From IMG/VR virus record IMGVR_UViG_3300046703_000335, positions 1 through 64,000 of that record: a stretch of DNA of 64,000 bases, one strand, 5' to 3'. How positions within the stretch are numbered: position 1 is the first letter of the stretch; every line of letters starts with the position of its first letter. The notes beneath the pieces were generated by a model that ran no database searches, was not told the origin of the DNA, and saw nothing but the letters and a program-made list of their open reading frames with translations. The position numbers and the translations under genes are program-made. Below, piece by piece: positions 1 to 64,000 of the stretch.

Positions 1-3000
1 GTACCAGAAGTAGCTATAGCTACGAATATCCCATTACCATAGCACACTGAACTCCAGCTATTATCCGCTGCTGAAGTTCTTGAAGTCCAAGTTCTCCCAT
101 TGGAAATGACTTGATCAGCTGATATTGTATCTTGTACATCAAGAGCAGTGACAGGACCAGTTACTCCGATACCTACGTTACCATTATCAAGTATTGATAC
201 TTTAGGGGCACCAGTTGAATCAGCTACTTGGAGAGCCATTCCAAGACCTGTACCAGAACCATGAACATCGAGACGTGCAGAAGGACTTATTCCTGTCACG
301 CCAAGACCTATACCTACATCACCAGAAAAAATAGTCGGTCCATTATACTTATTGTTTGTAGGAGGTGTGTAAGTAAGAGCCTTACCGTTGGTCATTACCC
401 TATTACCTGTACCAGTTTGTGCTATAGCTACAAAAAGACCATTTCCATAACAAACGGAGTACCAGTTATTATCCGCTGCACTGGTTTGAATAGCCCAGTT
501 GATTCCATCTGATGAGGTCATCACCCTGTTACCTACCCCACTTTGAGCTACAGTAACAAACAATCCGTTTCCATAACAAACCGAAACCCATTGATTATCC
601 GCTGCACTGGTTCTAACTGTCCAATTGATTCCATTTGGACTGGTCATTACCCTATTATTCGTACCCGAAGCCGCTACAGCAACAAATAATCCGTTTCCAT
701 AACAGATGCCATACCAGTTGTTATCCACTGCACTGGTTTGAATAGTCCAGTTGATACCATCGGAAGAGGTCATCACTCTATTACCAGTACCACTATAGGC
801 TATAGCAACAAATAATCCGTTTCCATAGCACACTCCAAACCAGTTGTTATCCGCTGCACTGGTTCTAATTGTCCAATTGATTCCATTTGGACTGGTCATT
901 ACCCTGTTACCCGTACCACTATAGGCTACAGCAACAAATAATCCGTTTCCATAACAGATGCCATACCAGTTATTATCCGCTGCACTGGTTTGAATAGTCC
1001 AGTTGATACCATCGGAAGAGGTCATCACTCTGTTCCCAGTACCACTACTTGCTACGGCTACGAATAAGCCATTACCATAACAAACGGAGTACCAATTATT
1101 ATCCGCTGCACTGGTTTGAATAGCCCAGTTGATTCCATCTGATGAGGTCATCACCCTGTTACCTGTTCCTGTACCTGCTACGGCTACGAATAAGCCATTA
1201 CCATAGCAGACACTATACCATTGGTTATCAACAGCAGAAGTTCTTGTGGTCCAGGTTCTTCCACTGGATATGACTTGATCAGCAGATATTGTACCTAATA
1301 CATCAAGAGCATAATTAGGACCGGTTACTCCGATACCTACGTTACCATTATCAAAGATAGACAACTTAGCAGAGCCATTTGAATCCGCTACTTGAAAAGC
1401 CATCCCTGTAGCTGTTCCGGAACCATGCACATCTAATCTGGCAGATGGACCGGTTGTACCAATACCTACATCACCAGTACTTTTAATACGTGCAGCAATT
1501 CTACTACCACCTGGATGAACAACACTAATCTGCATACCTACTCTGGGGTACACACTCCAAGATTCATTTCCTATATCAGTTTCGCATATGCTCTGTATAG
1601 ATGCTTCTCTGGTTTCTATACGTAACGCCAGTTTAGTACCAGCTTGATTGTTCGCAGTAGGAGCTCCTATAGTGCTTAGTGCTAATACAGGAGGAGTAGT
1701 GGTTACATCATAAAGGTGTAACTTACTAAGTGGACCGGTTACTCCGATGCCTACATTTCCATTATCAAGTATTGATACTTTAGGGGCACCAGTTGAATCA
1801 GCTATTTGGAGAGCCATTCCAAGACCTGTACCAGAACCATGAACATCGAGACGTGCAGAAGGGCTTATCCCTGTCACGCCAAGACCTACACCAATGTCAC
1901 CAGTAAAGATAGTAATACCATTATATTGATTGTTTGACGATGGACCATCGTTCAAGGCCTTACCGCTGGTCATCACTCGATTACCAGTACCTGTAACTGC
2001 TATTACTACAAAAAGCCCATTATTATAGCATATGCCACGCCAGTTATTATCTGCTGCGGAAGTTTGAATAGCCCAGTTAATACCATCTGGACTGGTCATC
2101 ACTCGATTACCAATACCAGTAAATGCCACAGCTACAAAAAGCCCATTGCCATAACACAATGAAATCCAGCTATTATCTGCTGCTGAATTTCTTAAAGTCC
2201 AATTAAATCCATCTGGACTGGTCATCACTCGATCACCAGTGCCTGAAGTGGCTACTGCTACAAGAAGTCCGTTGCCATAGCATACTGAACGCCACTCATT
2301 ATCCGCAGCACTGGATCTTGCGGTCCAGGAGATTCCATCTGGACTGGTCATCACTCGATTACCAGTACCTGAATAAGCTACCGAAACAAACAAACCATTA
2401 CCATAGCATACTGAACGCCATAGATTATTTTGGATATTACTTCCCATATTCCAAATAATTCCATCTGAACTGGTCATCACTGCATTACTTGTACCGGAAG
2501 GCGCTATTGCCACGAATAAACCGTTACCATAACACACAGATATCCAACCAAGATCTATATTAGCGGTTTGAGATGTCCAAATAATACCATTTGGACTGAT
2601 CATCACTCTATTACCAACCCCGCTACTTGCTACTGCTACAAACAACCCATTACCATAACATACGGAATTCCACATATTATCCGCTGCACTGGATCTAAGA
2701 GTCCAGTTGATACCATCAGGAGAGGTCATCACCCTATTTCCAGTACCTGTATCTGATATTGCTACGAATAAACCATTACCATAACACACGCTATACCAAT
2801 CATTATCCGCAGCACTGGTTTGGATCGTCCAGGTTCTACCGCTGGAAATGACCTGATCAGCAGATATAGTGCCCAGTACGTCAAGAGCACTAACAGGACC
2901 AGTTACTCCAATACCTACATTTCCATTTAATGTTGATATAGGGCTAATACCTAAAGTCTGAATTCCTGTATATGACGGTATAAAATCAGCGATTCCTGCC

Positions 3001-3476
3001 CCAATGACCGCAGCACCCTTAATACCTATGTACCGATATCCGGAAATTTTAAATGGCTTAGTAAATGCTCCTGTAGATGCACTAAATGTTAAGATACCCG
3101 TCTGATAGTCAAATATCCAGTTTGAAATGTCCGTAGGGAAAATTTCGGTATTATTATTATCATACAAATGTACTTTGTATAAATCCCCATATTTATCACT
3201 AATCCAATCTTTCAATCTATTACCACCTGAATAGGCATAATAGCATTGTTGACTCGCTACTGAGGTATCTTCCGTTAATGTGAATAAAGTATACTGTGAG
3301 GCCACTCCAGCAGCTACTGCTACCGCTGGATCAGATGAGATATTCTCAACCCAAATCTCACTATTATGGACATTAACAGTGTTGTCTCCGAATTCTTCAT
3401 AGAATCCTTTAGAACTTGAAGTAGCCCTTTTATTTATTAATGTTTTAAAAGATTTATCCTCTTTAGACCAAGCCAC
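1..3476 (-). CDS. Tail fibre/receptor-binding protein with tandem 7-repeat beta-propeller blocks and GNVGIG spacer modules (runs off the window start; absent from the ORF track)
   Basis: Manual translation: GGAGG SD then GTG at 3474-3476, MAWSKEDKSFKTLINKRA...; frame at base 1 is consistent. About 42-aa repeats W..VCYGNGLFVAV..G.GNRVMTSPDG..WT in blocks of 7, separated by GNVGIGVTGP segments. Confidence 0.85.
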   Translation of the reverse strand, partial: MAWSKEDKSFKTLINKRATSSSKGFYEEFGDNTVNVHNSEIWVENISSDPAVAVAAGVASQYTLFTLTEDTSVASQQCYYAYSGGNRLKDWISDKYGDLYKVHLYDNNNTEIFPTDISNWIFDYQTGILTFSASTGAFTKPFKISGYRYIGIKGAAVIGAGIADFIPSYTGIQTLGISPISTLNGNVGIGVTGPVSALDVLGTISADQVISSGRTWTIQTSAADNDWYSVCYGNGLFVAISDTGTGNRVMTSPDGINWTLRSSAADNMWNSVCYGNGLFVAVASSGVGNRVMISPNGIIWTSQTANIDLGWISVCYGNGLFVAIAPSGTSNAVMTSSDGIIWNMGSNIQNNLWRSVCYGNGLFVSVAYSGTGNRVMTSPDGISWTARSSAADNEWRSVCYGNGLLVAVATSGTGDRVMTSPDGFNWTLRNSAADNSWISLCYGNGLFVAVAFTGIGNRVMTSPDGINWAIQTSAADNNWRGICYNNGLFVVIAVTGTGNRVMTSGKALNDGPSSNNQYNGITIFTGDIGVGLGVTGISPSARLDVHGSGTGLGMALQIADSTGAPKVSILDNGNVGIGVTGPLSKLHLYDVTTTPPVLALSTIGAPTANNQAGTKLALRIETREASIQSICETDIGNESWSVYPRVGMQISVVHPGGSRIAARIKSTGDVGIGTTGPSARLDVHGSGTATGMAFQVADSNGSAKLSIFDNGNVGIGVTGPNYALDVLGTISADQVISSGRTWTTRTSAVDNQWYSVCYGNGLFVAVAGTGTGNRVMTSSDGINWAIQTSAADNNWYSVCYGNGLFVAVASSGTGNRVMTSSDGINWTIQTSAADNNWYGICYGNGLFVAVAYSGTGNRVMTSPNGINWTIRTSAADNNWFGVCYGNGLFVAIAYSGTGNRVMTSSDGINWTIQTSAVDNNWYGICYGNGLFVAVAASGTNNRVMTSPNGINWTVRTSAADNQWVSVCYGNGLFVTVAQSGVGNRVMTSSDGINWAIQTSAADNNWYSVCYGNGLFVAIAQTGTGNRVMTNGKALTYTPPTNNKYNGPTIFSGDVGIGLGVTGISPSARLDVHGSGTGLGMALQVADSTGAPKVSILDNGNVGIGVTGPVTALDVQDTISADQVISNGRTWTSRTSAADNSWSSVCYGNGIFVAIATSG

Positions 3477-3500
3477 GACAACCTCCCAATATTAAGATCC

Positions 3501-3569
3501 TTAAATAACCATTATTGATACTTTACTTGCCGAAATATTCTTTAAAATAACCCTAATAAAAACAACAGG
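3501..3569 (-). repeat. In-frame diverged copy of the last 22 codons of the 686-aa gene, directly after its TAG stop
   Basis: Translates PVVFIRVILKNISASKVSIMVI* versus the gene C-terminus GVVFIKVTLRNSSAAKASQMVIVGL*. Confidence 0.8.
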
Positions 3570-5630
3570 CTATAACCCAACAATTACCATTTGAGAAGCT
3601 TTAGCAGCTGATGAGTTTCTTAATGTAACTTTAATAAATACCACACCATTCGAGTTAGTGGAAGTAGCTGTCCCGAAAGTAAGGGATAGTATACCTCCAC
3701 TACAACTACCATCATTTCGACAACCATTACCATCCCCAAAACTTCTGCCACAATCTAACCACACTGTTTCACTTGGTAACCTTACTTCAATATTCAAATT
3801 TCCACTACCCACAGCAGAAATATTTGTATAGAGTATACCGGTAAAAGTTATACGCATACTTGAATGTGCTACTCCAATATTTGAAGCCCAAACAATCACC
3901 TGATCTCCCGAAAAAGCGCTATAATCTGTACTAACCCCTTGTGCAGGTAAATAACCAGTTGTGTAATTTATTAAAGGATAATACCATGTTGAATTATACA
4001 GCTGTCCATTACCGTTTGTAAGTGCATCTGAGCTAACCCAATCACCCGTAGGATCACTATAGCCTACAGGAATAAGTGAAAAATCATTTGAAAGCTTCCA
4101 ACGATACTCTTCATCAAACATGGTTATGGTACCATTACTACTATAACCAACAGAATATGTATTTAGTAATCTATTCTGAGAGATTGATGTAGAAGAAGCA
4201 GTAGCACCATTAGGTTTAGTACCTGTTACAGTTAATCGAGAGTCTATACTGTATACATTTGATAAACTTATGGTAATCAAAGGGCTAAAAGCATAGGAGT
4301 CATTATATGCAAAAGTGGCTCCTGCAATTGCAATATTAGTTGAATTAATTCCAGACATAACATAAGAAATAGGATTTGTTGGACGGATTGCTTTATTTGC
4401 AATATTAGTTATAGTACTTGAGGAATCAAATGTATCCCCCGTTCCATAGTATCTAATTCCTGAAAGATATCGAGAACTTGATAAAGTATTCTGGGTCACA
4501 GTTGGCGTTGTCACTCCAGGTGTAGCATTGACATTATCATACCAAAAAAGTGAATCAGATGTCAGTTGATTCACTGTAGCGGTTTGATACCTCATAGCAT
4601 GTCTTTTAAAACCCTCTGATGTCTGAGTGTAATTAATCTGTGCATTAGCTTTTCGCCATATTGTATTATAAATTACTATCGAAGTGATCTGTATATTACC
4701 CGTTATACCTACCCCAGATAAGATACTCCGAAAAGAATCGTCAACACCATCTAAGACATGATAAACTGTGCCTTCATCACCACCAAATGTTGACCCACAT
4801 TTAAATGTTGTTGTTGGGTTTGCATTAGATAGGTTATAAGTATTATCAATAACATAATCTGTAACTGTATTCCCTGCAACTACGCCATTCTGGTACCATT
4901 CTGCAGTAAGACCTGTAGGTAATATTGCTGAATACTTAGTTGTACTACTCAGAACTAAAGAGCTAGTTAAGACTCCTGGTGGAGTGGGAGCTATAGCTAA
5001 TAAAATTTCGTTCACATCATCGAGACCATTAGTAACAAGCGTACTAGCTTCCCAAGGAAATATACCATCTGAAAAAGAACCATCAGTGGGTAATCCCATA
5101 GGCAACTGATTACCAAAATAGATACCAACGCCACCAGTTACACCCTGAAATCCTGTTAGCCCTTGAAATCCAGTGACACCCCCAGAACCTCCTGACCCGC
5201 CTGTAGAACCCATAGAGCCATCAGTACTTACACCAACACTTCGCCATATATCATTAGTATAATCATATCCCTGAATTTGTACAGAGTTAAGCATGCTAAC
5301 TTGATCAGCTAATGAAGGTATGTATCTTGTTTCTCCAGGATTAGCAGCATCCTCTAATCCATTAACCAATACACCCTTTAATCTTAAATAGAAGTCACTG
5401 TCATTAGTAAGACCTATAACTTCTCTTTTAAATTTATAAAAAACTGATCTATTACTATAAGTAGCATCCGGGGAATTTAAAATGTATGAAACTACTAATG
5501 TTTCACCAAACATAGTAGGATCAGAAGACCAATACAAGTTAATAGCAGGATATAAAGTAGTAGGATCAAAATCCCAAAATATTTTTATCTCTGAATCATT
5601 ATAAGATATCTGAATCGATGGTGCTGCCAT
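3570..5630 (-). CDS. Putative virion structural (tail/baseplate) protein, 686 aa
   Basis: Long Ser/Thr/Gly-rich beta-type ORF with a short GxT collagen stretch, within the tail block; SD AAGGAG. Confidence 0.6.
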   Translation of the reverse strand: MAAPSIQISYNDSEIKIFWDFDPTTLYPAINLYWSSDPTMFGETLVVSYILNSPDATYSNRSVFYKFKREVIGLTNDSDFYLRLKGVLVNGLEDAANPGETRYIPSLADQVSMLNSVQIQGYDYTNDIWRSVGVSTDGSMGSTGGSGGSGGVTGFQGLTGFQGVTGGVGIYFGNQLPMGLPTDGSFSDGIFPWEASTLVTNGLDDVNEILLAIAPTPPGVLTSSLVLSSTTKYSAILPTGLTAEWYQNGVVAGNTVTDYVIDNTYNLSNANPTTTFKCGSTFGGDEGTVYHVLDGVDDSFRSILSGVGITGNIQITSIVIYNTIWRKANAQINYTQTSEGFKRHAMRYQTATVNQLTSDSLFWYDNVNATPGVTTPTVTQNTLSSSRYLSGIRYYGTGDTFDSSSTITNIANKAIRPTNPISYVMSGINSTNIAIAGATFAYNDSYAFSPLITISLSNVYSIDSRLTVTGTKPNGATASSTSISQNRLLNTYSVGYSSNGTITMFDEEYRWKLSNDFSLIPVGYSDPTGDWVSSDALTNGNGQLYNSTWYYPLINYTTGYLPAQGVSTDYSAFSGDQVIVWASNIGVAHSSMRITFTGILYTNISAVGSGNLNIEVRLPSETVWLDCGRSFGDGNGCRNDGSCSGGILSLTFGTATSTNSNGVVFIKVTLRNSSAAKASQMVIVGL

Positions 5631-5677
5631 TATAGAACTCCTTTTTCAAGGATAAAAAAATTAGCAGATTATTATTA

Positions 5678-7315
5678 TTAAGATCTATAAGACTCTAAAA
5701 TCTTATTACAAACATCCTCTACCGAAGGTAGATATTGATCCCAATCACCATCTTTAGTCTCTGCAGTAGCGCCACCCTCTAACCAAGTTGTAGGACGCTG
5801 ATCACAATCATCTAAGGTTAGTTTCTTGTACAAACTTACTGCTTTATGATAGTTACTTATTTTTCCATCAGGACATCTTCTAAAAGGTAGAATATGATCT
5901 GGATGCTTACATGTAGGTATTACAAATATCCAGTTATCAAAAGCTCCAGCTATATGTATTGGGGCAGAATCATTAGAGAGGAGCACTGGGGATCTTGAAA
6001 TTGCAGCGATAAGAGTTCCGATCGTAGTTCGATCTATAAGATTTATAGAATTAGCTGGAAGATCTAATTGAAAAGATCCCCTATTACTATGATCATCTGT
6101 TCCTATTAAACATACCGGGATCTCTTTTGATATCTTATCAACTACCTCTTGCCACCATTCAATAGGAAAAGTCTTCGAAGCCCAGTGTCGCCCTGGATGT
6201 ATCATAACTGCCTTTTTAAGATCAAAACCATTAAGAACATTGTCTAACTCTAAGTTATCTTCTTCCGTTATATCTAATTTTATTATCTTATCTGATAAAG
6301 GAAGTATTCTCTGCAGAGATGCTATAGAGCAGTAGTCTACAGTATGGCACATAAGATTTGAGACAACTGAATAAGTTACAGTTGTAGGATCAGGAAAAGT
6401 TTTCATTTCGTAAAAAGGAATATGTTCCGATGGAATGAATTCCTTATGCTCATATATGTCAAAATGATCTAAGTGGTTAAATAAACGGGGCCAATGTGTG
6501 GTAACTATAATGTCTGCTGTATCCTTGTAGATTTTATTTATAAATCGTAAGGTAGGTTCAGCACAAATTTGATCCCCCATACCCCCAGAGACTACCAAGG
6601 CTATTTTCCTTTTGTACCTATATCCTGGGCTATTTTCTTTCCACTTTTTCAAATCTCCTTGTACAATTTCTAATATTTCCCCTGGCTTAGTAAAATAATG
6701 ATACCCTGCATAGTGTATAATGTATGAAGCGTAGCGTATTTCCCCACTAAAGTCTAAACAAGTCATTCTATTAAAATGATATGAAAGATCGAACATTAAT
6801 GAAGAATCTTCTTTTGTCCTATAAGATTCCTCTAAGGATATCTTAAGATTAAGATATCCTTGTTCATAAAAATTTGAAAATTCTATTTCAGGTTTTTTAA
6901 AGTATCTTCTATGACATTTACTTATAACTAATACCCCAGTATTATAGTACTTACCATTCCATACTATCTTAGAAGGATCTATACCATATGCTTTAGCAGT
7001 TTCTATAAGAGAATATTCTCTTTGCACAAATTTTGCTTCATTAAAAGCCCCGAGCTGATTGTACGGGACTATTTCAAAAAGATCAGGACAATCTTCCCGT
7101 ACAATTAAATCTGTATCTAAGTAAATGACTCTATCATAACTATTTAAAATATTATATATTGCAAATTTTTCCCAATGAGGAGTAGTCTTACAGTCATTTA
7201 AGACAATAAAGTCTGCACCGATTCGCTCTGCATAATTCTTTAAAGTAGGGTGGGTGAAATTTGCAAGGTCTGAAAATTCCTCTCCTATACAGATGGTAAC
7301 TATTGCTTTTTTCAT
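5678..7315 (-). CDS. Two-domain glycosyltransferase: N-terminal GT8-like (GT-A) plus C-terminal GT9/heptosyltransferase-like (GT-B)
   Basis: YLDTD DxD motif, YYNTGVLV, EQGYLN and HYAG in the N-half; GGMGD, HPG...SKTFP and NDSAPIHIAGA in the C-half. Confidence 0.8.
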   Translation of the reverse strand: MKKAIVTICIGEEFSDLANFTHPTLKNYAERIGADFIVLNDCKTTPHWEKFAIYNILNSYDRVIYLDTDLIVREDCPDLFEIVPYNQLGAFNEAKFVQREYSLIETAKAYGIDPSKIVWNGKYYNTGVLVISKCHRRYFKKPEIEFSNFYEQGYLNLKISLEESYRTKEDSSLMFDLSYHFNRMTCLDFSGEIRYASYIIHYAGYHYFTKPGEILEIVQGDLKKWKENSPGYRYKRKIALVVSGGMGDQICAEPTLRFINKIYKDTADIIVTTHWPRLFNHLDHFDIYEHKEFIPSEHIPFYEMKTFPDPTTVTYSVVSNLMCHTVDYCSIASLQRILPLSDKIIKLDITEEDNLELDNVLNGFDLKKAVMIHPGRHWASKTFPIEWWQEVVDKISKEIPVCLIGTDDHSNRGSFQLDLPANSINLIDRTTIGTLIAAISRSPVLLSNDSAPIHIAGAFDNWIFVIPTCKHPDHILPFRRCPDGKISNYHKAVSLYKKLTLDDCDQRPTTWLEGGATAETKDGDWDQYLPSVEDVCNKILESYRS

Positions 7316-7350
7316 ATATTATTTCCTTTTATATTATGTAGATATATATT

Positions 7351-10300
7351 TTATAATACACGTTCAATAACAGCATTTTGAATCAAAAGAATATTAGTTG
7401 CACTAGCCGTTTGCCATTGAGCGGTTATCTTTACTATTGGAGATACACTAGTAGTATCAACTACAGATGTAGCATCCCCACCCTGATATGCCTTTGTTTC
7501 TGCAGTATCTGAGGTATGTACTTGAAAAATCCCTGTTGATATATATGTTCCATTAGAACCTGTTGACCGTACTGTTGCGATGCCATAGAATTCCATAAAT
7601 GTCTGACTTATAGCTGTACCACTCGATGCTAATAAAATAGATTGACCAGCATTAGCTCCTATATACATCTTAAATGTTAAGGTACCTGAAGTAGCTTGAC
7701 TCTGAAGGGTACCAAAAAAATAAAATTTAAAAGTTGAACCAACAAACAAAGAACCCTGAGGTAAAGTGTATGTTAGAATAGTAGTTTCAGCGTCAGTATT
7801 TGAGACACTTATTTGCGTAGAAGCTGCGGTAATCCCAGAACTAACTCCCTGTATGCCTGTTAAACCAATTAATCCTGTCATGCCTTGAGAGCCGGTAACT
7901 CCTTGGGAACCTGTTAAGCCAATTAATCCGGTAGCTCCTTGAAAACCCACTAAACCGGTTAAGCCTTGAGAGCCAGTCTGACCGACTAACCCAGTTATAC
8001 CTTGAGACCCAGTTTCTCCTTGATCTCCTTGGTTACCATCAAGACCATCTATACCTTGTAAGCCGGTAGCTCCTTGAGTACCTGTCAACCCAATTAATCC
8101 AGTAGTACCTTGTATTCCCTGAAATCCAGTTTCACCAATAACTGAAAGGCCCGTGATACCTTGTGATCCCGTAATTCCTGTTATTGAAAGACCAGTGGCT
8201 CCCTGGGCACCAGTTTCACCCTTTACACCGGTAACACCAGAAAGACCTGTCAAACCCTGATGACCGGTTTCTCCCTGATCACCTTGACTACCATCTATAC
8301 CTTGTAAACCTGTAGTGCCTTGAGTACCCGTTAACCCAATTAAACCTGTAGTGCCTTGTATTCCTTGAGTACCAGTTATTCCCTGAGATCCAGTTTCCCC
8401 TATGACTGAAAAGCCTGTGATACCCTGAATACCTGTTTCACCCGTGATAGATAAACCTGTGATACCCTGAGTACCTGTTTCACCCTTCACACCTGTAACA
8501 CCGGAAAGACCTGTTAGTCCTATTAATCCTGTTTCTCCCTGTATTCCTTGAGATCCAGTAACTCCTTGTATCCCCTGAGCACCAGTTAGTCCTATTTTTC
8601 CAGTTTCTCCAACAATGGAAAGACCTGTAATTCCTTGAGAGCCTGTATTTCCAACTATACCAGTTTCTCCTATAATAGAAATACCGGTTGTTCCATGAGA
8701 GCCCGTCTGACCAATTACTCCGGTTATGCCTTGGAATCCTGTTTCTCCAACAATGGAAAGACCTGTAATTCCTTGGAACCCCATAATACCCTGAGAGCCC
8801 GTCTCACCTTGAGCCCCTGTTAATCCTATTATTCCTGAGGCACCTTGAATACCCGTTTCACCAACTATTGACAGTCCTGTGATACCTTGAGAACCGATTG
8901 TTCCTAAACCTGTTATTCCCTGGGCACCTGTAGCTCCTTGAAAACCTGTTTCACCTATAATAGAGAGACCTGTGATACCTTGAGTACCTGTCTCTCCTAT
9001 AACTCCGGTTGTTCCCTGAACACCTGTCCCACCAACCACAGATATGCCCGTTAAACCTTGAGTGCCTGTCTGACCGATTAACCCGGTTATACCTTGATCT
9101 CCTTGGTTACCATCAAGACCATCTATACCTTGTAAGCCTGTAGCTCCTTGAGTACCCGTCAACCCAATTAAACCAGTAGTGCCTTGTATTCCTTGAATAC
9201 CTGTTTCTCCCTGAGATCCAGTTTCTCCTATGACGGAAAGGCCCGTTACACCCTGATGACCGGTTATTCCCTGGAATCCTGTCTGACCAACTATTCCGGT
9301 TATTCCTTGAAACCCGGTTTCACCAATAACGGAAAGGCCTGTGATACCTTGTGACCCAGTTATTGAGAGACCTATGACTCCTTGAATACCGGTTTCACCC
9401 GTGATAGATAAACCTTGAATACCGGTTTCACCCTTCACACCTGTAACACCATAAAAACCGGTCAAGCCCTGATGACCGGTTTCTCCCTGATCACCTTGGT
9501 TACCATCAAGACCATCTATACCCTGTAAGCCTGTGGCTCCTTGAGTACCCGTCAACCCAATTAAACCAGTAGTACCTTGTATTCCTTGAGTACCTGTGAT
9601 ACCCTGAAATCCAGTTTCACCAATAACTGAAAGGCCTGTGATACCTTGGAATCCTGTCTGACCAACTATCCCGGTTATTCCTTGAAACCCAGTTTCACCA
9701 ATAACTGAAAGGCCCGTAATACCTTGTGACCCAGTTATTCCAGTTATTGAAAGACCTGTGGCTCCCTGGACACCGGTTTCACCCGTGATAGATAAACCTT
9801 GAATACCGGTTTCACCTTTCACACCTGTAACACCAGAAAGACCTGTTACTCCTATTAAGCCTGTTACTCCTTGAACTCCAGTTTCACTCTGTATACCTGT
9901 AATACCAATTACAGATGCACCGGTATAACCTTGAATACCGGTCAAGCCCTGAGAACCAGTTTCTCCAATAGCAGTTGCGGTACCAGGAATACCAGTGATT
10001 CCTTGAGAACCTGTATATCCAATCAGCCCTTGGATTCCCGTTTCTCCAACTACTGAATAACCTGTTATTCCCTGAGATCCCTGAGATCCCTGAGGTCCAA
10101 TTTCTCCAGATACCCCTGTATCTCCCTGAAAACCCATTGAGCCTTGAAGACCGGTATCTCCCTGTATGCCAATTTGACCCTGACAACCTGTAGGACCCGG
10201 TAAACCTGTATCTCCTTGAGGGCCACCAAATGCTCCAGTTATACCTACTAAGCCGGTCACCCCAACAATGGATAAACCTGTTTGACCCTGAGAACCTGTA

Positions 10301-10605
10301 TCTCCCTGACAACCTGTATCTCCCTGAGGACCTGTAGGGCCTGGTAATCCTGTATCTCCCTGAGGACCACCAAATGCTCCAGTTATACCAACTAAGCCGG
10401 TCACCCCAACAATGGATAAACCTGTTTGACCCTGACAACCCGTATCTCCCTGACAACCTGTATCTCCCTGATAACCTGTAGGGCCTGGTAATCCTGTATC
10501 TCCCTGAATACCCACAGAACCCTGTATCCCTTGAATACCTTGAGGTCCTTTTATTGATATATTAAGAAATTTATTACTAACAATACGTTCGTCTATATAT
10601 GGCAT
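7351..10605 (-). CDS. Collagen-like tail fibre protein, 1084 aa
   Basis: About 900 residues of G-x-T/G-x-Q repeats plus a globular C-terminal domain. Confidence 0.85.
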   Translation of the reverse strand: MPYIDERIVSNKFLNISIKGPQGIQGIQGSVGIQGDTGLPGPTGYQGDTGCQGDTGCQGQTGLSIVGVTGLVGITGAFGGPQGDTGLPGPTGPQGDTGCQGDTGSQGQTGLSIVGVTGLVGITGAFGGPQGDTGLPGPTGCQGQIGIQGDTGLQGSMGFQGDTGVSGEIGPQGSQGSQGITGYSVVGETGIQGLIGYTGSQGITGIPGTATAIGETGSQGLTGIQGYTGASVIGITGIQSETGVQGVTGLIGVTGLSGVTGVKGETGIQGLSITGETGVQGATGLSITGITGSQGITGLSVIGETGFQGITGIVGQTGFQGITGLSVIGETGFQGITGTQGIQGTTGLIGLTGTQGATGLQGIDGLDGNQGDQGETGHQGLTGFYGVTGVKGETGIQGLSITGETGIQGVIGLSITGSQGITGLSVIGETGFQGITGIVGQTGFQGITGHQGVTGLSVIGETGSQGETGIQGIQGTTGLIGLTGTQGATGLQGIDGLDGNQGDQGITGLIGQTGTQGLTGISVVGGTGVQGTTGVIGETGTQGITGLSIIGETGFQGATGAQGITGLGTIGSQGITGLSIVGETGIQGASGIIGLTGAQGETGSQGIMGFQGITGLSIVGETGFQGITGVIGQTGSHGTTGISIIGETGIVGNTGSQGITGLSIVGETGKIGLTGAQGIQGVTGSQGIQGETGLIGLTGLSGVTGVKGETGTQGITGLSITGETGIQGITGFSVIGETGSQGITGTQGIQGTTGLIGLTGTQGTTGLQGIDGSQGDQGETGHQGLTGLSGVTGVKGETGAQGATGLSITGITGSQGITGLSVIGETGFQGIQGTTGLIGLTGTQGATGLQGIDGLDGNQGDQGETGSQGITGLVGQTGSQGLTGLVGFQGATGLIGLTGSQGVTGSQGMTGLIGLTGIQGVSSGITAASTQISVSNTDAETTILTYTLPQGSLFVGSTFKFYFFGTLQSQATSGTLTFKMYIGANAGQSILLASSGTAISQTFMEFYGIATVRSTGSNGTYISTGIFQVHTSDTAETKAYQGGDATSVVDTTSVSPIVKITAQWQTASATNILLIQNAVIERVL

Positions 10606-10616
10606 TTTTACCTCTT

Positions 10617-11402
10617 TTATAAATAACTTGCGGATGCTATTTTATTAACAAAGGAATTTACAACAGTTTTAATATCATTATCTGAAGCAAGTCCACCTAA
10701 AGATTGAATAGTAGAGCTCATAGCTACCAAACTTGTCATAGATAACGTGAATGCATCAGGGTTTAGTAGAGCATTTGCAGCCCACTGTTGTCGTTCTGTA
10801 TCATTCAAATAGCGTACAGCACCATTAGCAGAAGTGGTGTAAGAATAAGTTAAATTTTGACTCAGAGTAAGAGTATTTCCAGCAATTTCAAATATTGTAG
10901 CTTCTTCATAATGGTTATCATCTTGAATAATTACTACTTTACCTATCCAAAATAAAAAACCTGAAGTAACAACAACAATTTTTTGTCCTGAATTAGCATT
11001 TGATGTTAAAAGAGTTTCTGGGATAGACTCATTTAAGATATCCTGAGCTGAAAATGCAACAGCAGCCTGGACTCTTCCTCTCATAGACTCAGAAATATAC
11101 ATTTTATGAACATTTGCAAGAGTTCCAGTGCCAGTAATATCAGCATTAACAGCATTGATAAGTTCATCATCTGCATAGTATGCTGCTTCACCAATTTGAG
11201 CTTCATTGTAAACTATGAAATTAATATATTTATTTTTTAATACTGGTTTTTTACTCACTTCAGATAGTCCAGTTTCATAAACTATAATACTATATGTCCG
11301 TATAGTACTCGGAACATGCTCATCTGATGAAGTAGCCTCGAGAGGAGTTCCAACTATTGTATAAAAGGCTGTAATTTCCGCTATTATCTCACTTTTAAGC
11401 AT
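10617..11402 (-). CDS. Hypothetical virion/tail-associated protein
   Basis: ORF between fibre genes; SD AAGGA. Confidence 0.55.
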   Translation of the reverse strand: MLKSEIIAEITAFYTIVGTPLEATSSDEHVPSTIRTYSIIVYETGLSEVSKKPVLKNKYINFIVYNEAQIGEAAYYADDELINAVNADITGTGTLANVHKMYISESMRGRVQAAVAFSAQDILNESIPETLLTSNANSGQKIVVVTSGFLFWIGKVVIIQDDNHYEEATIFEIAGNTLTLSQNLTYSYTTSANGAVRYLNDTERQQWAANALLNPDAFTLSMTSLVAMSSTIQSLGGLASDNDIKTVVNSFVNKIASASYL

Positions 11403-11417
11403 AATATTTTTCCTTCA

Positions 11418-11467
11418 TTTTAGGTGTTTAATGATGAATTTATTTTAGGTGTTTAATGACGAATTTA
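11418..11467. repeat. Tandem 25-bp duplication of the RCC1 gene 3' end
   Basis: ttttaggtgtttaatgatgaattta / ttttaggtgtttaatgacgaattta, one mismatch. Confidence 0.9.
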
Positions 11468-12677
11468 CTTTCCAAGAATTACCTTGCTTCTGATATATAT
11501 TTATAACTCTTTTCCAAGTACCACCAATATTTACAAAATAAGCTGGCCATCTATACCAAGTATTTGCAACATTTACAGGTATTCTATTTGTACCTGAACC
11601 CATATGGAGAAAAGAATGTGCTCCTACTACCTGAACTGGAGAGGAATATGATACAGCATCATTATGCCCAAGACGACCATTTGCATTGGATCCCCATGCC
11701 CATACTGAACCATCTGCTTTTAATGCCATGGAAAAATTATTGCCTATATTAAATTCTAAAAAACTATGATTTCCCACTACTGCTACTGGGGATGAACTGT
11801 CAGTTCTTGTATTATCTCCTAATTGACCAAAAGCATTAACTCCCCATAGCCATAATGAACCATTTTCTTTTAAACCTCCACAAGCACCAGATAACTGATT
11901 ATCTGTAAGCCCCGCAGATATGTATATAAAAGAATGTGAACCTATTACAGCTACAGGAGATGATTTATTTGTCGTTGTCCCATCACCTAATTGTCCATTA
12001 GCATTATGTCCCCAGGACCATGCCGATCCATCTATCTTTAATCCAATAGAGAGACCATTTGTAAAGCCTCCTGCTGCTACTTGACAAAAAGAATGGTTTC
12101 CTATTAATGCTACAGGAGATGATTTGTCTATTGTTGTATTATCACCTAATTGTCCAGAGTTATTATTCCCCCAAGACCATCCTATTCCATCAGATTTTAA
12201 AGCAATGACGTGTGTTGCTGCAGCATGTATCTTAGTGAAAGAATGATTACCCACTACCTGAACTGGAGAGGAATATGGTAATACTGTATTATTACCTATT
12301 TGCCCTTTACTATTATCTCCCCATCCCCAAATAGACCCATTATCTTTTAATCCAAATTCATTATTAGAAGTTGTACAAGCTAATATAAAGTTATGATTAC
12401 CCACTACCTGAACTGGGGAAGATTTATTAACTAATGTATTGTCCCCTAATTGTCCAGAGGCATTATTCCCCCAAGACCATAACTGACCATTTGATTTAAG
12501 CCCGATACTTGAGCTATCAGATCCAGAGAGTAACATAAAAGAGTGATTACCAACTACTTGTACTGGAGAGGATCTATCAGTAATAGTATTGTCCCCTAAA
12601 CTACCTACGCTATTATCTCCCCACATCCAGCATTGCCCATTTAGTTTAAAAGAAAAACCTTGGCTGTTACAAGACAT
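11445..12677 (-). CDS. RCC1-repeat beta-propeller protein, probable fibre-tip component
   Basis: About 7 repeats of WGxNxxGQLGDNT...SSPV.V; C-terminal FVNIGGTWK...WK phage fibre motif. Confidence 0.9.
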   Translation of the reverse strand: MSCNSQGFSFKLNGQCWMWGDNSVGSLGDNTITDRSSPVQVVGNHSFMLLSGSDSSSIGLKSNGQLWSWGNNASGQLGDNTLVNKSSPVQVVGNHNFILACTTSNNEFGLKDNGSIWGWGDNSKGQIGNNTVLPYSSPVQVVGNHSFTKIHAAATHVIALKSDGIGWSWGNNNSGQLGDNTTIDKSSPVALIGNHSFCQVAAGGFTNGLSIGLKIDGSAWSWGHNANGQLGDGTTTNKSSPVAVIGSHSFIYISAGLTDNQLSGACGGLKENGSLWLWGVNAFGQLGDNTRTDSSSPVAVVGNHSFLEFNIGNNFSMALKADGSVWAWGSNANGRLGHNDAVSYSSPVQVVGAHSFLHMGSGTNRIPVNVANTWYRWPAYFVNIGGTWKRVINIYQKQGNSWKVNSSLNT

Positions 12678-12688
12678 AATTAATTCCT

Positions 12689-15600
12689 TTAAGCAATATA
12701 TTGGATATAAATGGCATTATCTGGGTATCCCGCAGGATTTGGAGGAGCACTTGTGCCTGAGGATACATTCAAACCAACTATCCCAGTTACTCCTTGAAAT
12801 CCGGTTTCTCCCTGAGGACCACCAAATGCTCCTGTAGGACCTACAGGACCAGTACTTCCTGGGGGACCACCAAATGCTCCGGTTATACCTACTAAACCTG
12901 TTACACCTACTAACCCTGTCACACCAATGATGGATAAACCTGTTTGTCCCTGAGAACCTGTAGTTCCTTGTATACCTGTAGTTCCTTGTATACCTGTAGT
13001 TCCTTGAATACCAGTTACTCCTTGAACACCCAAAATAATAAGAGTAGTTTCTACATAGGCTGCACGAGTAGTCCCCTGATAAGTCCAATTTATATTTCTA
13101 AGATTAGTAGCGCTATTAAACCCTAAAACTCTAATCACAATTCGATCGGTACTAAGAATAGATATATCATTCACAATTGTATATCTAATCGTATAACTCG
13201 TGTCTATTGCGGTAAGTCCAGGAGTAGCATCTGTTGTAAATAATACAGTATATGTACCACTAACTGATTTAGTACATACTTCATATTTAACCGTACAAGA
13301 AACATTTGTTGCAGAAAACGTCCCAAAAAACGACCATATACCTGCTGATATTGTTGTTTGTCCTGGATATCCTGATACAGTAATATAACTATTAATTGGA
13401 ATTCCATTTGGATCAGCATTTGTAATAGCTGTTAAAGTCTCAGTTGTTTCACTGCCTGTTGCAGGTACTCTATTTAGCTTATCGCATCGTACAGAGAGAA
13501 TTGCAGTAGAAGAAGTATTTTCTTGAGTTAAAGTACTTGTTACTGCTAGAGTAATCGTTGTTGCTGTAACAGATCTTATTTCTACAGTTTTATTATTGCT
13601 TGTTGTCCCAGTAATTGTAATTTTACAACGGGCACTCCAACCATCTGTTATAAAGCTTCCAGCACCATTTCTCACTATTGTTGCAGGTACAGCATTATTA
13701 AAAGTAAAGGTATCACTAACGGATGCATTAGATACAGGAGTTGTTTCTGTACTTATAGTACTATCAAAATAGAGTCTTTGACCGGTGACTGCTCCTTGAA
13801 GGCCTTGAATACCAGTTGACCCAATTAATCCGGTGACTCCTTGAACTCCGGTGACTCCTTGAGATCCAGTTAACCCGATTAGTCCAGTGACTCCCTGAAA
13901 TCCGGTGGGACCAATTAATCCGGTGACTCCTTGAGATCCAGTCAAACCAATTAGTCCAGTTAATCCTTGAGATCCAGTTAACCCTATTAAGCCCGTGACT
14001 CCTTGAAATCCGGTGGGACCAATTAATCCGGTGACTCCTTGAGATCCAGTCAAACCAATTAGACCAGTTAATCCTTGGGAGCCAGTTAACCCGATTAGTC
14101 CGGTGACTCCCTGAAATCCTGTGGGGCCTATTAATCCGGTGATTCCTTGAGACCCAGTTAACCCAATTAATCCAGTCTCTCCTTGAGATCCAGTTAACCC
14201 AATTAATCCGGTAGTTCCTTGAGATCCAGTTAACCCAATTAATCCGGTAGTTCCTTGAGATCCAGTCAAGCCTATTAATCCGATGTCTCCTTGAGATCCA
14301 GTCAAGCCAATTAATCCGGTGTCTCCTTGAGATCCAGTCAAGCCAATTAATCCGGTGATTCCTTGAAATCCGGTGTCTCCTTGAGATCCAGTTAACCCAA
14401 TTAGACCAGTGACTCCTTGAGATCCGGTTTCACCTTGAAACCCAGTCAAACCAATTAGTCCAGTGACTCCTTGAGACCCAGTTTCTCCTTGAGATCCAGT
14501 CAATCCTATTAAGCCAGTGACTCCTTGAAATCCGGTGGGACCTATTAATCCAGTGATTCCTTGAGACCCAGTAAGTCCTATTAATCCAGTGTCTCCTTGA
14601 GATCCAGTGTCTCCTATAAGTCCTGTGGAACCTATTTGACCAGTAGGGCCCATTCCAACTGTCACTCCATGCTCAATGCAACTTGAACAGATACCCATAG
14701 ATGATACATCGGGAGAACCAATAAGTTTTTCTATTATTAAGTGGAGATAATCATTACCTATTACATTATTTTTATTAATAGTAAAGTCGAATTCAGAAAA
14801 ATCATATTGAGCAGGAGAAACAAAAGTTTTAGTTACTATAGAGGTATAGTATGGTGCCAAGATACCAACATTGGTATCCTTGTTAAATCCTTTATAAGAC
14901 AATCTTAGTGAAAGCTGAGCCCCCGCCGAAAGGGGCGTGTTAAGAATAGCACCAATTTTTAAGTTTATATCCCCAGCGCCATTCCATTCAATAGGCATAA
15001 CAATTGTAGAATCTATTTTTTCAGAATCAATACTATTAAATTTTAATACGGGGATATCTCCAAAGACATCAGAATCCACATTAAAAGTTCTCCAGGATTC
15101 CATGGGTAGAATTTTAACAAATGTTTCAAAAGAAGCTAAACCAGGTCCAGTAGCGCCTATTAGACCATTTATGCCTGTAGACCCCCGTAACCCTGTAATA
15201 CCCTGTGCTCCTGTTGCCCCTTTAGGACCACCAAATGCCCCGGTCACCCCTATAATACCAATACCTGTAGTGCCCTGTGCTCCTGTAGAGCCATAAGCCC
15301 CTTCCAGAACAATTGAAGACAAATCACCACTTAATATCTGAGTCTGTCTACCTACGGAATCTGTTTTCCAATATGCCTTGATATTGTGCGTACCAACAGG
15401 TAAATCTGAGGTTACTTGATATAAGATTTCAGATCTTTCTCGATTATCAGAAAGATATTCTGAAAAGAATGGACCTGTTTCTCCATCTGATTGCAAGAGA
15501 TAGCTAACTGTCTGAGACCCTACCGAGATATTTTTATATCTGAGAGACAAAAGTGATAATATTTTACCTGATTGAGTAAGAGTTATTGAGGTACTTAATC

Positions 15601-16477
15601 CTGTTATAGGTAAATAACTGAGGAATTCAATACCGGTAGGAGATAATCCGGTAAATCCTAATACACGCTCTACGAGCATATTATCCATGATTATCTGGGG
15701 ACCTGTAATTCCTTGTGCTCCTGTAAATCCTTGTGCTCCTGTAAATCCGATAGGGCCTATAAGACCGGTATCTCCCTGAGGACCACCGAAAGCTCCAGTT
15801 ATACCTACTAATCCTGTTACTCCTACTAACCCTGTTACACCAAGGATGGATAAGCCTGTCTGCCCCTGCCAGCCTGTAGGACCAGGTAATCCGGTATCTC
15901 CCTGAGGACCACCAAATGCTCCTGTAGGACCTACAGGACCAGTGCTTCCTGGAGGACCACCGAATGCCCCGGTTACTCCAATTAAACCGGTCACACCTCT
16001 TAACCCAGTTGTACCAAGGATGGATAAACCTGTTTGTCCCTGAGAACCTGTAGTTCCTTGAGGACCCCCAAAGGCTCCTGTAGCACCAGGTAAGCCTATT
16101 CCACCTGTAAGACCAATGAGACCTGTTTCTCCCTGTACTCCCGTTAAACCTGCATCTTTACTTATTCCTGTGACTGAGTCATTTACATAAGATACCAGAG
16201 ATTCTATAGCACCTTGAACGTTAGTTGAACCAGCACCTGTTACGGGGGAGAAACCTACATTGATAGCAGACAAACTATAGATATATGTGGCAAGATTATT
16301 AACTGCGCCAGTTAGACCTGATATATTCCCTTCAAGGATGTTTATCGCTCCAGTGAGACCAGCAATGTTATAATTGGCATTAGTGAGCCCCGCTTCTAAA
16401 TTATAGATATCCCCTTGCATACCAGTTATTTCATTTTGGAGCTCCTGGGAGAGCCATCTTTTAGTTATACGACTCAT
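12689..16477 (-). CDS. Collagen-like tail fibre protein with internal globular domains, 1262 aa
   Basis: N-terminal coiled-coil, several GxT/GxQ tracts, C-terminal SSGTSAP...IYIQY. Confidence 0.85.
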
Positions 16478-16486
16478 TTTTGTTCC

Positions 16487-17569
16487 TTATTTAAGACAAT
16501 CATATAAAATCTTATTAACTTGATCTTTACCTAAATAGTATGGTATCCTAATAAGATTTATCTTATTATTAATACAGTATACGTCTTTTATTTTATCCCG
16601 TATTTTACACTCAATAAAGTTTGAAAACTTTTTGTGAGCATAAGGGCTGAACTGGAAGTGGTACGCTCCATCAAACTCTATGCAGGTATTCTTCTCAGGT
16701 ATAAAAAAATCAAATCTTAGTCGTATCTTATACTTACAACCAGGAAATGATTTATTTTTAATCGGGTTGTATCCCATCTCTTGAAAAATCGTGTCTAAAA
16801 GTTTCTCTCCTCTACTACCAGTACATTTAGGGCATCCAGAACCTGAAAGATGTAAATGAGGTGTTATATTGAAATTCCCATGCTTTTTACATGTTAATAT
16901 TACTTCCTTGTCTCCCCTTATATACGAAACATTAGCATATGAATACCTACTCCTATGAATCTCTATTGCTTTTTCTATAAATGTTTGGGTATTATAGCGG
17001 TACCCTGAGCATATTAAGCAAGCCTCGTCAGAATAGTATAAGTTGTTAGGAATTATCTCAAAGGGGCCGTGCTTACCACATACTAATGTTACTCTTGTAT
17101 ATTTATTTATGTAGTTAACCTGACTACAGCCATATTTATCCCCGAATTTTGATCTAACTCGTTTAATAAATTCAAAATTGTCCAGATGATAAGACTTTGA
17201 ACACTTAGCACAACCGCAACCCGATAGATGTGACTGTGCTAACTGATTGAAGAGTCCATGCTCAAAGCAGATTATATCTATTGGGTAATTTACCCCACAA
17301 AACGAGTCTTCTACATATATATACTTTCCGTTATGTATCTTATCAGCCTTAGTTACAAATTCTTTAAAAGTCAATTCCTTGCCTGAGCAATAATTACAAC
17401 CATAACCATATAGATGGCTCTTTGCATTTTTAAAGAAGACACCATGTTCTTTACAAATTATCTTTATCGGTTGACGGCTATCCTTATATAAGGTCTCAGA
17501 ATAATCATACTTATCCCCATGGACAGTTTTAGCCTTATTGAGATATTCTTGAGTAGTTAGCTTCTTCAT
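16487..17569 (-). CDS. Free-standing homing endonuclease: four Zn-ribbon repeats plus a C-terminal PD-(D/E)XK-type nuclease
   Basis: Repeats HGDKYDYS...IICKEHG...HL.G.GC..C; C-terminal RFDFFIP...IEFDGAYH. Confidence 0.75.
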   Translation of the reverse strand: MKKLTTQEYLNKAKTVHGDKYDYSETLYKDSRQPIKIICKEHGVFFKNAKSHLYGYGCNYCSGKELTFKEFVTKADKIHNGKYIYVEDSFCGVNYPIDIICFEHGLFNQLAQSHLSGCGCAKCSKSYHLDNFEFIKRVRSKFGDKYGCSQVNYINKYTRVTLVCGKHGPFEIIPNNLYYSDEACLICSGYRYNTQTFIEKAIEIHRSRYSYANVSYIRGDKEVILTCKKHGNFNITPHLHLSGSGCPKCTGSRGEKLLDTIFQEMGYNPIKNKSFPGCKYKIRLRFDFFIPEKNTCIEFDGAYHFQFSPYAHKKFSNFIECKIRDKIKDVYCINNKINLIRIPYYLGKDQVNKILYDCLK

Positions 17570-17814
17570 AGCCCCTCACCAATCAGGGTATATGTGAAGT
17601 TATGGATTGTATTTACACTAATAGTTGAAAGAAGTCTGTTATTTCCCCATGACACGCTAATATTTTCACTCATACTATGTTTATTTGCCAAAAGAGAAGA
17701 ATGGTGAATTGCTGATTTAGCAATATCTGGTATAGAACAGCTGATAGACTGATAGAACTTGTCAGTTATATTAAAATTTTTGAAGTAAATTTCAGATCGA
17801 TTTAGTGTATTCAA
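17566..17814 (-). CDS. Hypothetical protein
   Basis: ORF overlapping the next gene's start by 4 nt. Confidence 0.4.
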   Translation of the reverse strand: MNTLNRSEIYFKNFNITDKFYQSISCSIPDIAKSAIHHSSLLANKHSMSENISVSWGNNRLLSTISVNTIHNFTYTLIGEGL

Positions 17815-17928
17815 TACTGTCCTTCACTTAAATATGAGTTTAAAAAACTATATATAATTGAAGAATAGTATTAAGAGTTTATTATTCAGTTAGAGGAAAT
17901 TTTGAAGAGAAATCATTACAAAAAATTT

Positions 17929-18411
17929 CTATGATAGATAAGTATTAAGCTCATATGTTGTTTTCGGTACCCCATCCATCTTAAAGATATTCAGGACTAA
18001 TTGACTATTTTTCACTTTTTTATCCCCCATAGCCAATTCAAGATTTATTCGAGCGGTTTCACCCTCTGAGAGAGCACCTGTAAAAGTGCCTACCCATGTC
18101 TCACCCCCAGTGATAGGTGTCAATCCTGTTTTTTCTAAAGCAGCAATAACAACCTGGGTTATATCAGACAAAGAGCTATAGTAGTTTTGCTTTCCTATTG
18201 CATTTCTATAGGCACTTCTCTCTTTTTGAGTAATGTTTACTTCGCTATTAAGAGGAATAGTCTGACCACTTCCAAGAGGATTTAAATTAGCGCCTGCAGT
18301 CTTACCCAGAGCATCACTTACTTCATCTATTTCACGAGCTTCTTTTAGTAGATTCATAGATTCTAATTTATCAGCGATATTATCAAGCATTTTAGAAATT
18401 TTGGTATACAT
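17929..18411 (-). CDS. Hypothetical phage protein
   Basis: SD AAGGAG; helical N-terminus IADKLE..LLKEAREID. Confidence 0.6.
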   Translation of the reverse strand: MYTKISKMLDNIADKLESMNLLKEAREIDEVSDALGKTAGANLNPLGSGQTIPLNSEVNITQKERSAYRNAIGKQNYYSSLSDITQVVIAALEKTGLTPITGGETWVGTFTGALSEGETARINLELAMGDKKVKNSQLVLNIFKMDGVPKTTYELNTYLS

Positions 18412-18460
18412 GGCTATTCTCCTTTATAGATATAACATATATGAGCTAATTAAAAGATTA

Positions 18461-19399
18461 TTATCGAGATATCGAAAATCTTGAAAGAAAATCGTAATAA
18501 GAGAATCTTATACCATCTTTTAGATCAGTCATAGACTTCCACCCCAATGAATGTATCTTGGAGGAATCGATAAGTTTTCGTGGGGTACCATCAAGTTTAG
18601 TAGGATCAGTAGTTATTTTACCTTGATACCCAACTACTTCTTTAATAACATCAGCAAGATCACGTATTCGTATTTCAATACCTGATCCAACATTAATGGT
18701 TTTATTTTCATTATAATTTTCCATCAGAAATAGACAAGCATCTGCCAGATCATCAACATAAAGAAACTCTCTTAATGGGTTTCCAGTTCCCCAGATCATC
18801 ACTTCCGGTGAATTATTGATCTTAGCGTCATGAATCCTCTTAAGAAGTGCTGGAAGAACATGAGAGTTCTCCGGATGATATGAATCTCCTACTCCGTAAA
18901 GATTAGTAGGCATACAACTTATGAAGTTAGTCCCATATTGTCGATTATAACTTTCACACATTATTATCCCAGCTATTTTTGCAAGAGCATAGGGAGCATT
19001 AGTAGGTTCAAGTTGTCCAGACATAAGACTATCTTCCTGGATCGGCTGAGGAGCATATTTTGGAAAAATACAGGAGCTACCTAAAAGCAATAGCTTTTTC
19101 ACAGCATTCTGGTATGAAGCTTCTATTATGTTATTCTGAATTTGAAGATTAATGTAAATAAATTCTGCTGGATAGGTATTATTTGCGTGAATACCGCCGA
19201 CTTTAGCTGCAGCTAAAAAAACATATTCCGGATTTGTTTTTTCGAAGAATTTAAAGGTAGAGTTCTGATTAGTAAGATCGAGTTCCTGATGGGTAGCAGT
19301 TATAACGTTCTCAAAGCCTTCAGTTTTAAGTCTTCTAACGATAGCTGAACCAACAAGGCCCGTATGACCTGCGACATAGATCTTATCTTTGATATTCAT
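18461..19399 (-). CDS. fcl: GDP-L-fucose synthase
   Basis: [53 protein letters not shown]. Confidence 0.95.
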
Positions 19400-19448
19400 A
19401 TGATATAATTCCTCCTATAGAAGGAATTATAATCAAAAGATTATTACA

Positions 19449-20126
19449 TTACGTTTTATAGATATCGTTACGTATAAATTCTGCATCTGACCATATCCAC
19501 TTTTCTGGCAACTGCTCATGTTCACAAGAAAACCCCAATAAATCCATATACTTTTTCATCTCAGGAAATAAAGATTGACCAGTATAAGTTTCTTGCCCCC
19601 ATATCTCGGTATGTATGATTTTAACATCTGACAAATTTCTACCGAGACTTCTCAAGGCAGAAAGTTCAGCACCCTGCAAATCCATCCATATTATATCAGG
19701 ATTAGGGATCTTAAAAGTCTCCTGCACATCAATAAGTCTCATACATGGTATCTCAATTTCATCCTGAACATATGTTTCATGTGGGTACGTCCCATTAGAA
19801 ACAAATATAGAGGATGCCTTTGGATTTCCGTCAGCCCATGAAGTTAGTGTTTTCTTTTGATTAATGGGATGGAATTTAACTAACCCAGTATGGTCATTTA
19901 TACATATTGGGATGAAAGTTATTCTTGGTTTATTTACTATGTTTTTTGCGCAATCATGAATACACGCTGGATTTGCTTCAAAAGAATATATCTGGGCATT
20001 AGTAAAATAATCAGCAAGTGCAATAGATTCTGTACAATCACCCGCCCCAACATCATATATGACTTTTATTGTATCCTTATCTAACCATTTACTTACCTTA
20101 GTTAAAAAAGCACTCGTTATTGACAT
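19449..20126 (-). CDS. FkbM-family methyltransferase
   Basis: YDVGAGD, FEANP, IWMDLQGAEL. Confidence 0.85.
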   Translation of the reverse strand: MSITSAFLTKVSKWLDKDTIKVIYDVGAGDCTESIALADYFTNAQIYSFEANPACIHDCAKNIVNKPRITFIPICINDHTGLVKFHPINQKKTLTSWADGNPKASSIFVSNGTYPHETYVQDEIEIPCMRLIDVQETFKIPNPDIIWMDLQGAELSALRSLGRNLSDVKIIHTEIWGQETYTGQSLFPEMKKYMDLLGFSCEHEQLPEKWIWSDAEFIRNDIYKT

Positions 20127-20205
20127 TATGCTTTACCCCATTTAATAGATGAACATATTCTGTTTAAATTTTCTTCTACATTAGTTATATCGTTACCCAT
20201 GCCTA

Positions 20206-20799
20206 TTAGCCTTTTTTAAAAAGTGTCTGTCTTCCTGTGAATACAATCTTATACCCTTCTTTTAAAGCCTCTTTAGCCACTAATCTACCCTTACCTCCCG
20301 GGGAATCAATCGCCATAATAAGCTCATTGTTGAAAAACTCTACATCCGTATCATCAATTAGTATTAAGCAATTAGGATTCATAATTTTTTTTGAGCAATG
20401 GTATGCTTCCAAATGCTTTTCAGGACTCTCTGGTAAATCTACATCCCAAGCATCTAAGTATAAAAGATCTATTTTTTTAGTATAGCTCTTTATATACTCT
20501 ATACCATCCTGACATGTGGCTGTGCAGGTATTAATCGAAAACTTTTTTAAGATTTCTCTTGATATATTAGTCACATTCTCACTTATATCAACAGTGTCTA
20601 ACTCGAATCCTGAATTAGCAAATAACGCTGTACTATGCCCATCGTTACAACATATATGACTATAGTCCTCTATATTATGATTTATAGGTTGTCTTGATGA
20701 ACCAATTTCTAATACCCTATTACCCCCAAGACTCTTAACTATGCTTATCGCTTCTTGGATATACTTATAGGGCCTATCCCTTTTGCTCTGATCTACCAT
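20206..20799 (-). CDS. Class I SAM-dependent methyltransferase
   Basis: VLEIGS, IDLLYLDA, ILIDD. Confidence 0.75.
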   Translation of the reverse strand: MVDQSKRDRPYKYIQEAISIVKSLGGNRVLEIGSSRQPINHNIEDYSHICCNDGHSTALFANSGFELDTVDISENVTNISREILKKFSINTCTATCQDGIEYIKSYTKKIDLLYLDAWDVDLPESPEKHLEAYHCSKKIMNPNCLILIDDTDVEFFNNELIMAIDSPGGKGRLVAKEALKEGYKIVFTGRQTLFKKG

Positions 20800-20824
20800 T
20801 ATAATCTACCTTAATTAAATTTAT

Positions 20825-21594
20825 TTACCAAATAGTATTATTTACACACCAGGAATGAAGGGTAATTACATCATAATCTAAACTTTTTGAATTATTTATA
20901 ATTCCCTCTATCTCTTCATTTGTATAAACAGTGTCTAGGGGGTTTTCTTGAGGTTTGCCTCTAATTACTGTTTTTAGTTCCTTAAAGGCATAAAAACCAG
21001 GATGAAACTTATGCATGTACCCCCATAAATTTCTGGTTCAGCAGGGTAGCATGTACTATCTATTACTTCTTGAGATTTTTTTATAAAGGATTCCACAGTA
21101 TAACCATGACTTTCCAACATTTCATTTATCATAGATTTACTGAAGAAGTTCATGTCTGCTACGAAAGAGTGCTCAAAAACCCTCCCAAACCCAAGCATTT
21201 TTTCTTGAAAGTTAAAATACTGTACATGATTGTGGGGAACAGAAGAATACCATATAGGTTTGTTCTCTTCCGTAAAAAAAGGAAGAGTTCTATTAACTAT
21301 GTTATCCGTATCTATTGTAACATAAAAATCATTTTTAGATACTTTCTGAAATAACTTAAGAAACTGCTGGTATATCCAACTTGGTCGATGTTTCCATAAA
21401 AGGGGGTTAACATCTAAGATATCCTTATCTAAGTAATAATGAATAGTATCATCTTGTACCCCTAAATCAATTTTAGTTGGAGTACATATGTAAATATTTT
21501 CATACCCAGGTACATTATCCTTAATAGCTCTTAGGGTATAGGGTAATTTTATATAATCTTTTTTTGCACAGCACAAGAAGATATCAAAAGTCAT
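20825..21594 (-). pseudogene. GT-A-like glycan protein split by a 1-nt frameshift in a G5 run (ORFs 20974..21594 and 20825..21016)
   Basis: IDTD motif; ...GAA ATT TAT GGGGG TAC ATG CAT...; one extra G joins EIYG-G-YMHKFHP into one 256-aa ORF (770+1 nt = 257 codons). Confidence 0.7.
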
Positions 21595-22192
21595 TAAGAC
21601 CTCCAGAAATTAAATTGGTACCATTCTTTACCCAAAAAGTTGTACCTAAGTAGTCTTCCATAAATGTTATCTTAGTATAATTAGGAGGGACGACAATTCT
21701 ATCCCAACCATACATATTAGGAGATACATTAGTATCATGAGCAGCAATAATGTTAACTTTATTAAATAGCATGTTTACCATATCCGCTCTTAAATGGATT
21801 CCATAATCAACAAAAGCCAAATCATATGGTTCATAGTTTAAAGCCTTTTCTAAAATTAGCTGCAATTCCTTTGTATAGAGTGTCAAGTCACCCTGTACAC
21901 CTTTTTGACACATTTGATCTACTTTTATGAGTTCTTCAGAGCAAATAAAAGGCACTTGCACCCATTTTCCATTACTTTTTTCATTCTTGTACATAGAAGA
22001 ACACTTATCAAGCCATTCTTTGTGGTACGGATAAGCAATAACTTCTACAGAGCATACAAAATCGGAATTATCCAGAAAAAAACGAGTACCATCCCCTTCA
22101 CCAAATTCGAGTACTTTTTTAATATGATACCTGGCAAATAGTTCAATAAAACTTGGTATGTAACTCTGTGCATTAATAAAATCAAAAGCCAT
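21584..22192 (-). CDS. Putative SAM-dependent methyltransferase
   Basis: VLEFGEGDGT, DLAFVD, AAHDT. Confidence 0.6.
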   Translation of the reverse strand: MAFDFINAQSYIPSFIELFARYHIKKVLEFGEGDGTRFFLDNSDFVCSVEVIAYPYHKEWLDKCSSMYKNEKSNGKWVQVPFICSEELIKVDQMCQKGVQGDLTLYTKELQLILEKALNYEPYDLAFVDYGIHLRADMVNMLFNKVNIIAAHDTNVSPNMYGWDRIVVPPNYTKITFMEDYLGTTFWVKNGTNLISGGLNDF

Positions 22193-22908
22193 TATAGCCT
22201 CCTTAACAATACTTGGTATTCATCGCATAATATAACAAAATTATTTTTTTGCAAATATGGCAGTGAGTATTTAGCTTTTCCTAACAAGCTCTCCTCAGCT
22301 GACAAAATGATTGGAGCTGGATTTCTTACATCATCAATTAGAACTAATCCTCCAATTGATATAATGTTACTATCAACTATTGCCTGAGCTTCTTTTAATT
22401 GATGCTGAGCAGTCTGTTCAATAGGGGTCATATCCCCAGTATCTATATATAATAAATCTATTTTTTTATGATATCTTGATTCAAATGTTTTTATGAAATT
22501 TACGGAATCTTCTACATGATAGGTAATTTTATTGGATAGGTGCCCTGTTACTACTTTAGATCTATTTATATGTGCTTCAGAAATATCAACAGTGTATACA
22601 GATACTCCGGAGTCAATAAACTCTTCCGCAGCAACTAAGGAAAATAAGCCCGCCCCCCAGTCCCAGTCTTCACATTTTTTAGGATTCCAATATATAGGAT
22701 CATCGCTATTGCATCCAGCTATTCCCCCGTGAACAAAACTCCTAATAGTCCCTAATTCTACAATTGTAGCCCCATTTATTGCTTTGAATAATTCAAATGC
22801 TTTTTTAAAAGTATGATATCTAAAGAGTGGGACTCTCCCAAAAAAACTTTTAAAGTCATAGCAAGAGGAGAGATTCTCATCCATAATATCTTTGTATACT
22901 TCAATCAT
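22192..22908 (-). CDS. Class I SAM-dependent methyltransferase (likely start 22908; ORF extends to 22953)
   Basis: IVELGT, IDLLYID, GGLVLIDD; paralogous motifs to 20206..20799. Confidence 0.75.
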   Translation of the reverse strand: MIEVYKDIMDENLSSCYDFKSFFGRVPLFRYHTFKKAFELFKAINGATIVELGTIRSFVHGGIAGCNSDDPIYWNPKKCEDWDWGAGLFSLVAAEEFIDSGVSVYTVDISEAHINRSKVVTGHLSNKITYHVEDSVNFIKTFESRYHKKIDLLYIDTGDMTPIEQTAQHQLKEAQAIVDSNIISIGGLVLIDDVRNPAPIILSAEESLLGKAKYSLPYLQKNNFVILCDEYQVLLRRL

Positions 22909-23875
22909 TTTGGACCCTCTCAGATATATTAAAAATTTTACTCCATTTTTCAAGCTGTACTATTTGATGCTTTTTACTGACAACTTCTAAATTTTTCTTT
23001 ATCTCTTCGTAATTTATATTTTTTACTTTCTTGGAGAGATCCTCCCATGAATTGAAGTAGACAAAAACATCCCTAAATTCCTCACAGTACCATTCTGAAT
23101 AACTTAGGTTAGCTACTTGAAAAGGAGGGGACCAAAAAAAGTTACCAGTACGGGACAGCTCTATTAGAAAATCACTTGAAGGGATAAAATATGGGATACC
23201 TAAGTTTATACCCTCAAATAACGCTAAGTTAGACCACGCATATGGAATGTGAATAACTCCTTTAAAATCCTGTAAATCTAAGGGACCACTATATCTTCCT
23301 GTGTAACATGGAATGCCCATGGATAAGCATTTATGAGGCAAGTTCATATAGATAGTGTCATTATGGTAAGGGGGTATAAAAAAACTTGATTTCTTATCCA
23401 CTGTTGTAGGGATACTTGTCAATAGCTCTTTTTGTGTAATACCCGATATAGGCTTTATAGTAAAGTCACTTAAATTTACCCCTCTTTGTCTTGCGTACAA
23501 GTACTCAAAAGGAGTATATGAAATTAACTTTACTTTTTCGCTATTAATGCTATTATTCCATAACGAAAAATATTCGGAATCCGGGAAACCATCTCTATTA
23601 GGATAATCAAACCTATTGCATATCCAGACAAGTAACTTACCTGAGTAGTTATTCTGGAGAAATATCCTTGATAGGGGTGCAGTGTCTGATGTTATAATAG
23701 TATCAAAAGTATTGAAATATTCTTTATGCTTTTCCCATATTGTTGCGGCGCTATCATGCGTGATAAGGTAATCCCAATCAGCCTGCATAACACTAACATC
23801 CAAGCCTAACAATTTGGCTACATTATTTATATCTCCTATGCAACCCTTATGGTAGCTAACATGTAGTATTTTCAT
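22901..23875 (-). CDS. Putative glycosyltransferase (GT-B-like)
   Basis: C-terminal HIPYAWS..ALFE...GIP.F; glycan cluster context. Confidence 0.5.
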   Translation of the reverse strand: MKILHVSYHKGCIGDINNVAKLLGLDVSVMQADWDYLITHDSAATIWEKHKEYFNTFDTIITSDTAPLSRIFLQNNYSGKLLVWICNRFDYPNRDGFPDSEYFSLWNNSINSEKVKLISYTPFEYLYARQRGVNLSDFTIKPISGITQKELLTSIPTTVDKKSSFFIPPYHNDTIYMNLPHKCLSMGIPCYTGRYSGPLDLQDFKGVIHIPYAWSNLALFEGINLGIPYFIPSSDFLIELSRTGNFFWSPPFQVANLSYSEWYCEEFRDVFVYFNSWEDLSKKVKNINYEEIKKNLEVVSKKHQIVQLEKWSKIFNISERVQND

Positions 23876-24816
23876 CTAAATAGCTCCAGAATGCTGTTTA
23901 TTCTATTTATATAAGTGTGCTTATCTTTTACTAATTTCATTAGCTCAATAGCTTTTTTAGGAGAAGCACCTTCTTTTGCTTTACAATATAGAGTGTATGT
24001 ATTTTCATCATAGATAAGGCATTCATTAAATACCCTATTTACCGCTTTTGAATTAGTTATCCCTGTGTGCCCATAGCTAATATTCTTAAATATCCTGCAA
24101 GGTATGTAGCCCATCTCTACCTGAGGTATGCTACAAAGTTGAGGAGCGTATATTGATTCTTTTATTAGTTCAACATGTTGATCATTAGTTATAAAATTAG
24201 CGTGCCTCTTTAAATACCCAATATCCGTACCAGGTGTATATCCTCCATAAGCATGCACCTCTATTCCATCACTCCGGCACCCCTCAGAAAATCCTATAAG
24301 CTGGCTTCTTACATCATTGTACCCCCCATCAAGTACTGACCCTACATAATTTACTATATTCTTTCTCTTTAGGTTAGCCCACTCAAAGTTTATTTCGTTT
24401 GGAAGCAAGTCTGTAGCCCATGGTTGATAGATAGCGGAGCCCTCTATTATTGTATAATCATTTATTTTAGTAGTACCTTCAAGATTATATACTGGGTCTG
24501 TCAATACCTGGATATTAACAATACGGTCTAATACTGTAATAAATACATCACGAGGGCAATTGTGCAAGATGTATAACCCATCTTTTCTTATGGGTATTTT
24601 AAGGCATTCTTCACTACCAGAAGTTAAAAAAAGAGTATCTGAAAAATTAAAGTTTGACACGTCTATAGTATTGTTAAACCAATAGGTATCATACCCTAAA
24701 AATTTAAACGCTTTATAAAATGCCTCATGAATATACGAATGAGTATGTGTATCTTTAGGATAACCCCAGATGACTACTCTCTTTACGTTTAGTAAACGTG
24801 CATTTTTATCAGTCAT
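23872..24816 (-). CDS. Putative glycosyltransferase (CgeB/GT1-like)
   Basis: YVGS, RIFKNISYG, HTYINRI C-terminal motifs. Confidence 0.6.
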   Translation of the reverse strand: MTDKNARLLNVKRVVIWGYPKDTHTHSYIHEAFYKAFKFLGYDTYWFNNTIDVSNFNFSDTLFLTSGSEECLKIPIRKDGLYILHNCPRDVFITVLDRIVNIQVLTDPVYNLEGTTKINDYTIIEGSAIYQPWATDLLPNEINFEWANLKRKNIVNYVGSVLDGGYNDVRSQLIGFSEGCRSDGIEVHAYGGYTPGTDIGYLKRHANFITNDQHVELIKESIYAPQLCSIPQVEMGYIPCRIFKNISYGHTGITNSKAVNRVFNECLIYDENTYTLYCKAKEGASPKKAIELMKLVKDKHTYINRINSILELFR

Positions 24817-24819
24817 ATT

Positions 24820-25506
24820 CTACACTTCCAATCTTGCATAAATATCCCCAAAATCAATATGGTGGATATTTGTGTATAAGTATTCTGACATATCATTTTT
24901 AGTAAGCCAAGTATCATTACTAAATATTAAGGATTCTCCCTCACTATACTTATAGGTATATCTTCCTACATTTTCCAAGATATTCATGCATGTAAGGGCA
25001 TTTTCTTTCAATTCAGGTGTGTACTCAATGGATATATATGGAATAGGATATGACAATCCTTTCAAAACCTCTACTTCACTACCCTCTACATCTATTTTAC
25101 AGAAATTTGGAATGCCATAGTTTTCTATAAGATTATCTATTGTACTCGTTCTAATCTCAATAGGGGCATTCCATTCATAATTTTTGAATCTTTTTGACTT
25201 TGTCCTCTCAATAAAATCTTCTGAAAAGGTACTTAAAGTAGAAGCACTAGATAATCTAAACATACGGGGTAAACCATCTGATGATAGCGCCAAAGGAATT
25301 ATAATTACACAATCATTACTATAAAATTTATTAGTTAACTCTACTAAACATTTTTCTTGTGGTTCTATGCATATAACTTTTACGTTATATTTTAGAAAAA
25401 GTTCAGTCTTAGCTCCTGTGTTTGCTCCAATATCAAAGACAGTGTCTCCTGCCTTCAAAATTTCATCCAATATCATACCACGTACTCCTACTATGTATAT
25501 ATTCAC
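24820..25506 (-). CDS. FkbM-family methyltransferase
   Basis: FDIGANTG, IEPQ, KIDVEGSE.EVLKG. Confidence 0.9.
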   Translation of the reverse strand: MNIYIVGVRGMILDEILKAGDTVFDIGANTGAKTELFLKYNVKVICIEPQEKCLVELTNKFYSNDCVIIIPLALSSDGLPRMFRLSSASTLSTFSEDFIERTKSKRFKNYEWNAPIEIRTSTIDNLIENYGIPNFCKIDVEGSEVEVLKGLSYPIPYISIEYTPELKENALTCMNILENVGRYTYKYSEGESLIFSNDTWLTKNDMSEYLYTNIHHIDFGDIYARLEV

Positions 25507-26750
25507 TACATGAGTTCTATTTTAAACACCCCAACACAGTGATGGTCAGTGTTATATCTTATGACCGCTTTATCACTCGTACCAAACGGATCATACTCTT
25601 TTAGAAATGATTCTACTAAATAATCCATATCTTTAAAGTACTTAGTATAAGCGTTACTTATGTGGACTTTCAATTTACGTACTATATCACCATATTCCTT
25701 TGTAATCTTATAAAACTTATTTATGATATCTTTTTCTGTAATATAAAAAGTTGGAATAGTTAAATCTTGAAGATCCACACTTTCCGCAAAATCTACACAT
25801 TTAAAACAATATGAGATACTAATAAAAGGAGTTAAAACAGCTGCGGACAACACATTTGCATGTAACCTTGTACCAATTGTGAGAAAGCATTGAGAAGCTA
25901 TTTTAAGTATGTCCTCAAAAGTTAGAGTATTAGGAAAATGTGTAACATAATTAATCAAACTTTCATGACTTTCTTTTATTTTATCATACATCAATTTACT
26001 TAGCTGCTTATCAGAACTATTAGACATATCAAAAAAAACTATATTATATTCGCCAGTCTCTAATAGCTTAATACAAACCTTATAGATCTCCTCAAATATC
26101 CTGCTATTATACTCTTCTATAGTCTCATTATCAGAAGAACCTAGCCTATGAGGACCAACAACATGTACAATACTAACTCCTATATTCTTCTTTTTTTGGC
26201 ACAGCTCTATTGAGCTATCCCTAAAATTTATAAAACAGTTACTAAGTAAACCTGCATCGTACATGTAAGAGCCAATGTCTGTATTATTCACTTTTTTAGA
26301 AAATAACACAGACATCGGACCTCTTAATCCTCCACTTTTTACACCTGAGAGATTATTCAGGCTAACTTTTATGGTGTCATTAGTTATATAATCAATTTTG
26401 TCATATTCTCTATTTATAAAATGACAAATATTACTATTATTTAAGTTAAAATCTGGATTAATGCCCGTACCAAAAGCCATGCTAAATTTACCATCGTTTA
26501 TCATACCTGCATAGGTATTATCATAGTTATGTATAAGAGTCCCTCCACCAAATATCCTTATATCAGATAAATCTCTCCAACTTAAGGCATCTACTTTAAA
26601 GCTATTGTTATATACCTCAACAATGCTAAATTTTTTGTTTAATGAGCTCCTTAATAATAGAATAAAAATTAAATAGAGTATGTCATCCCCTATATTACCA
26701 CTATTAATGCACCCTGTATAAAAACCTTTTATTTCTACAGATGGACTCAT
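25506..26750 (-). CDS. Polysaccharide pyruvyl transferase family protein
   Basis: GNIGDD, GGGTL, LRGP, DAG, IGTRLHA. Confidence 0.85.
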   Translation of the reverse strand: MSPSVEIKGFYTGCINSGNIGDDILYLIFILLLRSSLNKKFSIVEVYNNSFKVDALSWRDLSDIRIFGGGTLIHNYDNTYAGMINDGKFSMAFGTGINPDFNLNNSNICHFINREYDKIDYITNDTIKVSLNNLSGVKSGGLRGPMSVLFSKKVNNTDIGSYMYDAGLLSNCFINFRDSSIELCQKKKNIGVSIVHVVGPHRLGSSDNETIEEYNSRIFEEIYKVCIKLLETGEYNIVFFDMSNSSDKQLSKLMYDKIKESHESLINYVTHFPNTLTFEDILKIASQCFLTIGTRLHANVLSAAVLTPFISISYCFKCVDFAESVDLQDLTIPTFYITEKDIINKFYKITKEYGDIVRKLKVHISNAYTKYFKDMDYLVESFLKEYDPFGTSDKAVIRYNTDHHCVGVFKIELM

Positions 26751-27454
26751 ACTTGATATACCTTATGATCCTTTTCCAATGCACATAACTTCTTTGTTGC
26801 CCTATAAGGATGCTCCTTAGCCCATTCTGCATCTTTAGGGAAACAATATGAAGGATCTAATATCACACTTGGAGGATTATCTATGAAGTATCGATTCATA
26901 TGACTCTCATCATGCCATACAGCTACATACCCTTTATTTATATCTTCTCCGATATTATTAGAAATAGTCTCTGACATCTTTAAGAAGTTTGCAGCTTTAC
27001 CCCCGTTAAAACCTCCAGCATAATAGTGCTGACCGCACATAGGAGCTACATAAGCTCTTGATACAGGATTCCTATCATAGGATAATACATGGAGTGGAGC
27101 GTTCCAATAGCCTGGATGCAACGTAGCTACAGAATCCCCAAGTATCTCATTACCCACATACCCTTCAAAGACCATATCAATATCACAATAAAAGAGGTAG
27201 TCCATATCTGATAATATCTTGGAATTCTTGCAAAAAATCTCATATCTACGTAAAGTCATCCCAGGCCATGGATAGTGTTCTTGAGGAATTACCGTAACAT
27301 CATTTCTTTTTATGTCATTGGGTAGATTTGTAAAAAGGAAATAACTGATCTCATGACCCTCTTGGGATAAAAAATAATTCTTGGCTGAATCATACAGATT
27401 ATCTATAAATTCAAGATATTTGTTCGTAGCTATATTTAACAAACCTATCTTCAT
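26747..27454 (-). CDS. Family 6 (ABO-like) glycosyltransferase
   Basis: IATNKY, CDID, LHPGY, AYV...YYAGGFNGG, WHDESHMNRYF. Confidence 0.92.
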   Translation of the reverse strand: MKIGLLNIATNKYLEFIDNLYDSAKNYFLSQEGHEISYFLFTNLPNDIKRNDVTVIPQEHYPWPGMTLRRYEIFCKNSKILSDMDYLFYCDIDMVFEGYVGNEILGDSVATLHPGYWNAPLHVLSYDRNPVSRAYVAPMCGQHYYAGGFNGGKAANFLKMSETISNNIGEDINKGYVAVWHDESHMNRYFIDNPPSVILDPSYCFPKDAEWAKEHPYRATKKLCALEKDHKVYQV

Positions 27455-28107
27455 ATGCTAAACCTAATCTTTCTTAATGTTTCTGACAGAGCGCTATTCT
27501 TTGTATTAAAAAAGGAATCACTATGAATTCGATGTCTAACCAGCACCATATCTATATTAAAAAAAGTCCAACCATCTTTAATTAATCTTATCCACAAATC
27601 ATAATCCTCTACACCATCCCATGAGAAATCCCATGAAATATCTCTTCCTCTTCTATTAATCATTGATGAAGAGTTTATTATAGTATTTATATCTGAAAAG
27701 TTAGATTCAGAAATATCACCAGTGTACAACCTTGGGGTATCATCCGATTCCCCAAAATACTGACAATGTGTCCCTATGACATCATACCGGGCTGCATAAG
27801 CTATCTGTCTTTCTAATTTTTCTGGTAGCCAGACATCATCAACGTCTAACAGACAAATAGAATCATATTTAGAAAAAAGTAAAAGCTTATTTAATGTTAT
27901 AGATTTACCCTTAAACTCCGGGAACTCTCTGATATGGATTTTATCTGAAGAATAGCTATTAGCTATTTTAAAAATTTCAGAATTTCCAGGGTGACCATTC
28001 ACCCCTATAAGAAGTTCCCAGTCTATAAACGTCTGAGCTTTTATAGAAGATATACTCTCCTCAAGGAATTCTATACCATTATATATTGGCATTAATATCG
28101 AAACCAC
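27451..28107 (-). CDS. GT2 glycosyltransferase
   Basis: SILMPIYN, LLDVDD.W.PEKLE, EDYDLW. Confidence 0.9.
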   Translation of the reverse strand: MVSILMPIYNGIEFLEESISSIKAQTFIDWELLIGVNGHPGNSEIFKIANSYSSDKIHIREFPEFKGKSITLNKLLLFSKYDSICLLDVDDVWLPEKLERQIAYAARYDVIGTHCQYFGESDDTPRLYTGDISESNFSDINTIINSSSMINRRGRDISWDFSWDGVEDYDLWIRLIKDGWTFFNIDMVLVRHRIHSDSFFNTKNSALSETLRKIRFSI

Positions 28108-28811
28108 TATGATATTCCTCTTAGTACCTCAGTAGCTACAGTCACATAATACTCTTTATTTAATTCTAAAGTTCTTAGCATGCTATCGGGTCTTTCAGTG
28201 TGTTCATATATTAATGTAGGGAGATATTTAAACTTAGCACCTGCCATGAAACATCGACACCAGAAATTCCAATCCTCATAGTGTGCACCCTTTCTTACTT
28301 TATATCCAGACACTTTCTCCCACAAACTTTTACGATAGAGAGAAGAACAAAAAATTGGATTATGTGACAAGAGTACTTCTTTTGTTATTTCTCCAATAAA
28401 GGGCTTGACTACTCTACCTGAACTAGTCATGTATCCGTAAAAGATATCAAAATCTTTGTCAATATAATGTGCAAGTGTCCGAAGACTTCTTGGGAAGAAA
28501 AAGTCGTCAGCATCTAAGGTTATAACAAATTCATAGTTAGAAGCTTTAATACCTGTATTTCGTGCGGCACTTAATCCCATATTTTTTTCATGTTGAATTA
28601 CCCTAATAGCATCTCTATTCTCATTTATTAAACTCAGAGCCTCTTGATTAAAAGGCTTAGTAGAACAATCATCTACTAAGATTATCTCTTTCTCAATATT
28701 CTGTAATAAGCAACTACTAAGTGCTCTGTAAAGGAATTCCGAATCATTATACGTGCACACTATTATGGATATCATAATCATTTCCATTCTAAGGGAATAT
28801 CTTGATGACAA
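28107..28811 (-). CDS. GT2 glycosyltransferase (likely start 28781 or 28775)
   Basis: VDDCST, GLSAARNTG, LDADD, EDWNFW. Confidence 0.9.
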   Translation of the reverse strand: MSSRYSLRMEMIMISIIVCTYNDSEFLYRALSSCLLQNIEKEIILVDDCSTKPFNQEALSLINENRDAIRVIQHEKNMGLSAARNTGIKASNYEFVITLDADDFFFPRSLRTLAHYIDKDFDIFYGYMTSSGRVVKPFIGEITKEVLLSHNPIFCSSLYRKSLWEKVSGYKVRKGAHYEDWNFWCRCFMAGAKFKYLPTLIYEHTERPDSMLRTLELNKEYYVTVATEVLRGIS

Positions 28812-29587
28812 GATATGTTATATATTATATCCTTGTTTTTTAACATTTTATCATATGACAAGCTCTTACCATTTATATACTGCTCATTTATCTCATAAGC
28901 AGTTAATTTACCGTGCCTATTTCCATTTACATCCTGAACTTTATTAGCAGGTATATTTAATAGCTTTGATTCGGTGAAGCACATCATATAGGGGACAGGC
29001 AAGGGGCTATTAGCTAAATTACCCTCAAACGTATTTGGGTTTGAATATTCTAACTGTACTAATTTTGAGTAAATATCCTTTGTTCTAAATAGATGTCCAT
29101 CAAGGGACATGGGGTATGACCAGTCACCGGGGCAAGCTTTATGCCAATCCCAGATCAATTTATCCCCAATAAAATTGGGGGGAGTCATCGGGATATTCAT
29201 AGTATAACAGTAATTTATCCCTGGGTACAACCTAAGGGATAGGCAAGCAATATCCTCGTTATGTAAAAAATAATGCACTTCAGGGCTGTCAATATCAAAC
29301 TTGTCTTTTAAAATTATATCATCCACAAAAAAGATAGTAAATACATTTCCCATAGAAATTAGCTTTAACATATCACTTTTGAAACAACCCTTATTCTCAA
29401 AAGCGAAGTGAACATCTGGATGAAACATTATAGTTTTTACATAACCAGAACCAAAAGCTTCATTACTAAATGTATAAAGTACATGGATATTGCCTGGGGA
29501 TATCCCACGAAACATTCTTTTTAGGCTATTAAGAAATAAATCTAACTGACATCCACGATCTTTACTAAAAACCACTAAATTTATCAT
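28778..29587 (-). CDS. GT-A-like glycan protein
   Basis: FSKDR..QL, FFVDD, YPMSLDGH. Confidence 0.6.
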   Translation of the reverse strand: MINLVVFSKDRGCQLDLFLNSLKRMFRGISPGNIHVLYTFSNEAFGSGYVKTIMFHPDVHFAFENKGCFKSDMLKLISMGNVFTIFFVDDIILKDKFDIDSPEVHYFLHNEDIACLSLRLYPGINYCYTMNIPMTPPNFIGDKLIWDWHKACPGDWSYPMSLDGHLFRTKDIYSKLVQLEYSNPNTFEGNLANSPLPVPYMMCFTESKLLNIPANKVQDVNGNRHGKLTAYEINEQYINGKSLSYDKMLKNKDIIYNISCHQDIPLEWK

Positions 29588-29600
29588 ATTTATCCTTTAA

Positions 29601-30365
29601 TTAAAGAATAGCCCTATAAGTATAAGGTTGTTTAGCTGCAAAATAATCGGCAAACTGCATCTGCTCTTGAAGTCTCATTTTACCATCATTATAGGGAGAT
29701 TCCTGATTATACACATAGATACGTTCATGTACAAATTGAACCCTACTAAAGCCTGATAGTTCCAGCATAGGAAACATAATAGCAAGATCCCAAGTCACCC
29801 TAGCATATAAACCATCAGGACCCCTTAAATCTTCATCCTTGACATGTTTCCACACCTTATATTTAAAAGTCCTTAAATGAGAAGCTCTCCAGTTAACTTT
29901 TCGAATTCCTATTTCCCAATCAGAAGCAGTATATGGAGCATTATTGGTATTAGCTCCCGGATCCGGATAAGATGCCCAAGATCCATGTGTCACCAGTAAT
30001 TCTGGATTATTCTTATAATACCCATCTACAATGGACAATGTATCAGGACCTGCAAACCAATCATCTGCATCAAGTGTAACAATGATATCGTTGTCTTCTG
30101 GTTGCTGCTCATTAATTGATCTAATAATATTTGCAGTAGCAAATAATTGGGTCTCATTTGCTATTACTTTTATTCGCGAATCCTTTTCCGCAAAACTTTT
30201 AGCAATCTCCACAGTTTTATCATCTGAAGGATCAATTACAACACATGCTGTCCAATCTTTATTATCTTGGGATATAACAGAAGATAAACATCTCTCTATA
30301 TATTTCTCTACTCTCCAGCCAATAATTACTATTCTATACACATCACACCTCATCCCATCCAACAT
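29601..30365 (-). CDS. GT2 glycosyltransferase
   Basis: YIERCLSSVISQ, DPSDD, LDADDW. Confidence 0.85.
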   Translation of the reverse strand: MLDGMRCDVYRIVIIGWRVEKYIERCLSSVISQDNKDWTACVVIDPSDDKTVEIAKSFAEKDSRIKVIANETQLFATANIIRSINEQQPEDNDIIVTLDADDWFAGPDTLSIVDGYYKNNPELLVTHGSWASYPDPGANTNNAPYTASDWEIGIRKVNWRASHLRTFKYKVWKHVKDEDLRGPDGLYARVTWDLAIMFPMLELSGFSRVQFVHERIYVYNQESPYNDGKMRLQEQMQFADYFAAKQPYTYRAIL

Positions 30366-31071
30366 GAAAAACCGTTGTACCTCTTAAGTATAATTCTTTT
30401 TTCTTATCCTCATAAATTTTTAAATATGGGGTACTTGAATTCAAAGGATCATGTATCAGCCAGTCATCTTCACTATGAAGTACATACTTTTTCTGTGTAA
30501 GAAGACACATAGTAGCATCGTCCCTACCATAAACACCACCATGATTCGTCCATGGATGATCATTCAAGAACTGATGATGAAAAAGCATCATCCCACCAGC
30601 TACACTCCAAGGGGTATAAAATTTATGACCCCCATGATCCTTCGCCGAGCAATTTATCCGAACAGGGTCATGTGCCCAGAATCGAGCGCTACAAAATCCC
30701 ATAATATCATAATCAATATTATCACATTGACTTATATAATGTAACCAGGGTTTAAGTATAACCATATCGTTATCCATAGTTATAACAAGATCAGCTTGAT
30801 ACCCATAAGTTTTAAATAGCACATTAAGTATTGCAGCTTTTCCAATATTGCTCGCATAAGGTATTGAGTCAAGCACTATACCTATATCATTAAATAGGGT
30901 ACAGTATCTGCTAATTATCTGAATGTCTTCTGGGGAAGCTTGATTTAATCCAACTGCAATGCGAATGTCATACACATCCCCTTGTGGAGTATTATTAAGA
31001 AGACCATTCAAGGTAACATCTAAAACTTCAGGTCTCTTATATGAGGGTATAAGAATAGCTAACTTTTTCAT
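30343..31071 (-). CDS. GT2-like glycosyltransferase
   Basis: ILIPSYKRP, NIGKA, MDNDM, GRDD. Confidence 0.75.
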   Translation of the reverse strand: MKKLAILIPSYKRPEVLDVTLNGLLNNTPQGDVYDIRIAVGLNQASPEDIQIISRYCTLFNDIGIVLDSIPYASNIGKAAILNVLFKTYGYQADLVITMDNDMVILKPWLHYISQCDNIDYDIMGFCSARFWAHDPVRINCSAKDHGGHKFYTPWSVAGGMMLFHHQFLNDHPWTNHGGVYGRDDATMCLLTQKKYVLHSEDDWLIHDPLNSSTPYLKIYEDKKKELYLRGTTVFHVGWDEV

Positions 31072-33056
31072 ATCCAGTGTCTACCTTCGCAATTATCCGG
31101 GAGATTTGGACTATAAAAAGGATCCACAAAATTAGACAAACACCACTTCTCATCCATATATGCTATAGCTTTTATAAAATTTTCATCTTTAGCAGAATCA
31201 TATCCTCGGGTATGAGATTCACGATGATATAATCGAGCAAAAGGAGTATAAACAATCGATTTTCCATTTTTTCTTAATTTAAGACAAAGATCAATATCGT
31301 TAAATGCTGCAGGAAGCTTTGGATCAAAACCACCCACTGCCAGAAAATCACCTTTACGAACCAACATGCATGCCCCAGTAACCGCAGAAATATCTTGAGT
31401 AAGATGAGGTCTTGAAAAATACCCAGGATCCCAATCCCACAACATCTTATGACTGTGCCCTGCAACTCCATTATTTCCTACAATAACTCCTGCATGCTGT
31501 ATCCGGTGATCTAAGTATAGGAGTTTAGCCCCTACCGCAGCTACTTCTGGTTGTATGAAATGTTGCACCATGTTATAAAGCCAATCAGGATGCATGATCT
31601 CTATATCATTATTTAAGAACAGTACAAATTCTGAATTATCTCCACAAACTGAAACAGCATAATTATTTATCTTAGAGAAATTAAACTCTTTCTCATATTT
31701 CAGTACTCTTATTTTCTTATTAGAAGATAATTTTGATAAATATTTATGAGTTTCATTTTTCGTACTGTTATTATCTACCAGTATAATTTCATAATTCTTG
31801 TATGATGTCAATTTAAAAGTTTTTAAGAGATTATTAAGAACATAAATCTCATCTTTGAATGGTACAATAATAGAAATTTTAGGTTCTTTAGACAAGATAT
31901 ACCGTACATCATAATGCCCCGGAAAATTCCCAGCAGCCACTATAGCTTTTCTATTTATACGCTTGAGATGGTCCTCTAACGCTCTTGCACCATTAAACCT
32001 GGCATTAGGCTTATTTACGATGCTACTTGCTGTAGAAGAGGGGGTAATGCGCCAATGATATAGGATCTTAGGGACATGAAATATATTCTTTGTTTGCTCA
32101 ATGAATCTCAACGCCAAATCATAATCTTGAGAACCATCAAACCCCGTCCTGATTCCCCCAATATTATCAATAATATTTTTTCGATAAACTGAGAAATGAC
32201 ACATATACATTGAGGATAGAAAAAGGTTATAGTTCCAGTCAGGTTTATAAAAAGGACCCACAAATTTACCATCTTCCAAGACCTTATCTTCATCAGTGTA
32301 TATTAAATCTGCTTCAGGATGTTCCTTACACATTAAAGCGATGTGTAAGAGGGCATCTTTATCCAAAAGATCATCATGATCCAGAAACCCTACAAAGCTC
32401 CCTGTAGCCATAGATAAGGCATCATTAGTAGAACTAACAATACCCCTATTCTTGTTATTAAGTAATACCTTGATCTTATCACTTTTTATAGATTTTAGAT
32501 AATCTGTTAAAACCGGGTCACAAGATCCATCATCAACTATACACCATTCCCAATTTTCATATGTCTGATTAATAACACTTTCTGCGGTGCTTTTAAAGTA
32601 TGCAAGGTCTGTCTTATATGTAGGTGTAATTATGCTAAATATTGGTGCGTTATTAAACTCATATATTGATGTACGTTCTCCTTCTATATATAGACAGGGG
32701 CCATTACTATTGACTTTAATATTAAAGCTCCCCTCAGAATTTTCTCTAACAAAACTGAGAGAAGTATAGATCATACAATCTTGTTTAAATGAATGATCAA
32801 TGGAAAGAATTATTGGACTCTCTGCTATAACTTGATTTGGAGTAATAGTATACTTACGATGAGTTTTTTCGATATACATATCTACCGTAAGTTGACCCAT
32901 TATATTTCCAGTAGAACTAAAAAATAATCCTATGGAGTTTACTTTACCCCTACTTATAGGGATATTAAAAGCATAACTGCTTAGTGGAGTATACTGAGAA
33001 TCCTTATCAATATTACTATAAAGAATAGGATCAATTTTGGTTAAGATATATGACAT
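31068..33056 (-). CDS. Tandem double-GT2 glycosyltransferase with N-terminal extension
   Basis: Two GT-A domains (VDDGS...FLDHDD...SQDYDL; VDNNS...LNNDIE...FNDIDLC). Confidence 0.9.
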   Translation of the reverse strand: MSYILTKIDPILYSNIDKDSQYTPLSSYAFNIPISRGKVNSIGLFFSSTGNIMGQLTVDMYIEKTHRKYTITPNQVIAESPIILSIDHSFKQDCMIYTSLSFVRENSEGSFNIKVNSNGPCLYIEGERTSIYEFNNAPIFSIITPTYKTDLAYFKSTAESVINQTYENWEWCIVDDGSCDPVLTDYLKSIKSDKIKVLLNNKNRGIVSSTNDALSMATGSFVGFLDHDDLLDKDALLHIALMCKEHPEADLIYTDEDKVLEDGKFVGPFYKPDWNYNLFLSSMYMCHFSVYRKNIIDNIGGIRTGFDGSQDYDLALRFIEQTKNIFHVPKILYHWRITPSSTASSIVNKPNARFNGARALEDHLKRINRKAIVAAGNFPGHYDVRYILSKEPKISIIVPFKDEIYVLNNLLKTFKLTSYKNYEIILVDNNSTKNETHKYLSKLSSNKKIRVLKYEKEFNFSKINNYAVSVCGDNSEFVLFLNNDIEIMHPDWLYNMVQHFIQPEVAAVGAKLLYLDHRIQHAGVIVGNNGVAGHSHKMLWDWDPGYFSRPHLTQDISAVTGACMLVRKGDFLAVGGFDPKLPAAFNDIDLCLKLRKNGKSIVYTPFARLYHRESHTRGYDSAKDENFIKAIAYMDEKWCLSNFVDPFYSPNLPDNCEGRHWI

Positions 33057-33640
33057 GTCTTAATGTGCTCCTCAAATAAAACAATCAGGTTATGCAAAAC
33101 TTCTTGCTCATCTCCAACAGCCTGAAGACAGATTATAGGTACTTTTATGTATTCCCTGGTTTTAGCATAAGCTTCTAAGAGCTCCCTTTGATTATCAATA
33201 TCAAGAGTCTCATCTCTTTCCGAACATATTTCTATAGGAGTAGTAAGATAAATATAAAGGTCAGGCTGAACAAAAAGCTTTTCACTGGAGTAAAGTTCTT
33301 TTAAAAATCTGAAACAGTTTGAAGAATATTTATAAGCATAAGATAACCCTGACCATAGGTATCTTTCGCAAATAATATTTTTTGCTGCGATAATACCCTG
33401 ATGTCTTAAACGAGATTCAAAAAATATTCTTTCTCTACGGTATTCATCTATATATCCAGGAGAGTTTAAGAGTTTTGCTTCCTCTATAGAAAAAGAGGGC
33501 TCTTTCGTCCATATGAAGTCCCCAAAATGGGGGTCTATTTTTAAGAGCCCATCAACTGTACAGCTGTTAAGATACTCGGCGAACTTAACAGACAGAGTGC
33601 TTTTACCAGCACGATCGATGCCTTCAAAGGCGATAAACAT
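33041..33640 (-). CDS. tmk: Thymidylate kinase-like nucleotide kinase
   Basis: IAFEGIDRAGKST P-loop, ERYLWSGLSY, QPDLYIYL. Confidence 0.8.
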   Translation of the reverse strand: MFIAFEGIDRAGKSTLSVKFAEYLNSCTVDGLLKIDPHFGDFIWTKEPSFSIEEAKLLNSPGYIDEYRRERIFFESRLRHQGIIAAKNIICERYLWSGLSYAYKYSSNCFRFLKELYSSEKLFVQPDLYIYLTTPIEICSERDETLDIDNQRELLEAYAKTREYIKVPIICLQAVGDEQEVLHNLIVLFEEHIKTCHIS

Positions 33641-33687
33641 ATAAAACCTCTAATTTTATTTAAATGTTATATTAATATACATGAAGC

Positions 33688-34497
33688 CTATTTATTGGCA
33701 AGTTTATCATTAACATCTTTTTCCGTACATGCCCTTTTTATTTTACCCTCTATTCGATATTTCAAAAACAAAGTATCATATTCTGCTTTTTTTCTCAAAA
33801 CATTGGGGACATAATCCTTTGTTTCTTTAACTAAACCTTCCTTTTTATTTTTATAATAATATGCCTGCCAGGGCCCACCATTATAATCTGCCAGGACTAC
33901 ATCCCAGGAATGGTGCTGAGCATATAATACATCAAAAAGCTTTACTGCAAATTTTGTACTTATACCAATATTATACAATAATGAGTCTGTGTATTCCATC
34001 CCAAAGTGCCCGGCTAATAATCGACCAGTCGATGGCATGAATTGATTTAATCCTAAAGCTCCCATAGAACTTCGTGCAAGTTTAGTAAATTTGGATTCTA
34101 TACACTGTGTGGCAAGAATCAGAAAGGGGTCTATATATGAATAATTTTCACACTCCCTCAGGTTGGCTTCAGCGATTTGATAAGCATCATCAAGATTAAT
34201 TTTGATTCCACTTTTTTTCCACTGTAAAACTATTTGATCCCGCATAAAAAGGATCAACTGAGATCTTCTTGATGACCAATCTATTGTAGAGAGCAGAAAT
34301 TGATTTGTTTCTGTATGCAATATAAACTGTTCATCCTGGACTTTCTTAATATCTGTGATCTCCTTATTCAGGTTCTTTGATAGAATTAAGATAAGAAATG
34401 TTAATCCAATGGAAACAATTAAGAAAAATAGGGCAAGAGACCAACCTATAGTGGTTGAGCTTTTCTTACCTCTTTTCTCTGTGTTATCCTCGTCCAT
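33688..34497 (-). CDS. Membrane-anchored lytic transglycosylase (SLT family)
   Basis: N-terminal TM; IES catalytic Glu, GALGLNQFMP, DYNGG, ETKDYV. Confidence 0.85.
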   Translation of the reverse strand: MDEDNTEKRGKKSSTTIGWSLALFFLIVSIGLTFLILILSKNLNKEITDIKKVQDEQFILHTETNQFLLSTIDWSSRRSQLILFMRDQIVLQWKKSGIKINLDDAYQIAEANLRECENYSYIDPFLILATQCIESKFTKLARSSMGALGLNQFMPSTGRLLAGHFGMEYTDSLLYNIGISTKFAVKLFDVLYAQHHSWDVVLADYNGGPWQAYYYKNKKEGLVKETKDYVPNVLRKKAEYDTLFLKYRIEGKIKRACTEKDVNDKLANK

Positions 34498-34519
34498 TGA
34501 TACATCCTTTCGAATAGGT

Positions 34520-34789
34520 TCATAAAACTTCCTTACGTATAAATTTTCCGTTTTCCCAATATTCTTTATGATTATTTTTAGGATCTATCAATGCTGGACC
34601 ACCAACCCTATGCAAAACTCCGTGCTTAAACCACGCCTGATAACCGGTTCGTTTGTTTATTTCAGCAGGACCACCCTGACGATGTTTCTTTCCGTCAAAG
34701 ATGTACACATCCACATCACCAGTAAGAGCTTGCTTACCATTAGGCAACTTCATCATTTTCCCGATATTCATACCTATGGATATAAACAA
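34520..34789 (-). CDS. Small HRxGGPA-repeat protein
   Basis: HRQGGPAEI / HRVGGPALI repeats. Confidence 0.6.
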   Translation of the reverse strand: MFISIGMNIGKMMKLPNGKQALTGDVDVYIFDGKKHRQGGPAEINKRTGYQAWFKHGVLHRVGGPALIDPKNNHKEYWENGKFIRKEVL

Positions 34790-34798
34790 ACATTCCCC

Positions 34799-35560
34799 CT
34801 ACATCTTATATCTTGGTTCAGGCTCATATGTATCTTGATTTACTATCTCATACGTAAATGGCCTACCATATCCAGCTTTACGTGGGTCAAGTGCTATCTG
34901 TTCAGGGGTATACCCCCAGTTAGTACATTGACCTGCATGATAACAAAAGATATTTTTACAGAATGCTACTTCCCAGCCATCTTCCCTCATCATCTTAGAC
35001 ACTAATCCATCATCCCCATAGGCTCCGAGTGCCTGATCCATTCTTTTTATTACCCTGTCAATACTTTCTCTTCTTATCAATTTTAAGGTATTTCCTACAG
35101 CCCCTGCATAAACTACATCGTGTGATATACGGATAGGCATTTGTAATCCTTGTGGAGGTAACTGGGGAGCCAGCATCCCAATTTCTGGATGCTTATTCAT
35201 TATGTCAATCATACAACTAAGCCAATCGGGGGATAGCTTTGGGGGATAGACATCATTATCGGTTACGCAGTAATATTCATCTGAGGATTCCACCATAGCA
35301 TGGAATATTATTTTATTGTACCTGCAGCCGGTATTTCTACTATCAAGTACTACTGAATTAATAATTTTTGAATCTATATACTCATTTAAAATATCACGAG
35401 TATTTTTATCACTTCCATTGTCATATACATTTATTGAAAATGTTCCAGGAGTAGTTCTTTCTACAAGATATCCAATTGTTTTTTTTAAAAAATCTGATCT
35501 CAACCAACTAGTTATGTATATCTGAGTAGGTTTACTTACCATTATATGTGTACTCCCCAA
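34799..35560 (-). CDS. GT2-like glycosyltransferase
   Basis: YDNGSD, SRNTG, VTDNDV, YGDD. Confidence 0.75.
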   Translation of the reverse strand: MGSTHIMVSKPTQIYITSWLRSDFLKKTIGYLVERTTPGTFSINVYDNGSDKNTRDILNEYIDSKIINSVVLDSRNTGCRYNKIIFHAMVESSDEYYCVTDNDVYPPKLSPDWLSCMIDIMNKHPEIGMLAPQLPPQGLQMPIRISHDVVYAGAVGNTLKLIRRESIDRVIKRMDQALGAYGDDGLVSKMMREDGWEVAFCKNIFCYHAGQCTNWGYTPEQIALDPRKAGYGRPFTYEIVNQDTYEPEPRYKM

Positions 35561-36227
35561 AATATTTAAGTTCTGCGTTTTTTCTTGCTTTTATAGCATC
35601 TGACAATTCATAAAAATACCCCAAGTGTATACTTTTCTTTTGTACCATAATATTAGCGTAATATTTACCTGTCTCTTTTTTCTTACCCACACCAGTTACA
35701 CCTATTTTATTCTTAGCCACCCGCTTATTTTCACAATTTCTATAGTGCTCACAAACCCTTAAATTTACTTTTCTATTATCTAAGGTATCATGATTAATAT
35801 GATCTACATCATATTTACTATTGTAAATTCCCATTATAATTCTGTGCATTCTCACTATCTTACCAGATATTTTGCATCTTGATACAGCGTATCCTTCCGG
35901 GCCCCTAACAGCCCATTTGTATTCCCTAATTTTATCTAAATCCTCTTTGTCTACTATAGCAAATTTATTCTTAGTAAGAGGTATTTGGTAATAGTCCTCC
36001 ATGTCTATTGGCTCCCATAATTTAATTGAGGCCTTTGAAATTTGATCTCTCATATAACAACCACATGAATTAGAATTACCCGATTTTAAGTTTGCTCCTT
36101 GCACAATTATTATCTTACCACAAGAGCATTGACAATTCCAAAATGTGGCACCACTTTTTATACAAGCCAAGGATAGCACAGTTAATCTACCAAAGAGTAG
36201 GCCTTCTAACTTTAGCTTCTTAGACAT
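35532..36227 (-). CDS. HNH-AP2 homing endonuclease
   Basis: N-terminal WNCQCSCG, VDHINHDTLDNRKVNLR, C-terminal AP2 (HLGYF...A.KAR..AE.KYFG). Confidence 0.88.
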   Translation of the reverse strand: MSKKLKLEGLLFGRLTVLSLACIKSGATFWNCQCSCGKIIIVQGANLKSGNSNSCGCYMRDQISKASIKLWEPIDMEDYYQIPLTKNKFAIVDKEDLDKIREYKWAVRGPEGYAVSRCKISGKIVRMHRIIMGIYNSKYDVDHINHDTLDNRKVNLRVCEHYRNCENKRVAKNKIGVTGVGKKKETGKYYANIMVQKKSIHLGYFYELSDAIKARKNAELKYFGEYTYNGK

Positions 36228-36439
36228 GGAGTCATCTCTATTCGATAAAAATTGGTTATATAAATGTTTATTATCATATATTGTCTTTCTAATATTAATT
36301 GATTATCATAAAGTGTGCACATGTGTGCTTGATCTACACACTTATTTGATTAAATAAATTGGTTTCTTATTTTTAATAATAGATAACTACAACTAAATAC
36401 TATAAGTTGTTAACTTGTAAATTTTTATTGATTAGTTTA

Positions 36440-36820
36440 CTATCTCCCAATACGTAATCGGACGGTAGCTATATGCCCTGTTACCTTATTGTTAAGTAAT
36501 AACGGCATCTTGTCAAAATCTATATGAAATAACACATTAAATATATCACCTCTATATTTTCCGAGTATCTCCCTTTGTTCATTATAGAGTTTACTATTTT
36601 TTCTCTTTTGTTTAGCTATTAGTACCTCAAGATAACCTTCGGATAGCGTCTTATAGTTTCTCTGGATTTCCTTAAGAATAACTCTAAGATCTTCTAAGGC
36701 AGTGCACTCATCACCAACGTCAAATGAGCTTATACCTGTAAATGACTTTATGCTATTGCATGTCTCATTTAGCAAGATAGCAACTTCACCGTTCGAATAA
36801 ATTATAGTAGGCTTATCCAT
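36440..36820 (-). CDS. Hypothetical protein
   Basis: ORF with SD AAGGTG. Confidence 0.55.
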   Translation of the reverse strand: MDKPTIIYSNGEVAILLNETCNSIKSFTGISSFDVGDECTALEDLRVILKEIQRNYKTLSEGYLEVLIAKQKRKNSKLYNEQREILGKYRGDIFNVLFHIDFDKMPLLLNNKVTGHIATVRLRIGR

Positions 36821-36831
36821 TTATATACACC

Positions 36832-37317
36832 TTAATATGAGCAGTATAACACGGAATATAATCCAAATCTACTTTCATCCCACAAGCCATGTGGCTCCAA
36901 AGTTCTTTTTAATTTTTCTTTTAATCCATTTATATCCGGAATAGGAATGAATCCTTCTTCATCACCCCCATTGGAACTTCCTGTTCCCACTGCACAACCG
37001 AGATACCAACTGTCATTATCCGTACCAGATGCCACATCAAGACTCTCAGGAAATACAACAAGAGTCTGCCCCTCTTCTAAATCGCTTACATCGTCATCTA
37101 AATTATAAACATAAGCGGGATAATCTGCTTCTATCTCCTCTTTTTCATTCAGCCATAACTTACGACCATCTTTAGGATGAAATTCCATTTCACCATCATC
37201 TGTGTATGTATGCTTAAATGCCCTTTTTCTTACAGGTATTTTAGCTCTTGGTATTTTCTCTTCATCAATTAATAACCGTACTCCTATAATCGCTTTTGAG
37301 TAATAATCTGCTCCCAT
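36832..37317 (-). CDS. Hypothetical protein
   Basis: ORF with SD. Confidence 0.6.
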   Translation of the reverse strand: MGADYYSKAIIGVRLLIDEEKIPRAKIPVRKRAFKHTYTDDGEMEFHPKDGRKLWLNEKEEIEADYPAYVYNLDDDVSDLEEGQTLVVFPESLDVASGTDNDSWYLGCAVGTGSSNGGDEEGFIPIPDINGLKEKLKRTLEPHGLWDESRFGLYSVLYCSY

Positions 37318-37353
37318 TACTTTGTACTCCTTTCTATATGCTATTAGTTACAA

Positions 37354-37749
37354 TCAATTTCCATCAATATTAGAATTATCTAATTCATCAATATCTTCTT
37401 CCATGATTGCTCTGGGATCTTCTATTACTTCCTCTATTATCCCTGAAAAACCTGTGGTCTCTTTAACTTCTCGATCATTAGCTAATACCATTCTTGGTTC
37501 AAGGATATCTTTTCGGTACTGCTCCTGATTGTATAAATAAAATTGAACTGCAGTGTTTAAAGCACTGGCAATTTCCATAGCTTCACACGGGGTCATATAT
37601 ATAGAAGTCTTTTTTCCTTCTATTTCTGTAAAGTTAAGTTTAAGAACATCACATTTAGGCTGTCCCTCATCTTCAGGAAAAAGAGTAACAGATAACTGTT
37701 CATTTATCTCCATATCCATCCGATCTTTAATAATCTCTGGTAATTGCAT
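37354..37749 (-). CDS. Hypothetical acidic protein
   Basis: ORF with SD GGAG. Confidence 0.55.
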   Translation of the reverse strand: MQLPEIIKDRMDMEINEQLSVTLFPEDEGQPKCDVLKLNFTEIEGKKTSIYMTPCEAMEIASALNTAVQFYLYNQEQYRKDILEPRMVLANDREVKETTGFSGIIEEVIEDPRAIMEEDIDELDNSNIDGN

Positions 37750-37759
37750 ACCTTCTCCT

Positions 37760-38557
37760 TTATAAATATTTGTCCAACCCTAAAATTGATTTTTTTTCTG
37801 ATAAATCTTCTAATATTGGAACCTCTTCAACCCATCGTTCAGTGTAACTTCGATCCTGTGATATAATTGGCATATCAAGATCAACTACCCACTTATTCCT
37901 GACAACACACCCAACCGGATAAGTAATCTTAAATGCTGATGTCCCTCTTTTATATGAAGTCTCTATATCATTCCAGTTGATACCCAATTGAAGCATTAAC
38001 ATATCCTGTTTTTGACTTCCATTTTTACCCATAAGTTGCTTATGTGAAAAATGTGCCATAGCCACTTGAGAGACTGAATTTTTTTCACAATCTCTTTCTC
38101 GCCAAATAAAATAGTTGGTAACTTCTTCCTTTGGGAGATTCCAGGCACGGGCGTCAAATATCGCAGGACCCTTTTTCTTGTATTGCTCTGGAAGATATGT
38201 CAAGCAAGCATGGTTAAACGCCGCAGTGCATATAGAAGCAGCCACGCTCTCAATCTTATTCGCCCTATTATCAAACCACGCCTCAGTACCTATACTTTGA
38301 TAATCACACATTAATATGGATATCTCATCACTTTGACAATATCCGAGTCTGGCACCCTCAATTTCACTACAGGTCTTTACCATAGCATAGTTCATGCACT
38401 TTTTTAGGTTACTATCAAACGGTCTAACTAAACCCCTTGTCCATGTATGAAATGCCTTTCCGTCAATTCTTAGCATAATGGGAATTCTGCGAACTAATAA
38501 ACGAAATGCACGTTGCTCATAATCCTTCATGCGATCCCCAAGAGAATCCTTACTCAT
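37760..38557 (-). CDS. thg1: tRNA(His) guanylyltransferase-like (Thg1/TLP) 3'-5' polymerase
   Basis: LGDRMK.YE, RIDGKAFH, YCQSDEIS, FDAR, YF.WR..D...NS. Confidence 0.92.
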   Translation of the reverse strand: MSKDSLGDRMKDYEQRAFRLLVRRIPIMLRIDGKAFHTWTRGLVRPFDSNLKKCMNYAMVKTCSEIEGARLGYCQSDEISILMCDYQSIGTEAWFDNRANKIESVAASICTAAFNHACLTYLPEQYKKKGPAIFDARAWNLPKEEVTNYFIWRERDCEKNSVSQVAMAHFSHKQLMGKNGSQKQDMLMLQLGINWNDIETSYKRGTSAFKITYPVGCVVRNKWVVDLDMPIISQDRSYTERWVEEVPILEDLSEKKSILGLDKYL

Positions 38558-39204
38558 TTTATCTCCTCAATACCTCTAAAAGCATTTTTTGTAATTGCTT
38601 CATATATAATCCTGAATCTTACAATTATAATCCGTAGGACTTTACCAACAAAGTCATCAATTAATGACCAAATAGCGGATATAGGCCAATAAAGTACCCA
38701 ATGTGATATAGTCTTCTTATGCTGAATAGCTTTGGGGATTTCTCTATTACCATAACCATAATGTCTAAGCCAATCATCCTGCATATTATATGGAACATTA
38801 GTATCGAGAGTTATTTCTGGTGGACCACCCGCGTCACTATATCTTTTTCCCAGGTCTTCTTTTCGGGATAAGAGCCATGCACATCTTTTTTCTTTATATG
38901 CAATAGCTTTCTTATTTACAAAAAGCCACCACTTAACAAAAGACCAAAGAAATCCTATTATTATATACACAAGGATAAATATAAGAGTCCTCACTGGGTG
39001 TGAAACTACTCCATCAAAAATATTATTTTTTATTGTGAAGTTAAGAAATAAAATGTATAACAGGATATTAATTCCTGACCACACTATAAATTCTTTTTCT
39101 ACCCAATAAAATAGGATAATAATCCAAAGTGTGGTAAGTATAATAGACCATACACTACCAAAGGCAAGATAAGCCCCCACTGCTTCCATAAAAATACCTC
39201 CCAT
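38554..39204 (-). CDS. Membrane protein
   Basis: Three to four hydrophobic segments. Confidence 0.6.
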   Translation of the reverse strand: MGGIFMEAVGAYLAFGSVWSIILTTLWIIILFYWVEKEFIVWSGINILLYILFLNFTIKNNIFDGVVSHPVRTLIFILVYIIIGFLWSFVKWWLFVNKKAIAYKEKRCAWLLSRKEDLGKRYSDAGGPPEITLDTNVPYNMQDDWLRHYGYGNREIPKAIQHKKTISHWVLYWPISAIWSLIDDFVGKVLRIIIVRFRIIYEAITKNAFRGIEEIK

Positions 39205-39232
39205 AAAAAATTCCTCTAATTTTATATACTAT

Positions 39233-39520
39233 CTAAATAGAATAAGATGCATCTCTCGCTTTTTGATTGATACATCTGCCAATATCATTTGAGCATGCCA
39301 GCCCCATTATCCCAGAAGTTACTGTAGAACAGACATCCTTATTAATGCAATCTTCTGGAAATTTTAATCTTTTTTTAGGAGCTATCCCCAGTTCTTTTTG
39401 TCTATTATATATCAGATTCCTAAGAGCATAGCATTCAAGTTCCTTAACCCTAAGTTCCTCCTGCATTGCGATAAGATCACAGTGACATGAATCATATCCC
39501 CCACACTTTGAACAAGCCAT
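39233..39520 (-). CDS. Cys-rich hypothetical protein
   Basis: CxxC...CxC N-terminus. Confidence 0.5.
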   Translation of the reverse strand: MACSKCGGYDSCHCDLIAMQEELRVKELECYALRNLIYNRQKELGIAPKKRLKFPEDCINKDVCSTVTSGIMGLACSNDIGRCINQKARDASYSI

Positions 39521-39533
39521 GTATAACTCTTTC

Positions 39534-40223
39534 CTATATTATATCTGAGACATCAATATCCAGAACACCCTCATTATCTATAGTGTCAGCAAGTATAACC
39601 TGCTTAATATTCTTACAATATTCATATGCCTTTAAAATATCTTTTAATACTACCTTGTCGTACTCACTTAAGCACACGTCATTAAATTTTGGAGCAGTTC
39701 GCATCACATATGATGGATGGTATGTTGACATAGCGTTTATATGCCCAAATATCTCATTTGAGAAATTAGATATTTTTCCATGTTCTATTACCATCGCTCC
39801 AGACTGAGGAAAAAACGCTGACTTAGAAGCATTTCCTAAAAGAACAATAATACCAAGACCACGTTTTTTAAGTTCCGCTATATCTTTATAAAGATGCTTC
39901 AGACAATGTTTGTATTCCTGTGGAGTTGGTATCCTATTACCATCCGGGTTATCTCTTATCGTATTGGAAAAAGCTACTCCAATATGTTTTTTTAGCTTTT
40001 TACGAATGAATAGAACTTGCTGACGAAGTCGTGAGCCTGCTCTCCCAATAAATGGTCTTCCTACTTTTCTTTCATCCGATCCCCCACCTTGACCAATAAA
40101 TAATATGGACACCTTACCTTCTATATCAGGATGACATTCTGTGGGAAGAAAGCAGCATCTTGAAAAAGCAGGACAACTGTTTTCTATACAGGTACATTTC
40201 ATAAGTTCGTGTTCAATTACCAT
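39534..40223 (-). CDS. Uracil-DNA glycosylase family 4-like protein
   Basis: N-terminal Cys cluster, FIGQGGG..E...GRPFIGRAG, SNTIRDNP..NR.PT..E..C, TYHPSY. Confidence 0.82.
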   Translation of the reverse strand: MVIEHELMKCTCIENSCPAFSRCCFLPTECHPDIEGKVSILFIGQGGGSDERKVGRPFIGRAGSRLRQQVLFIRKKLKKHIGVAFSNTIRDNPDGNRIPTPQEYKHCLKHLYKDIAELKKRGLGIIVLLGNASKSAFFPQSGAMVIEHGKISNFSNEIFGHINAMSTYHPSYVMRTAPKFNDVCLSEYDKVVLKDILKAYEYCKNIKQVILADTIDNEGVLDIDVSDII

Positions 40224-40229
40224 AGATAT

Positions 40230-41861
40230 CTATTCGAAAGAGTGTTTTGCATAAGGTGTTTGTGGAGATGGAACTTTTTCAGATTTTTCATATCCCTTGC
40301 TAATTTCCACGGTATCCTCAGAAGTATACCTAAAAGGATCAGTCCCACCAAAGTTACATTCCCTCAGGGCTTTTTTTGATTCTTCAAGGCTCTTAATACT
40401 CTCTTCTATAGCTTCATTTGTTAACATATTGTCAAAGAGTAATGACTTTTCTACTATTTCACAAATATCTGCTTGAGTAAACTTTTTTACGATAATGTCA
40501 TTTAAAAGCTGCTTATTAATGTACGTAAAAGATATGAAATCTTCTGTTAAATCAGGATCACCTTTTTTATTCTTATCATACCGGCACTTCAATATCTCAT
40601 ATACTTCCTCTATATCTTGAGGAGTTTTTACCATAATAACTTCATCAAATCTACCAGGTCTATTTATAAGAGAATAATGGACAAGGCTAGTATCATTAAC
40701 AGTAGCTAATAAAACAATATTTAATGTGTTATCTACATCATCGATTTGTTCAAGAAATTCTCCAAGAGATTGGTGCTTATCTTTAAGTTCACATGAATCA
40801 AGATCCTCAATAACCACCACACAGGGTTGTATGTATCGAATTGTTTGAAAGGTCTCTTTTACAACTGAGGAGGTAATAAAACAATTGGGGCTTATATATA
40901 CAACAGGATATTCTGTTATTGTAGTCTCCAGACAATGTATAATTGTAGATTTACCCGTACCCGGAACACCCACAAAAACAAAACCTCGCTTTTTCTTTCT
41001 TTTTAGCACTTTTCTAATCTCTGAAGATAATTTACTTGTGCTAAATTGCTTTGGTTTTTCTACAATCTCCTGTCTAGGATATGTACTTAAATCATTTGCA
41101 GATAAAAGTATAACATTATTACTCACATCAAAGTGTTCTATGAATTCCCGATAAATAAAACTTTTTAATTCTTTAATTTTTGACATATTATCTCTTGATG
41201 TATATATGTCAGAAAATCTGATATAGTGATCTCCTTCAGATGTCATGTAGCTCCTAACCATCCAGGCAAACTTAACATCTTTTACTTCAAATATTGTTAT
41301 TAATGTGCTATCATCTTCTCTGTATATATCAGGTAAAATCTGTAAATTTTCATATTTATAATAACCCAGTATATTAAAAAATTTAGTCTTGGGTCTTTGA
41401 AGAAGCCATCTTGTAACCTCACTACCCAGTGTAAAACACTCACTATCTAAAAAAACGTTATTATCAGTTATGCCAAAGAGCTCTTTAACTTTTTCTACAG
41501 ATTCATTGCATATTATCTCCTTACCAGCCTTAATAGCTAAATACCTTTTAACTTTTGATGCTAATTCTGTGATTAGCATAGTTGCGGGAATACCATATTT
41601 CAATAAGGTAAGCATAGCTTGATATCTTTTATTATTTTTCTTAAACCTCTTTAATAAATCAATTGAATTATCTGCTATATCAAGAACAAATTCAAGACTC
41701 CCATATTCTTGTAACAGAAATTGAAAGAACTTAACATTCTGCGAATATCCTGCTGTAACGGGGGCCTCATTTACCTTGGCTTGATTATTCGAACTTTTGA
41801 ATCTTCGTATATTACTCATATTGTATATAACTTTCCTATTTTCCGAATGTCCCTTTACCAT
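40230..41861 (-). CDS. AAA+ ATPase (likely start 41819)
   Basis: GVPGTGKS Walker A, VVIEDLD Walker B, RPGRFD. Confidence 0.85.
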   Translation of the reverse strand: MVKGHSENRKVIYNMSNIRRFKSSNNQAKVNEAPVTAGYSQNVKFFQFLLQEYGSLEFVLDIADNSIDLLKRFKKNNKRYQAMLTLLKYGIPATMLITELASKVKRYLAIKAGKEIICNESVEKVKELFGITDNNVFLDSECFTLGSEVTRWLLQRPKTKFFNILGYYKYENLQILPDIYREDDSTLITIFEVKDVKFAWMVRSYMTSEGDHYIRFSDIYTSRDNMSKIKELKSFIYREFIEHFDVSNNVILLSANDLSTYPRQEIVEKPKQFSTSKLSSEIRKVLKRKKKRGFVFVGVPGTGKSTIIHCLETTITEYPVVYISPNCFITSSVVKETFQTIRYIQPCVVVIEDLDSCELKDKHQSLGEFLEQIDDVDNTLNIVLLATVNDTSLVHYSLINRPGRFDEVIMVKTPQDIEEVYEILKCRYDKNKKGDPDLTEDFISFTYINKQLLNDIIVKKFTQADICEIVEKSLLFDNMLTNEAIEESIKSLEESKKALRECNFGGTDPFRYTSEDTVEISKGYEKSEKVPSPQTPYAKHSFE

Positions 41862-41973
41862 ATTTTTTCTTAGTAGGATCTTTTTTAACAGGTTCCTTAT
41901 CCTCTGTAAAATCCTTCTTAAGATCTATTTTCATCTGCTGTCTTATTCTCTTTTTCTCTTCTTCAGTTCTCAT
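41836..41973 (-). CDS. Small basic protein, 45 aa (MRTEEEKKRIRQQMKID...)
   Basis: Manual translation; start overlaps the upstream stop; absent from the ORF track. Confidence 0.45.
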   Translation of the reverse strand: MRTEEEKKRIRQQMKIDLKKDFTEDKEPVKKDPTKKKYGKGTFGK

Positions 41974-42424
41974 TCCAATTTAATGCTCCTATACCATCTT
42001 CAAGTTCTTTGGTCACTTCTATTACAGTAAGGCTATCCCGTGCAAAGCCACTATGAATCACATTGGCGATCTTTAATGTATTTTCACTGTTTAACCACCA
42101 ATCATCTTCACCACGGAACTTCACATGTCCTTTTACAAAAAGAGCTTCCTTATACTGACTTAGTGAATATAAAGGAGTCCCATCACAATCTCGATCGTGG
42201 CTTATTACCCATAATCTGGCATGTATCTTTTCACAACTACCCCCACCATGCCATTTATCAAACTTAACTTCTACTAAAGATCCAATAGGAATATCGTGAA
42301 CTATATCGAGATTGTTCTCTCGAATAGTCCTCCCATTTTCTTCGATAATGTCCGCTATATTAATTGCTATCGCAGGTATTGTTTGTGGGTTCGGAGGGCT
42401 CACAAGGTGCCTCCGAAGCAGCAT
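41963..42424 (-). CDS. Hypothetical protein
   Basis: ORF; true start uncertain. Confidence 0.55.
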   Translation of the reverse strand: MLLRRHLVSPPNPQTIPAIAINIADIIEENGRTIRENNLDIVHDIPIGSLVEVKFDKWHGGGSCEKIHARLWVISHDRDCDGTPLYSLSQYKEALFVKGHVKFRGEDDWWLNSENTLKIANVIHSGFARDSLTVIEVTKELEDGIGALNWNEN

Positions 42425-42875
42425 AGGACTTGTCGCATTTTTTTGAGTTCCTTCTTATCTTATATAATTTTATTTTGAGTTTAAGATCCTTAATTGCGTA
42501 AATGATACAAAATTTTAGAGTACCAAAAAGAATCCGGAGTACATTAAACTTTTTAGCTTCAAGAATTCTAATTTTTTCATTATCATGAAGCTTCCATCCT
42601 ATCGAATCAAAATCTATCCTATATTCATTACCCCGCCAGGTATCCTCCTCTTTAAGAAGATCTGTCTTATGTGGGGCATGCCCATTATATGAAATTATTG
42701 GTCTGAAATCCCCATCCCCATCAGCAAAAAAAGATGTCCATCGACTGCAACCGGCACTACCTAATTGTTGCCAGGTAGCCAACAGATCTTCTAATGCCAT
42801 AGACTGCTGTATAGATAGATTTTTTATTAAGATTACAGAATCAAACTTTTTACCTTTTAAACTATTTTTTTTCAT
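42360..42875 (-). CDS. Hypothetical protein
   Basis: ORF coupled to neighbours; FFADGDGDFRP. Confidence 0.55.
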   Translation of the reverse strand: MKKNSLKGKKFDSVILIKNLSIQQSMALEDLLATWQQLGSAGCSRWTSFFADGDGDFRPIISYNGHAPHKTDLLKEEDTWRGNEYRIDFDSIGWKLHDNEKIRILEAKKFNVLRILFGTLKFCIIYAIKDLKLKIKLYKIRRNSKKCDKSYAASEAPCEPSEPTNNTCDSN

Positions 42876-43396
42876 TTAATCAAACTCGTTCCACCAAATA
42901 GAGCATAACTTGTCAGTATTGATGTAGCTATACCTGCCGCAAAACCAATATATCCCATATTTTTTTCAAGCCAACTCCGCTCGGATTTCTTCTCCAGCTT
43001 CACAATCTTATCCTGGTATAACGTCTCAGCTGCTTTAGCCTTGCTATAATATTCTGACATTAAATACTTCGTATATTTAAGTTCCGTCTGCTGACGCTCC
43101 CAGGAAGCTTTATAAAAGGAGTAGAGCATCGCTTTACGATCACTTATTAGGACTCCTGGAGGCACTACCATAGAGTCTTTCTTTGTCATTCTAAGCATCC
43201 CGCCATCAAGAGGGATAGAGACAAAATCTTTTAGGGTAGAATCAACTACCCTATTAGTATCATCAAGATGAAAAGGTTGAATGCTATCAATGTTAAGATA
43301 TGCAGGCATGAAGCTATACCCAAGAGGAGATTCTTTCATTTCTTTAGTAGTACAGGAAGTCAGGAGCAATACAAAAATAAAAATAGTATTCTTCAT
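42872..43396 (-). CDS. Lipoprotein with C-terminal TM; candidate unimolecular spanin
   Basis: Lipobox LLTSC (Cys15), coiled-coil, C-terminal hydrophobic helix. Confidence 0.55.
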   Translation of the reverse strand: MKNTIFIFVLLLTSCTTKEMKESPLGYSFMPAYLNIDSIQPFHLDDTNRVVDSTLKDFVSIPLDGGMLRMTKKDSMVVPPGVLISDRKAMLYSFYKASWERQQTELKYTKYLMSEYYSKAKAAETLYQDKIVKLEKKSERSWLEKNMGYIGFAAGIATSILTSYALFGGTSLIK

Positions 43397-43401
43397 GATT
43401 A

Positions 43402-43794
43402 TTACCCTATCATTGCTGCTAAACGTTTACGACGCTCTGATGTATCCTCAATCTGCTTAATTCCCTCAAGCTGTTTGATTGTCTCTTCATTCTTATTTTT
43501 AGCTGCGGATATCTCGATTGCAGTTTCCATTTGGACCTCTACAAGCTTGTCCTTAAGATTCTCAATAGATTTACTCGTATCATCATTTGGTTTATCACCG
43601 GATGACGATTTGATATCCGTTTTACCTTTTGAATCAGCAATGATTTTAAGTATTATAAGAATTGCCAGAGGAGCGAGAATTATAAAATACTTCCAGTTAC
43701 TCTTAACGAAGGTAGTATTTCGAAAAATTATAAGAAGTATTCCGATTATAAGTATCCCAAATAGTGATAGCCATTCCCAGGACATAATCACCAC
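43402..43794 (-). CDS. Membrane protein (2 TM plus coiled-coil); possible lysis accessory
   Basis: Hydrophobic N-terminus; adjacent to the lipoprotein. Confidence 0.5.
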   Translation of the reverse strand: MVIMSWEWLSLFGILIIGILLIIFRNTTFVKSNWKYFIILAPLAILIILKIIADSKGKTDIKSSSGDKPNDDTSKSIENLKDKLVEVQMETAIEISAAKNKNEETIKQLEGIKQIEDTSERRKRLAAMIG

Positions 43795-43810
43795 CTTTCA
43801 GCTATAAAAT

Positions 43811-43843
43811 GAAAAAGTGCCGAGAATCTTATGACTCCGACAC
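43811..43843 (-). terminator. Rho-independent terminator
   Basis: GTGTCGGAGTC-ATAA-GATTCTCGGCAC followed by TTTTTC. Confidence 0.6.
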
Positions 43844-43883
43844 TGTAACATAATAACTGACAAAGATTATTTAAACCTAAATT

Positions 43884-44999
43884 TTAATTTTCTTCAAGAA
43901 TTCTTTTTAATCGAGTAGAACACTCTACAGAATCCGGCAGGGTATTAAAGTTGGGACGAACTCTCCGGTGGATATTTTTCCATAGTTTAAGACTATTTCC
44001 CTTATGATAATACATAAGATCTGAGACAAGATCTGGATATCGCTCAGTTACCATAAAAAACAAAGTTTTATGGCTTATGTCCGCAGGAATATCTTTCATA
44101 ACTTCCTCATAAGTTTCCTTAACCCTAATATAGTCATTATGGTGGATATCGTATATCTGCCGATACAAGAGGTCTGTAAGCTCTCTAAACTCTTCGGGTA
44201 CCTCTGCTATGAAACTACGGGGGATATCCGCTTTATCGAAGTCCCAGGCACCCCAGAATGATAGTAGAGTCATATGTGATAGAATTCTATGAATTTTACA
44301 GTATTCTGATCCCTTAACCTTAATCTTAAGACCATTGTGGAAAGTAATAACAAAACCCTCCTCAGTCGCCGGTAGAGTCTTACAATAAGCATATAACTCA
44401 TCCAGGCTATTGAACTCTACAGCCTCTACCACAGTGGCTCCTATGCGCTTTCCTTCCTCTTTAAGGGAGGTGTAGGATATCTCTTCTCCGGTTTCATTAT
44501 TGATGACACCTAAAAGTATCAAATCCTCTGTATCACCATAGTCTATTACAATTTTATTTTCTGGATAGACCATCTCAAAAAGATATGTATGCCCTTTAAG
44601 CATTTCTGTTGACCTTATATGCTTCCGGAACCATATAGTAGCCCACTGCGCCTGATCTGATAAGAAAGATCCCTTGGTCGCTATATAATCTTGACCTTCA
44701 TATCTAAAGTAAATCGCTAAGCTACCGTCAATCTTCTTAAGGGAAATAAAAGGCTTCTTCGCCAAGTCACAAAGATCAATCTTACCCATAAGCTCGGAGG
44801 CATTAAAGAATTTCTTAAAGGAACGTGAAACCACCTCTCCAGTGATCCTATTAAATATGATACCCCGTGCAGCCATAGTGATATCATCCCAATGCCCGTC
44901 ATATTGACATTCCCGTGAATAGCAAAAAAGAACAAGATCATTCCACTCAGTATGTCTGACATAAGGATGGTCATAAAATTTCTTAATATCAAAAGTCAT
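43884..44999 (-). CDS. T4 Rnl1-family RNA ligase
   Basis: ARGIIF, SFKKFFN, KIDGSL motif I, LFE, EEGFV, KIKVKG.EY. Confidence 0.9.
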   Translation of the reverse strand: MTFDIKKFYDHPYVRHTEWNDLVLFCYSRECQYDGHWDDITMAARGIIFNRITGEVVSRSFKKFFNASELMGKIDLCDLAKKPFISLKKIDGSLAIYFRYEGQDYIATKGSFLSDQAQWATIWFRKHIRSTEMLKGHTYLFEMVYPENKIVIDYGDTEDLILLGVINNETGEEISYTSLKEEGKRIGATVVEAVEFNSLDELYAYCKTLPATEEGFVITFHNGLKIKVKGSEYCKIHRILSHMTLLSFWGAWDFDKADIPRSFIAEVPEEFRELTDLLYRQIYDIHHNDYIRVKETYEEVMKDIPADISHKTLFFMVTERYPDLVSDLMYYHKGNSLKLWKNIHRRVRPNFNTLPDSVECSTRLKRILEEN

Positions 45000-45451
45000 G
45001 GTATATACTCCAGTGCGTATTTTGCAAATTCAGGAAAGTCATGTATTATTAAAGGTAAATCTTGCTTATTTTGCCCATAAGACATCATAAAGGGAAGAGC
45101 TCTTTTACAAAATATATCTGAATTAACCTTGTTAAAGGGATCACTTTGTGCCCCATCGCTATATTCATCACCTTCACAAAAAACAAATCTATAGATATAT
45201 TCATCAGTTATTTCATCTTTTTCCCAGTACTTTTTTAGAGACCCCAGCCCAATAGTGTAAAATTCTACATAGTATATATGATCAATGCAATAATGCAGCT
45301 GTACCCCATTCTGACCGTACTGAGCAGATCTGTATAGCTCTTCAAAGTACAAAATATTCTTAGGGAATATCTGAAACATAAACATAACCTTATCCTCATA
45401 AGACATGGCATCTATTTTAAGTAGATCTTCATGATTTATAATTCTGCTCAT
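44996..45451 (-). CDS. Hypothetical protein
   Basis: Coupled ORF. Confidence 0.55.
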   Translation of the reverse strand: MSRIINHEDLLKIDAMSYEDKVMFMFQIFPKNILYFEELYRSAQYGQNGVQLHYCIDHIYYVEFYTIGLGSLKKYWEKDEITDEYIYRFVFCEGDEYSDGAQSDPFNKVNSDIFCKRALPFMMSYGQNKQDLPLIIHDFPEFAKYALEYIP

Positions 45452-45452
45452 A

Positions 45453-47453
45453 TTAACCCTTTTGTAATTCCCTTAAACAATTGCCACAAAGACGAAAATT
45501 AACATAATATGCTGGGACATTCCGTTGATTAAACTGAATGTCACCAAGTCTATCCATAACAGCAACAAACCAGGGATTTTTTATCAATGCAATTGGGTCA
45601 ATGTCATCCAAAATTGAATTCCCAAAATACTGTGTTGAAGATAAATTTAAATATTTTTTTATTTGGTCCGGAATAAGGGAGAGTTCTTCTTCTTTAATTT
45701 CAAAGAATGCTCTGAAGATATCCCAGTCAAGAAATTGCAATGTATAAAAATGTCGGGCTATAGCATCATCACAATAGCAGCATAAGTGCTTATATCCCTT
45801 TATGGTCGAAGAAGGATATGAAAAAGATCGATCGTCACTTGAATAGTAATGCTGATGCAATTGTGTATAGCCAGTTAAACGGAAAGTATTTAAATAGGAG
45901 CCATGCTCATTTTTTACTTTTTTATCTATAGAATTTAGTATCGTGGTATCTATATAACCTTGTTCATTAGCTTTAGATACTGTACCAAACTGACGATATA
46001 CTCGAAGTGGGTAAGTTAAATTTTTCAAGCTTTTCTGGGCTAAAAATTTTAAACCTTTATTAGTTATAAATGAAGCGAGCTCTTCAGAAACATTATTATG
46101 ATTTTTCTTAAAATCTTCAAGCCACATCTCTTGGAGCGCTTCAGCTCTATTAAGTCTATTTCTAAATATTATTGATCGTCTCAAATGTTCTATAGAAGTC
46201 AAGCTACCTTGGGACAATCCCGACAAGTCAGTAGCTTGTACCATAGGGAGTTCCGCTTCAACTCCCTTTAAGGTATCTGATACATCATCCACACCAGCTT
46301 TATCCGGAGACCATGAGATATCCAAAGCACCAAGTGCGGGTAATAAAGATGCAGCAATCGCTGGAACATTCTCTGTAGAACCTTTCAAGAGCTGGTCTAC
46401 GAACCCAGCACAGGATGTATTTGATATTTTTGATGCAAATTCCTGATCCTTAAAAAATGTAATGCAGTTATCGACAAAAGCATACGTATATAGCACAGTA
46501 TGTGGAGAGCATTTAGTAAGTTCCCCTATGGATGTAAAGACGCTTTCTTCAAATATATTAACTGCTTTACTTGTAGTTTCCCCCGCAAAAAAGTTCATTA
46601 CAATCTCTACAGGGAGATAGCATGTCTCGTACTTACGATCAAGCCAAGCATCCTTACCAACAGTACCATTTGATTTATTTCTATAGTACTGATCTCGAAA
46701 AGAGTGCTTAGAATTTTCTACGAGGTATGCATAACCTTTTTGACGAAATAGTACATAAAAAGCAGTCTCTGCATGATTACCATAGGGGACATTTGCAATA
46801 ATATACACCCCAGGTTTAGCCCTATTAGCAAATGCGATTATTTGCTCTGGTTTATCTGTATAAAAAATATGGGTATTAAGTACTAATTCCGTGTCAAAAG
46901 GATGTTCTTCGCTTATAGGTATTTTAGATACTAAAAATTCACGACACCCATAATGATGCAAAGAGATATACATAGCATGTTTAAGTGCCTTTAAAATTTC
47001 AAATATATTCTTCCCTGAATTCAATATCTCTATACAAGATTCATAATAAATACCTAAGTTTCGCATGCCCCTTTTTACATAAATTTTTAAAATATCAAGG
47101 TGTATTGTTAAATCTACGTACCTTTTAGTTTTCTCTTCAAATGCTTTGTGATCAAATTTTCTACGATGAATAAATTCCTTAGGGTCTAAGGATACCTCGT
47201 ATACTTCACTAAAATAATGTAGATAAATTAATGATTCAAAAATAAGTTGAAGAGTTAAAGAATGAAATCCACCCTTCATAACTTTAGAAAATTCTGCGTA
47301 ATCAAAAGAAGGATCTCCAGCATAACCGGACATTGTACCTGTCTCATGGTATCTTGATATCTTTTCTATAATTTCTGAACCATAATCATAGAATTGTTCT
47401 CTTACTTTGTCAAGAGATTCCAACATTATTTTTAATTCTATATTCTTTTTCAT
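45453..47453 (-). CDS. Large hypothetical protein, 666 aa, with C-terminal Cys pairs
   Basis: Long ORF; CCYC and CGNC near the C-terminus. Confidence 0.6.
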   Translation of the reverse strand: MKKNIELKIMLESLDKVREQFYDYGSEIIEKISRYHETGTMSGYAGDPSFDYAEFSKVMKGGFHSLTLQLIFESLIYLHYFSEVYEVSLDPKEFIHRRKFDHKAFEEKTKRYVDLTIHLDILKIYVKRGMRNLGIYYESCIEILNSGKNIFEILKALKHAMYISLHHYGCREFLVSKIPISEEHPFDTELVLNTHIFYTDKPEQIIAFANRAKPGVYIIANVPYGNHAETAFYVLFRQKGYAYLVENSKHSFRDQYYRNKSNGTVGKDAWLDRKYETCYLPVEIVMNFFAGETTSKAVNIFEESVFTSIGELTKCSPHTVLYTYAFVDNCITFFKDQEFASKISNTSCAGFVDQLLKGSTENVPAIAASLLPALGALDISWSPDKAGVDDVSDTLKGVEAELPMVQATDLSGLSQGSLTSIEHLRRSIIFRNRLNRAEALQEMWLEDFKKNHNNVSEELASFITNKGLKFLAQKSLKNLTYPLRVYRQFGTVSKANEQGYIDTTILNSIDKKVKNEHGSYLNTFRLTGYTQLHQHYYSSDDRSFSYPSSTIKGYKHLCCYCDDAIARHFYTLQFLDWDIFRAFFEIKEEELSLIPDQIKKYLNLSSTQYFGNSILDDIDPIALIKNPWFVAVMDRLGDIQFNQRNVPAYYVNFRLCGNCLRELQKG

Positions 47454-47537
47454 ATTTTGTTACCAGGGAATATTTGAAGGTACAATGAGTATCTATAGTA
47501 TAATTTAACCCTCATAGATAAAACTCCGAAACCCAAT

Positions 47538-48197
47538 TTACGATATAAGAAAATCCCAACCTTTAACAAGCCATTCTACATAAAGATCATCTTGTTTACC
47601 ATACCAACCACAAGCATAGGGGGAATTAGCTTCTACCAAAGCCATTTCTCCAGAATCCAACAATCCGAAATCCACTGCTCCACAATAACCTTTAGGAATA
47701 TCTATATCTAATTCGGGAGCATCTGGAGTATTTAGCTCATCACCAGAATACCATTCTCCTGTTAGAATCTTTCCATCAGCGATATAGTATCTCCACTCAT
47801 TTATAAAGGTAACGATATCTGAACACCAATAGGGGCCTCGTTTTTTCTTTCTATAGCCCCCTACTGTAATAAAACCATTAAATCTTTTATGACGATCTGC
47901 TGGCTTAATAAATACGCCCCTATTTTGGGGCCATAAAGTCGATTTCCATACTTTTCTATAAAGGTGGTCTTTTAAAAAATCAGGATAATAATCTGGTATA
48001 GTCTTTTCACTGGGTAAGAACTTTTCGCACCAATCCACCCGACCAGAAGGAATATATCCTTCTGGTCTATCTCCCAGTCTATTACAAAGTTTATAGGGGA
48101 TCCTTTTTAAGATACAGTAGCTTATGATGGCTTTCTCTTCATTAGCACAGGAACCATAAACTAAATGTGATTGTAATGCAAATCCTTTAATATCCAT
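47538..48197 (-). CDS. ATP-grasp (R2K/DUF4343-like) protein
   Basis: VFIKPA..KRF.G, EWRYYI..G.I, AVDFG......ALVEAN..Y. Confidence 0.75.
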   Translation of the reverse strand: MDIKGFALQSHLVYGSCANEEKAIISYCILKRIPYKLCNRLGDRPEGYIPSGRVDWCEKFLPSEKTIPDYYPDFLKDHLYRKVWKSTLWPQNRGVFIKPADRHKRFNGFITVGGYRKKKRGPYWCSDIVTFINEWRYYIADGKILTGEWYSGDELNTPDAPELDIDIPKGYCGAVDFGLLDSGEMALVEANSPYACGWYGKQDDLYVEWLVKGWDFLIS

Positions 48198-48261
48198 TTT
48201 TCAAAAAATCCCTAATAATGTGGACTACCCGCTCACTCTATTTTTTAAGGGGAGCATGCCT

Positions 48262-48744
48262 TCATAGTTCGATTACCCATATATCTGGATACTTTAATAA
48301 GACACCGGTAATCTCTGGAAATTCATTTATCAAAAGAGGGATATCGATAAGTTTTCCAGTATATACCGAACGAATCAACATACCAAGTGTTCTAATCTTA
48401 TTTTTTACAACATCATCCCATTTACTTGAATAGTACTCATACTCTTTTTCTGAAAAAAGAGCATCAGATATATGAATCTTATAGATACTATCTATCATAG
48501 TCACTACTCTATTAATACCTGAAGATTGTTGACATTGATTAGTCATGAAAGATCTTGAAGTACTAATATTTAGTGATCTTATAGTGTCTATTCTGTCCAT
48601 AGTACTTAATGCAGAATAATCAAAAAATTTAAGCTCAGCATGCTTTTTCAGAATATTATATATTTTAAATTCTGTTAAATGAGGACTATTCTGCCCAAAT
48701 ACTAAGGCTACCGCATGGTAGTTAAACTCATCATTGTTATCCAT
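48262..48744 (-). CDS. Hypothetical protein
   Basis: ORF. Confidence 0.5.
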   Translation of the reverse strand: MDNNDEFNYHAVALVFGQNSPHLTEFKIYNILKKHAELKFFDYSALSTMDRIDTIRSLNISTSRSFMTNQCQQSSGINRVVTMIDSIYKIHISDALFSEKEYEYYSSKWDDVVKNKIRTLGMLIRSVYTGKLIDIPLLINEFPEITGVLLKYPDIWVIEL

Positions 48745-48751
48745 GCTATAC

Positions 48752-49003
48752 CTACTTTAATTCCAGGTACATTTTATTACACGTAGCACAATAAGAAGCA
48801 GGTACATTTCCACCTTTAAATCCCCAATTTCTTAAAAGATTTTCAATCTTCATTACTCTTTTTCCACCACAAAGAGCTTCACGGGAATATTCTCCTGAAA
48901 CAGATAGATAATAGTGCCACATACCACTCATACTATCCACAACTTTTAATAAATGTTTTTTTTGATTCTTCTGTTTCATCTTTTTTTCTTTCGTTTCATG
49001 CAT
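48752..49003 (-). CDS. Small Zn-binding hypothetical protein
   Basis: ALCG...CATC. Confidence 0.45.
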   Translation of the reverse strand: MHETKEKKMKQKNQKKHLLKVVDSMSGMWHYYLSVSGEYSREALCGGKRVMKIENLLRNWGFKGGNVPASYCATCNKMYLELK

Positions 49004-49263
49004 ATCCCAAAATTTTTTTGCTTTCTAACCCATTTAACCCATTTTTGGACACTCGGTTGAGATCTAAGCAGATTTATATTATAGTAGAGATCTCTCAGCT
49101 CATTATTAGTAAAAAGCATGTGAATTTGATCTCCACAATCGATGCAAACCAGCTCAGTATCCCTACCTCCCTTTGCTACCGGAGTAGTATGATGTTTTTC
49201 CTGATAACGTGTATCTGGGATCTCTCTACCGCACAGGGAACAGTATATTTCTTCTTTACGCAT
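48976..49263 (-). CDS. Small HNH endonuclease
   Basis: CSLC, HHTTP..KGG, C..C..QIH. Confidence 0.75.
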   Translation of the reverse strand: MRKEEIYCSLCGREIPDTRYQEKHHTTPVAKGGRDTELVCIDCGDQIHMLFTNNELRDLYYNINLLRSQPSVQKWVKWVRKQKNFGICMKRKKKR

Positions 49264-49266
49264 AAA

Positions 49267-49440
49267 TCATTTAGGGATATCTTCAACTTTTTTATACCAG
49301 AATTCAAACCCCGTGACTTGAAGACCATGCTCTCTAGCTATTTCGATCAGATCATCCTCTGTGGCATCATCTTCAACTTCCATTTCCTCTGTATCAGCTT
49401 CGCTCATACCATTACATCGAGCACCAACGATTATTTTCAA
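49267..49440 (-). CDS. Small acidic phage protein, 57 aa, TTG start
   Basis: SD AGGAG then TTG AAA ATA...; MKIIVGARCNGMSEADTEE...WYKKVEDIPK. Confidence 0.55.
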   Translation of the reverse strand: MKIIVGARCNGMSEADTEEMEVEDDATEDDLIEIAREHGLQVTGFEFWYKKVEDIPK

Positions 49441-49539
49441 GATTTTTTCTCCTAAAAAATATAAATGAGTACATCTATAATTAATATACTGTTATAAAAC
49501 ATGGGACAAAAGTGCTATCTATAAAATACTGAGGATTTA

Positions 49540-50172
49540 TTACGAGAGATTAAGAGTCTTCTTAATACCTATCTGATAGTTATCTATGATCCAATCAAAC
49601 TGACCTCGATAGATATTTAAGAATGCATCGATAGCAATGCGCGGGTGAGTGAATCGTAACTTTGGGTTATCTTTATTAAATTCTGCATGACTTATGTAGT
49701 GCCATGGATCTGTGGTCTCCATTTCATAATCATCAATAAGCATTATCCCACCAACTTTTAAAAGTTTCCAGGATAATATCAAATCCTCAAGGAGATTACA
49801 GGCATTATGATCCCCATCCACATAAATAAAATCAAATCTAAAGATATTATCCTTTATAAGATCGATAAGAACTTTTCCGGAAGGTTCCCTATAAAATATA
49901 ATGTCTCCTAAATGCTGTCTTAGGTTATATTCTCCATTTTTAGCGATATAAGGATCAATACAATGTAACATCCCCTTACTTCTGTGGATACTTTCAATAC
50001 TTAAGATATTATCAATCAACCAACAGGAAGTTCTTCCCTCAAAAACTCCTATTTCTAAGAAATTCAACTGAGATTCTTCTGTATTACTAAAAAGCTGTTT
50101 GATATACGCAAAATTAGTATGATGATCGGCATTCCAAAAATTTATTTTTTTTGTAAACTTATACTTATTCAT
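49540..50172 (-). CDS. Class I SAM-dependent methyltransferase
   Basis: FLEIGVFEG, FDFIYVDGDH, LKVGGIMLIDDY. Confidence 0.85.
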   Translation of the reverse strand: MNKYKFTKKINFWNADHHTNFAYIKQLFSNTEESQLNFLEIGVFEGRTSCWLIDNILSIESIHRSKGMLHCIDPYIAKNGEYNLRQHLGDIIFYREPSGKVLIDLIKDNIFRFDFIYVDGDHNACNLLEDLILSWKLLKVGGIMLIDDYEMETTDPWHYISHAEFNKDNPKLRFTHPRIAIDAFLNIYRGQFDWIIDNYQIGIKKTLNLS

Positions 50173-50647
50173 TTATTATAAATTCTCTCATTTTTGGTAA
50201 GTATTTAATTACAAAGGTATCTGTATAGTACCATTTATCTTGAAGACACCTAAGCATATAAATACTTACTTTAAATGTATAAAAATTATAAGTGTCAAGT
50301 ATCGAATCCAATAGAAACTGATGAGTCTGAGAAACTTTACAAATATCTAACTCAATTAGTCTATCTCGAGTCCAACTTATTAAGTGCTCAGATTTAAACT
50401 TATTTGCTAATGTCAGAAACATCGTCTTATCTTCAGCTAATAATTCGTATTCATCATCTTTATACATATTAGAATACATATAGAGATACCATCGATATGT
50501 CCCGGGAACCAGATCCGGAGGAATATACCCTGGAACGTTATCATCCAATGAGCAATTCAGGTGATCAACTGATAATGCTAATAATCTATTTAAATATTCT
50601 GGATTAATCATTTCCACAGCCCTTAGGCTTGTATATGCCTTTTTCAC
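50165..50647 (-). CDS. Hypothetical protein
   Basis: ORF. Confidence 0.5.
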   Translation of the reverse strand: MKKAYTSLRAVEMINPEYLNRLLALSVDHLNCSLDDNVPGYIPPDLVPGTYRWYLYMYSNMYKDDEYELLAEDKTMFLTLANKFKSEHLISWTRDRLIELDICKVSQTHQFLLDSILDTYNFYTFKVSIYMLRCLQDKWYYTDTFVIKYLPKMREFIINE

Positions 50648-51479
50648 GAACTATTTTGTCATAATAATATACTGCGGGGACTCCTACTACTTCTACTCCA
50701 GTTTTAGTACGCTTGACAGTAGAATTATGGTTAAATTCATTCCTGGCTATATTACCTATTATTTTCATATCCTCAAAGCATGCAAAGACATTCCCACCTA
50801 AAGTATGCCCCCCAATAAGTATGGTCTTATATCCTCGAGTGCATGTACAAAAATCATTACACTTTTTATATTCAAAGTCTACAAGATACCAATCTTCTCC
50901 ATCATAATCCTTGACTTCATGGAAATCCTTGCCACGATCATACCCTTTAAAATCCTGAATCTTAAAAGGTATACCAAATGCCTTCCATTTACGTTTATTT
51001 TCTTTTATTACTTCCTTATCATTATGCACCAGTAGCTCTTTAACATATACGGGGACGCCATTATCATGAAGGAAGTGTACGTTGTCTTCGTACATTTTTA
51101 CTAAACTTGGAATATGACCCATCATTTTTCGATGAAAAGTAAATCCTACACGGTGTATCCTATCTTTATAGGGTAATAACCGTGCATAATTTTCACGACT
51201 CTGAAGGCCATTTGTGAGAAAATCAAAGCGTTCTATTGAAGTCGATCGAATAACTGTGCAGATAGTATTAATATTTGTGGAGATGAAAGGCTCACCACCG
51301 TGAAAATGCATCAAAATATCTTCAGCGGGTAAAAGATGTGTGTCCCTGAATAGTTTATATTGGTCAATTGAGAAAGATTGATGCTTTGTGTAATTAGAAT
51401 AGAAACGTTCATGATGGAAGCAATAACTGCAACGGAGATTACAGTCAAAAAAAATTGGGTATGCAATAAATAGCTTCAA
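50604..51479 (-). CDS. Radical SAM protein
   Basis: CNLRCSYC, FHGGEP, TNG; C-terminal Cys cluster. Confidence 0.85.
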   Translation of the reverse strand: MKLFIAYPIFFDCNLRCSYCFHHERFYSNYTKHQSFSIDQYKLFRDTHLLPAEDILMHFHGGEPFISTNINTICTVIRSTSIERFDFLTNGLQSRENYARLLPYKDRIHRVGFTFHRKMMGHIPSLVKMYEDNVHFLHDNGVPVYVKELLVHNDKEVIKENKRKWKAFGIPFKIQDFKGYDRGKDFHEVKDYDGEDWYLVDFEYKKCNDFCTCTRGYKTILIGGHTLGGNVFACFEDMKIIGNIARNEFNHNSTVKRTKTGVEVVGVPAVYYYDKIVREKGIYKPKGCGND

Positions 51480-51520
51480 AGTATATTATCTTTTATTTAT
51501 ATTATATGTTAATTTACAAA

Positions 51521-51921
51521 TGGAGGAGAGGGGAGTTGAACCCCTGTGTCAAGTATGATCCCTATTAATCTCTACATGCTTAGTTTAATTTGCACTACCC
51601 CTCTGTAAATATCAATTAAACAAAATTTTTAACAGAGTGCATTAAGTAATTTCGGTCCCCTTCTCTATTATGCTTTTCGGGTACCCTACTTCGTGATCTT
51701 TTAAGAGATCGGATCCCACGATTGTCCGATACTCTTTGCTACCTTTAATTAGGCAGCGATTGAGCTTGCAACACCTAAACTGATATTATCAGCAAAGGCG
51801 AGAGCAAACTTAACAGCATAATCTTTTGCAATTATACTTTAACGGATGATTTACGAGGCCAACCGTTATCCTCAACATGCAATTAATACTTCACCTACCT
51901 GATCGAAACCAGTACTCCCCC
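51521..51921 (-). ncRNA. ssrA: tmRNA with tag (A)AKDYAVKFALAFADNISLGVASSIAA*
   Basis: 5' GGGGGAGUACUGGUUUCGAUC; 3' GGGUUCAACUCCC-CUCCUCCA; G3:U70 pair; AUAAUU-GCA resume context; tag ORF 51749..51829. Confidence 0.93.
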
Positions 51922-52017
51922 AAAACGTTCAAAGAACACTTTTAATATACATTCATGAAAAACAGGACGCCCAATTATTTATAAATTAACTTCCTAATAG
52001 AATGTTAATTCCCTGCT

Positions 52018-52112
52018 TCTCTCAACCCATACCCGCGTGTATGTGACACACTTATGGATCTTTTTATAAATACTACATTCAATCGGTACATCCCCGCGTG
52101 TATGTGGCACAC
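52018..52112 (-). CRISPR. Degenerate two-repeat I-C-like mini-array or paired direct repeats
   Basis: GTCACATAC-ACGCGG-GTATGGGTTGAG and GCCACATAC-ACGCGG-GGATGTACCGATTGAAT, 61 nt apart with an ~28-nt spacer; no cas genes in the window. Confidence 0.4.
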
Positions 52113-52148
52113 ACCAACCTATGGTATAGTTATTCTGTAAAAACATAT

Positions 52149-52327
52149 ATGCAATGTGTTTTACTCTCACACAAATAATGGTGCGCCCAATATGTCAATG
52201 AGCATGTGTCTTATATACGCGAGACATTTCACGCTTCAACACCCCAGTTACCCGGCAGCTCAGCGCGCCCACCCCGGCAAACCTGCCGGTGAGTGTATTT
52301 ATCTATGCAACACATTAAGTGCTGCAT
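52149..52327 (-). ncRNA. Unassigned structured RNA, about 180 nt
   Basis: GC-rich island; outer helices AATGTGTT/AACACATT and TACACTCAC/GTGAGAGTA; hairpins CCGGCA-GGTT-TGCCGG and CCGG-GTAA-CTGG; TGAGC/GCTCA helix. Confidence 0.5.
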
Positions 52328-52390
52328 TAATGGCTATATCATTTGTAGATTTTCATTTCAGACATGTAATCTTATGTGTAATCCCGATAT

Positions 52391-53029
52391 TTAATTAACT
52401 CTACATATTTTAAAGTCCTTCAAGCTTATAAGATAATTTTCTTTTACACCAGTATCAACAAATCTTATTAAAGATTCTGTACCGACAATTACAGCCAAAA
52501 GTGCAGTATTGCGTGCAAGGGGATACTCACAAACATCTATCCCTGTACCTTTTTTAGGTACACGATATCTCTCGTTCCAGGTAACTTCTGCGCAATCCTC
52601 TGATAAGCCTATGTGCATACAATCGATCTTATTAACTAAGCAATGATCCATAACTATTTTACGACTCTCCGGATTATCAAAGCCATCAATTACTATCGAA
52701 TCAGCTTTTAAAAATTTTCGAACATTGGAAGCCTCAAGTTTTTTATCGATAGGATCTATAGTAACTTTCATAACATTGAAGAGATGTGACCGGATAGCTG
52801 CAACTTTCAGTTGACCTACATCCCGACTATTCCAAATTTGAGTATTTCGGTTATGTTCCTCTACTCTATCAAAATCGATTACAGTCATTCTCTGAAAACC
52901 CTGACGTACCAGATTATCTGCGAGGTTCGAACCGATCGCACCTACCCCGCATAACGTGATATGCTGTGCAGCTATCTTCTTTAAAAGATCTTCCCCACGG
53001 TAAGCTCCCTCATGTACAAAAGTTTTCAT
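52391..53029 (-). CDS. ThiF/E1-like ubiquitin-like-protein activating enzyme (ORF extends to 53065; likely start 53029)
   Basis: CGVGAIG, IDFDRVEEHN..TQ, GQLK, IDGFDN, DVCEYPLARN. Confidence 0.9.
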   Translation of the reverse strand: MKTFVHEGAYRGEDLLKKIAAQHITLCGVGAIGSNLADNLVRQGFQRMTVIDFDRVEEHNRNTQIWNSRDVGQLKVAAIRSHLFNVMKVTIDPIDKKLEASNVRKFLKADSIVIDGFDNPESRKIVMDHCLVNKIDCMHIGLSEDCAEVTWNERYRVPKKGTGIDVCEYPLARNTALLAVIVGTESLIRFVDTGVKENYLISLKDFKICRVN

Positions 53030-53598
53030 TATCTCACCTTTTTTATATTTTCTATGACATTGCATGCAATTAAAAAATCACTAAGATAATCCAAGTTATA
53101 CCTTGAAACTGCATATGTGGTCCCATTATTGTCTTGTTTTAATAATACTACCCAATGACTGAATGTCAATTCCATCCCAGGCAGAGCAGAGATATAGGGT
53201 CCCGATATAACATCCTGTTCCCAATTTGAATTTTCTTTCAATATCTTAAGAGTATGATGAATGAGATTCAGCCATTTTCTTTCCTCAAGAAGATCTTCCA
53301 AAAAAACATGAGGGTATCCTTCCCAATCATCAATAGGCTCCAATTCATATACAAAAAAGTCAGTCTCATATCCTGTTCGGGGTATTCTAACAGTATTGCT
53401 TATAGCTCGATTACCAGACAGCATTTCATTGTAAATATTACGAATTTTAGGATGCCATTCCTTGTTTATATACAAAGGCAATTCCAATTTTTGTAAGTTA
53501 CTCAGAAAGTATAAATCTTCCACCATCTGGTAACTATTAATTCTCGTCAGATGTCTTGTTAAATTTTCAAAATCTATACTATGAGAATATGTAAACAT
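53029..53598 (-). CDS. Hypothetical protein
   Basis: TAATG-coupled to the ThiF gene. Confidence 0.55.
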   Translation of the reverse strand: MFTYSHSIDFENLTRHLTRINSYQMVEDLYFLSNLQKLELPLYINKEWHPKIRNIYNEMLSGNRAISNTVRIPRTGYETDFFVYELEPIDDWEGYPHVFLEDLLEERKWLNLIHHTLKILKENSNWEQDVISGPYISALPGMELTFSHWVVLLKQDNNGTTYAVSRYNLDYLSDFLIACNVIENIKKVR

Positions 53599-53604
53599 AT
53601 AAAA

Positions 53605-54225
53605 CTATCCCTGACAGATATTATCTCTTCTTTTTAAATTTTTTGCTGTCCCACTATTTTCTCTGCCCTGACGAACCCAAGCGATATCATGTATTGATGC
53701 AAGCGTCATAGCATTATCTCGTTCTTCATCACTTTTAAATCCATAAACTGTGTTATGGTTACCAACATTATTTCTGGGCTTATCAAACATATGATACACT
53801 GTTACGTTCTGATAGTTTTTCAGGAATTCTTGTGCCAAAGTATCAGTACCCCGTGCATCCCCAACTATAAAAGAATAATTACCTGCTATCACATTCTCTA
53901 TCATAGGCTGATAGTGCTCTTTAAATTCATCAGTAGTTAAGTCTAAATGACCCGATATAAAATAGGTATGTTCTCTACTTTTTTCTTTTTCAAGCCACAA
54001 AAGATCTTCTTTGGAAATCACTTCATCAAATAAAAACTGTGATCGATCTCCATAATCGATAACTCTACCATCCCGGGAACGACAACCTATAAGATTATTA
54101 CTGTCCCATCCAGGGCATTTATCTATAAATGCATATAGACCTTTCAATGTGGGAGGATTAATCTCTGGCATATCCTCCCAAGGAGTCACCACTGCATCAT
54201 TAATAACTTTTCGATGTCGTATCAT
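53605..54225 (-). CDS. Protein with C-terminal SLOG/DprA-like Rossmann domain
   Basis: FISGH, IVGDARGTD.LAQ, RD..M. Confidence 0.6.
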   Translation of the reverse strand: MIRHRKVINDAVVTPWEDMPEINPPTLKGLYAFIDKCPGWDSNNLIGCRSRDGRVIDYGDRSQFLFDEVISKEDLLWLEKEKSREHTYFISGHLDLTTDEFKEHYQPMIENVIAGNYSFIVGDARGTDTLAQEFLKNYQNVTVYHMFDKPRNNVGNHNTVYGFKSDEERDNAMTLASIHDIAWVRQGRENSGTAKNLKRRDNICQG

Positions 54226-54314
54226 TTTTACTCCAATACAAAAAAGCTAATGAATGCAAATTTCTATAGTTCATTCTACTATTTAATATACTATTTTAAA
54301 ATTAGCTATACAAT

Positions 54315-54350
54315 AAAAAAGAAAGGGGAAGACTTTTCCCGGTCTTCCCC
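54315..54350 (-). terminator. Rho-independent terminator downstream of the tRNA-mimic RNAs
   Basis: 9-bp stem GGGGAAGAC/GTCTTCCCC plus U-tract. Confidence 0.85.
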
Positions 54351-54397
54351 CTCAAATTATATCTCACCCGAGAGTTGTAATCTCAGGATTAGATAGT

Positions 54398-54560
54398 GAT
54401 GGTCAATAAATAATACCCTCGCCCTTTATAATAAGTCTCCCACTCTACCGCTGAGCTATAGACCCCCGAAGTTATCTATTACAAAATAACTTAGAGGGTC
54501 TAAATGGATTTGAACCACTGACAGGAGTGTTTTAAGGCTACCTATTCTTTATTAACCACC
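54398..54560 (-). ncRNA. YrlA-like Y RNA 2 (circularly permuted tRNA mimic)
   Basis: Order T arm (AGTGG-TTCAAAT-CCATT), acceptor TAGACCC/GGGTCTA closed by a hairpin, D arm (GCTC-AGCGGTA-GAGT); 13-bp terminal stem GGTGGTTAATAAA/TTTATTGACCATC; no anticodon loop. Confidence 0.75.
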
Positions 54561-54624
54561 TTCAATTTTGAATCTTGGACATTCAAAACACTAATCATCA
54601 ACTTAAATCTGGTATGCAAAAAAA

Positions 54625-54755
54625 TAAAAATAATCTTTTGCCTTTTACAGAAGTACTCTACCAAACTGAGCTACCTTCTCCATATTTTTTAGGGGAGAAG
54701 GAGAGGAATCGAACCTCCGCGTCTTCTGATATAGAAAAAGACAAAAGTGCTTTTA
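54625..54755 (-). ncRNA. YrlA-like Y RNA 1 (circularly permuted tRNA mimic, His-like acceptor)
   Basis: T arm GGAGG-TTCGATT-CCTCT, acceptor CCTTCTC-C/G-GAGAAGG closed by a short linker, D arm GCTC-AGTTTGGTA-GAGT; ends pair (CTTCTG/CAGAAG, then CTTTTGTCTTTT/AAAAGGCAAAAG). Confidence 0.75.
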
Positions 54756-54776
54756 GGATAATTAACCTACTCGGGG

Positions 54777-55550
54777 CTAATTAACTTTAAACCCCTGATT
54801 AATATAATTAAAAAATTTCAGTCCAACTTTTGCTGACTCAGTTTCCTGAGCATTTGCTTTTGACCGGGCGATCTTCACACCAGAGATCAGGCAATCAATA
54901 CGATTGAGCAACTGACTCTTCTGTTTTGGAGATAAACCTCCACTAGCGTAGGTTTGTGTCCAAGTTCCAACTGCTTCATCCGACATAACAATCTCAGTTT
55001 GTGCTTGAAACTTATCAGTAGCTTCAGCCTTGGTAATAACCTTTGGAATTTTCTTTGTTCTGATACGTTCTATTGGTTCAGATTTCCATACCCCTGTTCG
55101 AGTTACATCATCTGACCAAACCTTTGAGGGATCAATTGTAGGAATCTCTTCATAGACCTTCCTAACTCTTTCCAGAGCGGATTCCATCTGTACCAGAAAT
55201 GTTACAGGGGCCTTTTCAAGAATAATCTCTGTAGTGCCATCAGGAAGCTCTACAACGACATCCGCAGAGGCACTCTGATTACCACGTTCTTTCTGAAGTT
55301 CAATATCAATAAAACGAACTATCGATGCTTGAGAATAATCAAGTTTATCCTTAACTGTTGTGACCATAGGAGTAAACTCTTCATCAGGGCGATCCTTATC
55401 CTGGTCATTGAAAGGAGAATAACTCTTACGTGATTCAATGAAGTGTGCCGAGCGCTGATTGAATGTTTTAAGAGTTTCATCAATAATCTTGGCAAAGACA
55501 TCCTTTGCATCTTTTTCTACTGCAAGAAGCTCATACAATTTACCACCCAT
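54777..55550 (-). CDS. Conserved helical hypothetical protein directly upstream of the Y RNAs
   Basis: SD GGAGG; KL.ELLAVEK N-terminus, coiled-coil ends. Confidence 0.7.
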   Translation of the reverse strand: MGGKLYELLAVEKDAKDVFAKIIDETLKTFNQRSAHFIESRKSYSPFNDQDKDRPDEEFTPMVTTVKDKLDYSQASIVRFIDIELQKERGNQSASADVVVELPDGTTEIILEKAPVTFLVQMESALERVRKVYEEIPTIDPSKVWSDDVTRTGVWKSEPIERIRTKKIPKVITKAEATDKFQAQTEIVMSDEAVGTWTQTYASGGLSPKQKSQLLNRIDCLISGVKIARSKANAQETESAKVGLKFFNYINQGFKVN

Positions 55551-55656
55551 TAAAAACCTCCTGAGAATATTATGTATATTTTATCTATCTAATAGGATAT
55601 CTAAAGGATATTATTAAATATAATTAAAACTCTAAGGTAATAACATATAAAAATAA

Positions 55657-55686
55657 AAAAGAGTCCTGCTTTGGCGGGACTCTTTT
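55657..55686. terminator. Bidirectional-type intrinsic terminator
   Basis: AAAAGAGTCCTGC-TTTG-GCGGGACTCTTTT. Confidence 0.8.
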
Positions 55687-55710
55687 GAAAAAGCATATAA
55701 ACATCAAATC

Positions 55711-56904
55711 TTATCTCTGAGCAGTATTATTCTTACCTGCCATTCCCATATTAATACCGAGATCCATAGCTGTCTTAGCATTCAGCATATTAATGAGATC
55801 AGTTGCTCCATTTGCACCTTTACTATTTTCACCCATAATAACAGAAGGAACCCAGTTACCTTTATATTCAGAGATAGCTTTAGCATAATTAGCGTTAACT
55901 TCTTTATAAGCCTCTAATTTTTTATCCAAAGCACCATCAGCTGTCATAACAAGTTTCTTACGTTCAGCCTCTCCCTGCCCCAGAAGAATCTGTTCTGCTT
56001 TCTTAAATTCAGCAGCCTCTTTGTTAAGTTTAGCAACCTCTTTTTCTTGCTCCCCAAGAGTGACTGCGCGCGCCTTGACAACTTCCTGTTCCCAGCGACT
56101 TCTTGCAGCATTAGCCTCCCCCTGCTTTGCAACAGTAATTGCATTCTGTTCTGCTTTTTTAGCATCGGCTATTGAAGTTTGAACATCCATAGTAATCTGC
56201 TGTTGACTCTGAATTTGCTTTTCAATTGCCCCATCATAAGGGAGGGCATTAATCGCGAAGTTAAATGTTTTTATGCCAAAAATAGCCATAGCAGCATCTT
56301 CTTGACGTTCAGGCACTCCATTTTTCATTATTATATCAACTACAGTTACGGTTTTTTCAGCGCCAGTCATTTGGTCTATAGTCTTTGCTTCCTTAGAAAC
56401 AGTTCGGTACACACCATTTTGAATCTGATCCTCTACATACTGAATAAGATAGTTTCTTTTTTCGGCATATGACTCTTTGGAAGACATAAGTGGTCCAGTC
56501 ATATAAATGGCTTTATTTACTACTGTTGCTACTAACTGATTTTCAAGAGCTTGGATGCTACCAAATTTTGAATGAATATTAGAAAGATTAATGGGATCCA
56601 CAGGTAATTCATAACTTACACTGCCGTCCATTGTTCCATGTCCACCATCATTAAATCTTACTTGAGTTTTAAAGGAGTATATTTCTCTTTTAGGGTACTT
56701 AGATACCTTACCAAAACCTTGCCATTTTACACCGGCAGTTACATGCCAGGTAAGCTTACCAGAAATCGGACTTTGAACTACTAAGATCTGATTAGCATTA
56801 TTGACCTCAACAAATTGAAAAATTGACCACAAGCCTATTATGCATATGATCCCCCCAACGATTAATTTAAAAACTCCAGCAGGACTTTCCTGGGCTCTTG
56901 CCAT
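55711..56904 (-). CDS. SPFH/Band-7 (prohibitin-like) membrane protein
   Basis: N-terminal TM, SPFH core, Ala/Glu-rich coiled-coil. Confidence 0.85.
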   Translation of the reverse strand: MARAQESPAGVFKLIVGGIICIIGLWSIFQFVEVNNANQILVVQSPISGKLTWHVTAGVKWQGFGKVSKYPKREIYSFKTQVRFNDGGHGTMDGSVSYELPVDPINLSNIHSKFGSIQALENQLVATVVNKAIYMTGPLMSSKESYAEKRNYLIQYVEDQIQNGVYRTVSKEAKTIDQMTGAEKTVTVVDIIMKNGVPERQEDAAMAIFGIKTFNFAINALPYDGAIEKQIQSQQQITMDVQTSIADAKKAEQNAITVAKQGEANAARSRWEQEVVKARAVTLGEQEKEVAKLNKEAAEFKKAEQILLGQGEAERKKLVMTADGALDKKLEAYKEVNANYAKAISEYKGNWVPSVIMGENSKGANGATDLINMLNAKTAMDLGINMGMAGKNNTAQR

Positions 56905-56954
56905 AAGACACTCCTTAATATAAATGTTATTTGATTTGGAAGATTCACTCCCTG

Positions 56955-57221
56955 TTATTTATTATCGTTTGTTTCTTCTTTTTTAAGATCTTCTATAGAC
57001 TTTAATTTTTCATCATTTATTTTTCTTTGCTGCACTATATCCTGGATTAAATCTAATTCTACTGAACTCTGCTTTACCTCTTCCAATTTTTTAAGTATAA
57101 CTCTTTCTTTTGTAAATATCGGGAAATATGAAGTACCCCTTAAAAAAGGGTAAATAATTTGAGTAACCAGCACAGAAGCTATAATGCAAAACATACCGAG
57201 TTCTAATACAAAAAAAATCAT
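56955..57221 (-). CDS. Small membrane protein
   Basis: N-terminal TM. Confidence 0.55.
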   Translation of the reverse strand: MIFFVLELGMFCIIASVLVTQIIYPFLRGTSYFPIFTKERVILKKLEEVKQSSVELDLIQDIVQQRKINDEKLKSIEDLKKEETNDNK

Positions 57222-57252
57222 AAAACTCCTTTTAATATTGTCTTAATCCAAG

Positions 57253-57507
57253 TTAATTACTGCCGAATTGCTTGACTTCAGTATCACTGTCAAGAACGCA
57301 AGCACAATCTTTAATATTAGGATCACAAATTGCACCTATTGCAATAATATCTATTCTCAATCTCTCCAAATTAATCTTAAGATCATTAACAGGTATAATA
57401 ACTCTATCCATATCAATGTCTTCACAAATAGCGCTATCTAAAGAACTTATAACATGATTATAATCTTTGATAAGTTTTTTTCTTAGGATATTAAAGTCTA
57501 TTTCCAT
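57253..57507 (-). CDS. Hypothetical protein
   Basis: ORF. Confidence 0.5.
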   Translation of the reverse strand: MEIDFNILRKKLIKDYNHVISSLDSAICEDIDMDRVIIPVNDLKINLERLRIDIIAIGAICDPNIKDCACVLDSDTEVKQFGSN

Positions 57508-57519
57508 TGCATTTCCCTT

Positions 57520-57741
57520 TTATAAACTTTGAATAGGCTCTATGGTAGAGCTTTTAGGGCAGACAGTATCTATTTTTTTATTTTTTACTTTTAAACTATT
57601 TTTCTTCTTATCCAGTTGAATAATGTAATCATGAAGTTCATGAAATTCTGAAGCTGAAAATTTTGAATGTGGGTTGCCTACAGCAACTAATCTCTCGGTC
57701 AATTCTCTAAATCTGCTATCCATAAAATACCTTCCATACAA
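57520..57741 (-). CDS. Hypothetical protein
   Basis: ORF; start uncertain. Confidence 0.45.
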   Translation of the reverse strand: MYGRYFMDSRFRELTERLVAVGNPHSKFSASEFHELHDYIIQLDKKKNSLKVKNKKIDTVCPKSSTIEPIQSL

Positions 57742-57751
57742 AAATTAAATG

Positions 57752-58000
57752 TCATTGTAAAAAATCAGAAATCTGTGCTTCACAAGATGATTGAAATTCT
57801 TTAATAACAGCTATTGCATCTTTAACACGCTGAGCATCTTCTGGATTTGAGCATATAAGATCAGGATTAAGATATCCACCATCAGCTAAATCATACCAGA
57901 AATCACTGGATGATGCCCCACATTTTTTATTTACTTTCATAAGAAACCTTATATGAATTAAATTGGTAGCCAACAAATAAAAAATGGACCATAAGACCAA
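57752..58000 (-). CDS. Hypothetical protein
   Basis: SSDFWYDL.DGGY.NP; start uncertain. Confidence 0.55.
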   Translation of the reverse strand: MVLWSIFYLLATNLIHIRFLMKVNKKCGASSSDFWYDLADGGYLNPDLICSNPEDAQRVKDAIAVIKEFQSSCEAQISDFLQ

Positions 58001-58371
58001 AAGTCTACAGAAGATTTTTTTACAATAGTGGATCTATCTTTACGAAGACCTCCTACAGAATAGCAATAATACGCAGAATGATTCCCGCACCCAATCCCAC
58101 AGAGATATGTCTTATATATTGATTTCACCCAAGATCTCATTGTAGAATTATCTGTGGCACTTGGTGTGACATTTGATATACCTGGATGAGTATGATACCA
58201 CCCAATTACCCAAGGACTATTCGCTTTTGAATAATTCATTTCCACTTTAGCAGAAGATCCTATAGCATGATATCTACGAATCCCAATGAAAAATCTTATA
58301 CCTGGAAGAAACTTTTCCAAGCGAATTCCATACAAGAACCAGCATTCTTCTTTAAAGTTTAGTTTCGACAT
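57958..58371 (-). CDS. JAB/MPN (JAMM) metallopeptidase
   Basis: EECWFLYG (catalytic Glu), IGWYHTHP...PSATD JAMM motif. Confidence 0.85.
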   Translation of the reverse strand: MSKLNFKEECWFLYGIRLEKFLPGIRFFIGIRRYHAIGSSAKVEMNYSKANSPWVIGWYHTHPGISNVTPSATDNSTMRSWVKSIYKTYLCGIGCGNHSAYYCYSVGGLRKDRSTIVKKSSVDFWSYGPFFICWLPI

Positions 58372-58579
58372 CCGGAGATTCTTTCTTAGCTATTGCATCA
58401 ATCAAAGCATCTAACCTTACTCGGTCAAATTTTTTATCACAAAACCGACAATTTACACGAGAATAATCTTTATGTCCTATAGCATGTGGATGCTTAGCAA
58501 TTGATAATCCTTTTCTTTTACATGCAGGGCACTCAATTCCCCTATAATTTAATCGCATCATATGACCGACTCTAATCAA
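58352..58579 (-). CDS. Zn-ribbon protein
   Basis: CPAC...CRFC. Confidence 0.55.
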   Translation of the reverse strand: MIRVGHMMRLNYRGIECPACKRKGLSIAKHPHAIGHKDYSRVNCRFCDKKFDRVRLDALIDAIAKKESPDVETKL

Positions 58580-58967
58580 TTATGTCCCCTATTTCCTTTT
58601 TCAGCGCTTCTTTGTCTGAATGAGTATTCTTTTCGTTTATTTTAATGAAATCTTTATTCCTAACCATCTCCCATAACCCACAGTCTTTCAAATCCTCAAT
58701 TATTGAAAATACCGTACGTTTATCCCTGGACCATCTTTGCTCACTACCTTTAAAGTCATAATGGGATATCTTTGAATAGTATTGATAAGTTGGATTTTGT
58801 ATTTCAAGATACTCATCATCTATAAAAAACAACTGATAGCATGTTATACGGGTACTCTCTTCAACTGTGATTTCTATAATAGGATATGCTGCAGTTATAC
58901 GCCTCTTCTTCCTACCATACTTATGCATAAGATTGTCTACAGCATCTAATATAATAGGAGGGAACAT
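58572..58967 (-). CDS. Hypothetical protein
   Basis: ORF. Confidence 0.5.
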   Translation of the reverse strand: MFPPIILDAVDNLMHKYGRKKRRITAAYPIIEITVEESTRITCYQLFFIDDEYLEIQNPTYQYYSKISHYDFKGSEQRWSRDKRTVFSIIEDLKDCGLWEMVRNKDFIKINEKNTHSDKEALKKEIGDIID

Positions 58968-58969
58968 TC

Positions 58970-59344
58970 TTACCTAATCTCCCGAATCTCTATAATATCA
59001 GGATTTTTACATTCCATAAATTGAAGTCTAGCTCTTCCAAGACTATTCAAAGTACCTACAAATTCTTTTAGTAATGCTTTTGACTCTTCTGAATATTTAT
59101 CTGCGGGTATAGAGAATAGTGTAATATAGAGTTTTAATCGATGATCCTTTTTTTCAGTAAGTTTTGAAAAGTAATCTTTTAGCTTCTTATCACTATCTAA
59201 AATGAACTCACGAAAGCCTTCATGTTGAACTTTTATGGTATAATCTACTTTCTCGGAAAAGCTTAAAGTAGCCCACTCAAGTGGAAGAAGATTACTATAT
59301 GCACTCTTATCAGATCTTTTTTTAAGCATCATGCCTCCTATCAA
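58970..59344 (-). CDS. Hypothetical protein
   Basis: ORF. Confidence 0.5.
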   Translation of the reverse strand: MIGGMMLKKRSDKSAYSNLLPLEWATLSFSEKVDYTIKVQHEGFREFILDSDKKLKDYFSKLTEKKDHRLKLYITLFSIPADKYSEESKALLKEFVGTLNSLGRARLQFMECKNPDIIEIREIR

Positions 59345-59861
59345 AATGAGGAAGTCTCACTTCACTTAGCATATACCAACCCTCATCAATATACTTAAAT
59401 ATCCTAAAATACCCTGTTCCTTTTAATCTACTTAGAATCTTTGAAAATTGATATTTAATCTTTATTTGATTCATAGCCTGAACACCAGTAAGATTAAACA
59501 AGGTATTTAATATATGCGCAGAATATGATTGACTAGTAGTCCTATATACAGCTTTTAGCAAAGCTATCTCAAAAGGGTCACAATATTGTTTTAGCTCTTT
59601 AAATATTTTTTCTGAATCACCTTCACACAATCTATCTAAAGTTTCAAGAAAAGTTACCCGGGCACGTAATTTTGCCAATCGATGTGAGATAGCCCCCTGG
59701 GTCAATCCTGTAATGTCTGCTATTTCAACTTGCCCTAAATTAAAGATACAATAGTACTTGTAAATGTCACGTTCTAAAGAAGGTATCTTATCATAGAATC
59801 TTAAGAAATTCTCATAAGATATCTGAGATGCATTAGCATTGCTATGTTGGCTCAGCATCAT
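59322..59861 (-). CDS. Sigma-70 region-4-like HTH protein
   Basis: QVEIADITGLTQGAISHRL.K.R. Confidence 0.65.
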   Translation of the reverse strand: MMLSQHSNANASQISYENFLRFYDKIPSLERDIYKYYCIFNLGQVEIADITGLTQGAISHRLAKLRARVTFLETLDRLCEGDSEKIFKELKQYCDPFEIALLKAVYRTTSQSYSAHILNTLFNLTGVQAMNQIKIKYQFSKILSRLKGTGYFRIFKYIDEGWYMLSEVRLPHFDRRHDA

Positions 59862-60030
59862 TTTCCTGGGGATTTAATCGCTTTAAGATATTATCCATTT
59901 TAGATTTATATACACCCTGCTCAGCCCAGGTGTATCTTGCGCTAATATCAAAAAATTTAGATAGGACTGTAGCGAGTTCTATAATTTCTTTCTTTATAGC
60001 ACATGTATTACATTGTTCTGGCATATGCAA
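59842..60030 (-). CDS. Hypothetical protein
   Basis: ORF with CxxC. Confidence 0.45.
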   Translation of the reverse strand: MHMPEQCNTCAIKKEIIELATVLSKFFDISARYTWAEQGVYKSKMDNILKRLNPQENDAEPT

Positions 60031-60035
60031 CCCTC

Positions 60036-60893
60036 TTATTGAACATTATTAAATCGATGCAACACACCCGTCTGTTGAGCTTCCCTAACCACAGTGATTA
60101 AGCTCTTCAAGTCAAACCTGTGATCATTTCCAGATAAACAAATACCTGCGGCAATGACCATTCGCTTGTTATCTTTCGAAATATGGCTGGTGAACTCCTC
60201 ACCATCCACCTTATATGTCACACTAAAGTGGTCACTTCTTTCTACGAACCGAACAAACTCTCCCCCGGCATGTTCCACATCTTTTTTTAAGACATTTTCT
60301 TTCTTATCCTCCAAAAACCTTTTATCAAAGGTCGTTCGAAGAGAATAAGCCATTTTTTCCTCAAATGAGAGATTTGCAAACTTAATCTCACCAGGGTCCA
60401 CTAACTTTTCCAAACTATCCCGAAGATATTCCGCTTTAGTAGGGTCATTCCCTGTATCTACACTCTCAAACCAGAAATTAGCACCGTCATAACGAACGAT
60501 AACACGGTCAAAATTCATGACCGTATCATCAAATAATAGCACCGGTATCAGCCCACGGAATGGCAACCCATATTTATTAGCCTTATCCGGGATAGCTAGG
60601 AATTCTTTGTCTCTTCTCAGAGTCAGAGTCACTCTTAGCCTACCAAGACGGCGTAAATAGAGCTCACGTTCAGTAAAGTCTGCATCACCGGTTATTTTAG
60701 CAGAAATAGAATTTAAAGGGCGGATTTTATACCACCCAGGATCAACATTAGGAACTTTGAATGTATATACCAGCCCATCGATAGTAGTTACTACAGAGTT
60801 ATTATAGAAAATAGGAGAAATGAACTCCAGATTTGTGATCTGTTGTTCTTTCCTTCCTAAATTACTAATAATATCAAGGACATTAATAGACAT
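60036..60893 (-). CDS. Conserved hypothetical protein adjacent to the TROVE gene
   Basis: GGAG SD; C-terminal AAGICLSG.D..FDL.SL..V.RE. Confidence 0.7.
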   Translation of the reverse strand: MSINVLDIISNLGRKEQQITNLEFISPIFYNNSVVTTIDGLVYTFKVPNVDPGWYKIRPLNSISAKITGDADFTERELYLRRLGRLRVTLTLRRDKEFLAIPDKANKYGLPFRGLIPVLLFDDTVMNFDRVIVRYDGANFWFESVDTGNDPTKAEYLRDSLEKLVDPGEIKFANLSFEEKMAYSLRTTFDKRFLEDKKENVLKKDVEHAGGEFVRFVERSDHFSVTYKVDGEEFTSHISKDNKRMVIAAGICLSGNDHRFDLKSLITVVREAQQTGVLHRFNNVQ

Positions 60894-60908
60894 ACAATCT
60901 CCCGAGTA

Positions 60909-62471
60909 TTACCTAAAAGATCCACGAGAAATCAAAGGCGTTTCCATGATCTCGAAAACCAGGTCAAGCTTAGATTTACGAGATAAAAGAGGGATCAATC
61001 CCGGTAATGCATAATAATCATTACCTTCAGGGGTATAGATATCATATTCAATACCCGCCCTCTTCAAGTTACTAGAAAAGGTATTATCCGCAGGTCCTAT
61101 ATGAATGATCACCACATTTGGACGAACATTAAATGTCTTTGCATACTGTTCGTACACTGTAGTAAACATAGGACTAGCATTTTCACCCTCATCCGTTATC
61201 ACCACAATAGTTTCCACACTCTTTTTCTTTAACAACAAATAATTAAGTGCACAACCCATCGAAGTTGACCCTCCGGCACGTATGGGTCTAAATGCATTCT
61301 CCCAGTCGGTCAAAGAAGTTCCTTTTGCCTCAATCACTGCTGGAGTTGTATCAAATGCTACCACAGTAAGTTCTGCTATTGTAGCACCAGAAATCAATGC
61401 TGCGGTATTCTTACCAACTTCAATTGCTTTATCCATTGATCCGGACCGGTCAACAAATACAGCGGTTGATACTGAAATCTGACCACTCTTTTTGACCTGA
61501 GCATCTGCTACTTTATCCAATTGTGCTAAAACATCTACATCAAGGATACGACCAGTTTTAGCAGCTGTTTTGGACTTAAGTGTCGACACATTCTTTGACT
61601 TTTCAGCCTTTTTCAATTTTTCCTGAATAAGTGCTTTTGTAGCTTCATTAGCCATAGCACCCTTCTCTTCAAGAGAAGCCATGTTATTAATGACTTCCAT
61701 AGAAGACATGCTATTGATAAGAGCCACGAGTATAGTTGGAGTAATTTTATCGATCAACCCAATTGCGATCGTATATGGAATTTTATTTTCCACAATCATC
61801 TTTGCTGCATCAGCCGGTTCTGCTTCTGATATCTTTTTCAAGATAGTCAGCTTAGAGTCTTCTGGTATTTTCCCATCAAAAAGAATAGCTTGAGCTTGTG
61901 CTGAAGGTTTTACTTTAATTTTCTTGTAAAGGCTCTTCAAATCAGCTCGATTCTTCAAAGCGACTGTATCAAATCGATCCTTATCCGCTTCCAACCAACG
62001 CAAATAATTTTTGATTTCAGTTTCAAAAGAGGAAGTGGTATTTCTTTTCATACCTACAGTCTTCTCTTCGATCCGAACTTCATCGATTGACTTCTTATCG
62101 ATCTTGATCTTTTTACCTGTCTTTATCCGAATCTTAACCTTTTTACCTCGGATAAAACCAAGTATTTTATTCTTCATGAAAACCGCATGTTTTCTGAAAA
62201 GAGCAAGACCGACTTCACGATTATCGATAAAGGGATCCGTAATAAGCATGGCTGCAAAGATCTCGTTATGATCCCTGATCTCGCCCTTAGCGAGATACCA
62301 GCAAGCAAGATGCGCATAGAACAACGGATCATTATCCCGAATATCCTCATGGATCTTTTTTAAAACGTCCGTATCACGATGAGGACAAGTCATGAATGAA
62401 TTGAGCACCCTAACACGGATATCCCCTTCAACTACAGGAGCTGCAGGGGGAATAACTCTACGAGTTGTCAT
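60909..62471 (-). CDS. Ro60-like TROVE-vWA domain protein
   Basis: PHRD..., DPLFYAHLA.WY...G.IRDH helical region, IPYTIAIG, ELNNM-like EVINNM, vWA MIDAS VDRSGSM...GST...ITDEGEN. Confidence 0.8.
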   Translation of the reverse strand: MTTRRVIPPAAPVVEGDIRVRVLNSFMTCPHRDTDVLKKIHEDIRDNDPLFYAHLACWYLAKGEIRDHNEIFAAMLITDPFIDNREVGLALFRKHAVFMKNKILGFIRGKKVKIRIKTGKKIKIDKKSIDEVRIEEKTVGMKRNTTSSFETEIKNYLRWLEADKDRFDTVALKNRADLKSLYKKIKVKPSAQAQAILFDGKIPEDSKLTILKKISEAEPADAAKMIVENKIPYTIAIGLIDKITPTILVALINSMSSMEVINNMASLEEKGAMANEATKALIQEKLKKAEKSKNVSTLKSKTAAKTGRILDVDVLAQLDKVADAQVKKSGQISVSTAVFVDRSGSMDKAIEVGKNTAALISGATIAELTVVAFDTTPAVIEAKGTSLTDWENAFRPIRAGGSTSMGCALNYLLLKKKSVETIVVITDEGENASPMFTTVYEQYAKTFNVRPNVVIIHIGPADNTFSSNLKRAGIEYDIYTPEGNDYYALPGLIPLLSRKSKLDLVFEIMETPLISRGSFR

Positions 62472-62529
62472 ATCTTATCTCCAATCTTATATAGTATCTT
62501 ATCTGTTATGGCACTCTATATAAAGTACC

Positions 62530-62790
62530 TTAGCTTTTACCAAACGGAGTATTAGCCCTTACTGTTATGTTCCCGTTTGAGCTAATTTCTATAGCATGGT
62601 CCCTGAATTCATCCATGCCTACATCATATTTCTGGGCTAATGCCATACGAATTTGATCATGATTAACAGATGATGGTGTTATCACTGTTCCGATAGTGAT
62701 ACCCAATGCTTCAAATCGATCTTGTGAAAAAAGATCGCTAAACTTAAGATCATCCTGTCTTCCTCGAAACATTACATGGATATCCTGCAT
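62530..62790 (-). CDS. Ubiquitin-like/beta-grasp small protein ending ...RANTPFG-KS
   Basis: GGAGG SD before ATG 62790; IHV.F.GR..D N-terminus and G.I.VR...FG C-terminus; E1 and JAB in the same region. Confidence 0.6.
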   Translation of the reverse strand: MQDIHVMFRGRQDDLKFSDLFSQDRFEALGITIGTVITPSSVNHDQIRMALAQKYDVGMDEFRDHAIEISSNGNITVRANTPFGKS

Positions 62791-62845
62791 ACACACCTCC
62801 TATAGATGTTGTTAATATAATGTTGTGTCAAAATTTTTTAAACTT

Positions 62846-63157
62846 TTATTTACAAATTTTTAATCGCCATTGAACAAATATATTAAGTTTTGAATTATTG
62901 ATATATAATGCCACATTATCAAATTCAGTTTCATAGAGAAATTCATGTATTTTATTACCATCACCATAAAAATTCTTAAGTAACCATCTTATTAACAATT
63001 CTTCTATATCCCATCCTTTAAGCTCTCTGAACTCCAATATCTTAATTGCTTTATGCACTACTTCTTCATAAAACTCAATAGAGCCCGTAGCACCCTTACG
63101 ACCTTTAAGAATATTATGTAACACTAAACAATCAGTTATAAGATAAGTATTCTTCAT
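62846..63157 (-). CDS. Hypothetical protein
   Basis: ORF. Confidence 0.5.
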   Translation of the reverse strand: MKNTYLITDCLVLHNILKGRKGATGSIEFYEEVVHKAIKILEFRELKGWDIEELLIRWLLKNFYGDGNKIHEFLYETEFDNVALYINNSKLNIFVQWRLKICK

Positions 63158-63200
63158 ACTATAACTAATATACTTTTATAAAACGAGAATACAAAGTAAA

Positions 63201-63243
63201 AAAGAAACCCCGATAGAACTTTTTGCTCTACCGGGGTTTCTTT
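63201..63243. terminator. Intrinsic terminator ending the tRNA region
   Basis: AAAGAAACCCCG...CGGGGTTTCTTT stem. Confidence 0.85.
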
Positions 63244-63263
63244 TATGAAGATCGTAAGAAAAA

Positions 63264-63374
63264 TCAATAAGAAGTAGAGCACCTTATGGGTGGAGCAGTT
63301 GGGTTACTTTGGGATACCCACTTATGGTATCCAAGAAACTTTTTTAATGCTGATGTTTTGTAACTTTTTCTCAT
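63264..63374 (-). CDS. Possible 36-aa peptide (MRKSYKTSALKKFLGYHKW...)
   Basis: Manual translation; weak SD; overlaps two small hairpins. Confidence 0.25.
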   Translation of the reverse strand: MRKSYKTSALKKFLGYHKWVSQSNPTAPPIRCSTSY

Positions 63375-63432
63375 ATCCGTGCTATCCTAAAATATTTAAA
63401 AAATTACGCAGAAGTTAGGGATGCTAATTTTT

Positions 63433-63508
63433 TGGCTTCTAATGATGGACTTGAACCATCGACGCATTTCTTATAAGGAAATTGCCCTACCAACTGGGCT
63501 AATTAGAA
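63433..63508 (-). tRNA. tRNA-Ile(UAU), CCA encoded
   Basis: TTCTAAT/ATTAGAA acceptor, GCCC D stem, ATTTC-CT TAT AA-GAAAT, GATGG-TTCAAGT-CCATC, G73-CCA. Confidence 0.88.
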
Positions 63509-63551
63509 AATGTAAGCAACCAAAGTAATTGCGTAATTTTTATTATTGTTT

Positions 63552-63576
63552 GTTTCAATCCGCGCTTTTCAGCGAC
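63552..63576 (-). CRISPR. Solitary minimised type I-C-like repeat unit 1
   Basis: GTCGCTGAAAAGCGCGGATTGAAAC. Confidence 0.55.
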
Positions 63577-63733
63577 TATATAAAAATGAGCTAATATAAG
63601 AATCTCTACCTAAGTCGTTCGTACTATATGATGACCAGATACCCATACTGGGCAGTGATCATCAAGTTTTTTTTACCCAAAAAAAATGTAAGTCCAAACT
63701 ATAATGGTAAAAATTCTATTAATTCGTTTGTTC

Positions 63734-63758
63734 GTTTCAATCCACGCTTTTCAGCGAC
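63734..63758 (-). CRISPR. Solitary minimised type I-C-like repeat unit 2
   Basis: GTCGCTGAAAAGCGTGGATTGAAAC. Confidence 0.55.
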
Positions 63759-63798
63759 TGTACAAAAGTAAAAAAGTTGAAACTACAGAAGTCGTGCA

Positions 63799-63873
63799 TG
63801 CTAGTCTGAGGGATTTGAACCCCCTACCTATTGATTAGAAGTCAATTGCTCTACCAAATGAGCTAATGTAAGC
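63799..63873 (-). pseudogene. Pseudo-tRNA-Arg(UCU) with disrupted acceptor stem
   Basis: Intact D, anticodon (ATTGA-CT TCT AA-TCAAT) and T arms; 5' GCTTACAT pairs only 4/8 with AGACTAGC. Confidence 0.7.
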
Positions 63874-63889
63874 CTTCACTGTAATTGTA

Positions 63890-63922
63890 GTTTCAACCAA
63901 GTACCCTATTCATCAGGGTTAC
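63890..63922 (-). CRISPR. Solitary CRISPR-repeat-like unit 3 (different type)
   Basis: GTAACCCTGATGAATAGGGTACTTGGTTGAAAC: 5-bp hairpin ACCCT/AGGGT plus TTGAAAC end. Confidence 0.4.
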
Positions 63923-64000
63923 ATCTTAATAATACTAAATAATTTTATATTATGCAAATACTATTTTAAAATGAAATCCAATGGATATATAATATAGATC

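What the first reader, a model, noticed from the sequence alone, without database searches (positions are those of the whole stretch)
52149..52327. Unassigned ~180-nt multi-branch structured RNA between E1 and tmRNA
Seen: a GC-rich non-coding island with nested long-range helices, a perfect CCGGCA/TGCCGG hairpin and a GNRA-capped CCGG-GUAA-CUGG hairpin; the G:U pair favours the minus strand. It does not match the RNase P, SRP, 6S, TPP or hammerhead cores I can recall. It could be a new phage ncRNA class, or a further Ro ligand.
Basis: partly seen in the sequence, partly recalled or inferred. Interest (0 to 1): 0.6.

Follow-up and report, generated by a model that had tools for sequence, protein, structure and literature searches.

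The report
Orphan phage CRISPR guide-scaffold (tracrRNA-like) RNA
The GC-rich island is a real, conserved structured RNA, but not a new RNA class or a Ro ligand: it is the tracrRNA-like scaffold of a miniature TnpB-derived CRISPR system carried by phages, left here beside a one-spacer mini-array where the nuclease gene has been lost.

Summary
No Rfam family matches. Relatives were found in 13 other phage or metagenome loci (17 scaffold copies in all, counting the window). In most of them the order on one strand is: a roughly 400-aa TnpB-family gene, then this scaffold, then a CRISPR array with 29-nt repeats of the type I-E form.

The scaffold has a 5-6 bp hairpin, a three-tier stem capped by a tetraloop (GUAA here), and a 21-22 nt anti-repeat.
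- **Covariation:** it is strong. 12 of 20 pairs show double changes, 90% of cells are paired against 27-44% in slid controls, and 0 of 500 shuffles reach the observed values.
- **Anti-repeat:** it pairs best with its own locus's repeat.
- **Hairpin loop:** it pairs with the repeat's 3' tail, giving a pseudoknot as in Cas12/TnpB guide RNAs.

In the window the scaffold (52205-52291) is followed by a leader and a mini-array of two repeats and one spacer (52023-52112). Upstream, only the last 25 codons of the nuclease gene remain, and an in-frame stop interrupts them.

So this is an orphan guide module. It may work in trans with a nuclease encoded in the unsequenced 55% of the genome, or it may be a relic. 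It is a new member of a known kind. No Ro gene is present.

The parts
52299..52376 (-). Remnant of the 3' end of a TnpB-family nuclease gene: 25 codons plus the stop codon at 52301->52299. It retains the RuvC-III motif D..NAA.N, and an in-frame stop at 52355->52353 replaces a zinc-finger Cys.
   Evidence: Translation. tblastn with P0020: 65% identity over 26 aa, E 0.003. The same codons end the intact genes of L153 and G006.
52205..52291 (-). Conserved scaffold RNA (tracrRNA-like). The 5' border is at CACCGG, where orphan copies in other loci also begin. It contains the four parts listed next.
   Evidence: CM R1: 94.8 bits, E about 4e-35, the only copy in G000. Alignment A2 of 17 copies. Covariation.
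52274..52289 (-). Hairpin A: 5-6 bp stem, with loop GGUU(U) at 52283->52279. The loop is proposed to pair with the 3' tail of the CRISPR repeat (pseudoknot).
   Evidence: Stem invariant except one pair that shows C-G/G-C/U-A. Loop-to-tail pairing is 4-5 of 5 in 13 loci, with a double compensatory change in L153a.
52230..52267 (-). Three-tier stem. B: 52267->52262 with 52235->52230. C: 52260->52257 with 52243->52240. D: 52255->52252 with 52247->52244, capped by GUAA at 52251->52248.
   Evidence: 11 of these 14 pairs show changes on both sides. U.G and G.U pairs favour this strand: 93.8% paired in sense, 82.4% in antisense. Variants 52254, 52257 and 52258 in peat contigs keep the pairing.
52207..52228 (-). 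Anti-repeat, complementary to the first 22 nt of the adjacent repeat.
   Evidence: RNAduplex -17.7 kcal/mol here. Across 13 loci the cognate mean is -28.7 against -20.5 for non-cognate pairs, and the cognate repeat ranks first in 8 of 13.
52193..52198 (-). Conserved TTGACA (part of UCUUUGAYA) just 3' of the anti-repeat. It is a possible -35 box of the array promoter, with a TAT-type -10 box 15-17 nt further on. This is inferred only.
   Evidence: Conserved in nearly all loci. The simple promoter scan did not call it in the window.
52113..52192 (-). CRISPR leader. It is AT-rich and ends in a leader-repeat junction motif of the (A/G)TTGG type, shared with relatives.
   Evidence: Comparison of loci. 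78% identity to the orphan module L153b over 269 nt.
52084..52112 (-). CRISPR repeat 1 (29 nt, type I-E form).
   Evidence: Direct repeat family with 61-nt period. Found only here in G000. Homologous to the array repeats of L133 and L150-L163.
52052..52083 (-). Single 32-nt spacer. Its target was not found.
   Evidence: No second copy in G000, no significant match in the phage collection, and none in viral contigs for its first 22 nt.
52023..52051 (-). CRISPR repeat 2, the terminal repeat, degenerate at its 3' end.

Best explanation
The element is the trans-activating (tracrRNA-like) half of a split omega-RNA. It belongs to a family of miniature, phage-borne, TnpB-derived CRISPR systems (type V-U / 'TranC'-like). 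It is read from the minus strand, from about 52291 to about 52205. It folds into hairpin A and a three-tier stem capped by a GUAA tetraloop, and ends in a 21-22 nt anti-repeat. The adjacent mini-array (repeat, 32-nt spacer, repeat; 52112->52023) supplies a crRNA. The anti-repeat pairs with the first 22 nt of the 29-nt repeat, and the loop of hairpin A pairs with the repeat's last bases next to the spacer, forming the pseudoknot typical of TnpB/Cas12 guide RNAs. A roughly 400-aa TnpB-family protein would bind this two-RNA scaffold and be guided to DNA matching the spacer. In this phage the nuclease gene that normally precedes the scaffold has been lost; only 25 terminal codons with an in-frame stop remain. 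The module is therefore an orphan. It can act only in trans, with a nuclease encoded in the unsequenced 55% of the genome or by a co-infecting relative, or else it is a recent relic. Shown here: homology, structure, strand, repeat/anti-repeat match, synteny in relatives, loss of the gene here. Inferred: transcription, ends of the RNA, protein binding, activity.
For: (1) A homologue in the complete 35-kb phage G006 lies between a 405-aa ORF with TnpB/Cas12f Pfam domains and an 8-repeat array. (2) Nine further loci that encode relatives of that protein (43-92% identical) show the same order of gene, scaffold, array. (3) Covariation on 17 copies: 90.3% of cells paired against 27-44% when partners are slid; 12 of 20 pairs with double changes; 0 of 500 shuffles as high. 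RNAalifold independently predicts the same helices. (4) Strand: 93.8% paired in sense against 82.4% in antisense. (5) The anti-repeat pairs over 21-22 bp in all 13 loci and prefers its cognate repeat. The loop-to-tail pseudoknot forms 4-5 of 5 pairs, with a double compensatory change in L153a; such a pseudoknot with the repeat 3' end is described as general for Cas12 tracrRNAs (bioRxiv 10.1101/2025.01.20.633832). (6) The window copy scores 94.8 bits, within the range of gene-linked copies (76.7-104.2 bits). (7) Orphan modules with long, homogeneous arrays exist elsewhere. L165 carries at least 3 repeats and lies on the same 15-kb contig as the gene-linked module L159. L160 has no nuclease gene within 6-9 kb. 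This shows that orphan modules are maintained. (8) The effector proteins are TnpB family (NCBIfam NF040570 above its cut-off; nearest solved natural protein ISDra2 TnpB, E 9e-18).
Against: No cognate nuclease gene lies in the 210 kb held. The only TnpB (85038-86243) is about 25% identical to the family and has no such scaffold. The window's repeat/anti-repeat duplex is the weakest of the 13 (-17.7 kcal/mol) and its anti-repeat would pair better with L153b's repeat. There is only one spacer, the second repeat is degenerate, and no protospacer was found. No RNA run holds the locus, so expression is unknown. No sigma-70 promoter or intrinsic terminator was called on the minus strand. No member of this particular family has been tested experimentally, as far as the papers searched show.
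Confidence: 0.8

Rival explanations
1. Same origin, but dead: the module is a decaying relic of a deleted TnpB-CRISPR locus and no longer does anything in this phage.
For: The nuclease gene is reduced to 25 codons with an in-frame stop. The repeat/anti-repeat match is the weakest of 13 loci. There is one spacer and a degenerate terminal repeat. No cognate nuclease lies in 210 kb.
Against: In the window copy 19 of the 20 model pairs form, the exception being the outermost pair of stem C (A.G), and the CM score lies within the range of gene-linked copies. Orphan modules with long, uniform arrays are kept in other phages, one of them on the same contig as a nuclease gene. Only 45% of the genome is held.
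Confidence: 0.3
2. Orphan anti-repeat RNA acting on foreign CRISPR RNAs. It could be a decoy that soaks up a rival phage's nuclease. Or, because the repeats have the type I-E form, it could be an RNA that pairs with host I-E repeats and blocks or hijacks their crRNAs.
For: The repeats share the 5' GTGTTCCCC and 3' GCGGGGAT-AACCG ends and the 29-nt length of a published Salmonella type I-E repeat. The scaffold stands without a nuclease gene. Related nuclease-bearing phages occur in the same peat samples.
Against: Nothing here tests it. The module keeps its own leader, repeats and spacer, which a pure decoy would not need. The host and its CRISPR type are unknown.
Confidence: 0.07
3. The conserved block is only a CRISPR leader, working as DNA (promoter and integration signals), not as an RNA.
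For: It lies directly upstream of the array on the array's strand. A conserved TTGACA and a conserved leader-repeat junction are present.
Against: Compensatory double changes occur in 12 of 20 pairs, and G.U pairs make the two strands unequal. The anti-repeat co-varies with the repeat. In many relatives the scaffold overlaps the end of the nuclease ORF, as omega-RNAs do. Fused, single-guide-like copies exist in L167.
Confidence: 0.03
4. A new phage ncRNA class, or a Y-RNA-like Ro ligand.
For: No Rfam match.
Against: No TROVE/Ro60 gene in the record. The RNA is consistently linked to TnpB-family genes and CRISPR arrays in relatives.
Confidence: 0.01

Closest known systems
tracrRNAs of TnpB-derived type V systems: 'TranC' transposon-CRISPR intermediates (Jin et al., Cell 2025, as cited in PMC13565253 and bioRxiv 10.64898/2026.03.27.714800) and the V-U* branches of PMC10691335
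   Same: A roughly 400-aa TnpB-like effector with the array downstream of the gene. The scaffold RNA lies between the gene and the array, with an anti-repeat at its 3' end. There are no cas1, cas2 or cas4 genes. Phage carriage is also reported for CauTranC9.
   Different: Repeats here are 29 nt and of type I-E form, whereas the described TranC clades have 32-38 bp repeats. I could not map the family to a numbered clade. The window copy has no effector gene. Many members have Asn in place of the RuvC-I Asp. PMC10691335 reports a non-canonical RuvC-I site for V-U24, but I could not test identity with it because no supplement is held.
TnpB omega-RNA / reRNA (ISDra2 type)
   Same: The scaffold starts at or inside the 3' end of the nuclease ORF: many family ORFs read through hairpin A and end in ..PAGSPG. 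The guide lies 3' of the scaffold. ISDra2 TnpB is the nearest solved natural protein. Two copies in L167 are fused, single-RNA forms.
   Different: In the window the RNA is split: the guide comes from a separate repeat-spacer array about 90 nt downstream. No transposon ends or TnpA were examined.
Cas12f / Cas12n / Cas12p ('hacker') tracrRNA:crRNA scaffolds
   Same: A multi-stem tracrRNA, a long repeat:anti-repeat duplex, and a short pseudoknot with the repeat's 3' end. PADLOC Cas12f and Cas12u4 profiles match the effector.
   Different: The proteins are smaller, lack the expansions of those families, and fall under NCBIfam's TnpB model rather than its Cas12f models. There is no sequence similarity between the RNAs.
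Type I-E CRISPR arrays
   Same: A 29-nt repeat with the same conserved 5' and 3' ends as a published Salmonella I-E repeat, and 32-33 nt spacers.
   Different: No Cas1 or Cas6e-family match in G000. The arrays sit beside a TnpB-like gene and an anti-repeat RNA, which type I-E systems do not use.
Virus-borne orphan mini-CRISPR arrays and RNA anti-CRISPRs (solitary repeat units). This comparison rests on my own knowledge, not on a test here.
   Same: A phage carries a tiny array or repeat-related RNA without cas genes.
   Different: Here the orphan unit includes a structured anti-repeat scaffold, which is not a feature of those elements.

Membership tests
tracrRNA of a TnpB-derived type V (TranC / V-U) CRISPR system | Encoded beside a CRISPR array | tested here: met
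   Two 29-nt repeats with a 61-nt period lie 92 nt downstream on the same strand. Relatives have arrays of 2 to more than 12 repeats.
tracrRNA of a TnpB-derived type V (TranC / V-U) CRISPR system | Anti-repeat complementary to the repeat and co-evolving with it | tested here: met
   A 21-22 bp duplex in all 13 loci. Cognate mean -28.7 against non-cognate -20.5 kcal/mol, and the cognate ranks first in 8 of 13. The window is the weakest (-17.7, rank 5).
tracrRNA of a TnpB-derived type V (TranC / V-U) CRISPR system | Conserved secondary structure supported by covariation | tested here: met
tracrRNA of a TnpB-derived type V (TranC / V-U) CRISPR system | Pseudoknot between the scaffold and the 3' end of the repeat | tested here: inconclusive
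   4-5 of 5 pairs in 13 loci, and one locus with two compensatory changes. That makes only one informative lineage. The window forms 4 of 5, including one wobble.
tracrRNA of a TnpB-derived type V (TranC / V-U) CRISPR system | Cognate TnpB/Cas12 effector gene in the locus | tested here: not met
   Met in 11 relatives. In the window only a 25-codon remnant with a stop is left. The one TnpB in G000 is about 25% identical and unlinked. The genome is 45% complete.
tracrRNA of a TnpB-derived type V (TranC / V-U) CRISPR system | Expressed, bound by the effector, and required for targeting | not testable with these tools
   No RNA run holds the locus.
TnpB omega-RNA (unsplit) | Scaffold and guide in one RNA that overlaps the ORF's 3' end | tested here: not met
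   The overlap with the ORF end is seen in relatives, and fused forms occur in L167. In the window the guide comes from a separate array.
Type I-E CRISPR-Cas | Repeat of the I-E form | tested here: met
   Compared with a published Salmonella I-E repeat.
Type I-E CRISPR-Cas | Cascade, Cas3, Cas1 and Cas2 genes | tested here: not met
   No Cas1 or Cas6e-family match in G000. The Cas6e control matched only in Thermus, so its sensitivity is limited. The neighbouring genes are unrelated.
Ro60 ligand (Y RNA) | Ro/TROVE gene in the genome and a Y-RNA-like fold | tested here: not met
   No PF05731 match, although the controls did match. No Rfam Y_RNA match.
Any Rfam 15 family | Match at the gathering score | tested here: not met
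   Best matches are t44 at E = 3 and DUF2693 at E = 8.3.

The most novel reading that the evidence does not exclude
The scaffold's anti-repeat is tuned to repeats of the type I-E form. Orphan copies like this one might then act in trans on CRISPR transcripts that are not their own. They could load host or rival type I-E-form crRNAs into a phage TnpB-like protein. Or they could mask the repeat hairpin so that Cas6e cannot process it, which would be an RNA anti-CRISPR of a new kind. A related open point is that many effectors of the family carry Asn at the RuvC-I position, so the system may bind rather than cut.
Probability: 0.07. Interest if true: 0.85.

Novelty: new member of a known kind. Interest (0 to 1): 0.55.

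Why it matters
It turns an unassigned structured RNA into an annotated part, with borders, strand, helices and partner sequences. It also exposes an apparently uncharacterised family of roughly 400-aa, phage-borne, RNA-guided proteins with a scaffold of only about 90 nt.

The family shows, side by side, gene-linked split guides, orphan split guides and fused single guides (L167). That is the range of forms expected if CRISPR guide RNAs arose by splitting of transposon omega-RNAs.

The type I-E form of the repeats raises a testable question: do these phage systems borrow the adaptation or processing machinery, or the crRNAs, of host type I-E systems? For annotation, the covariance model could flag such modules, which Rfam currently misses.

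Tried and rejected
- **Rfam:** gathering and permissive scans gave no family.
- **Phage collection, blastn of the region:** no match.
- **Synteny through the ThiF/E1 and radical-SAM neighbours:** their relatives (L002-L006, L014) carry no such RNA.
- **First DNA patterns:** one was too strict and found nothing; one was too loose and gave 118 chance matches.
- **Bacterial and archaeal species genomes:** the 17 pattern matches score only 15-26 bits with the model and are chance matches in GC-rich genomes, so no host was identified. Four of the ten metagenome matches were likewise chance.
- **More distant TnpB loci (25-33% identity) and G000's own TnpB locus:** they lack the scaffold.
- **Spacer target:** none found.
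- **E. coli genome search with a family array:** no match. The type I-E comparison therefore rests on a repeat printed in PMC9201451.
- **Relatives of a virus record:** cannot be drawn. Records of the metagenome loci are not held.
- **Promoter and terminator scan:** nothing on the minus strand.
- **Plus-strand reading:** considered because one long-range helix and a T-run in a relative seemed to favour it. Rejected on the strand comparison.
- **Searches not run or limited:** the large representative protein search was not used. The word-based protein search used the first 277 residues of the G006 protein, so it saw only proteins of about 150-485 aa.

Full report
**Setting.** The window is the first 64 kb of a 210-kb IMG/VR virus record. 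CheckV rates it 45% complete, and it comes from peat metagenomes. Almost all genes lie on the minus strand. The finding lies between a ThiF/E1-family ORF (52391-53065, minus) and a tmRNA gene (51518-51921, minus).

- GC reaches 0.57 in the island, against 0.25-0.40 around it.
- The perfect 6-bp hairpin is at 52274-52289.
- The GUAA-capped hairpin is on the minus strand at 52255->52244.
- Rfam gives nothing at gathering score, and nothing better than E = 3 in a permissive scan.
- Folding of the single sequence is only mildly better than shuffles (z = -2.2 minus, -2.0 plus), so comparative data were needed.
- Two 24-29 nt direct repeats with a 61-nt period lie just downstream. They occur nowhere else in the genome.

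**First sign of a family.** I laid contigs of four peat runs on 51300-53100. Other contigs with unrelated flanks match only 52224-52292 and 52296-52341, at about 85-93% identity. They carry three substitutions (52254, 52257, 52258) that keep minus-strand pairing, through C-G to U.G and U.G to C-G changes. Searches through the neighbouring genes led nowhere.

**Homologues and their context.** A structure-informed DNA pattern found one homologue in IMG/VR, locus L133.
- There the conserved block lies directly beside an 8-repeat CRISPR array.
- The record (G006) is a complete 35-kb phage with 60-nt terminal repeats. Joining its ends shows a 405-aa ORF with TnpB/Cas12f domains that ends where the conserved block begins.
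- A word-based protein search with that ORF's first 277 residues gave 29 relatives of 43-92% identity, mostly about 400-430 aa.
- DNA was fetched for nine of them. All nine show the same order on one strand: gene, conserved block, about 40-130 nt of leader, then an array of 29-nt repeats.
- A second pattern scan added five metagenome loci.

**Structure.** I aligned 17 copies of 95 nt. They support four helices: hairpin A, and stems B, C and D, with D capped by a tetraloop.
- 90.3% of cells are paired, against 27-44% when the 3' partners are slid by 1-3 columns.
- 12 of 20 pairs have changes on both sides (52 cells), and none of 500 shuffles reaches any observed measure.
- RNAalifold predicts the same helices on its own, and 11 of its 17 pairs show compensatory changes.
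- G.U pairs make the strands unequal: 93.8% paired on the gene strand against 82.4% on the other.

**Anti-repeat and pseudoknot.**
- After stem B comes a short single-stranded GAAAU, then 21-22 nt that pair with the first 22 nt of the locus's own repeat, in all 13 loci that have an array.
- The mean duplex energy is -28.7 kcal/mol for cognate pairs and -20.5 for non-cognate pairs. The cognate repeat ranks first in 8 of 13 loci.
- The 5-nt loop of hairpin A is complementary to positions -6 to -2 of the repeat, next to the spacer, in 4-5 of 5 positions in all 13 loci.
- In L153a the loop changed from GGUUC to GAAUC while the repeat tail changed from GAACC to GAUUC, which is two compensatory pairs.
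- A pseudoknot between the tracrRNA and the 3' end of the repeat is described as a general trait of Cas12 guide RNAs (bioRxiv 10.1101/2025.01.20.633832).

**The proteins.**
- They fall under NCBIfam's RNA-guided TnpB model, above its cut-off. They match Cas12f and Cas12u4 profiles in PADLOC.
- Their nearest solved natural relative is ISDra2 TnpB (E 9e-18); LaTranC is a distant match.
- In many members the ORF reads through hairpin A and ends in ..PAGSPG. The scaffold thus overlaps the gene's 3' end, as omega-RNAs do.
- Most close members, including those of G006 and L153, have GINRG where other members have GID.G. That puts Asn at the RuvC-I catalytic position.

**The repeats.** They are 29 nt long. 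Their 5' end (GTGTTCCCC) and 3' end (GCGGGGAT-AACCG) are those of a Salmonella type I-E repeat printed in PMC9201451. G000 has no Cas1 or Cas6e-family match.

**The window copy.**
- A covariance model built from the 17 copies scores the window at 94.8 bits (E about 4e-35). Gene-linked copies score 76.7-104.2 bits. It finds one copy only in the 210 kb, and none in more distant TnpB loci.
- Upstream of the scaffold the minus strand reads HKITCLK*KSTNDIAINAALNVLHR*. This is the end of the nuclease gene, 65% identical to L153's protein over 26 aa, with a stop in place of a zinc-finger Cys.
Orphan copies elsewhere begin exactly at CACCGG with unrelated sequence before it, so the remnant is not part of the conserved RNA.
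- No cognate nuclease gene lies in the 210 kb held. The only TnpB (85038-86243) is about 25% identical.
- The window's repeat/anti-repeat duplex is the weakest of the set.
- The second repeat is degenerate, and the single spacer has no detectable target.

**Other orphan modules.**
- L153 carries a gene-linked module followed by a second, orphan module with its own array. That orphan is the window's closest relative (78% over 269 nt). The flanking genes of the two phages show no similarity.
- L165 is an orphan module with at least 3 repeats, on the same 15-kb contig as the gene-linked module L159.
- L160 has no nuclease gene within 6-9 kb.
- L167 has three scaffold copies around one gene. In two of them the anti-repeat is followed at once by its repeat, giving a fused, single-guide form.

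**Interpretation.** The element is a tracrRNA-like scaffold, one half of a split omega-RNA, from a phage-borne TnpB-derived CRISPR family. In the window it is an orphan with a mini-array.
- This is the architecture described for type V-U branches (PMC10691335) and for 'TranC' intermediates. One of these, CauTranC9, was also found in a Caudoviricetes genome.
- The described TranC clades have 32-38 bp repeats, so this family is probably a different or uncharacterised clade.
- PMC10691335 reports V-U24 as having a non-canonical RuvC-I site and an HTH-protein neighbour. Two loci here have weak HTH_11 neighbours. I could not test whether the family is V-U24, because no supplement is held.
- Whether the window copy is active, works with a nuclease encoded elsewhere, or is a relic remains open.
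- The Ro idea is rejected.

**Limits.**
- There are no expression data.
- RNA ends and the array promoter (a conserved TTGACA at 52198->52193) are inferred; the simple promoter scan did not call it.
- The pseudoknot rests on one informative lineage.
- The host is unknown. Pattern matches in species genomes were chance.

Noticed in passing
window 51518-51921 (-): Phage-encoded one-piece tmRNA (Rfam 133 bits). ARAGORN reads its tag peptide as AKDYAVKFALAFADNISLGVASSIAA. It lies about 100 nt downstream of the mini-array on the same strand.
   Followed up: partly
window 63433-63508 (-) and 63807-63866 (-): A tRNA-Ile with anticodon TAT, and a second tRNA-like match that only Rfam calls (model positions 7-64).
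   Followed up: no
window 47538-56904 (-): The neighbouring genes are: R2K ATP-grasp, a class I methyltransferase, a radical SAM protein, ThiF/E1 followed by two ORFs without Pfam matches (53029-53598, 53605-54225), DUF7873, and an SPFH/Band 7 protein. The E1 may belong to a ubiquitin-like conjugation set; this was not examined.
   Followed up: no
G000:C1:85038-86243 (-), outside the window (locus L137): An ordinary 401-aa TnpB with an intact GIDVG RuvC-I motif, about 25% identical to the CRISPR-linked family. It has no copy of the scaffold and no array nearby.
   Followed up: partly
Proteins P0001-P0015, P0020, and the G006 ORF (alignment A4): In most close family members the RuvC-I catalytic Asp is replaced by Asn (GINRG), while P0011, P0013, P0017, P0021, P0022, P0026, P0027 and P0029 keep Asp. 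The Glu and the third Asp are kept. These proteins may bind rather than cut, or may use an altered site.
   Followed up: partly
L167:1248-1420 and L167:3334-3470: In these scaffold copies the anti-repeat is followed at once by its repeat, giving a fused hairpin like a natural single-guide RNA, and then by a guide or a tiny degenerate array. Three scaffold copies surround one nuclease gene, and one of them lies upstream of it. L168 likewise has a copy upstream of the gene.
   Followed up: partly
L153:3989-5540: Two tandem modules, each with its own scaffold and its own repeat variant (tails ..GATGATTCG and ..GATAAACCG). The hairpin-A loop differs between them to match. This suggests module duplication followed by co-evolution of loop and repeat.
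   Followed up: partly
All family loci, 5-12 nt after the anti-repeat (window 52193-52201, -): A conserved UCUUUGAYA is followed after 8-11 nt by a conserved G-rich ..TACC motif and a TAT-type box. It looks like a sigma-70 promoter for the array, but it could instead be part of the RNA.
   Followed up: no
L136:12960-15131 (-) in G006: The large terminase subunit of the 35-kb phage carries Hint/intein domain matches in its C-terminal part (from residue 374), so an intein appears to be inserted in TerL.
   Followed up: no

What the first reader, a model, noticed from the sequence alone, without database searches (positions are those of the whole stretch)
52391..62790. Phage-encoded ubiquitin-like conjugation set: Ubl, E1 and JAB
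Seen: a small protein ending PFG-KS, a ThiF/E1 with VCEYPLARN and a JAMM peptidase, all co-oriented within about 10 kb. Established: E1 adenylates a free C-terminal Gly, and JABs trim or deconjugate Ubls. The two extra residues after Gly fit JAB maturation. From memory, unverified: Ubl, TROVE-vWA, the 285-aa protein and this ThiF type resemble a gene cluster in some bacteria. No E2 or sulfur-relay partner is recognisable, so the target is unknown. Ro60, the 285-aa protein or host proteins are candidates.
Basis: partly seen in the sequence, partly recalled or inferred. Interest (0 to 1): 0.85.

Follow-up and report, generated by a model that had tools for sequence, protein, structure and literature searches.

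The report
Ro60–Y RNA cassette with ubiquitin-like system
A jumbo phage carries a conserved gene set that joins a small ubiquitin-like protein, its activating enzyme and a trimming protease to a Ro60-type RNA-binding protein, its Y RNAs and an unknown cysteine protein; the same set occurs in many bacteria, and I found it described as a unit in no paper I could search.

Summary
On the minus strand lie an 86-aa protein ending PFG-KS, a ThiF/E1 adenylating enzyme and a JAMM/JAB peptidase with all catalytic residues. They are not a chance neighbourhood. With the 520-aa vWA protein and the 285-aa protein they keep the same order on one strand in 36 viral and 26 bacterial loci, often as a tight 3.7-kb operon. 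The window's copy is stretched by unrelated insertions.

The small protein's Gly is invariant and is followed by 0-4 variable residues. Tails occur only where a JAB is present (13/13 against 0/19).

The 520-aa protein is a Ro60-like TROVE-vWA protein.

The 285-aa family (about 1,450 clusters, no Pfam model) has two S1/OB-like barrels. It also has a C-terminal helix/four-strand/helix domain with an invariant Cys. That makes it a candidate E2-like carrier, but this is unproven.

The most likely function is Ubl activation and transfer acting on or through a Ro60-Y RNA particle. Conjugation chemistry is inferred, and a sulfur-carrier role is not excluded. No searchable paper describes the combination.

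The parts
63765..63886 (-). Candidate Y-RNA-like gene, class 2: a tRNA-like core (D arm, anticodon-like arm, T arm) inside the conserved frame GCTTACA ... TAGCAT ... ACTT
   Evidence: Rfam tRNA 51.3 bits for model positions 7-64 only, and ARAGORN does not call it. The frame is shared with 12 elements from bacterial and viral cassettes.
63400..63532 (-). Second class-2 frame, whose core is tRNA-Ile(UAU) at 63433-63508
   Evidence: ARAGORN and Rfam call the tRNA. The same 5' GCTTACA and 3' TAGCAT..ACTTCTG frame appears in alignment A9.
62530..62790 (-). Ubiquitin-like protein, 86 aa, ending R78-x5-F83-G84-K-S
   Evidence: R78 and G84 are invariant in 28 relatives, with tails of 0-2 residues there and up to 4 elsewhere. 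AlphaFold2 model pLDDT 84.5, beta-beta-alpha-beta-beta with a disordered tail. No Pfam, NCBIfam, PHROG or PDB sequence match.
60909..62471 (-). Ro60-like TROVE-vWA protein, 520 aa, with a complete MIDAS (D341, S343, S345, T403, D427)
   Evidence: Pfam gives only a sub-threshold VWA_2 hit. A family profile finds only TROVE/Ro60 chains in the PDB: 9l5y and 9kop at E 0.025, Rsr 2nvo at E 0.81. MIDAS residues are invariant in A1. Y-RNA-like genes lie next to it in most loci.
60036..60893 (-). p285: two S1/OB-like beta-barrels, a long helix (177-208), four strands, a loop with invariant Cys252 (motif A-G-I-C-L-x-G-x-D), and a helix (262-275)
   Evidence: Model pLDDT 90.8. Foldseek hits are only to S1, CSD, eIF1A, HIN and exosome-cap folds. 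G250, C252, L253 and D257 are invariant. The G-h-C-h motif is found in 147 of 150 representatives, and two more carry the Cys in the same place. The family has 1,447 clusters and no Pfam model.
57958..58371 (-). JAB/JAMM metallopeptidase, 137 aa
   Evidence: E8, H60, H62, S71 and D74 are conserved at 95% or more in 36 relatives. Weak hits to Prok-JAB, desampylase, Cap3 and PADLOC JAB models.
54612..54770 (-). Y-RNA-like gene, class 1 (YrlA architecture: closing stem, T arm, acceptor-like hairpin, D arm)
   Evidence: Rfam YrlA 29.5 bits (cut-off 69), full-length match, E 0.0055 on 13 kb. Own covariance model R1 gives 60 bits, E 5e-11.
54423..54538 (-). Second class-1 Y-RNA-like gene
   Evidence: R1 53.1 bits, E 2e-9. 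The sequence shows a T arm, a long hairpin and a D arm.
54321..54353 (-). Terminator-like hairpin (GGGGAAGAC / GTCTTCCCC followed by a T run) after the two Y-like RNAs
   Evidence: Read directly from the sequence.
52391..53065 (-). ThiF/E1-like adenylating enzyme (212 aa from the ATG at 53029, 224 aa from 53065)
   Evidence: Pfam ThiF 97.1 bits. G40, G42, G45, D64, D66, K87, D127, D130, N131, R135 and C179 are conserved at 95% or more in 53 relatives. Nearest NCBIfam models are small ThiF types, all below their cut-offs.
53029..57741 (-). Insertions that are not part of the conserved cassette: p189, p206, DUF7873 (54777-55550), SPFH/Band-7 (55711-56904) and four small ORFs
   Evidence: None of these has a relative in the other loci, apart from one SPFH in L006.
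58352..59861 (-). Insertions between p285 and JAB: a sigma-70 region-4-like HTH protein (59322-59861), two unknown ORFs and a zinc-ribbon ORF
   Evidence: No relative in the other loci. Only weak Pfam, PHROG and NCBIfam hits.

Best explanation
The three genes belong to a conserved six-part cassette: Y-RNA-like genes, a small ubiquitin-like protein (Ubl), a Ro60-like TROVE-vWA protein, the 285-aa protein p285, a JAB peptidase and a small ThiF-type E1.

Proposed mechanism:
1. Where the Ubl carries residues after its invariant Gly (KS in this phage), the JAB removes them.
2. The E1 adenylates Gly84 with ATP.
3. The activated Ubl is handed on. The route is either direct, as in archaeal sampylation, or through the conserved Cys179 of the E1 and the invariant Cys252 of p285 acting as an E2-like carrier.
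4. It ends on a lysine of a protein in or recruited to the Ro60-Y RNA particle.
5. p285 would dock on RNA or on the tRNA-like module of the Y RNA through its two S1/OB-like barrels.
6. The JAB could also reverse the mark.

In the phage the cassette probably serves RNA surveillance or repair during infection. It lies in a stretch that also holds tRNAs, a tmRNA and an Rnl1-type RNA ligase.

Shown: gene identities, catalytic residues, conserved linkage, the tail-JAB association, and the structured Y-like RNAs.
Inferred: adenylation of the Ubl, the thioester relay, isopeptide formation, the target and the biological role.
For: - Synteny: the order Ubl, TROVE-vWA, p285, JAB, ThiF is kept in 36 viral loci. 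In L008 the five genes are packed into 9724-13382. Twenty-six bacterial loci carry p285 and ThiF beside TROVE-vWA.
- Ubl: the C-terminal R-x5-(F/W)-G is invariant with variable tails. The model is beta-beta-alpha-beta-beta with a free tail.
- Tails are present only with a JAB: 13/13 against 0/19, Fisher p = 6e-4.
- The E1 adenylation residues and a near-invariant Cys are conserved, and the JAMM motif is complete.
- p285 has an invariant Cys in a helix/four-strand/Cys-loop/helix domain behind S1/OB-like barrels.
- Ro60 identity: profile hits only to TROVE chains, and MIDAS residues invariant.
- Y-like RNAs lie next to the cassette. R1 finds 112 matches in the viral sources and 114 in the bacterial loci, 113 of those 114 on the cassette strand. 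95% of cells are paired against 41-48% in slid controls, and 21 of 22 pairs show compensatory change.
- Weak best matches of the JAB to desampylase and of the E1 to UbaA and to PADLOC E1-E2 models.
Against: - No conjugate, adenylate or thioester has been observed; everything about chemistry is inference.
- The E1's closest models are sulfur-carrier ThiF types.
- No E2 or E3 is detected by Pfam, NCBIfam, PADLOC or PDB profiles.
- No E2 appears among the top 50 Foldseek hits of p285 in the PDB or BFVD. p285 also lacks an HPN-type loop.
- The Ubl's Foldseek matches to ubiquitin, UBL and PB1 domains are not significant (E of 0.45 or more). It ends in FG, not GG.
- The JAB is missing from 19 cassettes, 18 of them bacterial, so trimming or deconjugation is not a universal step.
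- The tail-JAB association is confounded by phylogeny, because all tails are viral.
- The TROVE assignment rests on weak E-values (0.025) plus context.
Confidence: 0.5

Rival explanations
1. Sulfur-carrier system. The Ubl is a ThiS/MoaD-like carrier. The E1 adenylates it, a host sulfurtransferase converts it to a thiocarboxylate, and the sulfur goes into an RNA base or a small molecule. The JAB only trims the tail, as QbsD does for QbsE, or releases an adduct, as Mec+ does for CysO. Cys252 of p285 would carry a persulfide.
For: The E1's best NCBIfam matches are ThiS adenylyltransferase models: PRK08644 at 99.7 bits and TIGR02354 at 82.3 bits. The E1 is small and lacks E2-binding extensions. 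No E2 or E3 is detectable. JAMM trimming of two residues after Gly has precedent in sulfur-carrier pathways (my knowledge of QbsE/QbsD, not checked here). The RNA-centred partners could point to RNA thiolation.
Against: All ThiF and MoeB equivalog scores are far below their cut-offs. No rhodanese, cysteine desulfurase, PP-loop ATPase or thiazole/molybdopterin synthase partner is among the conserved neighbours. The Ubl ends in FG, not GG. The conserved partners are an RNP protein and an OB-fold protein.
Confidence: 0.2
2. E2-independent conjugation. The triad Ubl, E1 and JAB works like archaeal SAMP-UbaA-HvJAMM1 or Thermus TtuB-TtuC, with no carrier protein. p285 is not an enzyme of the cascade but the substrate or an RNA-binding adaptor of the Ro60 particle, and its Cys has another role.
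For: No fold or HMM support for an E2 in p285. The JAB's best NCBIfam hit is desampylase, and the E1 hits UbaA at 46.8 bits. p285's clearest structural feature is a pair of S1/OB-like barrels.
Against: p285 and the E1 co-occur almost one to one and are usually adjacent. The only invariant polar residues of p285 are Cys252 and Asp257, in a loop between a four-strand meander and a helix, which is the position of the active Cys in UBC-type folds.
Confidence: 0.2
3. Non-protein acceptor. The adenylated Ubl is transferred to an RNA end, to an amino or hydroxyl group on a modified nucleoside of the Y-like or tRNA-like RNAs, or to another non-protein molecule.
For: Arrays of tRNA-like Y RNAs always accompany the cassette. 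p285 has RNA-binding-type folds. Adenylate chemistry is shared with aminoacylation (general knowledge).
Against: I know of no precedent. In the class-1 RNAs the acceptor-like stem is closed by a loop, so no CCA-like end is offered there.
Confidence: 0.05
4. Chance co-location of unrelated phage genes. The small ORF is not a modifier at all.
For: In the window the genes are spread over 10.4 kb with a dozen unrelated ORFs between them.
Against: The same five families occur in the same order in dozens of loci at 20-70% identity. They are often contiguous, and they occur in both phages and bacterial chromosomes.
Confidence: 0.02

Closest known systems
Archaeal sampylation (SAMP1-3, UbaA, HvJAMM1) and Thermus TtuB/TtuC with a JAMM peptidase
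   Same: A small beta-grasp-type protein with a reactive C-terminal Gly, a single small ThiF/MoeB-type E1, a JAMM peptidase and no recognisable E2 or E3. The weak best matches of the JAB to desampylase and of the E1 to UbaA point the same way.
   Different: Those Ubls end in GG and double as sulfur carriers. They are not operon partners of Ro60 or Y RNA. There is no p285-like Cys protein. Scores here are far below the equivalog cut-offs.
Bacterial Ro60 (Rsr) with YrlA/YrlB Y RNAs, including phage copies (Chen et al. 2014, PMC4201824)
   Same: A TROVE-vWA protein with adjacent tRNA-mimicking Y RNAs of the same permuted architecture. Presence in phages was already reported.
   Different: The known partners are PNPase and the RtcB/RtcA repair operon. 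That paper does not mention ubiquitin. The protein here is too diverged for Pfam TROVE, the Y-like RNAs score below the Rfam cut-off, and they often form arrays of several copies, at least seven in L077.
Bacterial ubiquitination-like immune pathways: CBASS type II (Cap2/Cap3), Bil, Bub
   Same: An E1 adenylation domain and a JAB-type or other deconjugase. PADLOC E1-E2 and JAB models give domain-level hits.
   Different: Those systems have a recognisable E2, fused or separate. Their modifier is a CD-NTase tail or a ubiquitin- or ISG15-like Ubl. Bub uses oxyester intermediates and a serine protease (bioRxiv 10.1101/2024.11.21.623953). None includes Ro60, Y RNA or a p285-like protein.
Sulfur-carrier pathways with JAMM processing (QbsE/QbsD/QbsC; CysO/Mec+)
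   Same: A Ubl with extra residues after the Gly that are removed by a JAMM enzyme before E1 adenylation (from my knowledge, not checked here).
   Different: Those E1s carry or pair with rhodanese, and the operons encode the biosynthetic enzymes that use the sulfur. None is present here.
Nidhogg viruses of Asgard archaea (bioRxiv 10.1101/2021.07.29.454249)
   Same: Viral genomes reported to encode a TROVE-vWA Ro60, an RNA ligase and ThiF/E1-like proteins.
   Different: The genes were discussed separately, with the E1s as hijackers of host ubiquitin. No cassette, Ubl, JAB or p285 was described. I did not compare the sequences.

Membership tests
Ubiquitin-like (beta-grasp) modifier or carrier | Beta-grasp fold | tested here: inconclusive
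   The AlphaFold2 model (pLDDT 84.5) has strand, strand, helix, strand, strand. Foldseek lists ubiquitin, UBL, PB1 and GB1 domains, but all at E of 0.45 or more and TM of 0.44 or less.
Ubiquitin-like (beta-grasp) modifier or carrier | Conserved C-terminal Gly at or near the end, on a flexible tail | tested here: met
   G84 is invariant in 28 sequences, followed by 0-4 variable residues. The last residues have pLDDT below 50.
Ubiquitin-like (beta-grasp) modifier or carrier | Genomic partnership with an E1-like enzyme | tested here: met
Ubiquitin-like (beta-grasp) modifier or carrier | Covalent attachment to targets through the Gly | not testable with these tools
   Needs biochemistry or mass spectrometry.
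E1/ThiF/MoeB adenylating enzymes | Rossmann-type ATP site (GxGxxG, DxD, Arg/Lys, DxxDN) and a family HMM above its cut-off | tested here: met
   Pfam ThiF 97.1 bits against 28.1. G40, G42, G45, D64, D66, K87, D127, D130, N131 and R135 are conserved at 95% or more.
E1/ThiF/MoeB adenylating enzymes | Cys in the crossover-loop region | tested here: met
   C179 (in VCEYPLARN) is conserved at 95% or more in 53 sequences. Its equivalence to ThiF C184 is judged by position only.
ThiF proper (ThiS adenylyltransferase) or MoeB | Equivalog-level HMM score | tested here: not met
   PRK08644 99.7 against 159, TIGR02354 82.3 against 152, MoeB models 51-59 against 376-449.
JAMM/JAB metallopeptidase | Glu, HxH, Ser and Asp zinc and catalytic motif | tested here: met
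   E8, H60, H62, S71 and D74 are conserved at 95% or more in 36 sequences. The window copy has one extra residue between HxH and Ser.
JAMM/JAB metallopeptidase | Family HMM above its cut-off | tested here: not met
   Prok-JAB 22.4 against 25, and JAB 20.3 against 22.5.
Ro60/Rsr (TROVE-vWA) | TROVE domain recognised by sequence | tested here: inconclusive
   No Pfam TROVE hit. The family profile's only PDB hits are TROVE/Ro60 chains, at E 0.025, 0.025 and 0.81. I did not predict its structure.
Ro60/Rsr (TROVE-vWA) | C-terminal vWA domain with MIDAS | tested here: met
   The DxSxS motif, Thr and Asp are invariant in A1. VWA_2 scores 22.2 bits, sub-threshold.
Ro60/Rsr (TROVE-vWA) | Adjacent Y RNA gene or genes | tested here: met
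YrlA-type Y RNA (Rfam RF02553) | Score at or above the gathering cut-off | tested here: not met
   29.5 bits against 69, although the match is full length.
YrlA-type Y RNA (Rfam RF02553) | Closing stem plus a permuted tRNA-like module, supported by covariation | tested here: met
   22 pairs, 95.1% of cells paired against 41-48% when slid, and 21 pairs with changes on both sides. The alignment was fitted to the model.
E2/UBC-fold conjugating enzymes (for p285) | Family HMM or significant fold match | tested here: not met
   No Pfam family. No PDB profile hit for the whole protein or the C-terminal domain. No E2 in the top 50 Foldseek hits in the PDB or BFVD. No annotated relatives.
E2/UBC-fold conjugating enzymes (for p285) | Helix, four-strand meander, loop with invariant Cys, helix | tested here: inconclusive
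   The secondary-structure order fits and the motif G-I-C-L resembles the E2 active site. The HPN loop is absent, and I could not search the domain alone.
CBASS type II / Bil / Bub operons | A recognisable E2, and a CD-NTase or a ubiquitin-like BilA/BubA | tested here: not met
   PADLOC gives only domain-level E1 and JAB hits. No other component was found.

The most novel reading that the evidence does not exclude
This would be a dedicated ubiquitin-like conjugation pathway built into a Ro60-Y RNA ribonucleoprotein. p285 would be a new kind of E2-like carrier that is positioned by RNA through its S1/OB barrels. RNA state (damaged or misfolded RNA, or Y RNA occupancy) would then decide when and where the Ubl is attached. 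That would be a prokaryotic and phage counterpart of the Ro60-Ro52/TRIM21 pairing of animals, exchanged repeatedly between complex bacteria and jumbo phages.
Probability: 0.3. Interest if true: 0.9.

Novelty: new variant of a known kind. Interest (0 to 1): 0.78.

Why it matters
The cellular role of Ro60 and its Y RNAs is still only partly understood. In bacteria the known partners are nucleases and RNA repair enzymes. A conserved operon that ties Ro60 and Y RNA to a Ubl, an E1 and a JAB would link RNA surveillance to protein modification in prokaryotes. It gives a compact five-gene system plus RNA that can be rebuilt in a laboratory strain.

It also adds a fourth type of bacterial or phage ubiquitination-like machinery beside CBASS type II, Bil and Bub. 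This one has a large uncharacterised family (p285, about 1,450 clusters at 50% identity) at its centre. It shows that jumbo phages carry the whole set, presumably to protect or reshape the RNA pool during infection.

Tried and rejected
- Nucleotide search of the 10.4-kb region against the phage collection found nothing. Protein searches there found only one uncultured 595-kb phage.
- Pfam, PHROGs, NCBIfam and PADLOC gave nothing for the Ubl or p285.
- PDB profile searches with the Ubl, whole p285 and the p285 C-terminal domain gave no meaningful hit.
- Three routes to test the E2 idea all came back empty:
  - Foldseek of whole p285 against the PDB and against BFVD was dominated by the N-terminal OB/S1-like half.
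  - The profile search for stand-alone copies of the Cys domain found only fragments of the same family.
  - The profile search of 1.84 billion representatives showed no fusion partners among the best 150.
- PRTRC (ParB-related, ThiF-related cassette) was considered and dropped. PRTRC_ThiF scores only 29.6 bits against a cut-off of 144.75, and no other PRTRC family matched.
- I checked whether SPFH and DUF7873, which lie inside the window's cassette, are core parts. They are not conserved in the other loci, apart from one SPFH in L006.
- Scanning bacterial genomes with the p285 alignments failed because no stretch was conserved enough. The TROVE-vWA alignment worked.
- Eight of the ten full-text searches combined TROVE, Ro60 or Y RNA terms with E1, JAB, ThiF, Ubl, vWA or anti-phage terms. 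They found no description of the cassette (one search targeted the TROVE/SPFH repair systems).
- Burroughs and Aravind 2016 (Nucleic Acids Res, PMC5062991) surveyed TROVE neighbourhoods and is the most likely place for prior mention. It is not held, so I could not check it.

Full report
**1. What is in the window**

All genes from 48 kb to 64 kb are on the minus strand.

- The small protein is the ORF at 62530-62796. Its likely start is the ATG at 62790, which sits behind a GGAGG. That gives 86 residues ending TPFGKS.
- The E1 is at 52391-53065. It scores 97.1 bits on Pfam ThiF (cut-off 28.1) and contains VCEYPLARN.
- The JAB is at 57958-58371. It has a Glu, HxH, Ser and Asp. It falls just under the Pfam cut-offs (Prok-JAB 22.4 against 25).

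Between them lie the 520-aa protein (60909-62471) and the 285-aa protein, here called p285 (60036-60893). About a dozen further ORFs are interspersed. They include a sigma-70 region-4-like protein, a zinc ribbon, an SPFH/Band-7 protein and a DUF7873 protein.

The window is the first 64 kb of a 210-kb IMG/VR viral contig. It carries collagen-like tail-fibre genes, so 'phage-encoded' is correct.

**2. The genes are a unit**

The only relative in the annotated phage collection is a 595-kb uncultured phage. It has the same families in the same order.

A scan of IMG/VR with a TROVE-vWA alignment returned 45 loci. Iterated HMM searches on their ORFs gave the following.

- TROVE-vWA, p285 and ThiF lie in that order on one strand in 36 of the 46 viral loci examined.
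- A JAB lies between p285 and ThiF in 33 of them.
- In many loci the five genes are contiguous. In L008 the Ubl is at 9724-9978, TROVE-vWA at 9893-11530, p285 at 11472-12368, JAB at 12334-12750 and ThiF at 12747-13382.

The window's 10.4-kb version is the same cassette with unrelated genes inserted. None of those inserted genes recurs in the other loci, apart from one SPFH in L006.

A scan of one genome per bacterial species found 65 loci. Twenty-six of them have p285 and ThiF beside the TROVE-vWA gene, and most of these also have the Ubl.

- The phyla include Cyanobacteriota, Chloroflexota, Planctomycetota, Myxococcota, Melainabacteria, Acidobacteriota and Armatimonadota.
- Two loci lie on long chromosomal sequences: the 5.6-Mb sequence of the isolate Dictyobacter alpinus and an 11-Mb Chloroflexia chromosome.

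In an all-against-all clustering of neighbourhood ORFs, the five families are shared by 93, 51, 48 (plus 7), 37 and 26 loci. The next families are generic kinases and sensor kinases. One exception is a second stand-alone vWA protein, found between TROVE-vWA and p285 in 11 loci.

A TROVE-vWA tree mixes viral and bacterial rows, and the best-supported branches force at least seven changes between the two. The window sits in a well-supported, almost purely viral clade.

**3. The small protein**

Twenty-eight relatives align over their whole length. Arg78 and Gly84 are invariant, and Phe or Trp precedes the Gly. After the Gly come 0, 1 or 2 residues of any kind, and up to 4 in one further locus.

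In a distant viral clade the gene has moved to between JAB and ThiF, but it keeps the ending RPKTPFG plus 1-2 residues.

The AlphaFold2 model (pLDDT 84.5) has two strands, a helical insert, a helix, two strands and a disordered tail. Foldseek returns ubiquitin, UBL, PB1 and GB1 domains, but none is significant. No sequence library knows the family. The fold is therefore compatible with a beta-grasp but not proven.

Among non-redundant complete cassettes, all 13 with a tail after the Gly have a JAB, and none of the 19 without a JAB has a tail (Fisher p = 6e-4). All tails are in viral clades, so phylogeny confounds the test.

**4. E1 and JAB**

In 53 E1 relatives the ATP-site residues are conserved at 95% or more: GxGxxG, D64, D66, K87, D127, D130, N131 and R135. 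So is Cys179.

The nearest curated models are small ThiS-adenylyltransferase types. All are far below their cut-offs, and UbaA, Cap2-type and PRTRC models score lower still.

In 36 JAB relatives E8, H60, H62, S71 and D74 are conserved at 95% or more.

**5. The 520-aa protein is Ro60-like, and it has its Y RNAs**

Pfam sees only a weak vWA. A profile of 24 relatives hits only three PDB sequences, and all three are TROVE/Ro60 proteins (E 0.025, 0.025 and 0.81). The alignment runs through the helical repeats into the vWA domain. The MIDAS residues are invariant.

The decisive context is RNA. The ORF-free gap at 54226-54776 holds a full-length but sub-threshold match to Rfam YrlA. It lies at 54629-54741 on the minus strand and scores 29.5 bits with E 0.0055. 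A second element of the same build follows it. Each has a T arm, an acceptor-like hairpin and a D arm inside a closing stem. A terminator-like hairpin comes after the pair.

The same permuted module turned up on the cassette strand in 49 places in the fetched loci. I built a covariance model from 22 of them.

- The model finds 112 matches in the viral sources. The window's two score 60 and 53 bits.
- It finds 114 matches at E of 1e-4 or better in the bacterial loci, 113 of them on the cassette strand.
- Most matches form tandem arrays between the Ubl and TROVE-vWA genes.

On 66 matches, 95.1% of cells are paired against 41-48% for slid partners, and 21 of 22 pairs show changes on both sides. 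That alignment was fitted to the model.

A second class keeps the normal tRNA order of arms inside a conserved frame (GCTTACA ... TAGCWT ... ACTT). The window has two such elements just upstream of the Ubl gene, at 63765-63886 and 63400-63532. The second contains tRNA-Ile(UAU).

Ro60 with YrlA-type RNAs in bacteria and phages is established (Chen et al. 2014, PMC4201824). That paper does not mention ubiquitin.

**6. p285**

The family is large: 1,447 clusters at 50% identity have E of 0.001 or better. Lengths are uniform at about 270-310 residues, and no fusions appear among the best 150. There is no Pfam model.

The model is confident (pLDDT 90.8). The N-terminal half forms two beta-barrels. 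Their Foldseek neighbours, although weak, are consistently S1, cold-shock, eIF1A, eIF5A, HIN and exosome-cap folds, in both the PDB and BFVD.

The C-terminal part is a long helix, four strands, a loop and a helix. The loop carries the only invariant polar residues, Cys252 and Asp257, in the motif A-G-I-C-L-x-G-x-D-x-x-F-D-L. The G-h-C-h motif is found in 147 of 150 representatives. Two of the other three carry the Cys in the same place, and the third is truncated.

The order of elements and the motif recall the UBC active site. However, three things count against that reading.

- The HPN loop is missing.
- No HMM, PDB profile or top-50 Foldseek hit supports an E2.
- I could not search the domain alone.

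I therefore treat 'E2-like carrier' as a hypothesis with a probability of about one in three.

**7. Mechanism**

The best-supported reading is a Ubl activation and transfer module that works on or through a Ro60-Y RNA particle. The JAB trims tails where they exist and may deconjugate. The E1 adenylates Gly84. The acyl group then passes either directly or through E1 Cys179 and p285 Cys252 to a lysine of Ro60, p285 or a recruited protein. The OB/S1-like barrels of p285 would bind RNA. [quoted passage not shown]

Only the parts list, the residues and the linkage are shown. The chemistry is inferred.

The main rival is a sulfur-carrier role. The E1's nearest models favour it, and so does the precedent of JAMM trimming in the QbsE and CysO pathways. 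Against it, the cassette has no sulfurtransferase and no sulfur-using enzyme.

For the phage, the surroundings suggest upkeep of RNA and translation during infection: a tmRNA at 51518-51921, tRNAs, and an Rnl1-type RNA ligase at 43884-44999. Counter-defence against RNA-targeting host systems is possible. That role is speculation.

**8. Known or new**

The pieces are known kinds: Ubl/E1/JAMM triads and Ro60/Y RNA. The combination, with p285, was not found in 8.4 million searchable papers and preprints.

One preprint on Asgard-archaeal viruses lists a TROVE-vWA Ro60, an RNA ligase and ThiF-like E1s in the same genomes without connecting them.

The 2016 survey of RNA-repair systems by Burroughs and Aravind covers TROVE and SPFH modules and might mention the cassette. 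It could not be read.

I rate the finding as a new variant of a known kind, with the caveat that prior comparative-genomic mention cannot be excluded.

Noticed in passing
window 63552-63576 and 63734-63758 (minus strand): Two copies of a 25-nt unit, GTCGCTGAAAAGCG(C/T)GGATTGAAAC. It has a small hairpin and an ATTGAAAC 3' end, like a CRISPR repeat. The copies are about 180 nt apart, one after each class-2 Y-like/tRNA element. There are only two copies in the window, against 0 expected by chance. They could be solitary repeat units or RNA processing sites.
   Followed up: partly
window 51518-51921 (minus strand): Phage-encoded tmRNA (Rfam 133 bits; ARAGORN tag peptide AKDYAVKFALAFADNISLGVASSIAA), about 470 nt downstream of the E1 gene.
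   Followed up: no
window 43884-44999 (minus strand): T4 Rnl1-type RNA ligase (Pfam RNA_lig_T4_1 77 bits; PHROG 'RNA ligase and tail fiber attachment catalyst'), 7 kb from the cassette. It fits an RNA-repair theme.
   Followed up: no
window 54777-56904 (minus strand): An SPFH/Band-7 protein (55711-56904) followed by a strong DUF7873 match (54777-55550, 230 bits), directly upstream of the two class-1 Y-like RNAs. L006 also has an SPFH gene between its Ubl and TROVE-vWA genes. From memory, SPFH modules with a tRNA-like RNA were proposed as RNA-repair cofactors (Burroughs and Aravind 2016, not checked).
   Followed up: partly
window 47538-48197, 49540-50172 and 50604-51479 (minus strand): An R2K-clade ATP-grasp protein, a class I methyltransferase and a radical SAM protein lie in a row downstream of the tmRNA.
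   Followed up: no
bacterial loci such as L077 2749-5292, L104 5155-7880, L054 3533-7440 and L075 7186-7882: The Y-RNA-like genes form tandem arrays of four to ten copies upstream of the TROVE-vWA gene (ten matches in L104). That is more than the one or two genes I know of next to Rsr in Salmonella.
   Followed up: partly
L081 10218-11078 and 10 other loci: A second, stand-alone vWA-domain protein (Pfam VWA_4 and VWA) lies between TROVE-vWA and p285 in 8 bacterial and 3 viral cassettes.
   Followed up: partly
L011 8591-9513 (minus strand of the locus): In this one viral locus the four Y-like RNA matches lie on the strand opposite to the cassette.
   Followed up: no
window 7351-10605 and 12689-16477 (minus strand): Two very large collagen-repeat tail-fibre-like proteins (1,084 and 1,262 aa), with an RCC1-repeat protein between them at 11445-12677.
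   Followed up: no
window 53605-54225 (minus strand): The 206-aa ORF between the Y-like RNAs and the E1 has no family hit. It contains a GDARGTD stretch that reminded me of SLOG/LOG-type nucleotide-binding motifs. Not tested.
   Followed up: no

What the first reader, a model, noticed from the sequence alone, without database searches (positions are those of the whole stretch)
54398..54755. Two tandem circularly permuted tRNA mimics (YrlA-type Y RNAs)
Seen: each RNA runs T arm, acceptor stem closed by a linker, then D arm. The 5' and 3' ends pair as a long stem in place of the anticodon arm, and there is no anticodon loop. RNA 2's terminal stem (UGGUUAAU/AUUGACCA) resembles the Y-RNA Ro-binding helix. 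RNA 1 has His-like G-1:C73 followed by CCU. Established: bacterial YrlA RNAs have this topology and bind Ro60, and a Ro60-like gene lies 6 kb away. tRNA scanners would likely miss or mis-split them.
Basis: partly seen in the sequence, partly recalled or inferred. Interest (0 to 1): 0.85.

Follow-up and report, generated by a model that had tools for sequence, protein, structure and literature searches.

The report
Phage tRNA-mimic Y-like RNA pair
Two neighbouring small RNA genes in a 210-kb phage genome fold like transfer RNAs whose ends have been moved, the design of bacterial 'Y RNAs' that partner the Ro60 protein, and the phage also encodes a very divergent Ro60-like protein; binding between them is untested.

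Summary
On the minus strand, 54747..54635 (RNA 1) and 54560..54398 (RNA 2) each fold as T arm, loop-closed 7-bp acceptor stem, D arm, with the 5' and 3' ends paired in a long stem and no anticodon loop. A strict scan finds exactly these two in 64 kb (0.01 expected). Both RNAs are conserved after the same gene (DUF7873) in four further phage lineages, with compensatory changes well above controls. Rfam's YrlA model hits RNA 1 and orthologues of both RNAs over its full length, but only at 30-38 bits against a threshold of 69.

The 520-aa ORF 6 kb upstream is Ro60-like by predicted fold only; Pfam and NCBIfam do not recognise it.

- The YrlA 5' motif GNCGAAN0-1G is absent.
- The RNAs lie beyond the 4-kb rule used to call YrlA.
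- Ro binding is untested.
- The phage has other candidate Ro partners. Directly upstream of the Ro-like gene, here and in every related phage with upstream sequence held (about 20, 36-86% Ro identity), lie arrays of a conserved two-helix scaffold carrying real tRNAs, tRNA bodies without acceptor stems, permuted tRNAs, or nothing.

Verdict: a real, divergent YrlA-type variant.

The parts
54635..54747 (-). RNA 1 core (113 nt). Terminal stem 54747..54736 pairs with 54646..54635. The helix in the anticodon-stem position is 54728..54723 with 54653..54648.
   Evidence: RNAfold. Rfam YrlA full-length alignment 54741..54629, 29.5 bits, E 3e-4. Conserved in L017, L024, L025 and L026.
54702..54718 (-). 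RNA 1 T arm (GGAGG, loop UUCGAUU, CCUCU)
   Evidence: Compensatory changes at 2 of 5 pairs.
54674..54701 (-). RNA 1 acceptor stem closed by a linker: 7 bp plus G-1:C73. The linker begins CCU, is A-rich and ends AU.
   Evidence: The G-1:C73 pair is present in all five lineages, and the linker is conserved in sequence.
54655..54671 (-). RNA 1 D arm (GCUC, loop AGUUUGGUA, GAGU), preceded by U8 A9
54620..54634 (-). U-rich tail after RNA 1's terminal stem (conserved UUAUYUUUA). It could be a weak terminator or a single-stranded 3' tail.
   Evidence: Alignment A4. The terminator scan did not call it.
54566..54619 (-). Conserved spacer between the two RNAs: motif UUGCAUACCAG (54619..54609) and an 8-bp hairpin (54588..54566)
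   Evidence: Nearly invariant between the window and L017-L019, and conserved in L024 and L025. Function unknown.
54398..54560 (-). RNA 2 core (163 nt). The 13-bp terminal stem is 54560..54548 with 54410..54398. Two further helices lead to the anticodon-stem-like helix, 54527..54523 with 54441..54437.
   Evidence: RNAfold z -4.1. RNAalifold consensus of 54 pairs. 92.2% of cells paired; 19 pairs changed on both sides against 7.0 +/- 1.9 in shuffles (0 of 500) and 2-8 when partners are slid. The L025 orthologue hits Rfam YrlA at 30.0 bits.
54503..54519 (-). RNA 2 T arm (AGUGG, loop UUCAAAU, CCAUU)
54459..54502 (-). RNA 2 acceptor arm: 7-bp acceptor stem continued by a 9-bp extension hairpin (about 20 bp in all, closed)
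   Evidence: Helix 6 is 96.6% paired, with 4 pairs changed on both sides.
54442..54456 (-). RNA 2 D arm (GCUC, loop AGCGGUA, GAGU)
54312..54353 (-). Strong intrinsic terminator (12-bp stem, then a U tract) downstream of RNA 2. It is the only canonical terminator of the unit.
   Evidence: The equivalent hairpin plus U tract is present in L017, L024, L025 and L026.
54777..55550 (-). DUF7873 gene (257 aa) immediately upstream. The RNA pair follows this gene in all five lineages.
   Evidence: Pfam PF25283, E 3e-68. Synteny.
60909..62471 (-). Ro60-like gene (520 aa): alpha-helical ring domain plus a C-terminal vWA domain with an intact MIDAS motif
   Evidence: AlphaFold2 pLDDT 82.7. Foldseek top 13 hits are all Ro60/Rsr/TROVE. 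A profile search of PDB finds only TROVE proteins, weakly (E 0.35). D341, S343, S345, T403 and D427 are invariant. No TROVE HMM hit.
63399..63898 (-). Context: three scaffold cassettes upstream of the Ro-like gene. 63898..63775 carries a tRNA body without an acceptor stem. 63715..63601 carries non-tRNA cargo. 63541..63399 carries tRNA-Ile(UAU).
   Evidence: The third cassette (63715..63601) was found by eye and then folded.

Best explanation
The locus encodes two conserved, structured non-coding RNAs of the YrlA design. Each is a tRNA elbow (T arm, D arm and a loop-closed acceptor stem) mounted on a long stem formed by the RNA's own 5' and 3' ends, with no anticodon.

Most likely mechanism (inferred):
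1. The RNAs are made from one unit that ends at the strong terminator at 54353..54322.
2. They fold into L-shaped tRNA mimics.
3. They serve as Y-RNA-type adaptors. The terminal stem docks on the phage's divergent Ro60-like ring. The tRNA-like module recruits or occupies a tRNA-recognising or RNA-decay factor such as host PNPase, as in the Ro60-Y RNA-PNPase complexes of Deinococcus and of Thermus phage phiLo. This would retune RNA decay or quality control in the infected cell.
4. Both acceptor stems are 7 bp, and RNA 1 carries G-1:C73 followed by CC. RNase P cleavage in the linker followed by CCA completion, as seen for Mycobacterium smegmatis YrlA, is therefore plausible.

Shown here: the fold, its conservation and covariation, the similarity to the YrlA model, and the presence of a Ro60-fold gene. 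Inferred: transcription, Ro binding, the partner protein and processing.

The confidence of 0.55 is for the whole statement. I put about 0.85 on 'conserved YrlA-type tRNA mimics' and about 0.45 on 'partners of the Ro-like protein'.
For: Fold and chance.
- Unconstrained folds give the topology.
- Two strict hits in the window against 0.01 expected.

Conservation.
- The pair is conserved downstream of DUF7873 in lineages whose Ro-like proteins are 86, 77, 71 and 70% identical to the window's.
- RNA 2: 92.2% of cells paired; 19 pairs changed on both sides against 7.0 +/- 1.9 (0 of 500 shuffles); 2-8 in slid controls.
- RNA 1 core: 94.1% paired; 5 pairs against 2.5; 0-1 in slid controls.
- tRNA tertiary positions are present in both: U8, A14, G15 with C48, G18 G19, and the UUCRA T loop (read).

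Family similarity.
- Rfam YrlA aligns over model positions 1-114 at 29.5, 38.2, 31.9 and 30.0 bits.

Ro link.
- The Ro60 fold of ORF 60909..62471 and its invariant MIDAS residues.
- In relatives with 36-63% Ro identity, YrlA-type and other permuted tRNA modules lie within about 2 kb upstream of the Ro-like gene, on the same strand in all but L009.

Precedents.
- YrlA-related sequences were reported in 22 phages, and M. smegmatis YrlA is cleaved by RNase P and receives CCA (PMC4201824).
- Phage phiLo Ro60 binds two phage Y-like RNAs and host PNPase (PMC12135203).
Against: - All YrlA scores are far below the gathering score of 69, and RNA 2 in the window gets no YrlA hit at E up to 10.
- The GNCGAAN0-1G motif thought to contact Ro60 is absent from RNA 1. 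In RNA 2 the equivalent place reads AAAGAAUAG. CGAA is present there in only two of five lineages.
- The RNAs track the DUF7873 gene, not the Ro-like gene, at 4-10 kb from it.
- Their terminal stems lack the motifs of the cassettes that sit directly upstream of the Ro-like gene. Those cassettes may be the true Ro partners.
- There are no expression, binding or processing data.
- The MFE folds of three RNA 1 orthologues misfold the T arm.
- Only five lineages support the covariation, and they are related.
Confidence: 0.55

Rival explanations
1. The RNAs are tRNA mimics that work without Ro. They would act as decoys, sponges or substrates for tRNA-recognising proteins such as RNase P, CCA-adding enzyme, modification enzymes, HisRS, or host tRNA-targeting defence nucleases. 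They might work together with the adjacent DUF7873 protein. RNase P would open the acceptor linker and give two-piece, CCA-ended, tRNA-like molecules.
For: - The pair is syntenic with DUF7873 in all five lineages, while its distance to the Ro-like gene varies from 4 to 10 kb.
- No Ro-binding 5' motif is present.
- The acceptor stems are 7 bp, the main RNase P determinant according to PMC4201824.
- RNA 1's G-1:C73 pair and CC-containing linker are conserved in sequence, which suggests the linker itself is read by something.
- The phage has separate cassette RNAs next to the Ro-like gene.
Against: - The same permuted design is tied to Ro60 wherever it has been studied (PMC4201824).
- In distant relatives of this phage, the YrlA-type modules sit inside the Ro-adjacent arrays.
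- DUF7873 has no known function and no hit in PDB, PHROGs, NCBIfam or PADLOC.
- This explanation is not exclusive of Ro binding.
Confidence: 0.27
2. They are circularly permuted pre-tRNA genes, as in the red alga Cyanidioschyzon merolae. The ends would be joined (the phage has an Rnl1-type RNA ligase) and the acceptor linker opened to give decoding tRNAs.
For: - A closed acceptor stem and paired 5'/3' ends are also the layout of permuted pre-tRNAs (bioRxiv 10.1101/312249, discussion).
- An Rnl1-like ligase is encoded at 43884..44999.
- Relatives do carry whole tRNAs permuted at the variable arm with intact anticodon arms.
Against: - In RNA 1 and RNA 2 the helix in the anticodon-stem position runs on into 12-30 further base pairs with internal loops, and there is no 7-nt anticodon loop anywhere.
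- Joining the ends would not create one.
- No bulge-helix-bulge motif is present, and no bacterial splicing endonuclease is known.
Confidence: 0.03
3. They are pieces of a two-piece (permuted) tmRNA, or decayed tandem tRNA genes with no function.
For: - Partial hits to beta_tmRNA and tmRNA_permuted cover the T arm and acceptor (11-25 bits).
- Chen 2014 warns that tRNA dimers can mimic YrlA.
Against: - These hits are far below threshold (84 and 47 bits) and cover only the tRNA-like part. There is no tag reading frame or pseudoknot.
- The phage has a complete one-piece tmRNA at 51518..51921 (133 bits).
- No tRNA halves flank the elements.
- Conservation with compensatory changes across five lineages argues against decay.
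Confidence: 0.02

Closest known systems
YrlA (Rfam RF02553): the Y RNA-like tRNA mimics of Salmonella, Mycobacterium smegmatis and mycobacteriophages (Chen et al. 2014; Wang et al. 2018)
   Same: - Module order is T arm, loop-closed acceptor stem, D arm.
- The 5' and 3' ends pair in a stem that leaves from the anticodon-stem position; there is no anticodon loop.
- tRNA elbow nucleotides are kept.
- The gene is on the same strand as a Ro60-type gene, and more than one Y-like RNA occurs per locus.
- Like M. smegmatis YrlA, the acceptor stem is 7 bp.
   Different: - Scores are 30-38 bits against a gathering score of 69.
- The GNCGAAN0-1G motif is absent.
- There is no V hairpin.
- The RNAs lie 6.2-6.5 kb from the Ro-like gene, with about 14 genes between, and always follow DUF7873.
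- RNA 2 has a 20-bp acceptor arm and a three-tier terminal stem.
- The partner protein is not recognised by the TROVE HMM.
Ro60 of Thermus phage phiLo with Yrl1 and Yrl2 (PDB 9KOP, 9L5Y; NAR 2025, PMC12135203)
   Same: A phage-encoded Ro60-fold protein with two phage-encoded Y-like RNAs. This structure is among the best fold matches (E 3e-10) and is the only sequence-profile match in PDB.
   Different: - The phiLo RNAs lie directly upstream of the gene, were picked by a CGAA motif in a stem-bulge-stem, and are not described as tRNA-like.
- Here there is about 14% identity over the fold alignment, no CGAA in the window's RNAs, and a tRNA-mimic module.
Deinococcus radiodurans Yrn1 with Rsr and PNPase (the RYPER complex)
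   Same: A long terminal stem plus a module with a T-arm-like hairpin. It serves as the model for how a Y RNA tethers Ro to an effector.
   Different: Yrn1 has the opposite arm order, with an anticodon-arm-like hairpin between D-like and T arms. In the window that layout is seen in the cassette at 63898..63775, not in RNA 1 or RNA 2.
Circularly permuted tRNA genes of Cyanidioschyzon merolae and some archaea
   Same: The 3' half precedes the 5' half, the acceptor stem is closed in the precursor, and the ends are paired.
   Different: Those precursors regenerate an anticodon loop after end-joining and are matured by splicing endonuclease. RNA 1 and RNA 2 have no anticodon loop and no bulge-helix-bulge motif.

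Membership tests
YrlA (RF02553; Chen et al. 2014) | tRNA-like domain in the order T arm, acceptor stem-loop, D arm, with the 5'/3' ends paired in a stem at the anticodon-stem position | tested here: met
   Unconstrained folds, RNAalifold consensus and covariation counts.
YrlA (RF02553; Chen et al. 2014) | Conserved tRNA-type nucleotides that allow the elbow and the Levitt pair (U8, A14, G15:C48, G18 G19, T loop UUCRA) | tested here: met
   Read directly from the sequence and from alignments A4 and A5. This is by sequence only; no 3D test was made.
YrlA (RF02553; Chen et al. 2014) | Score at or above Rfam's gathering threshold (69 bits) | tested here: not met
   RNA 1 scores 29.5 bits and RNA 2 gets no hit. 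Orthologues score 38.2, 31.9 and 30.0 bits. All alignments span the whole model, and each is the only YrlA match listed in its locus.
YrlA (RF02553; Chen et al. 2014) | GNCGAAN0-1G motif near the 5' end (proposed Rsr contact) | tested here: not met
   Absent from RNA 1 in all five lineages. In RNA 2 the equivalent place reads AAAGAAUAG; L017 has GACGAAUAG and L025 has AUCGAAGG.
YrlA (RF02553; Chen et al. 2014) | Encoded within 4 kb of the Ro60 orthologue, on the same strand | tested here: not met
   The strand is the same. The distance is 6.2-6.5 kb in the window and 4-10 kb in the four relatives.
YrlA (RF02553; Chen et al. 2014) | Bound by Rsr/Ro60 in vivo; carries tRNA modifications | not testable with these tools
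   This needs immunoprecipitation or gel shift, and modification mapping.
Ro60 / Rsr (TROVE plus vWA) for ORF 60909..62471 | Ring of alpha-helical repeats followed by a vWA domain with a MIDAS site | tested here: met
   The AlphaFold2 model (pLDDT 82.7) has Ro60/Rsr/TROVE as its top 13 fold matches over the whole length. DxSxS, T and D are invariant in 39 homologues.
Ro60 / Rsr (TROVE plus vWA) for ORF 60909..62471 | Match to the TROVE sequence model | tested here: not met
   Pfam gives only a weak VWA_2 hit, and NCBIfam and PHROGs give none. A profile search of PDB gives TROVE proteins at E 0.35.
Permuted pre-tRNA genes | An anticodon loop is restored when the paired ends are processed and joined | tested here: not met
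   No 7-nt loop on a 5-bp stem exists in either RNA. The stem continues for 12-30 bp.
Two-piece tmRNA | Tag reading frame, pseudoknots, and a model score above threshold | tested here: not met
   Only partial hits of 11-25 bits against thresholds of 84 and 47. A complete tmRNA is present elsewhere in the window.

The most novel reading that the evidence does not exclude
RNA 1 and RNA 2 may be one branch of an undescribed system in huge phages. In it, a very divergent Ro60-like ring protein is encoded next to arrays of a modular RNA scaffold.

The scaffold has these parts:
- an outer stem of 10-21 bp;
- a conserved internal loop, reading YYUAAC or AUUAC on the 5' side and AACUY on the 3' side;
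- an inner helix closed by GC/GC pairs, followed by UACA.

Its cargo varies:
- bona fide tRNAs;
- tRNA bodies without an acceptor stem;
- whole tRNAs circularly permuted at the variable arm that keep an anticodon loop;
- YrlA-type mimics;
- nothing.

On this reading, the phages would deliver tRNAs and tRNA look-alikes as Y-RNA-like particles. Possible uses are Ro-gated tRNA maturation or protection, or anticodon-bearing decoys against host tRNA-cleaving defences.
Probability: 0.3. Interest if true: 0.85.

Novelty: new variant of a known kind. Interest (0 to 1): 0.6.

Why it matters
Y RNAs and Ro60 are conserved from bacteria to humans, yet what the tRNA-like half of bacterial Y RNAs binds is still unknown. 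This locus extends the design to huge phages, where the partner protein is so divergent that sequence models miss it. Y-RNA systems are therefore probably under-counted in viral genomes.

RNA 1 has a 7-bp acceptor stem, and its linker is conserved and resembles the tRNA-His acceptor end. This makes one specific question testable: are some Y RNAs opened by RNase P and completed with CCA?

The cassette arrays next to the Ro-like gene, if they bind it, would connect Ro60 directly to the handling of real tRNAs. They would also supply dozens of natural scaffold variants for working out the RNA-recognition rules of a Ro protein.

Tried and rejected
- DNA similarity of the locus to GenBank phages: no match.
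- Exact-pattern scans with a 21-nt conserved stretch of RNA 2: only the window itself in IMG/VR, and one unrelated chance hit in metagenomes (L022).
- A search for relatives of the DUF7873 protein in IMG/VR found only the window itself.
- phmmer of the Ro-like protein against PDB gave nothing useful. Only the profile search and the fold search did.
- The conserved 285-aa gene just downstream of the Ro-like gene: no family hit. Its AlphaFold2 model had pLDDT 61, and no fold match had E below 0.001.
- DUF7873: no hit in PDB, PHROGs, NCBIfam or PADLOC.
- A relaxed version of my permuted-module scan (6 of 7 acceptor pairs) had too much background, 24 hits against about 4 in shuffles. I replaced it with the strict version.
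- RNAalifold on the MAFFT alignment of RNA 1 did not recover the terminal stem because the stem is misaligned. I inspected it in single-sequence folds only.
- I considered whether the 25-nt direct repeat ending AUUGAAAC between the cassettes mimics a host CRISPR repeat. It is absent from relatives, and the only genome hit lies inside a coding region. The idea is not supported.
- I considered whether the motif before each cassette cargo is a promoter. I rejected this because G-U pairs in the flanking stems require that the 5' arm be transcribed.
- I did not build my own covariance model. The long variable insertions made a MAFFT-based model unpromising.
Full report
**Where the window comes from.** It is the first 64 kb of IMG/VR contig IMGVR_UViG_3300046703_000335 (210 kb). 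It has about 35% G+C, and nearly all genes lie on the minus strand. It carries a one-piece tmRNA and tRNA genes. It is a jumbo-phage genome.

**The observation.** The two elements lie on the minus strand.

RNA 1 (core 54747..54635) folds without constraints as follows (-35.3 kcal/mol, z -2.2):
- a 12-bp terminal stem;
- a 6-bp helix in the anticodon-stem position;
- a 4-nt variable-loop equivalent that ends in C;
- a T arm with loop UUCGAUU;
- a 7-bp acceptor stem plus a G-1:C73 pair, closed by a linker that begins CCU, is A-rich and ends AU;
- U8 A9, then a D arm with loop AGUUUGGUA, and back through the stems.

RNA 2 (core 54560..54398) has the same plan (-55.1 kcal/mol, z -4.1). It differs in having a 13-bp terminal stem, two extra helices, and an acceptor arm lengthened by a 9-bp hairpin.

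Neither RNA has an anticodon loop. ARAGORN and the Rfam tRNA model report nothing here. A strict pattern scan of my own finds exactly these two sites in the window. In 300 dinucleotide-preserving shuffles the mean was 0.01 and none had two hits.

**Conservation.** The 520-aa ORF 60909..62471 has 480 homologues, many on contigs of 100-470 kb. I fetched loci around them.
- In four further lineages the RNA pair lies directly after the DUF7873 gene, as in the window. These are L017 (86% identical Ro-like protein), L026 (77%), L024 (71%) and L025 (70%). The spacer hairpin and a terminal terminator are conserved too.
- For RNA 2 the RNAalifold consensus has 54 pairs. On it, 92.2% of cells are paired. 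Nineteen pairs show changes on both sides, against 7.0 +/- 1.9 in column shuffles (0 of 500) and 2-8 when the partners are slid by 1-3 columns.
- For the T, acceptor and D helices of RNA 1, 94.1% of cells are paired. Five pairs show changes on both sides, against 2.5 in shuffles and 0-1 in slid controls.
- The terminal stem of RNA 1 is kept in every lineage in single-sequence folds, but MAFFT misaligns it.
- Five related sequences are few, so these numbers support the structure but do not prove it.

**Comparison with YrlA.** Rfam's YrlA model aligns over its whole length to RNA 1 in the window (29.5 bits, E 3e-4 for the 751-nt search). It also aligns to RNA 1 of L024 (38.2 bits), RNA 1 of L026 (31.9 bits) and RNA 2 of L025 (30.0 bits). 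In each of these 21-kb loci the only YrlA match listed lies at these RNAs. None reaches the gathering score of 69.

Chen et al. (PMC4201824) define the family by four things:
- the T/acceptor/D domain;
- a GNCGAAN0-1G motif near the 5' end;
- location within 4 kb of the Ro60 gene on the same strand;
- binding to Rsr.

The first is met. The motif is absent from RNA 1, and RNA 2 has AAAGAAUAG at the equivalent place; CGAA occurs there in only two of five lineages. The distance is 6.2-6.5 kb here and 4-10 kb in relatives. Binding cannot be tested with these tools.

Its sequence is not conserved: the 3' strand reads UUAAUUAC in L017 and UUGAUCAU in L024.

**The Ro60-like gene.** Pfam gives only a weak VWA_2 hit, and NCBIfam, PHROGs and PADLOC give nothing.
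- A profile of 39 homologues finds only TROVE proteins in PDB, at E 0.35.
- The AlphaFold2 model (pLDDT 82.7) matches Ro60, Rsr and phage phiLo Ro60 as its top 13 fold hits over the full length (E 3e-10 to 4e-8, TM 0.49-0.64, 11-14% identity). Isolated vWA domains follow.
- The MIDAS residues are invariant.
- Among GenBank phages the only homologue is in LR756511.1, an unannotated 595-kb uncultured phage.

So a Ro60-fold gene does lie 6 kb away, but it is a lineage that sequence models miss.

**What else is next to the Ro-like gene.** This changes how strongly the Ro link can be claimed.
- Directly upstream of the Ro-like gene lie arrays of 2-7 cassettes. I found them in the window and in every related locus examined that has upstream sequence. 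They are on the gene's strand in every locus except L009.
- Each cassette has five parts in order. First comes an outer stem of 10-21 bp with G-U pairs. Next is a 5' loop that begins YYUAAC, or AUUAC in the window's clade. Then comes GCNUACA, then a cargo of 30-135 nt. Last is a 3' segment that begins GC and ends AACUY, just before the complementary stem arm.
- The 5' loop and the 3' segment form an inner helix that I did not use to find the cassettes. It has 4.75 of 7 pairs on average, against 3.63 +/- 0.14 when partners are swapped among 48 cassettes.
- Of 49 well-formed cassettes, 22 carry tRNAs that ARAGORN calls. Fourteen carry permuted tRNA-like modules. The other 13 mostly carry tRNA bodies without acceptor stems.
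- The permuted cargos are of two kinds. Some are YrlA-like. Others are whole tRNAs opened at the variable arm, with a closed acceptor stem and an intact anticodon arm; L027 7199-7357 and L028 9263-9415 fold this way without constraints.
- LR756511.1 also has cassettes, two of them almost empty. These look like minimal Y RNAs.
- Other tRNA clusters in the same phages lack the scaffold (L007, L008).
- In the window the cassettes are 63898..63775 (a tRNA body matching Rfam tRNA positions 7-64), 63715..63601 (non-tRNA cargo, found by eye) and 63541..63399 (tRNA-Ile UAU).
- Rfam has no family for the scaffold.
- RNA 1 and RNA 2 do not carry the scaffold motifs.

**Interpretation.** Topology, covariation and model similarity make RNA 1 and RNA 2 genuine YrlA-type tRNA mimics. 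I put about 0.85 on that statement.

Whether they partner the Ro-like protein is less certain, at about 0.45.
- For the link: the design is tied to Ro60 elsewhere. In distant relatives YrlA-type modules lie in the Ro-adjacent arrays. Phage phiLo shows a phage Ro60 binding two phage Y-like RNAs and host PNPase (PMC12135203).
- Against the link: the motif is missing, the pair is syntenic with DUF7873 rather than with the Ro-like gene, and the cassettes are alternative partners.

The main rival is a Ro-independent tRNA mimic, possibly opened by RNase P. That is reasonable because both acceptor stems are 7 bp and RNA 1's G-1:C73-CC end and linker are conserved. It matches what happens to M. smegmatis YrlA.

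Maturation into decoding tRNAs, a two-piece tmRNA, and decayed tRNA dimers are all disfavoured by the sequence.

**Novelty.** YrlA-like RNAs in phages have been known since 2014, and TROVE proteins have been noted in some jumbo phages (PMC7824862). I found no paper describing tRNAs or permuted tRNAs embedded in a conserved scaffold next to a Ro-like gene.

The finding itself is a divergent variant of a known kind. The surrounding cassette system is the more novel lead.

Noticed in passing
window 63399-63898 (-); L002, L004-L009, L011, L013, L015-L017, L023-L028, L030 upstream of the Ro-like gene: Arrays of a conserved two-helix RNA scaffold lie directly upstream of the Ro-like gene. The scaffold is an outer stem, then a 5' loop beginning YYUAAC or AUUAC, then GCNUACA, the cargo, a 3' segment from GC to AACUY, and the closing stem arm. 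Cargo is a real tRNA, a tRNA body without an acceptor stem, a permuted tRNA-like module, or almost nothing. Other tRNA clusters in the same phages lack the scaffold. There is no Rfam family and I found no paper.
   Followed up: partly
L004 9352-9510, L007 9443-9598, L008 ~9525-9680, L009 (- strand, cassettes at 8944 and 8742), L027 7199-7357, L028 9263-9415: Some cassette cargos are whole tRNAs circularly permuted at the variable arm. The acceptor stem is closed by a short loop, and the D, anticodon and T arms are intact. Anticodon loops read as Ser, Leu or Val types. As encoded, they cannot be aminoacylated.
   Followed up: partly
window 63807-63866 (-): A tRNA-like body with D arm, anticodon arm (loop CUUCUAA) and T arm but no acceptor stem. 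It matches Rfam tRNA positions 7-64 at 51.3 bits and ARAGORN does not call it. Equivalents occur in L004 8423-8478, L026 8536-8594 and L025 8938-8994.
   Followed up: partly
window 63734-63758 and 63552-63576 (-): Two copies of a 25-nt direct repeat lie 182 nt apart and flank the middle cassette. The repeat has a small GAAA-loop hairpin and ends AUUGAAAC, like a CRISPR repeat. It is absent from relatives, and no CRISPR array with it was found in representative genomes.
   Followed up: yes
window 51518-51921 (-): A complete one-piece tmRNA (Rfam 133 bits) with an unusually long predicted tag of 26 residues ending in AA. A relative (L005) also carries a tmRNA.
   Followed up: no
window 43884-44999, 50604-51479, 52391-53065, 55711-56904, 59322-59861 (all -): Neighbouring genes are an Rnl1-type RNA ligase, a radical SAM protein, a ThiF/E1-like protein, an SPFH/Band 7 protein and a sigma-factor-like protein. 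Relatives have a JAB-domain gene near the E1-like gene. Together with the tRNAs, tmRNA and Ro-like gene this forms an island of RNA and translation functions.
   Followed up: no
window 60036-60893 (-): A 285-aa gene immediately downstream of the Ro-like gene. It is kept close downstream of the Ro-like gene in six of the fetched relatives (56-77% identity) and matches no family or fold. It is a candidate partner of the Ro-like protein.
   Followed up: partly
window ~54273-54300 (-) and ~63950-63975 (-); L017, L024, L026: A recurring motif AUUUUAAAA(A/U)AGUAU lies upstream of genes and of the cassette array. It may be a phage promoter.
   Followed up: no
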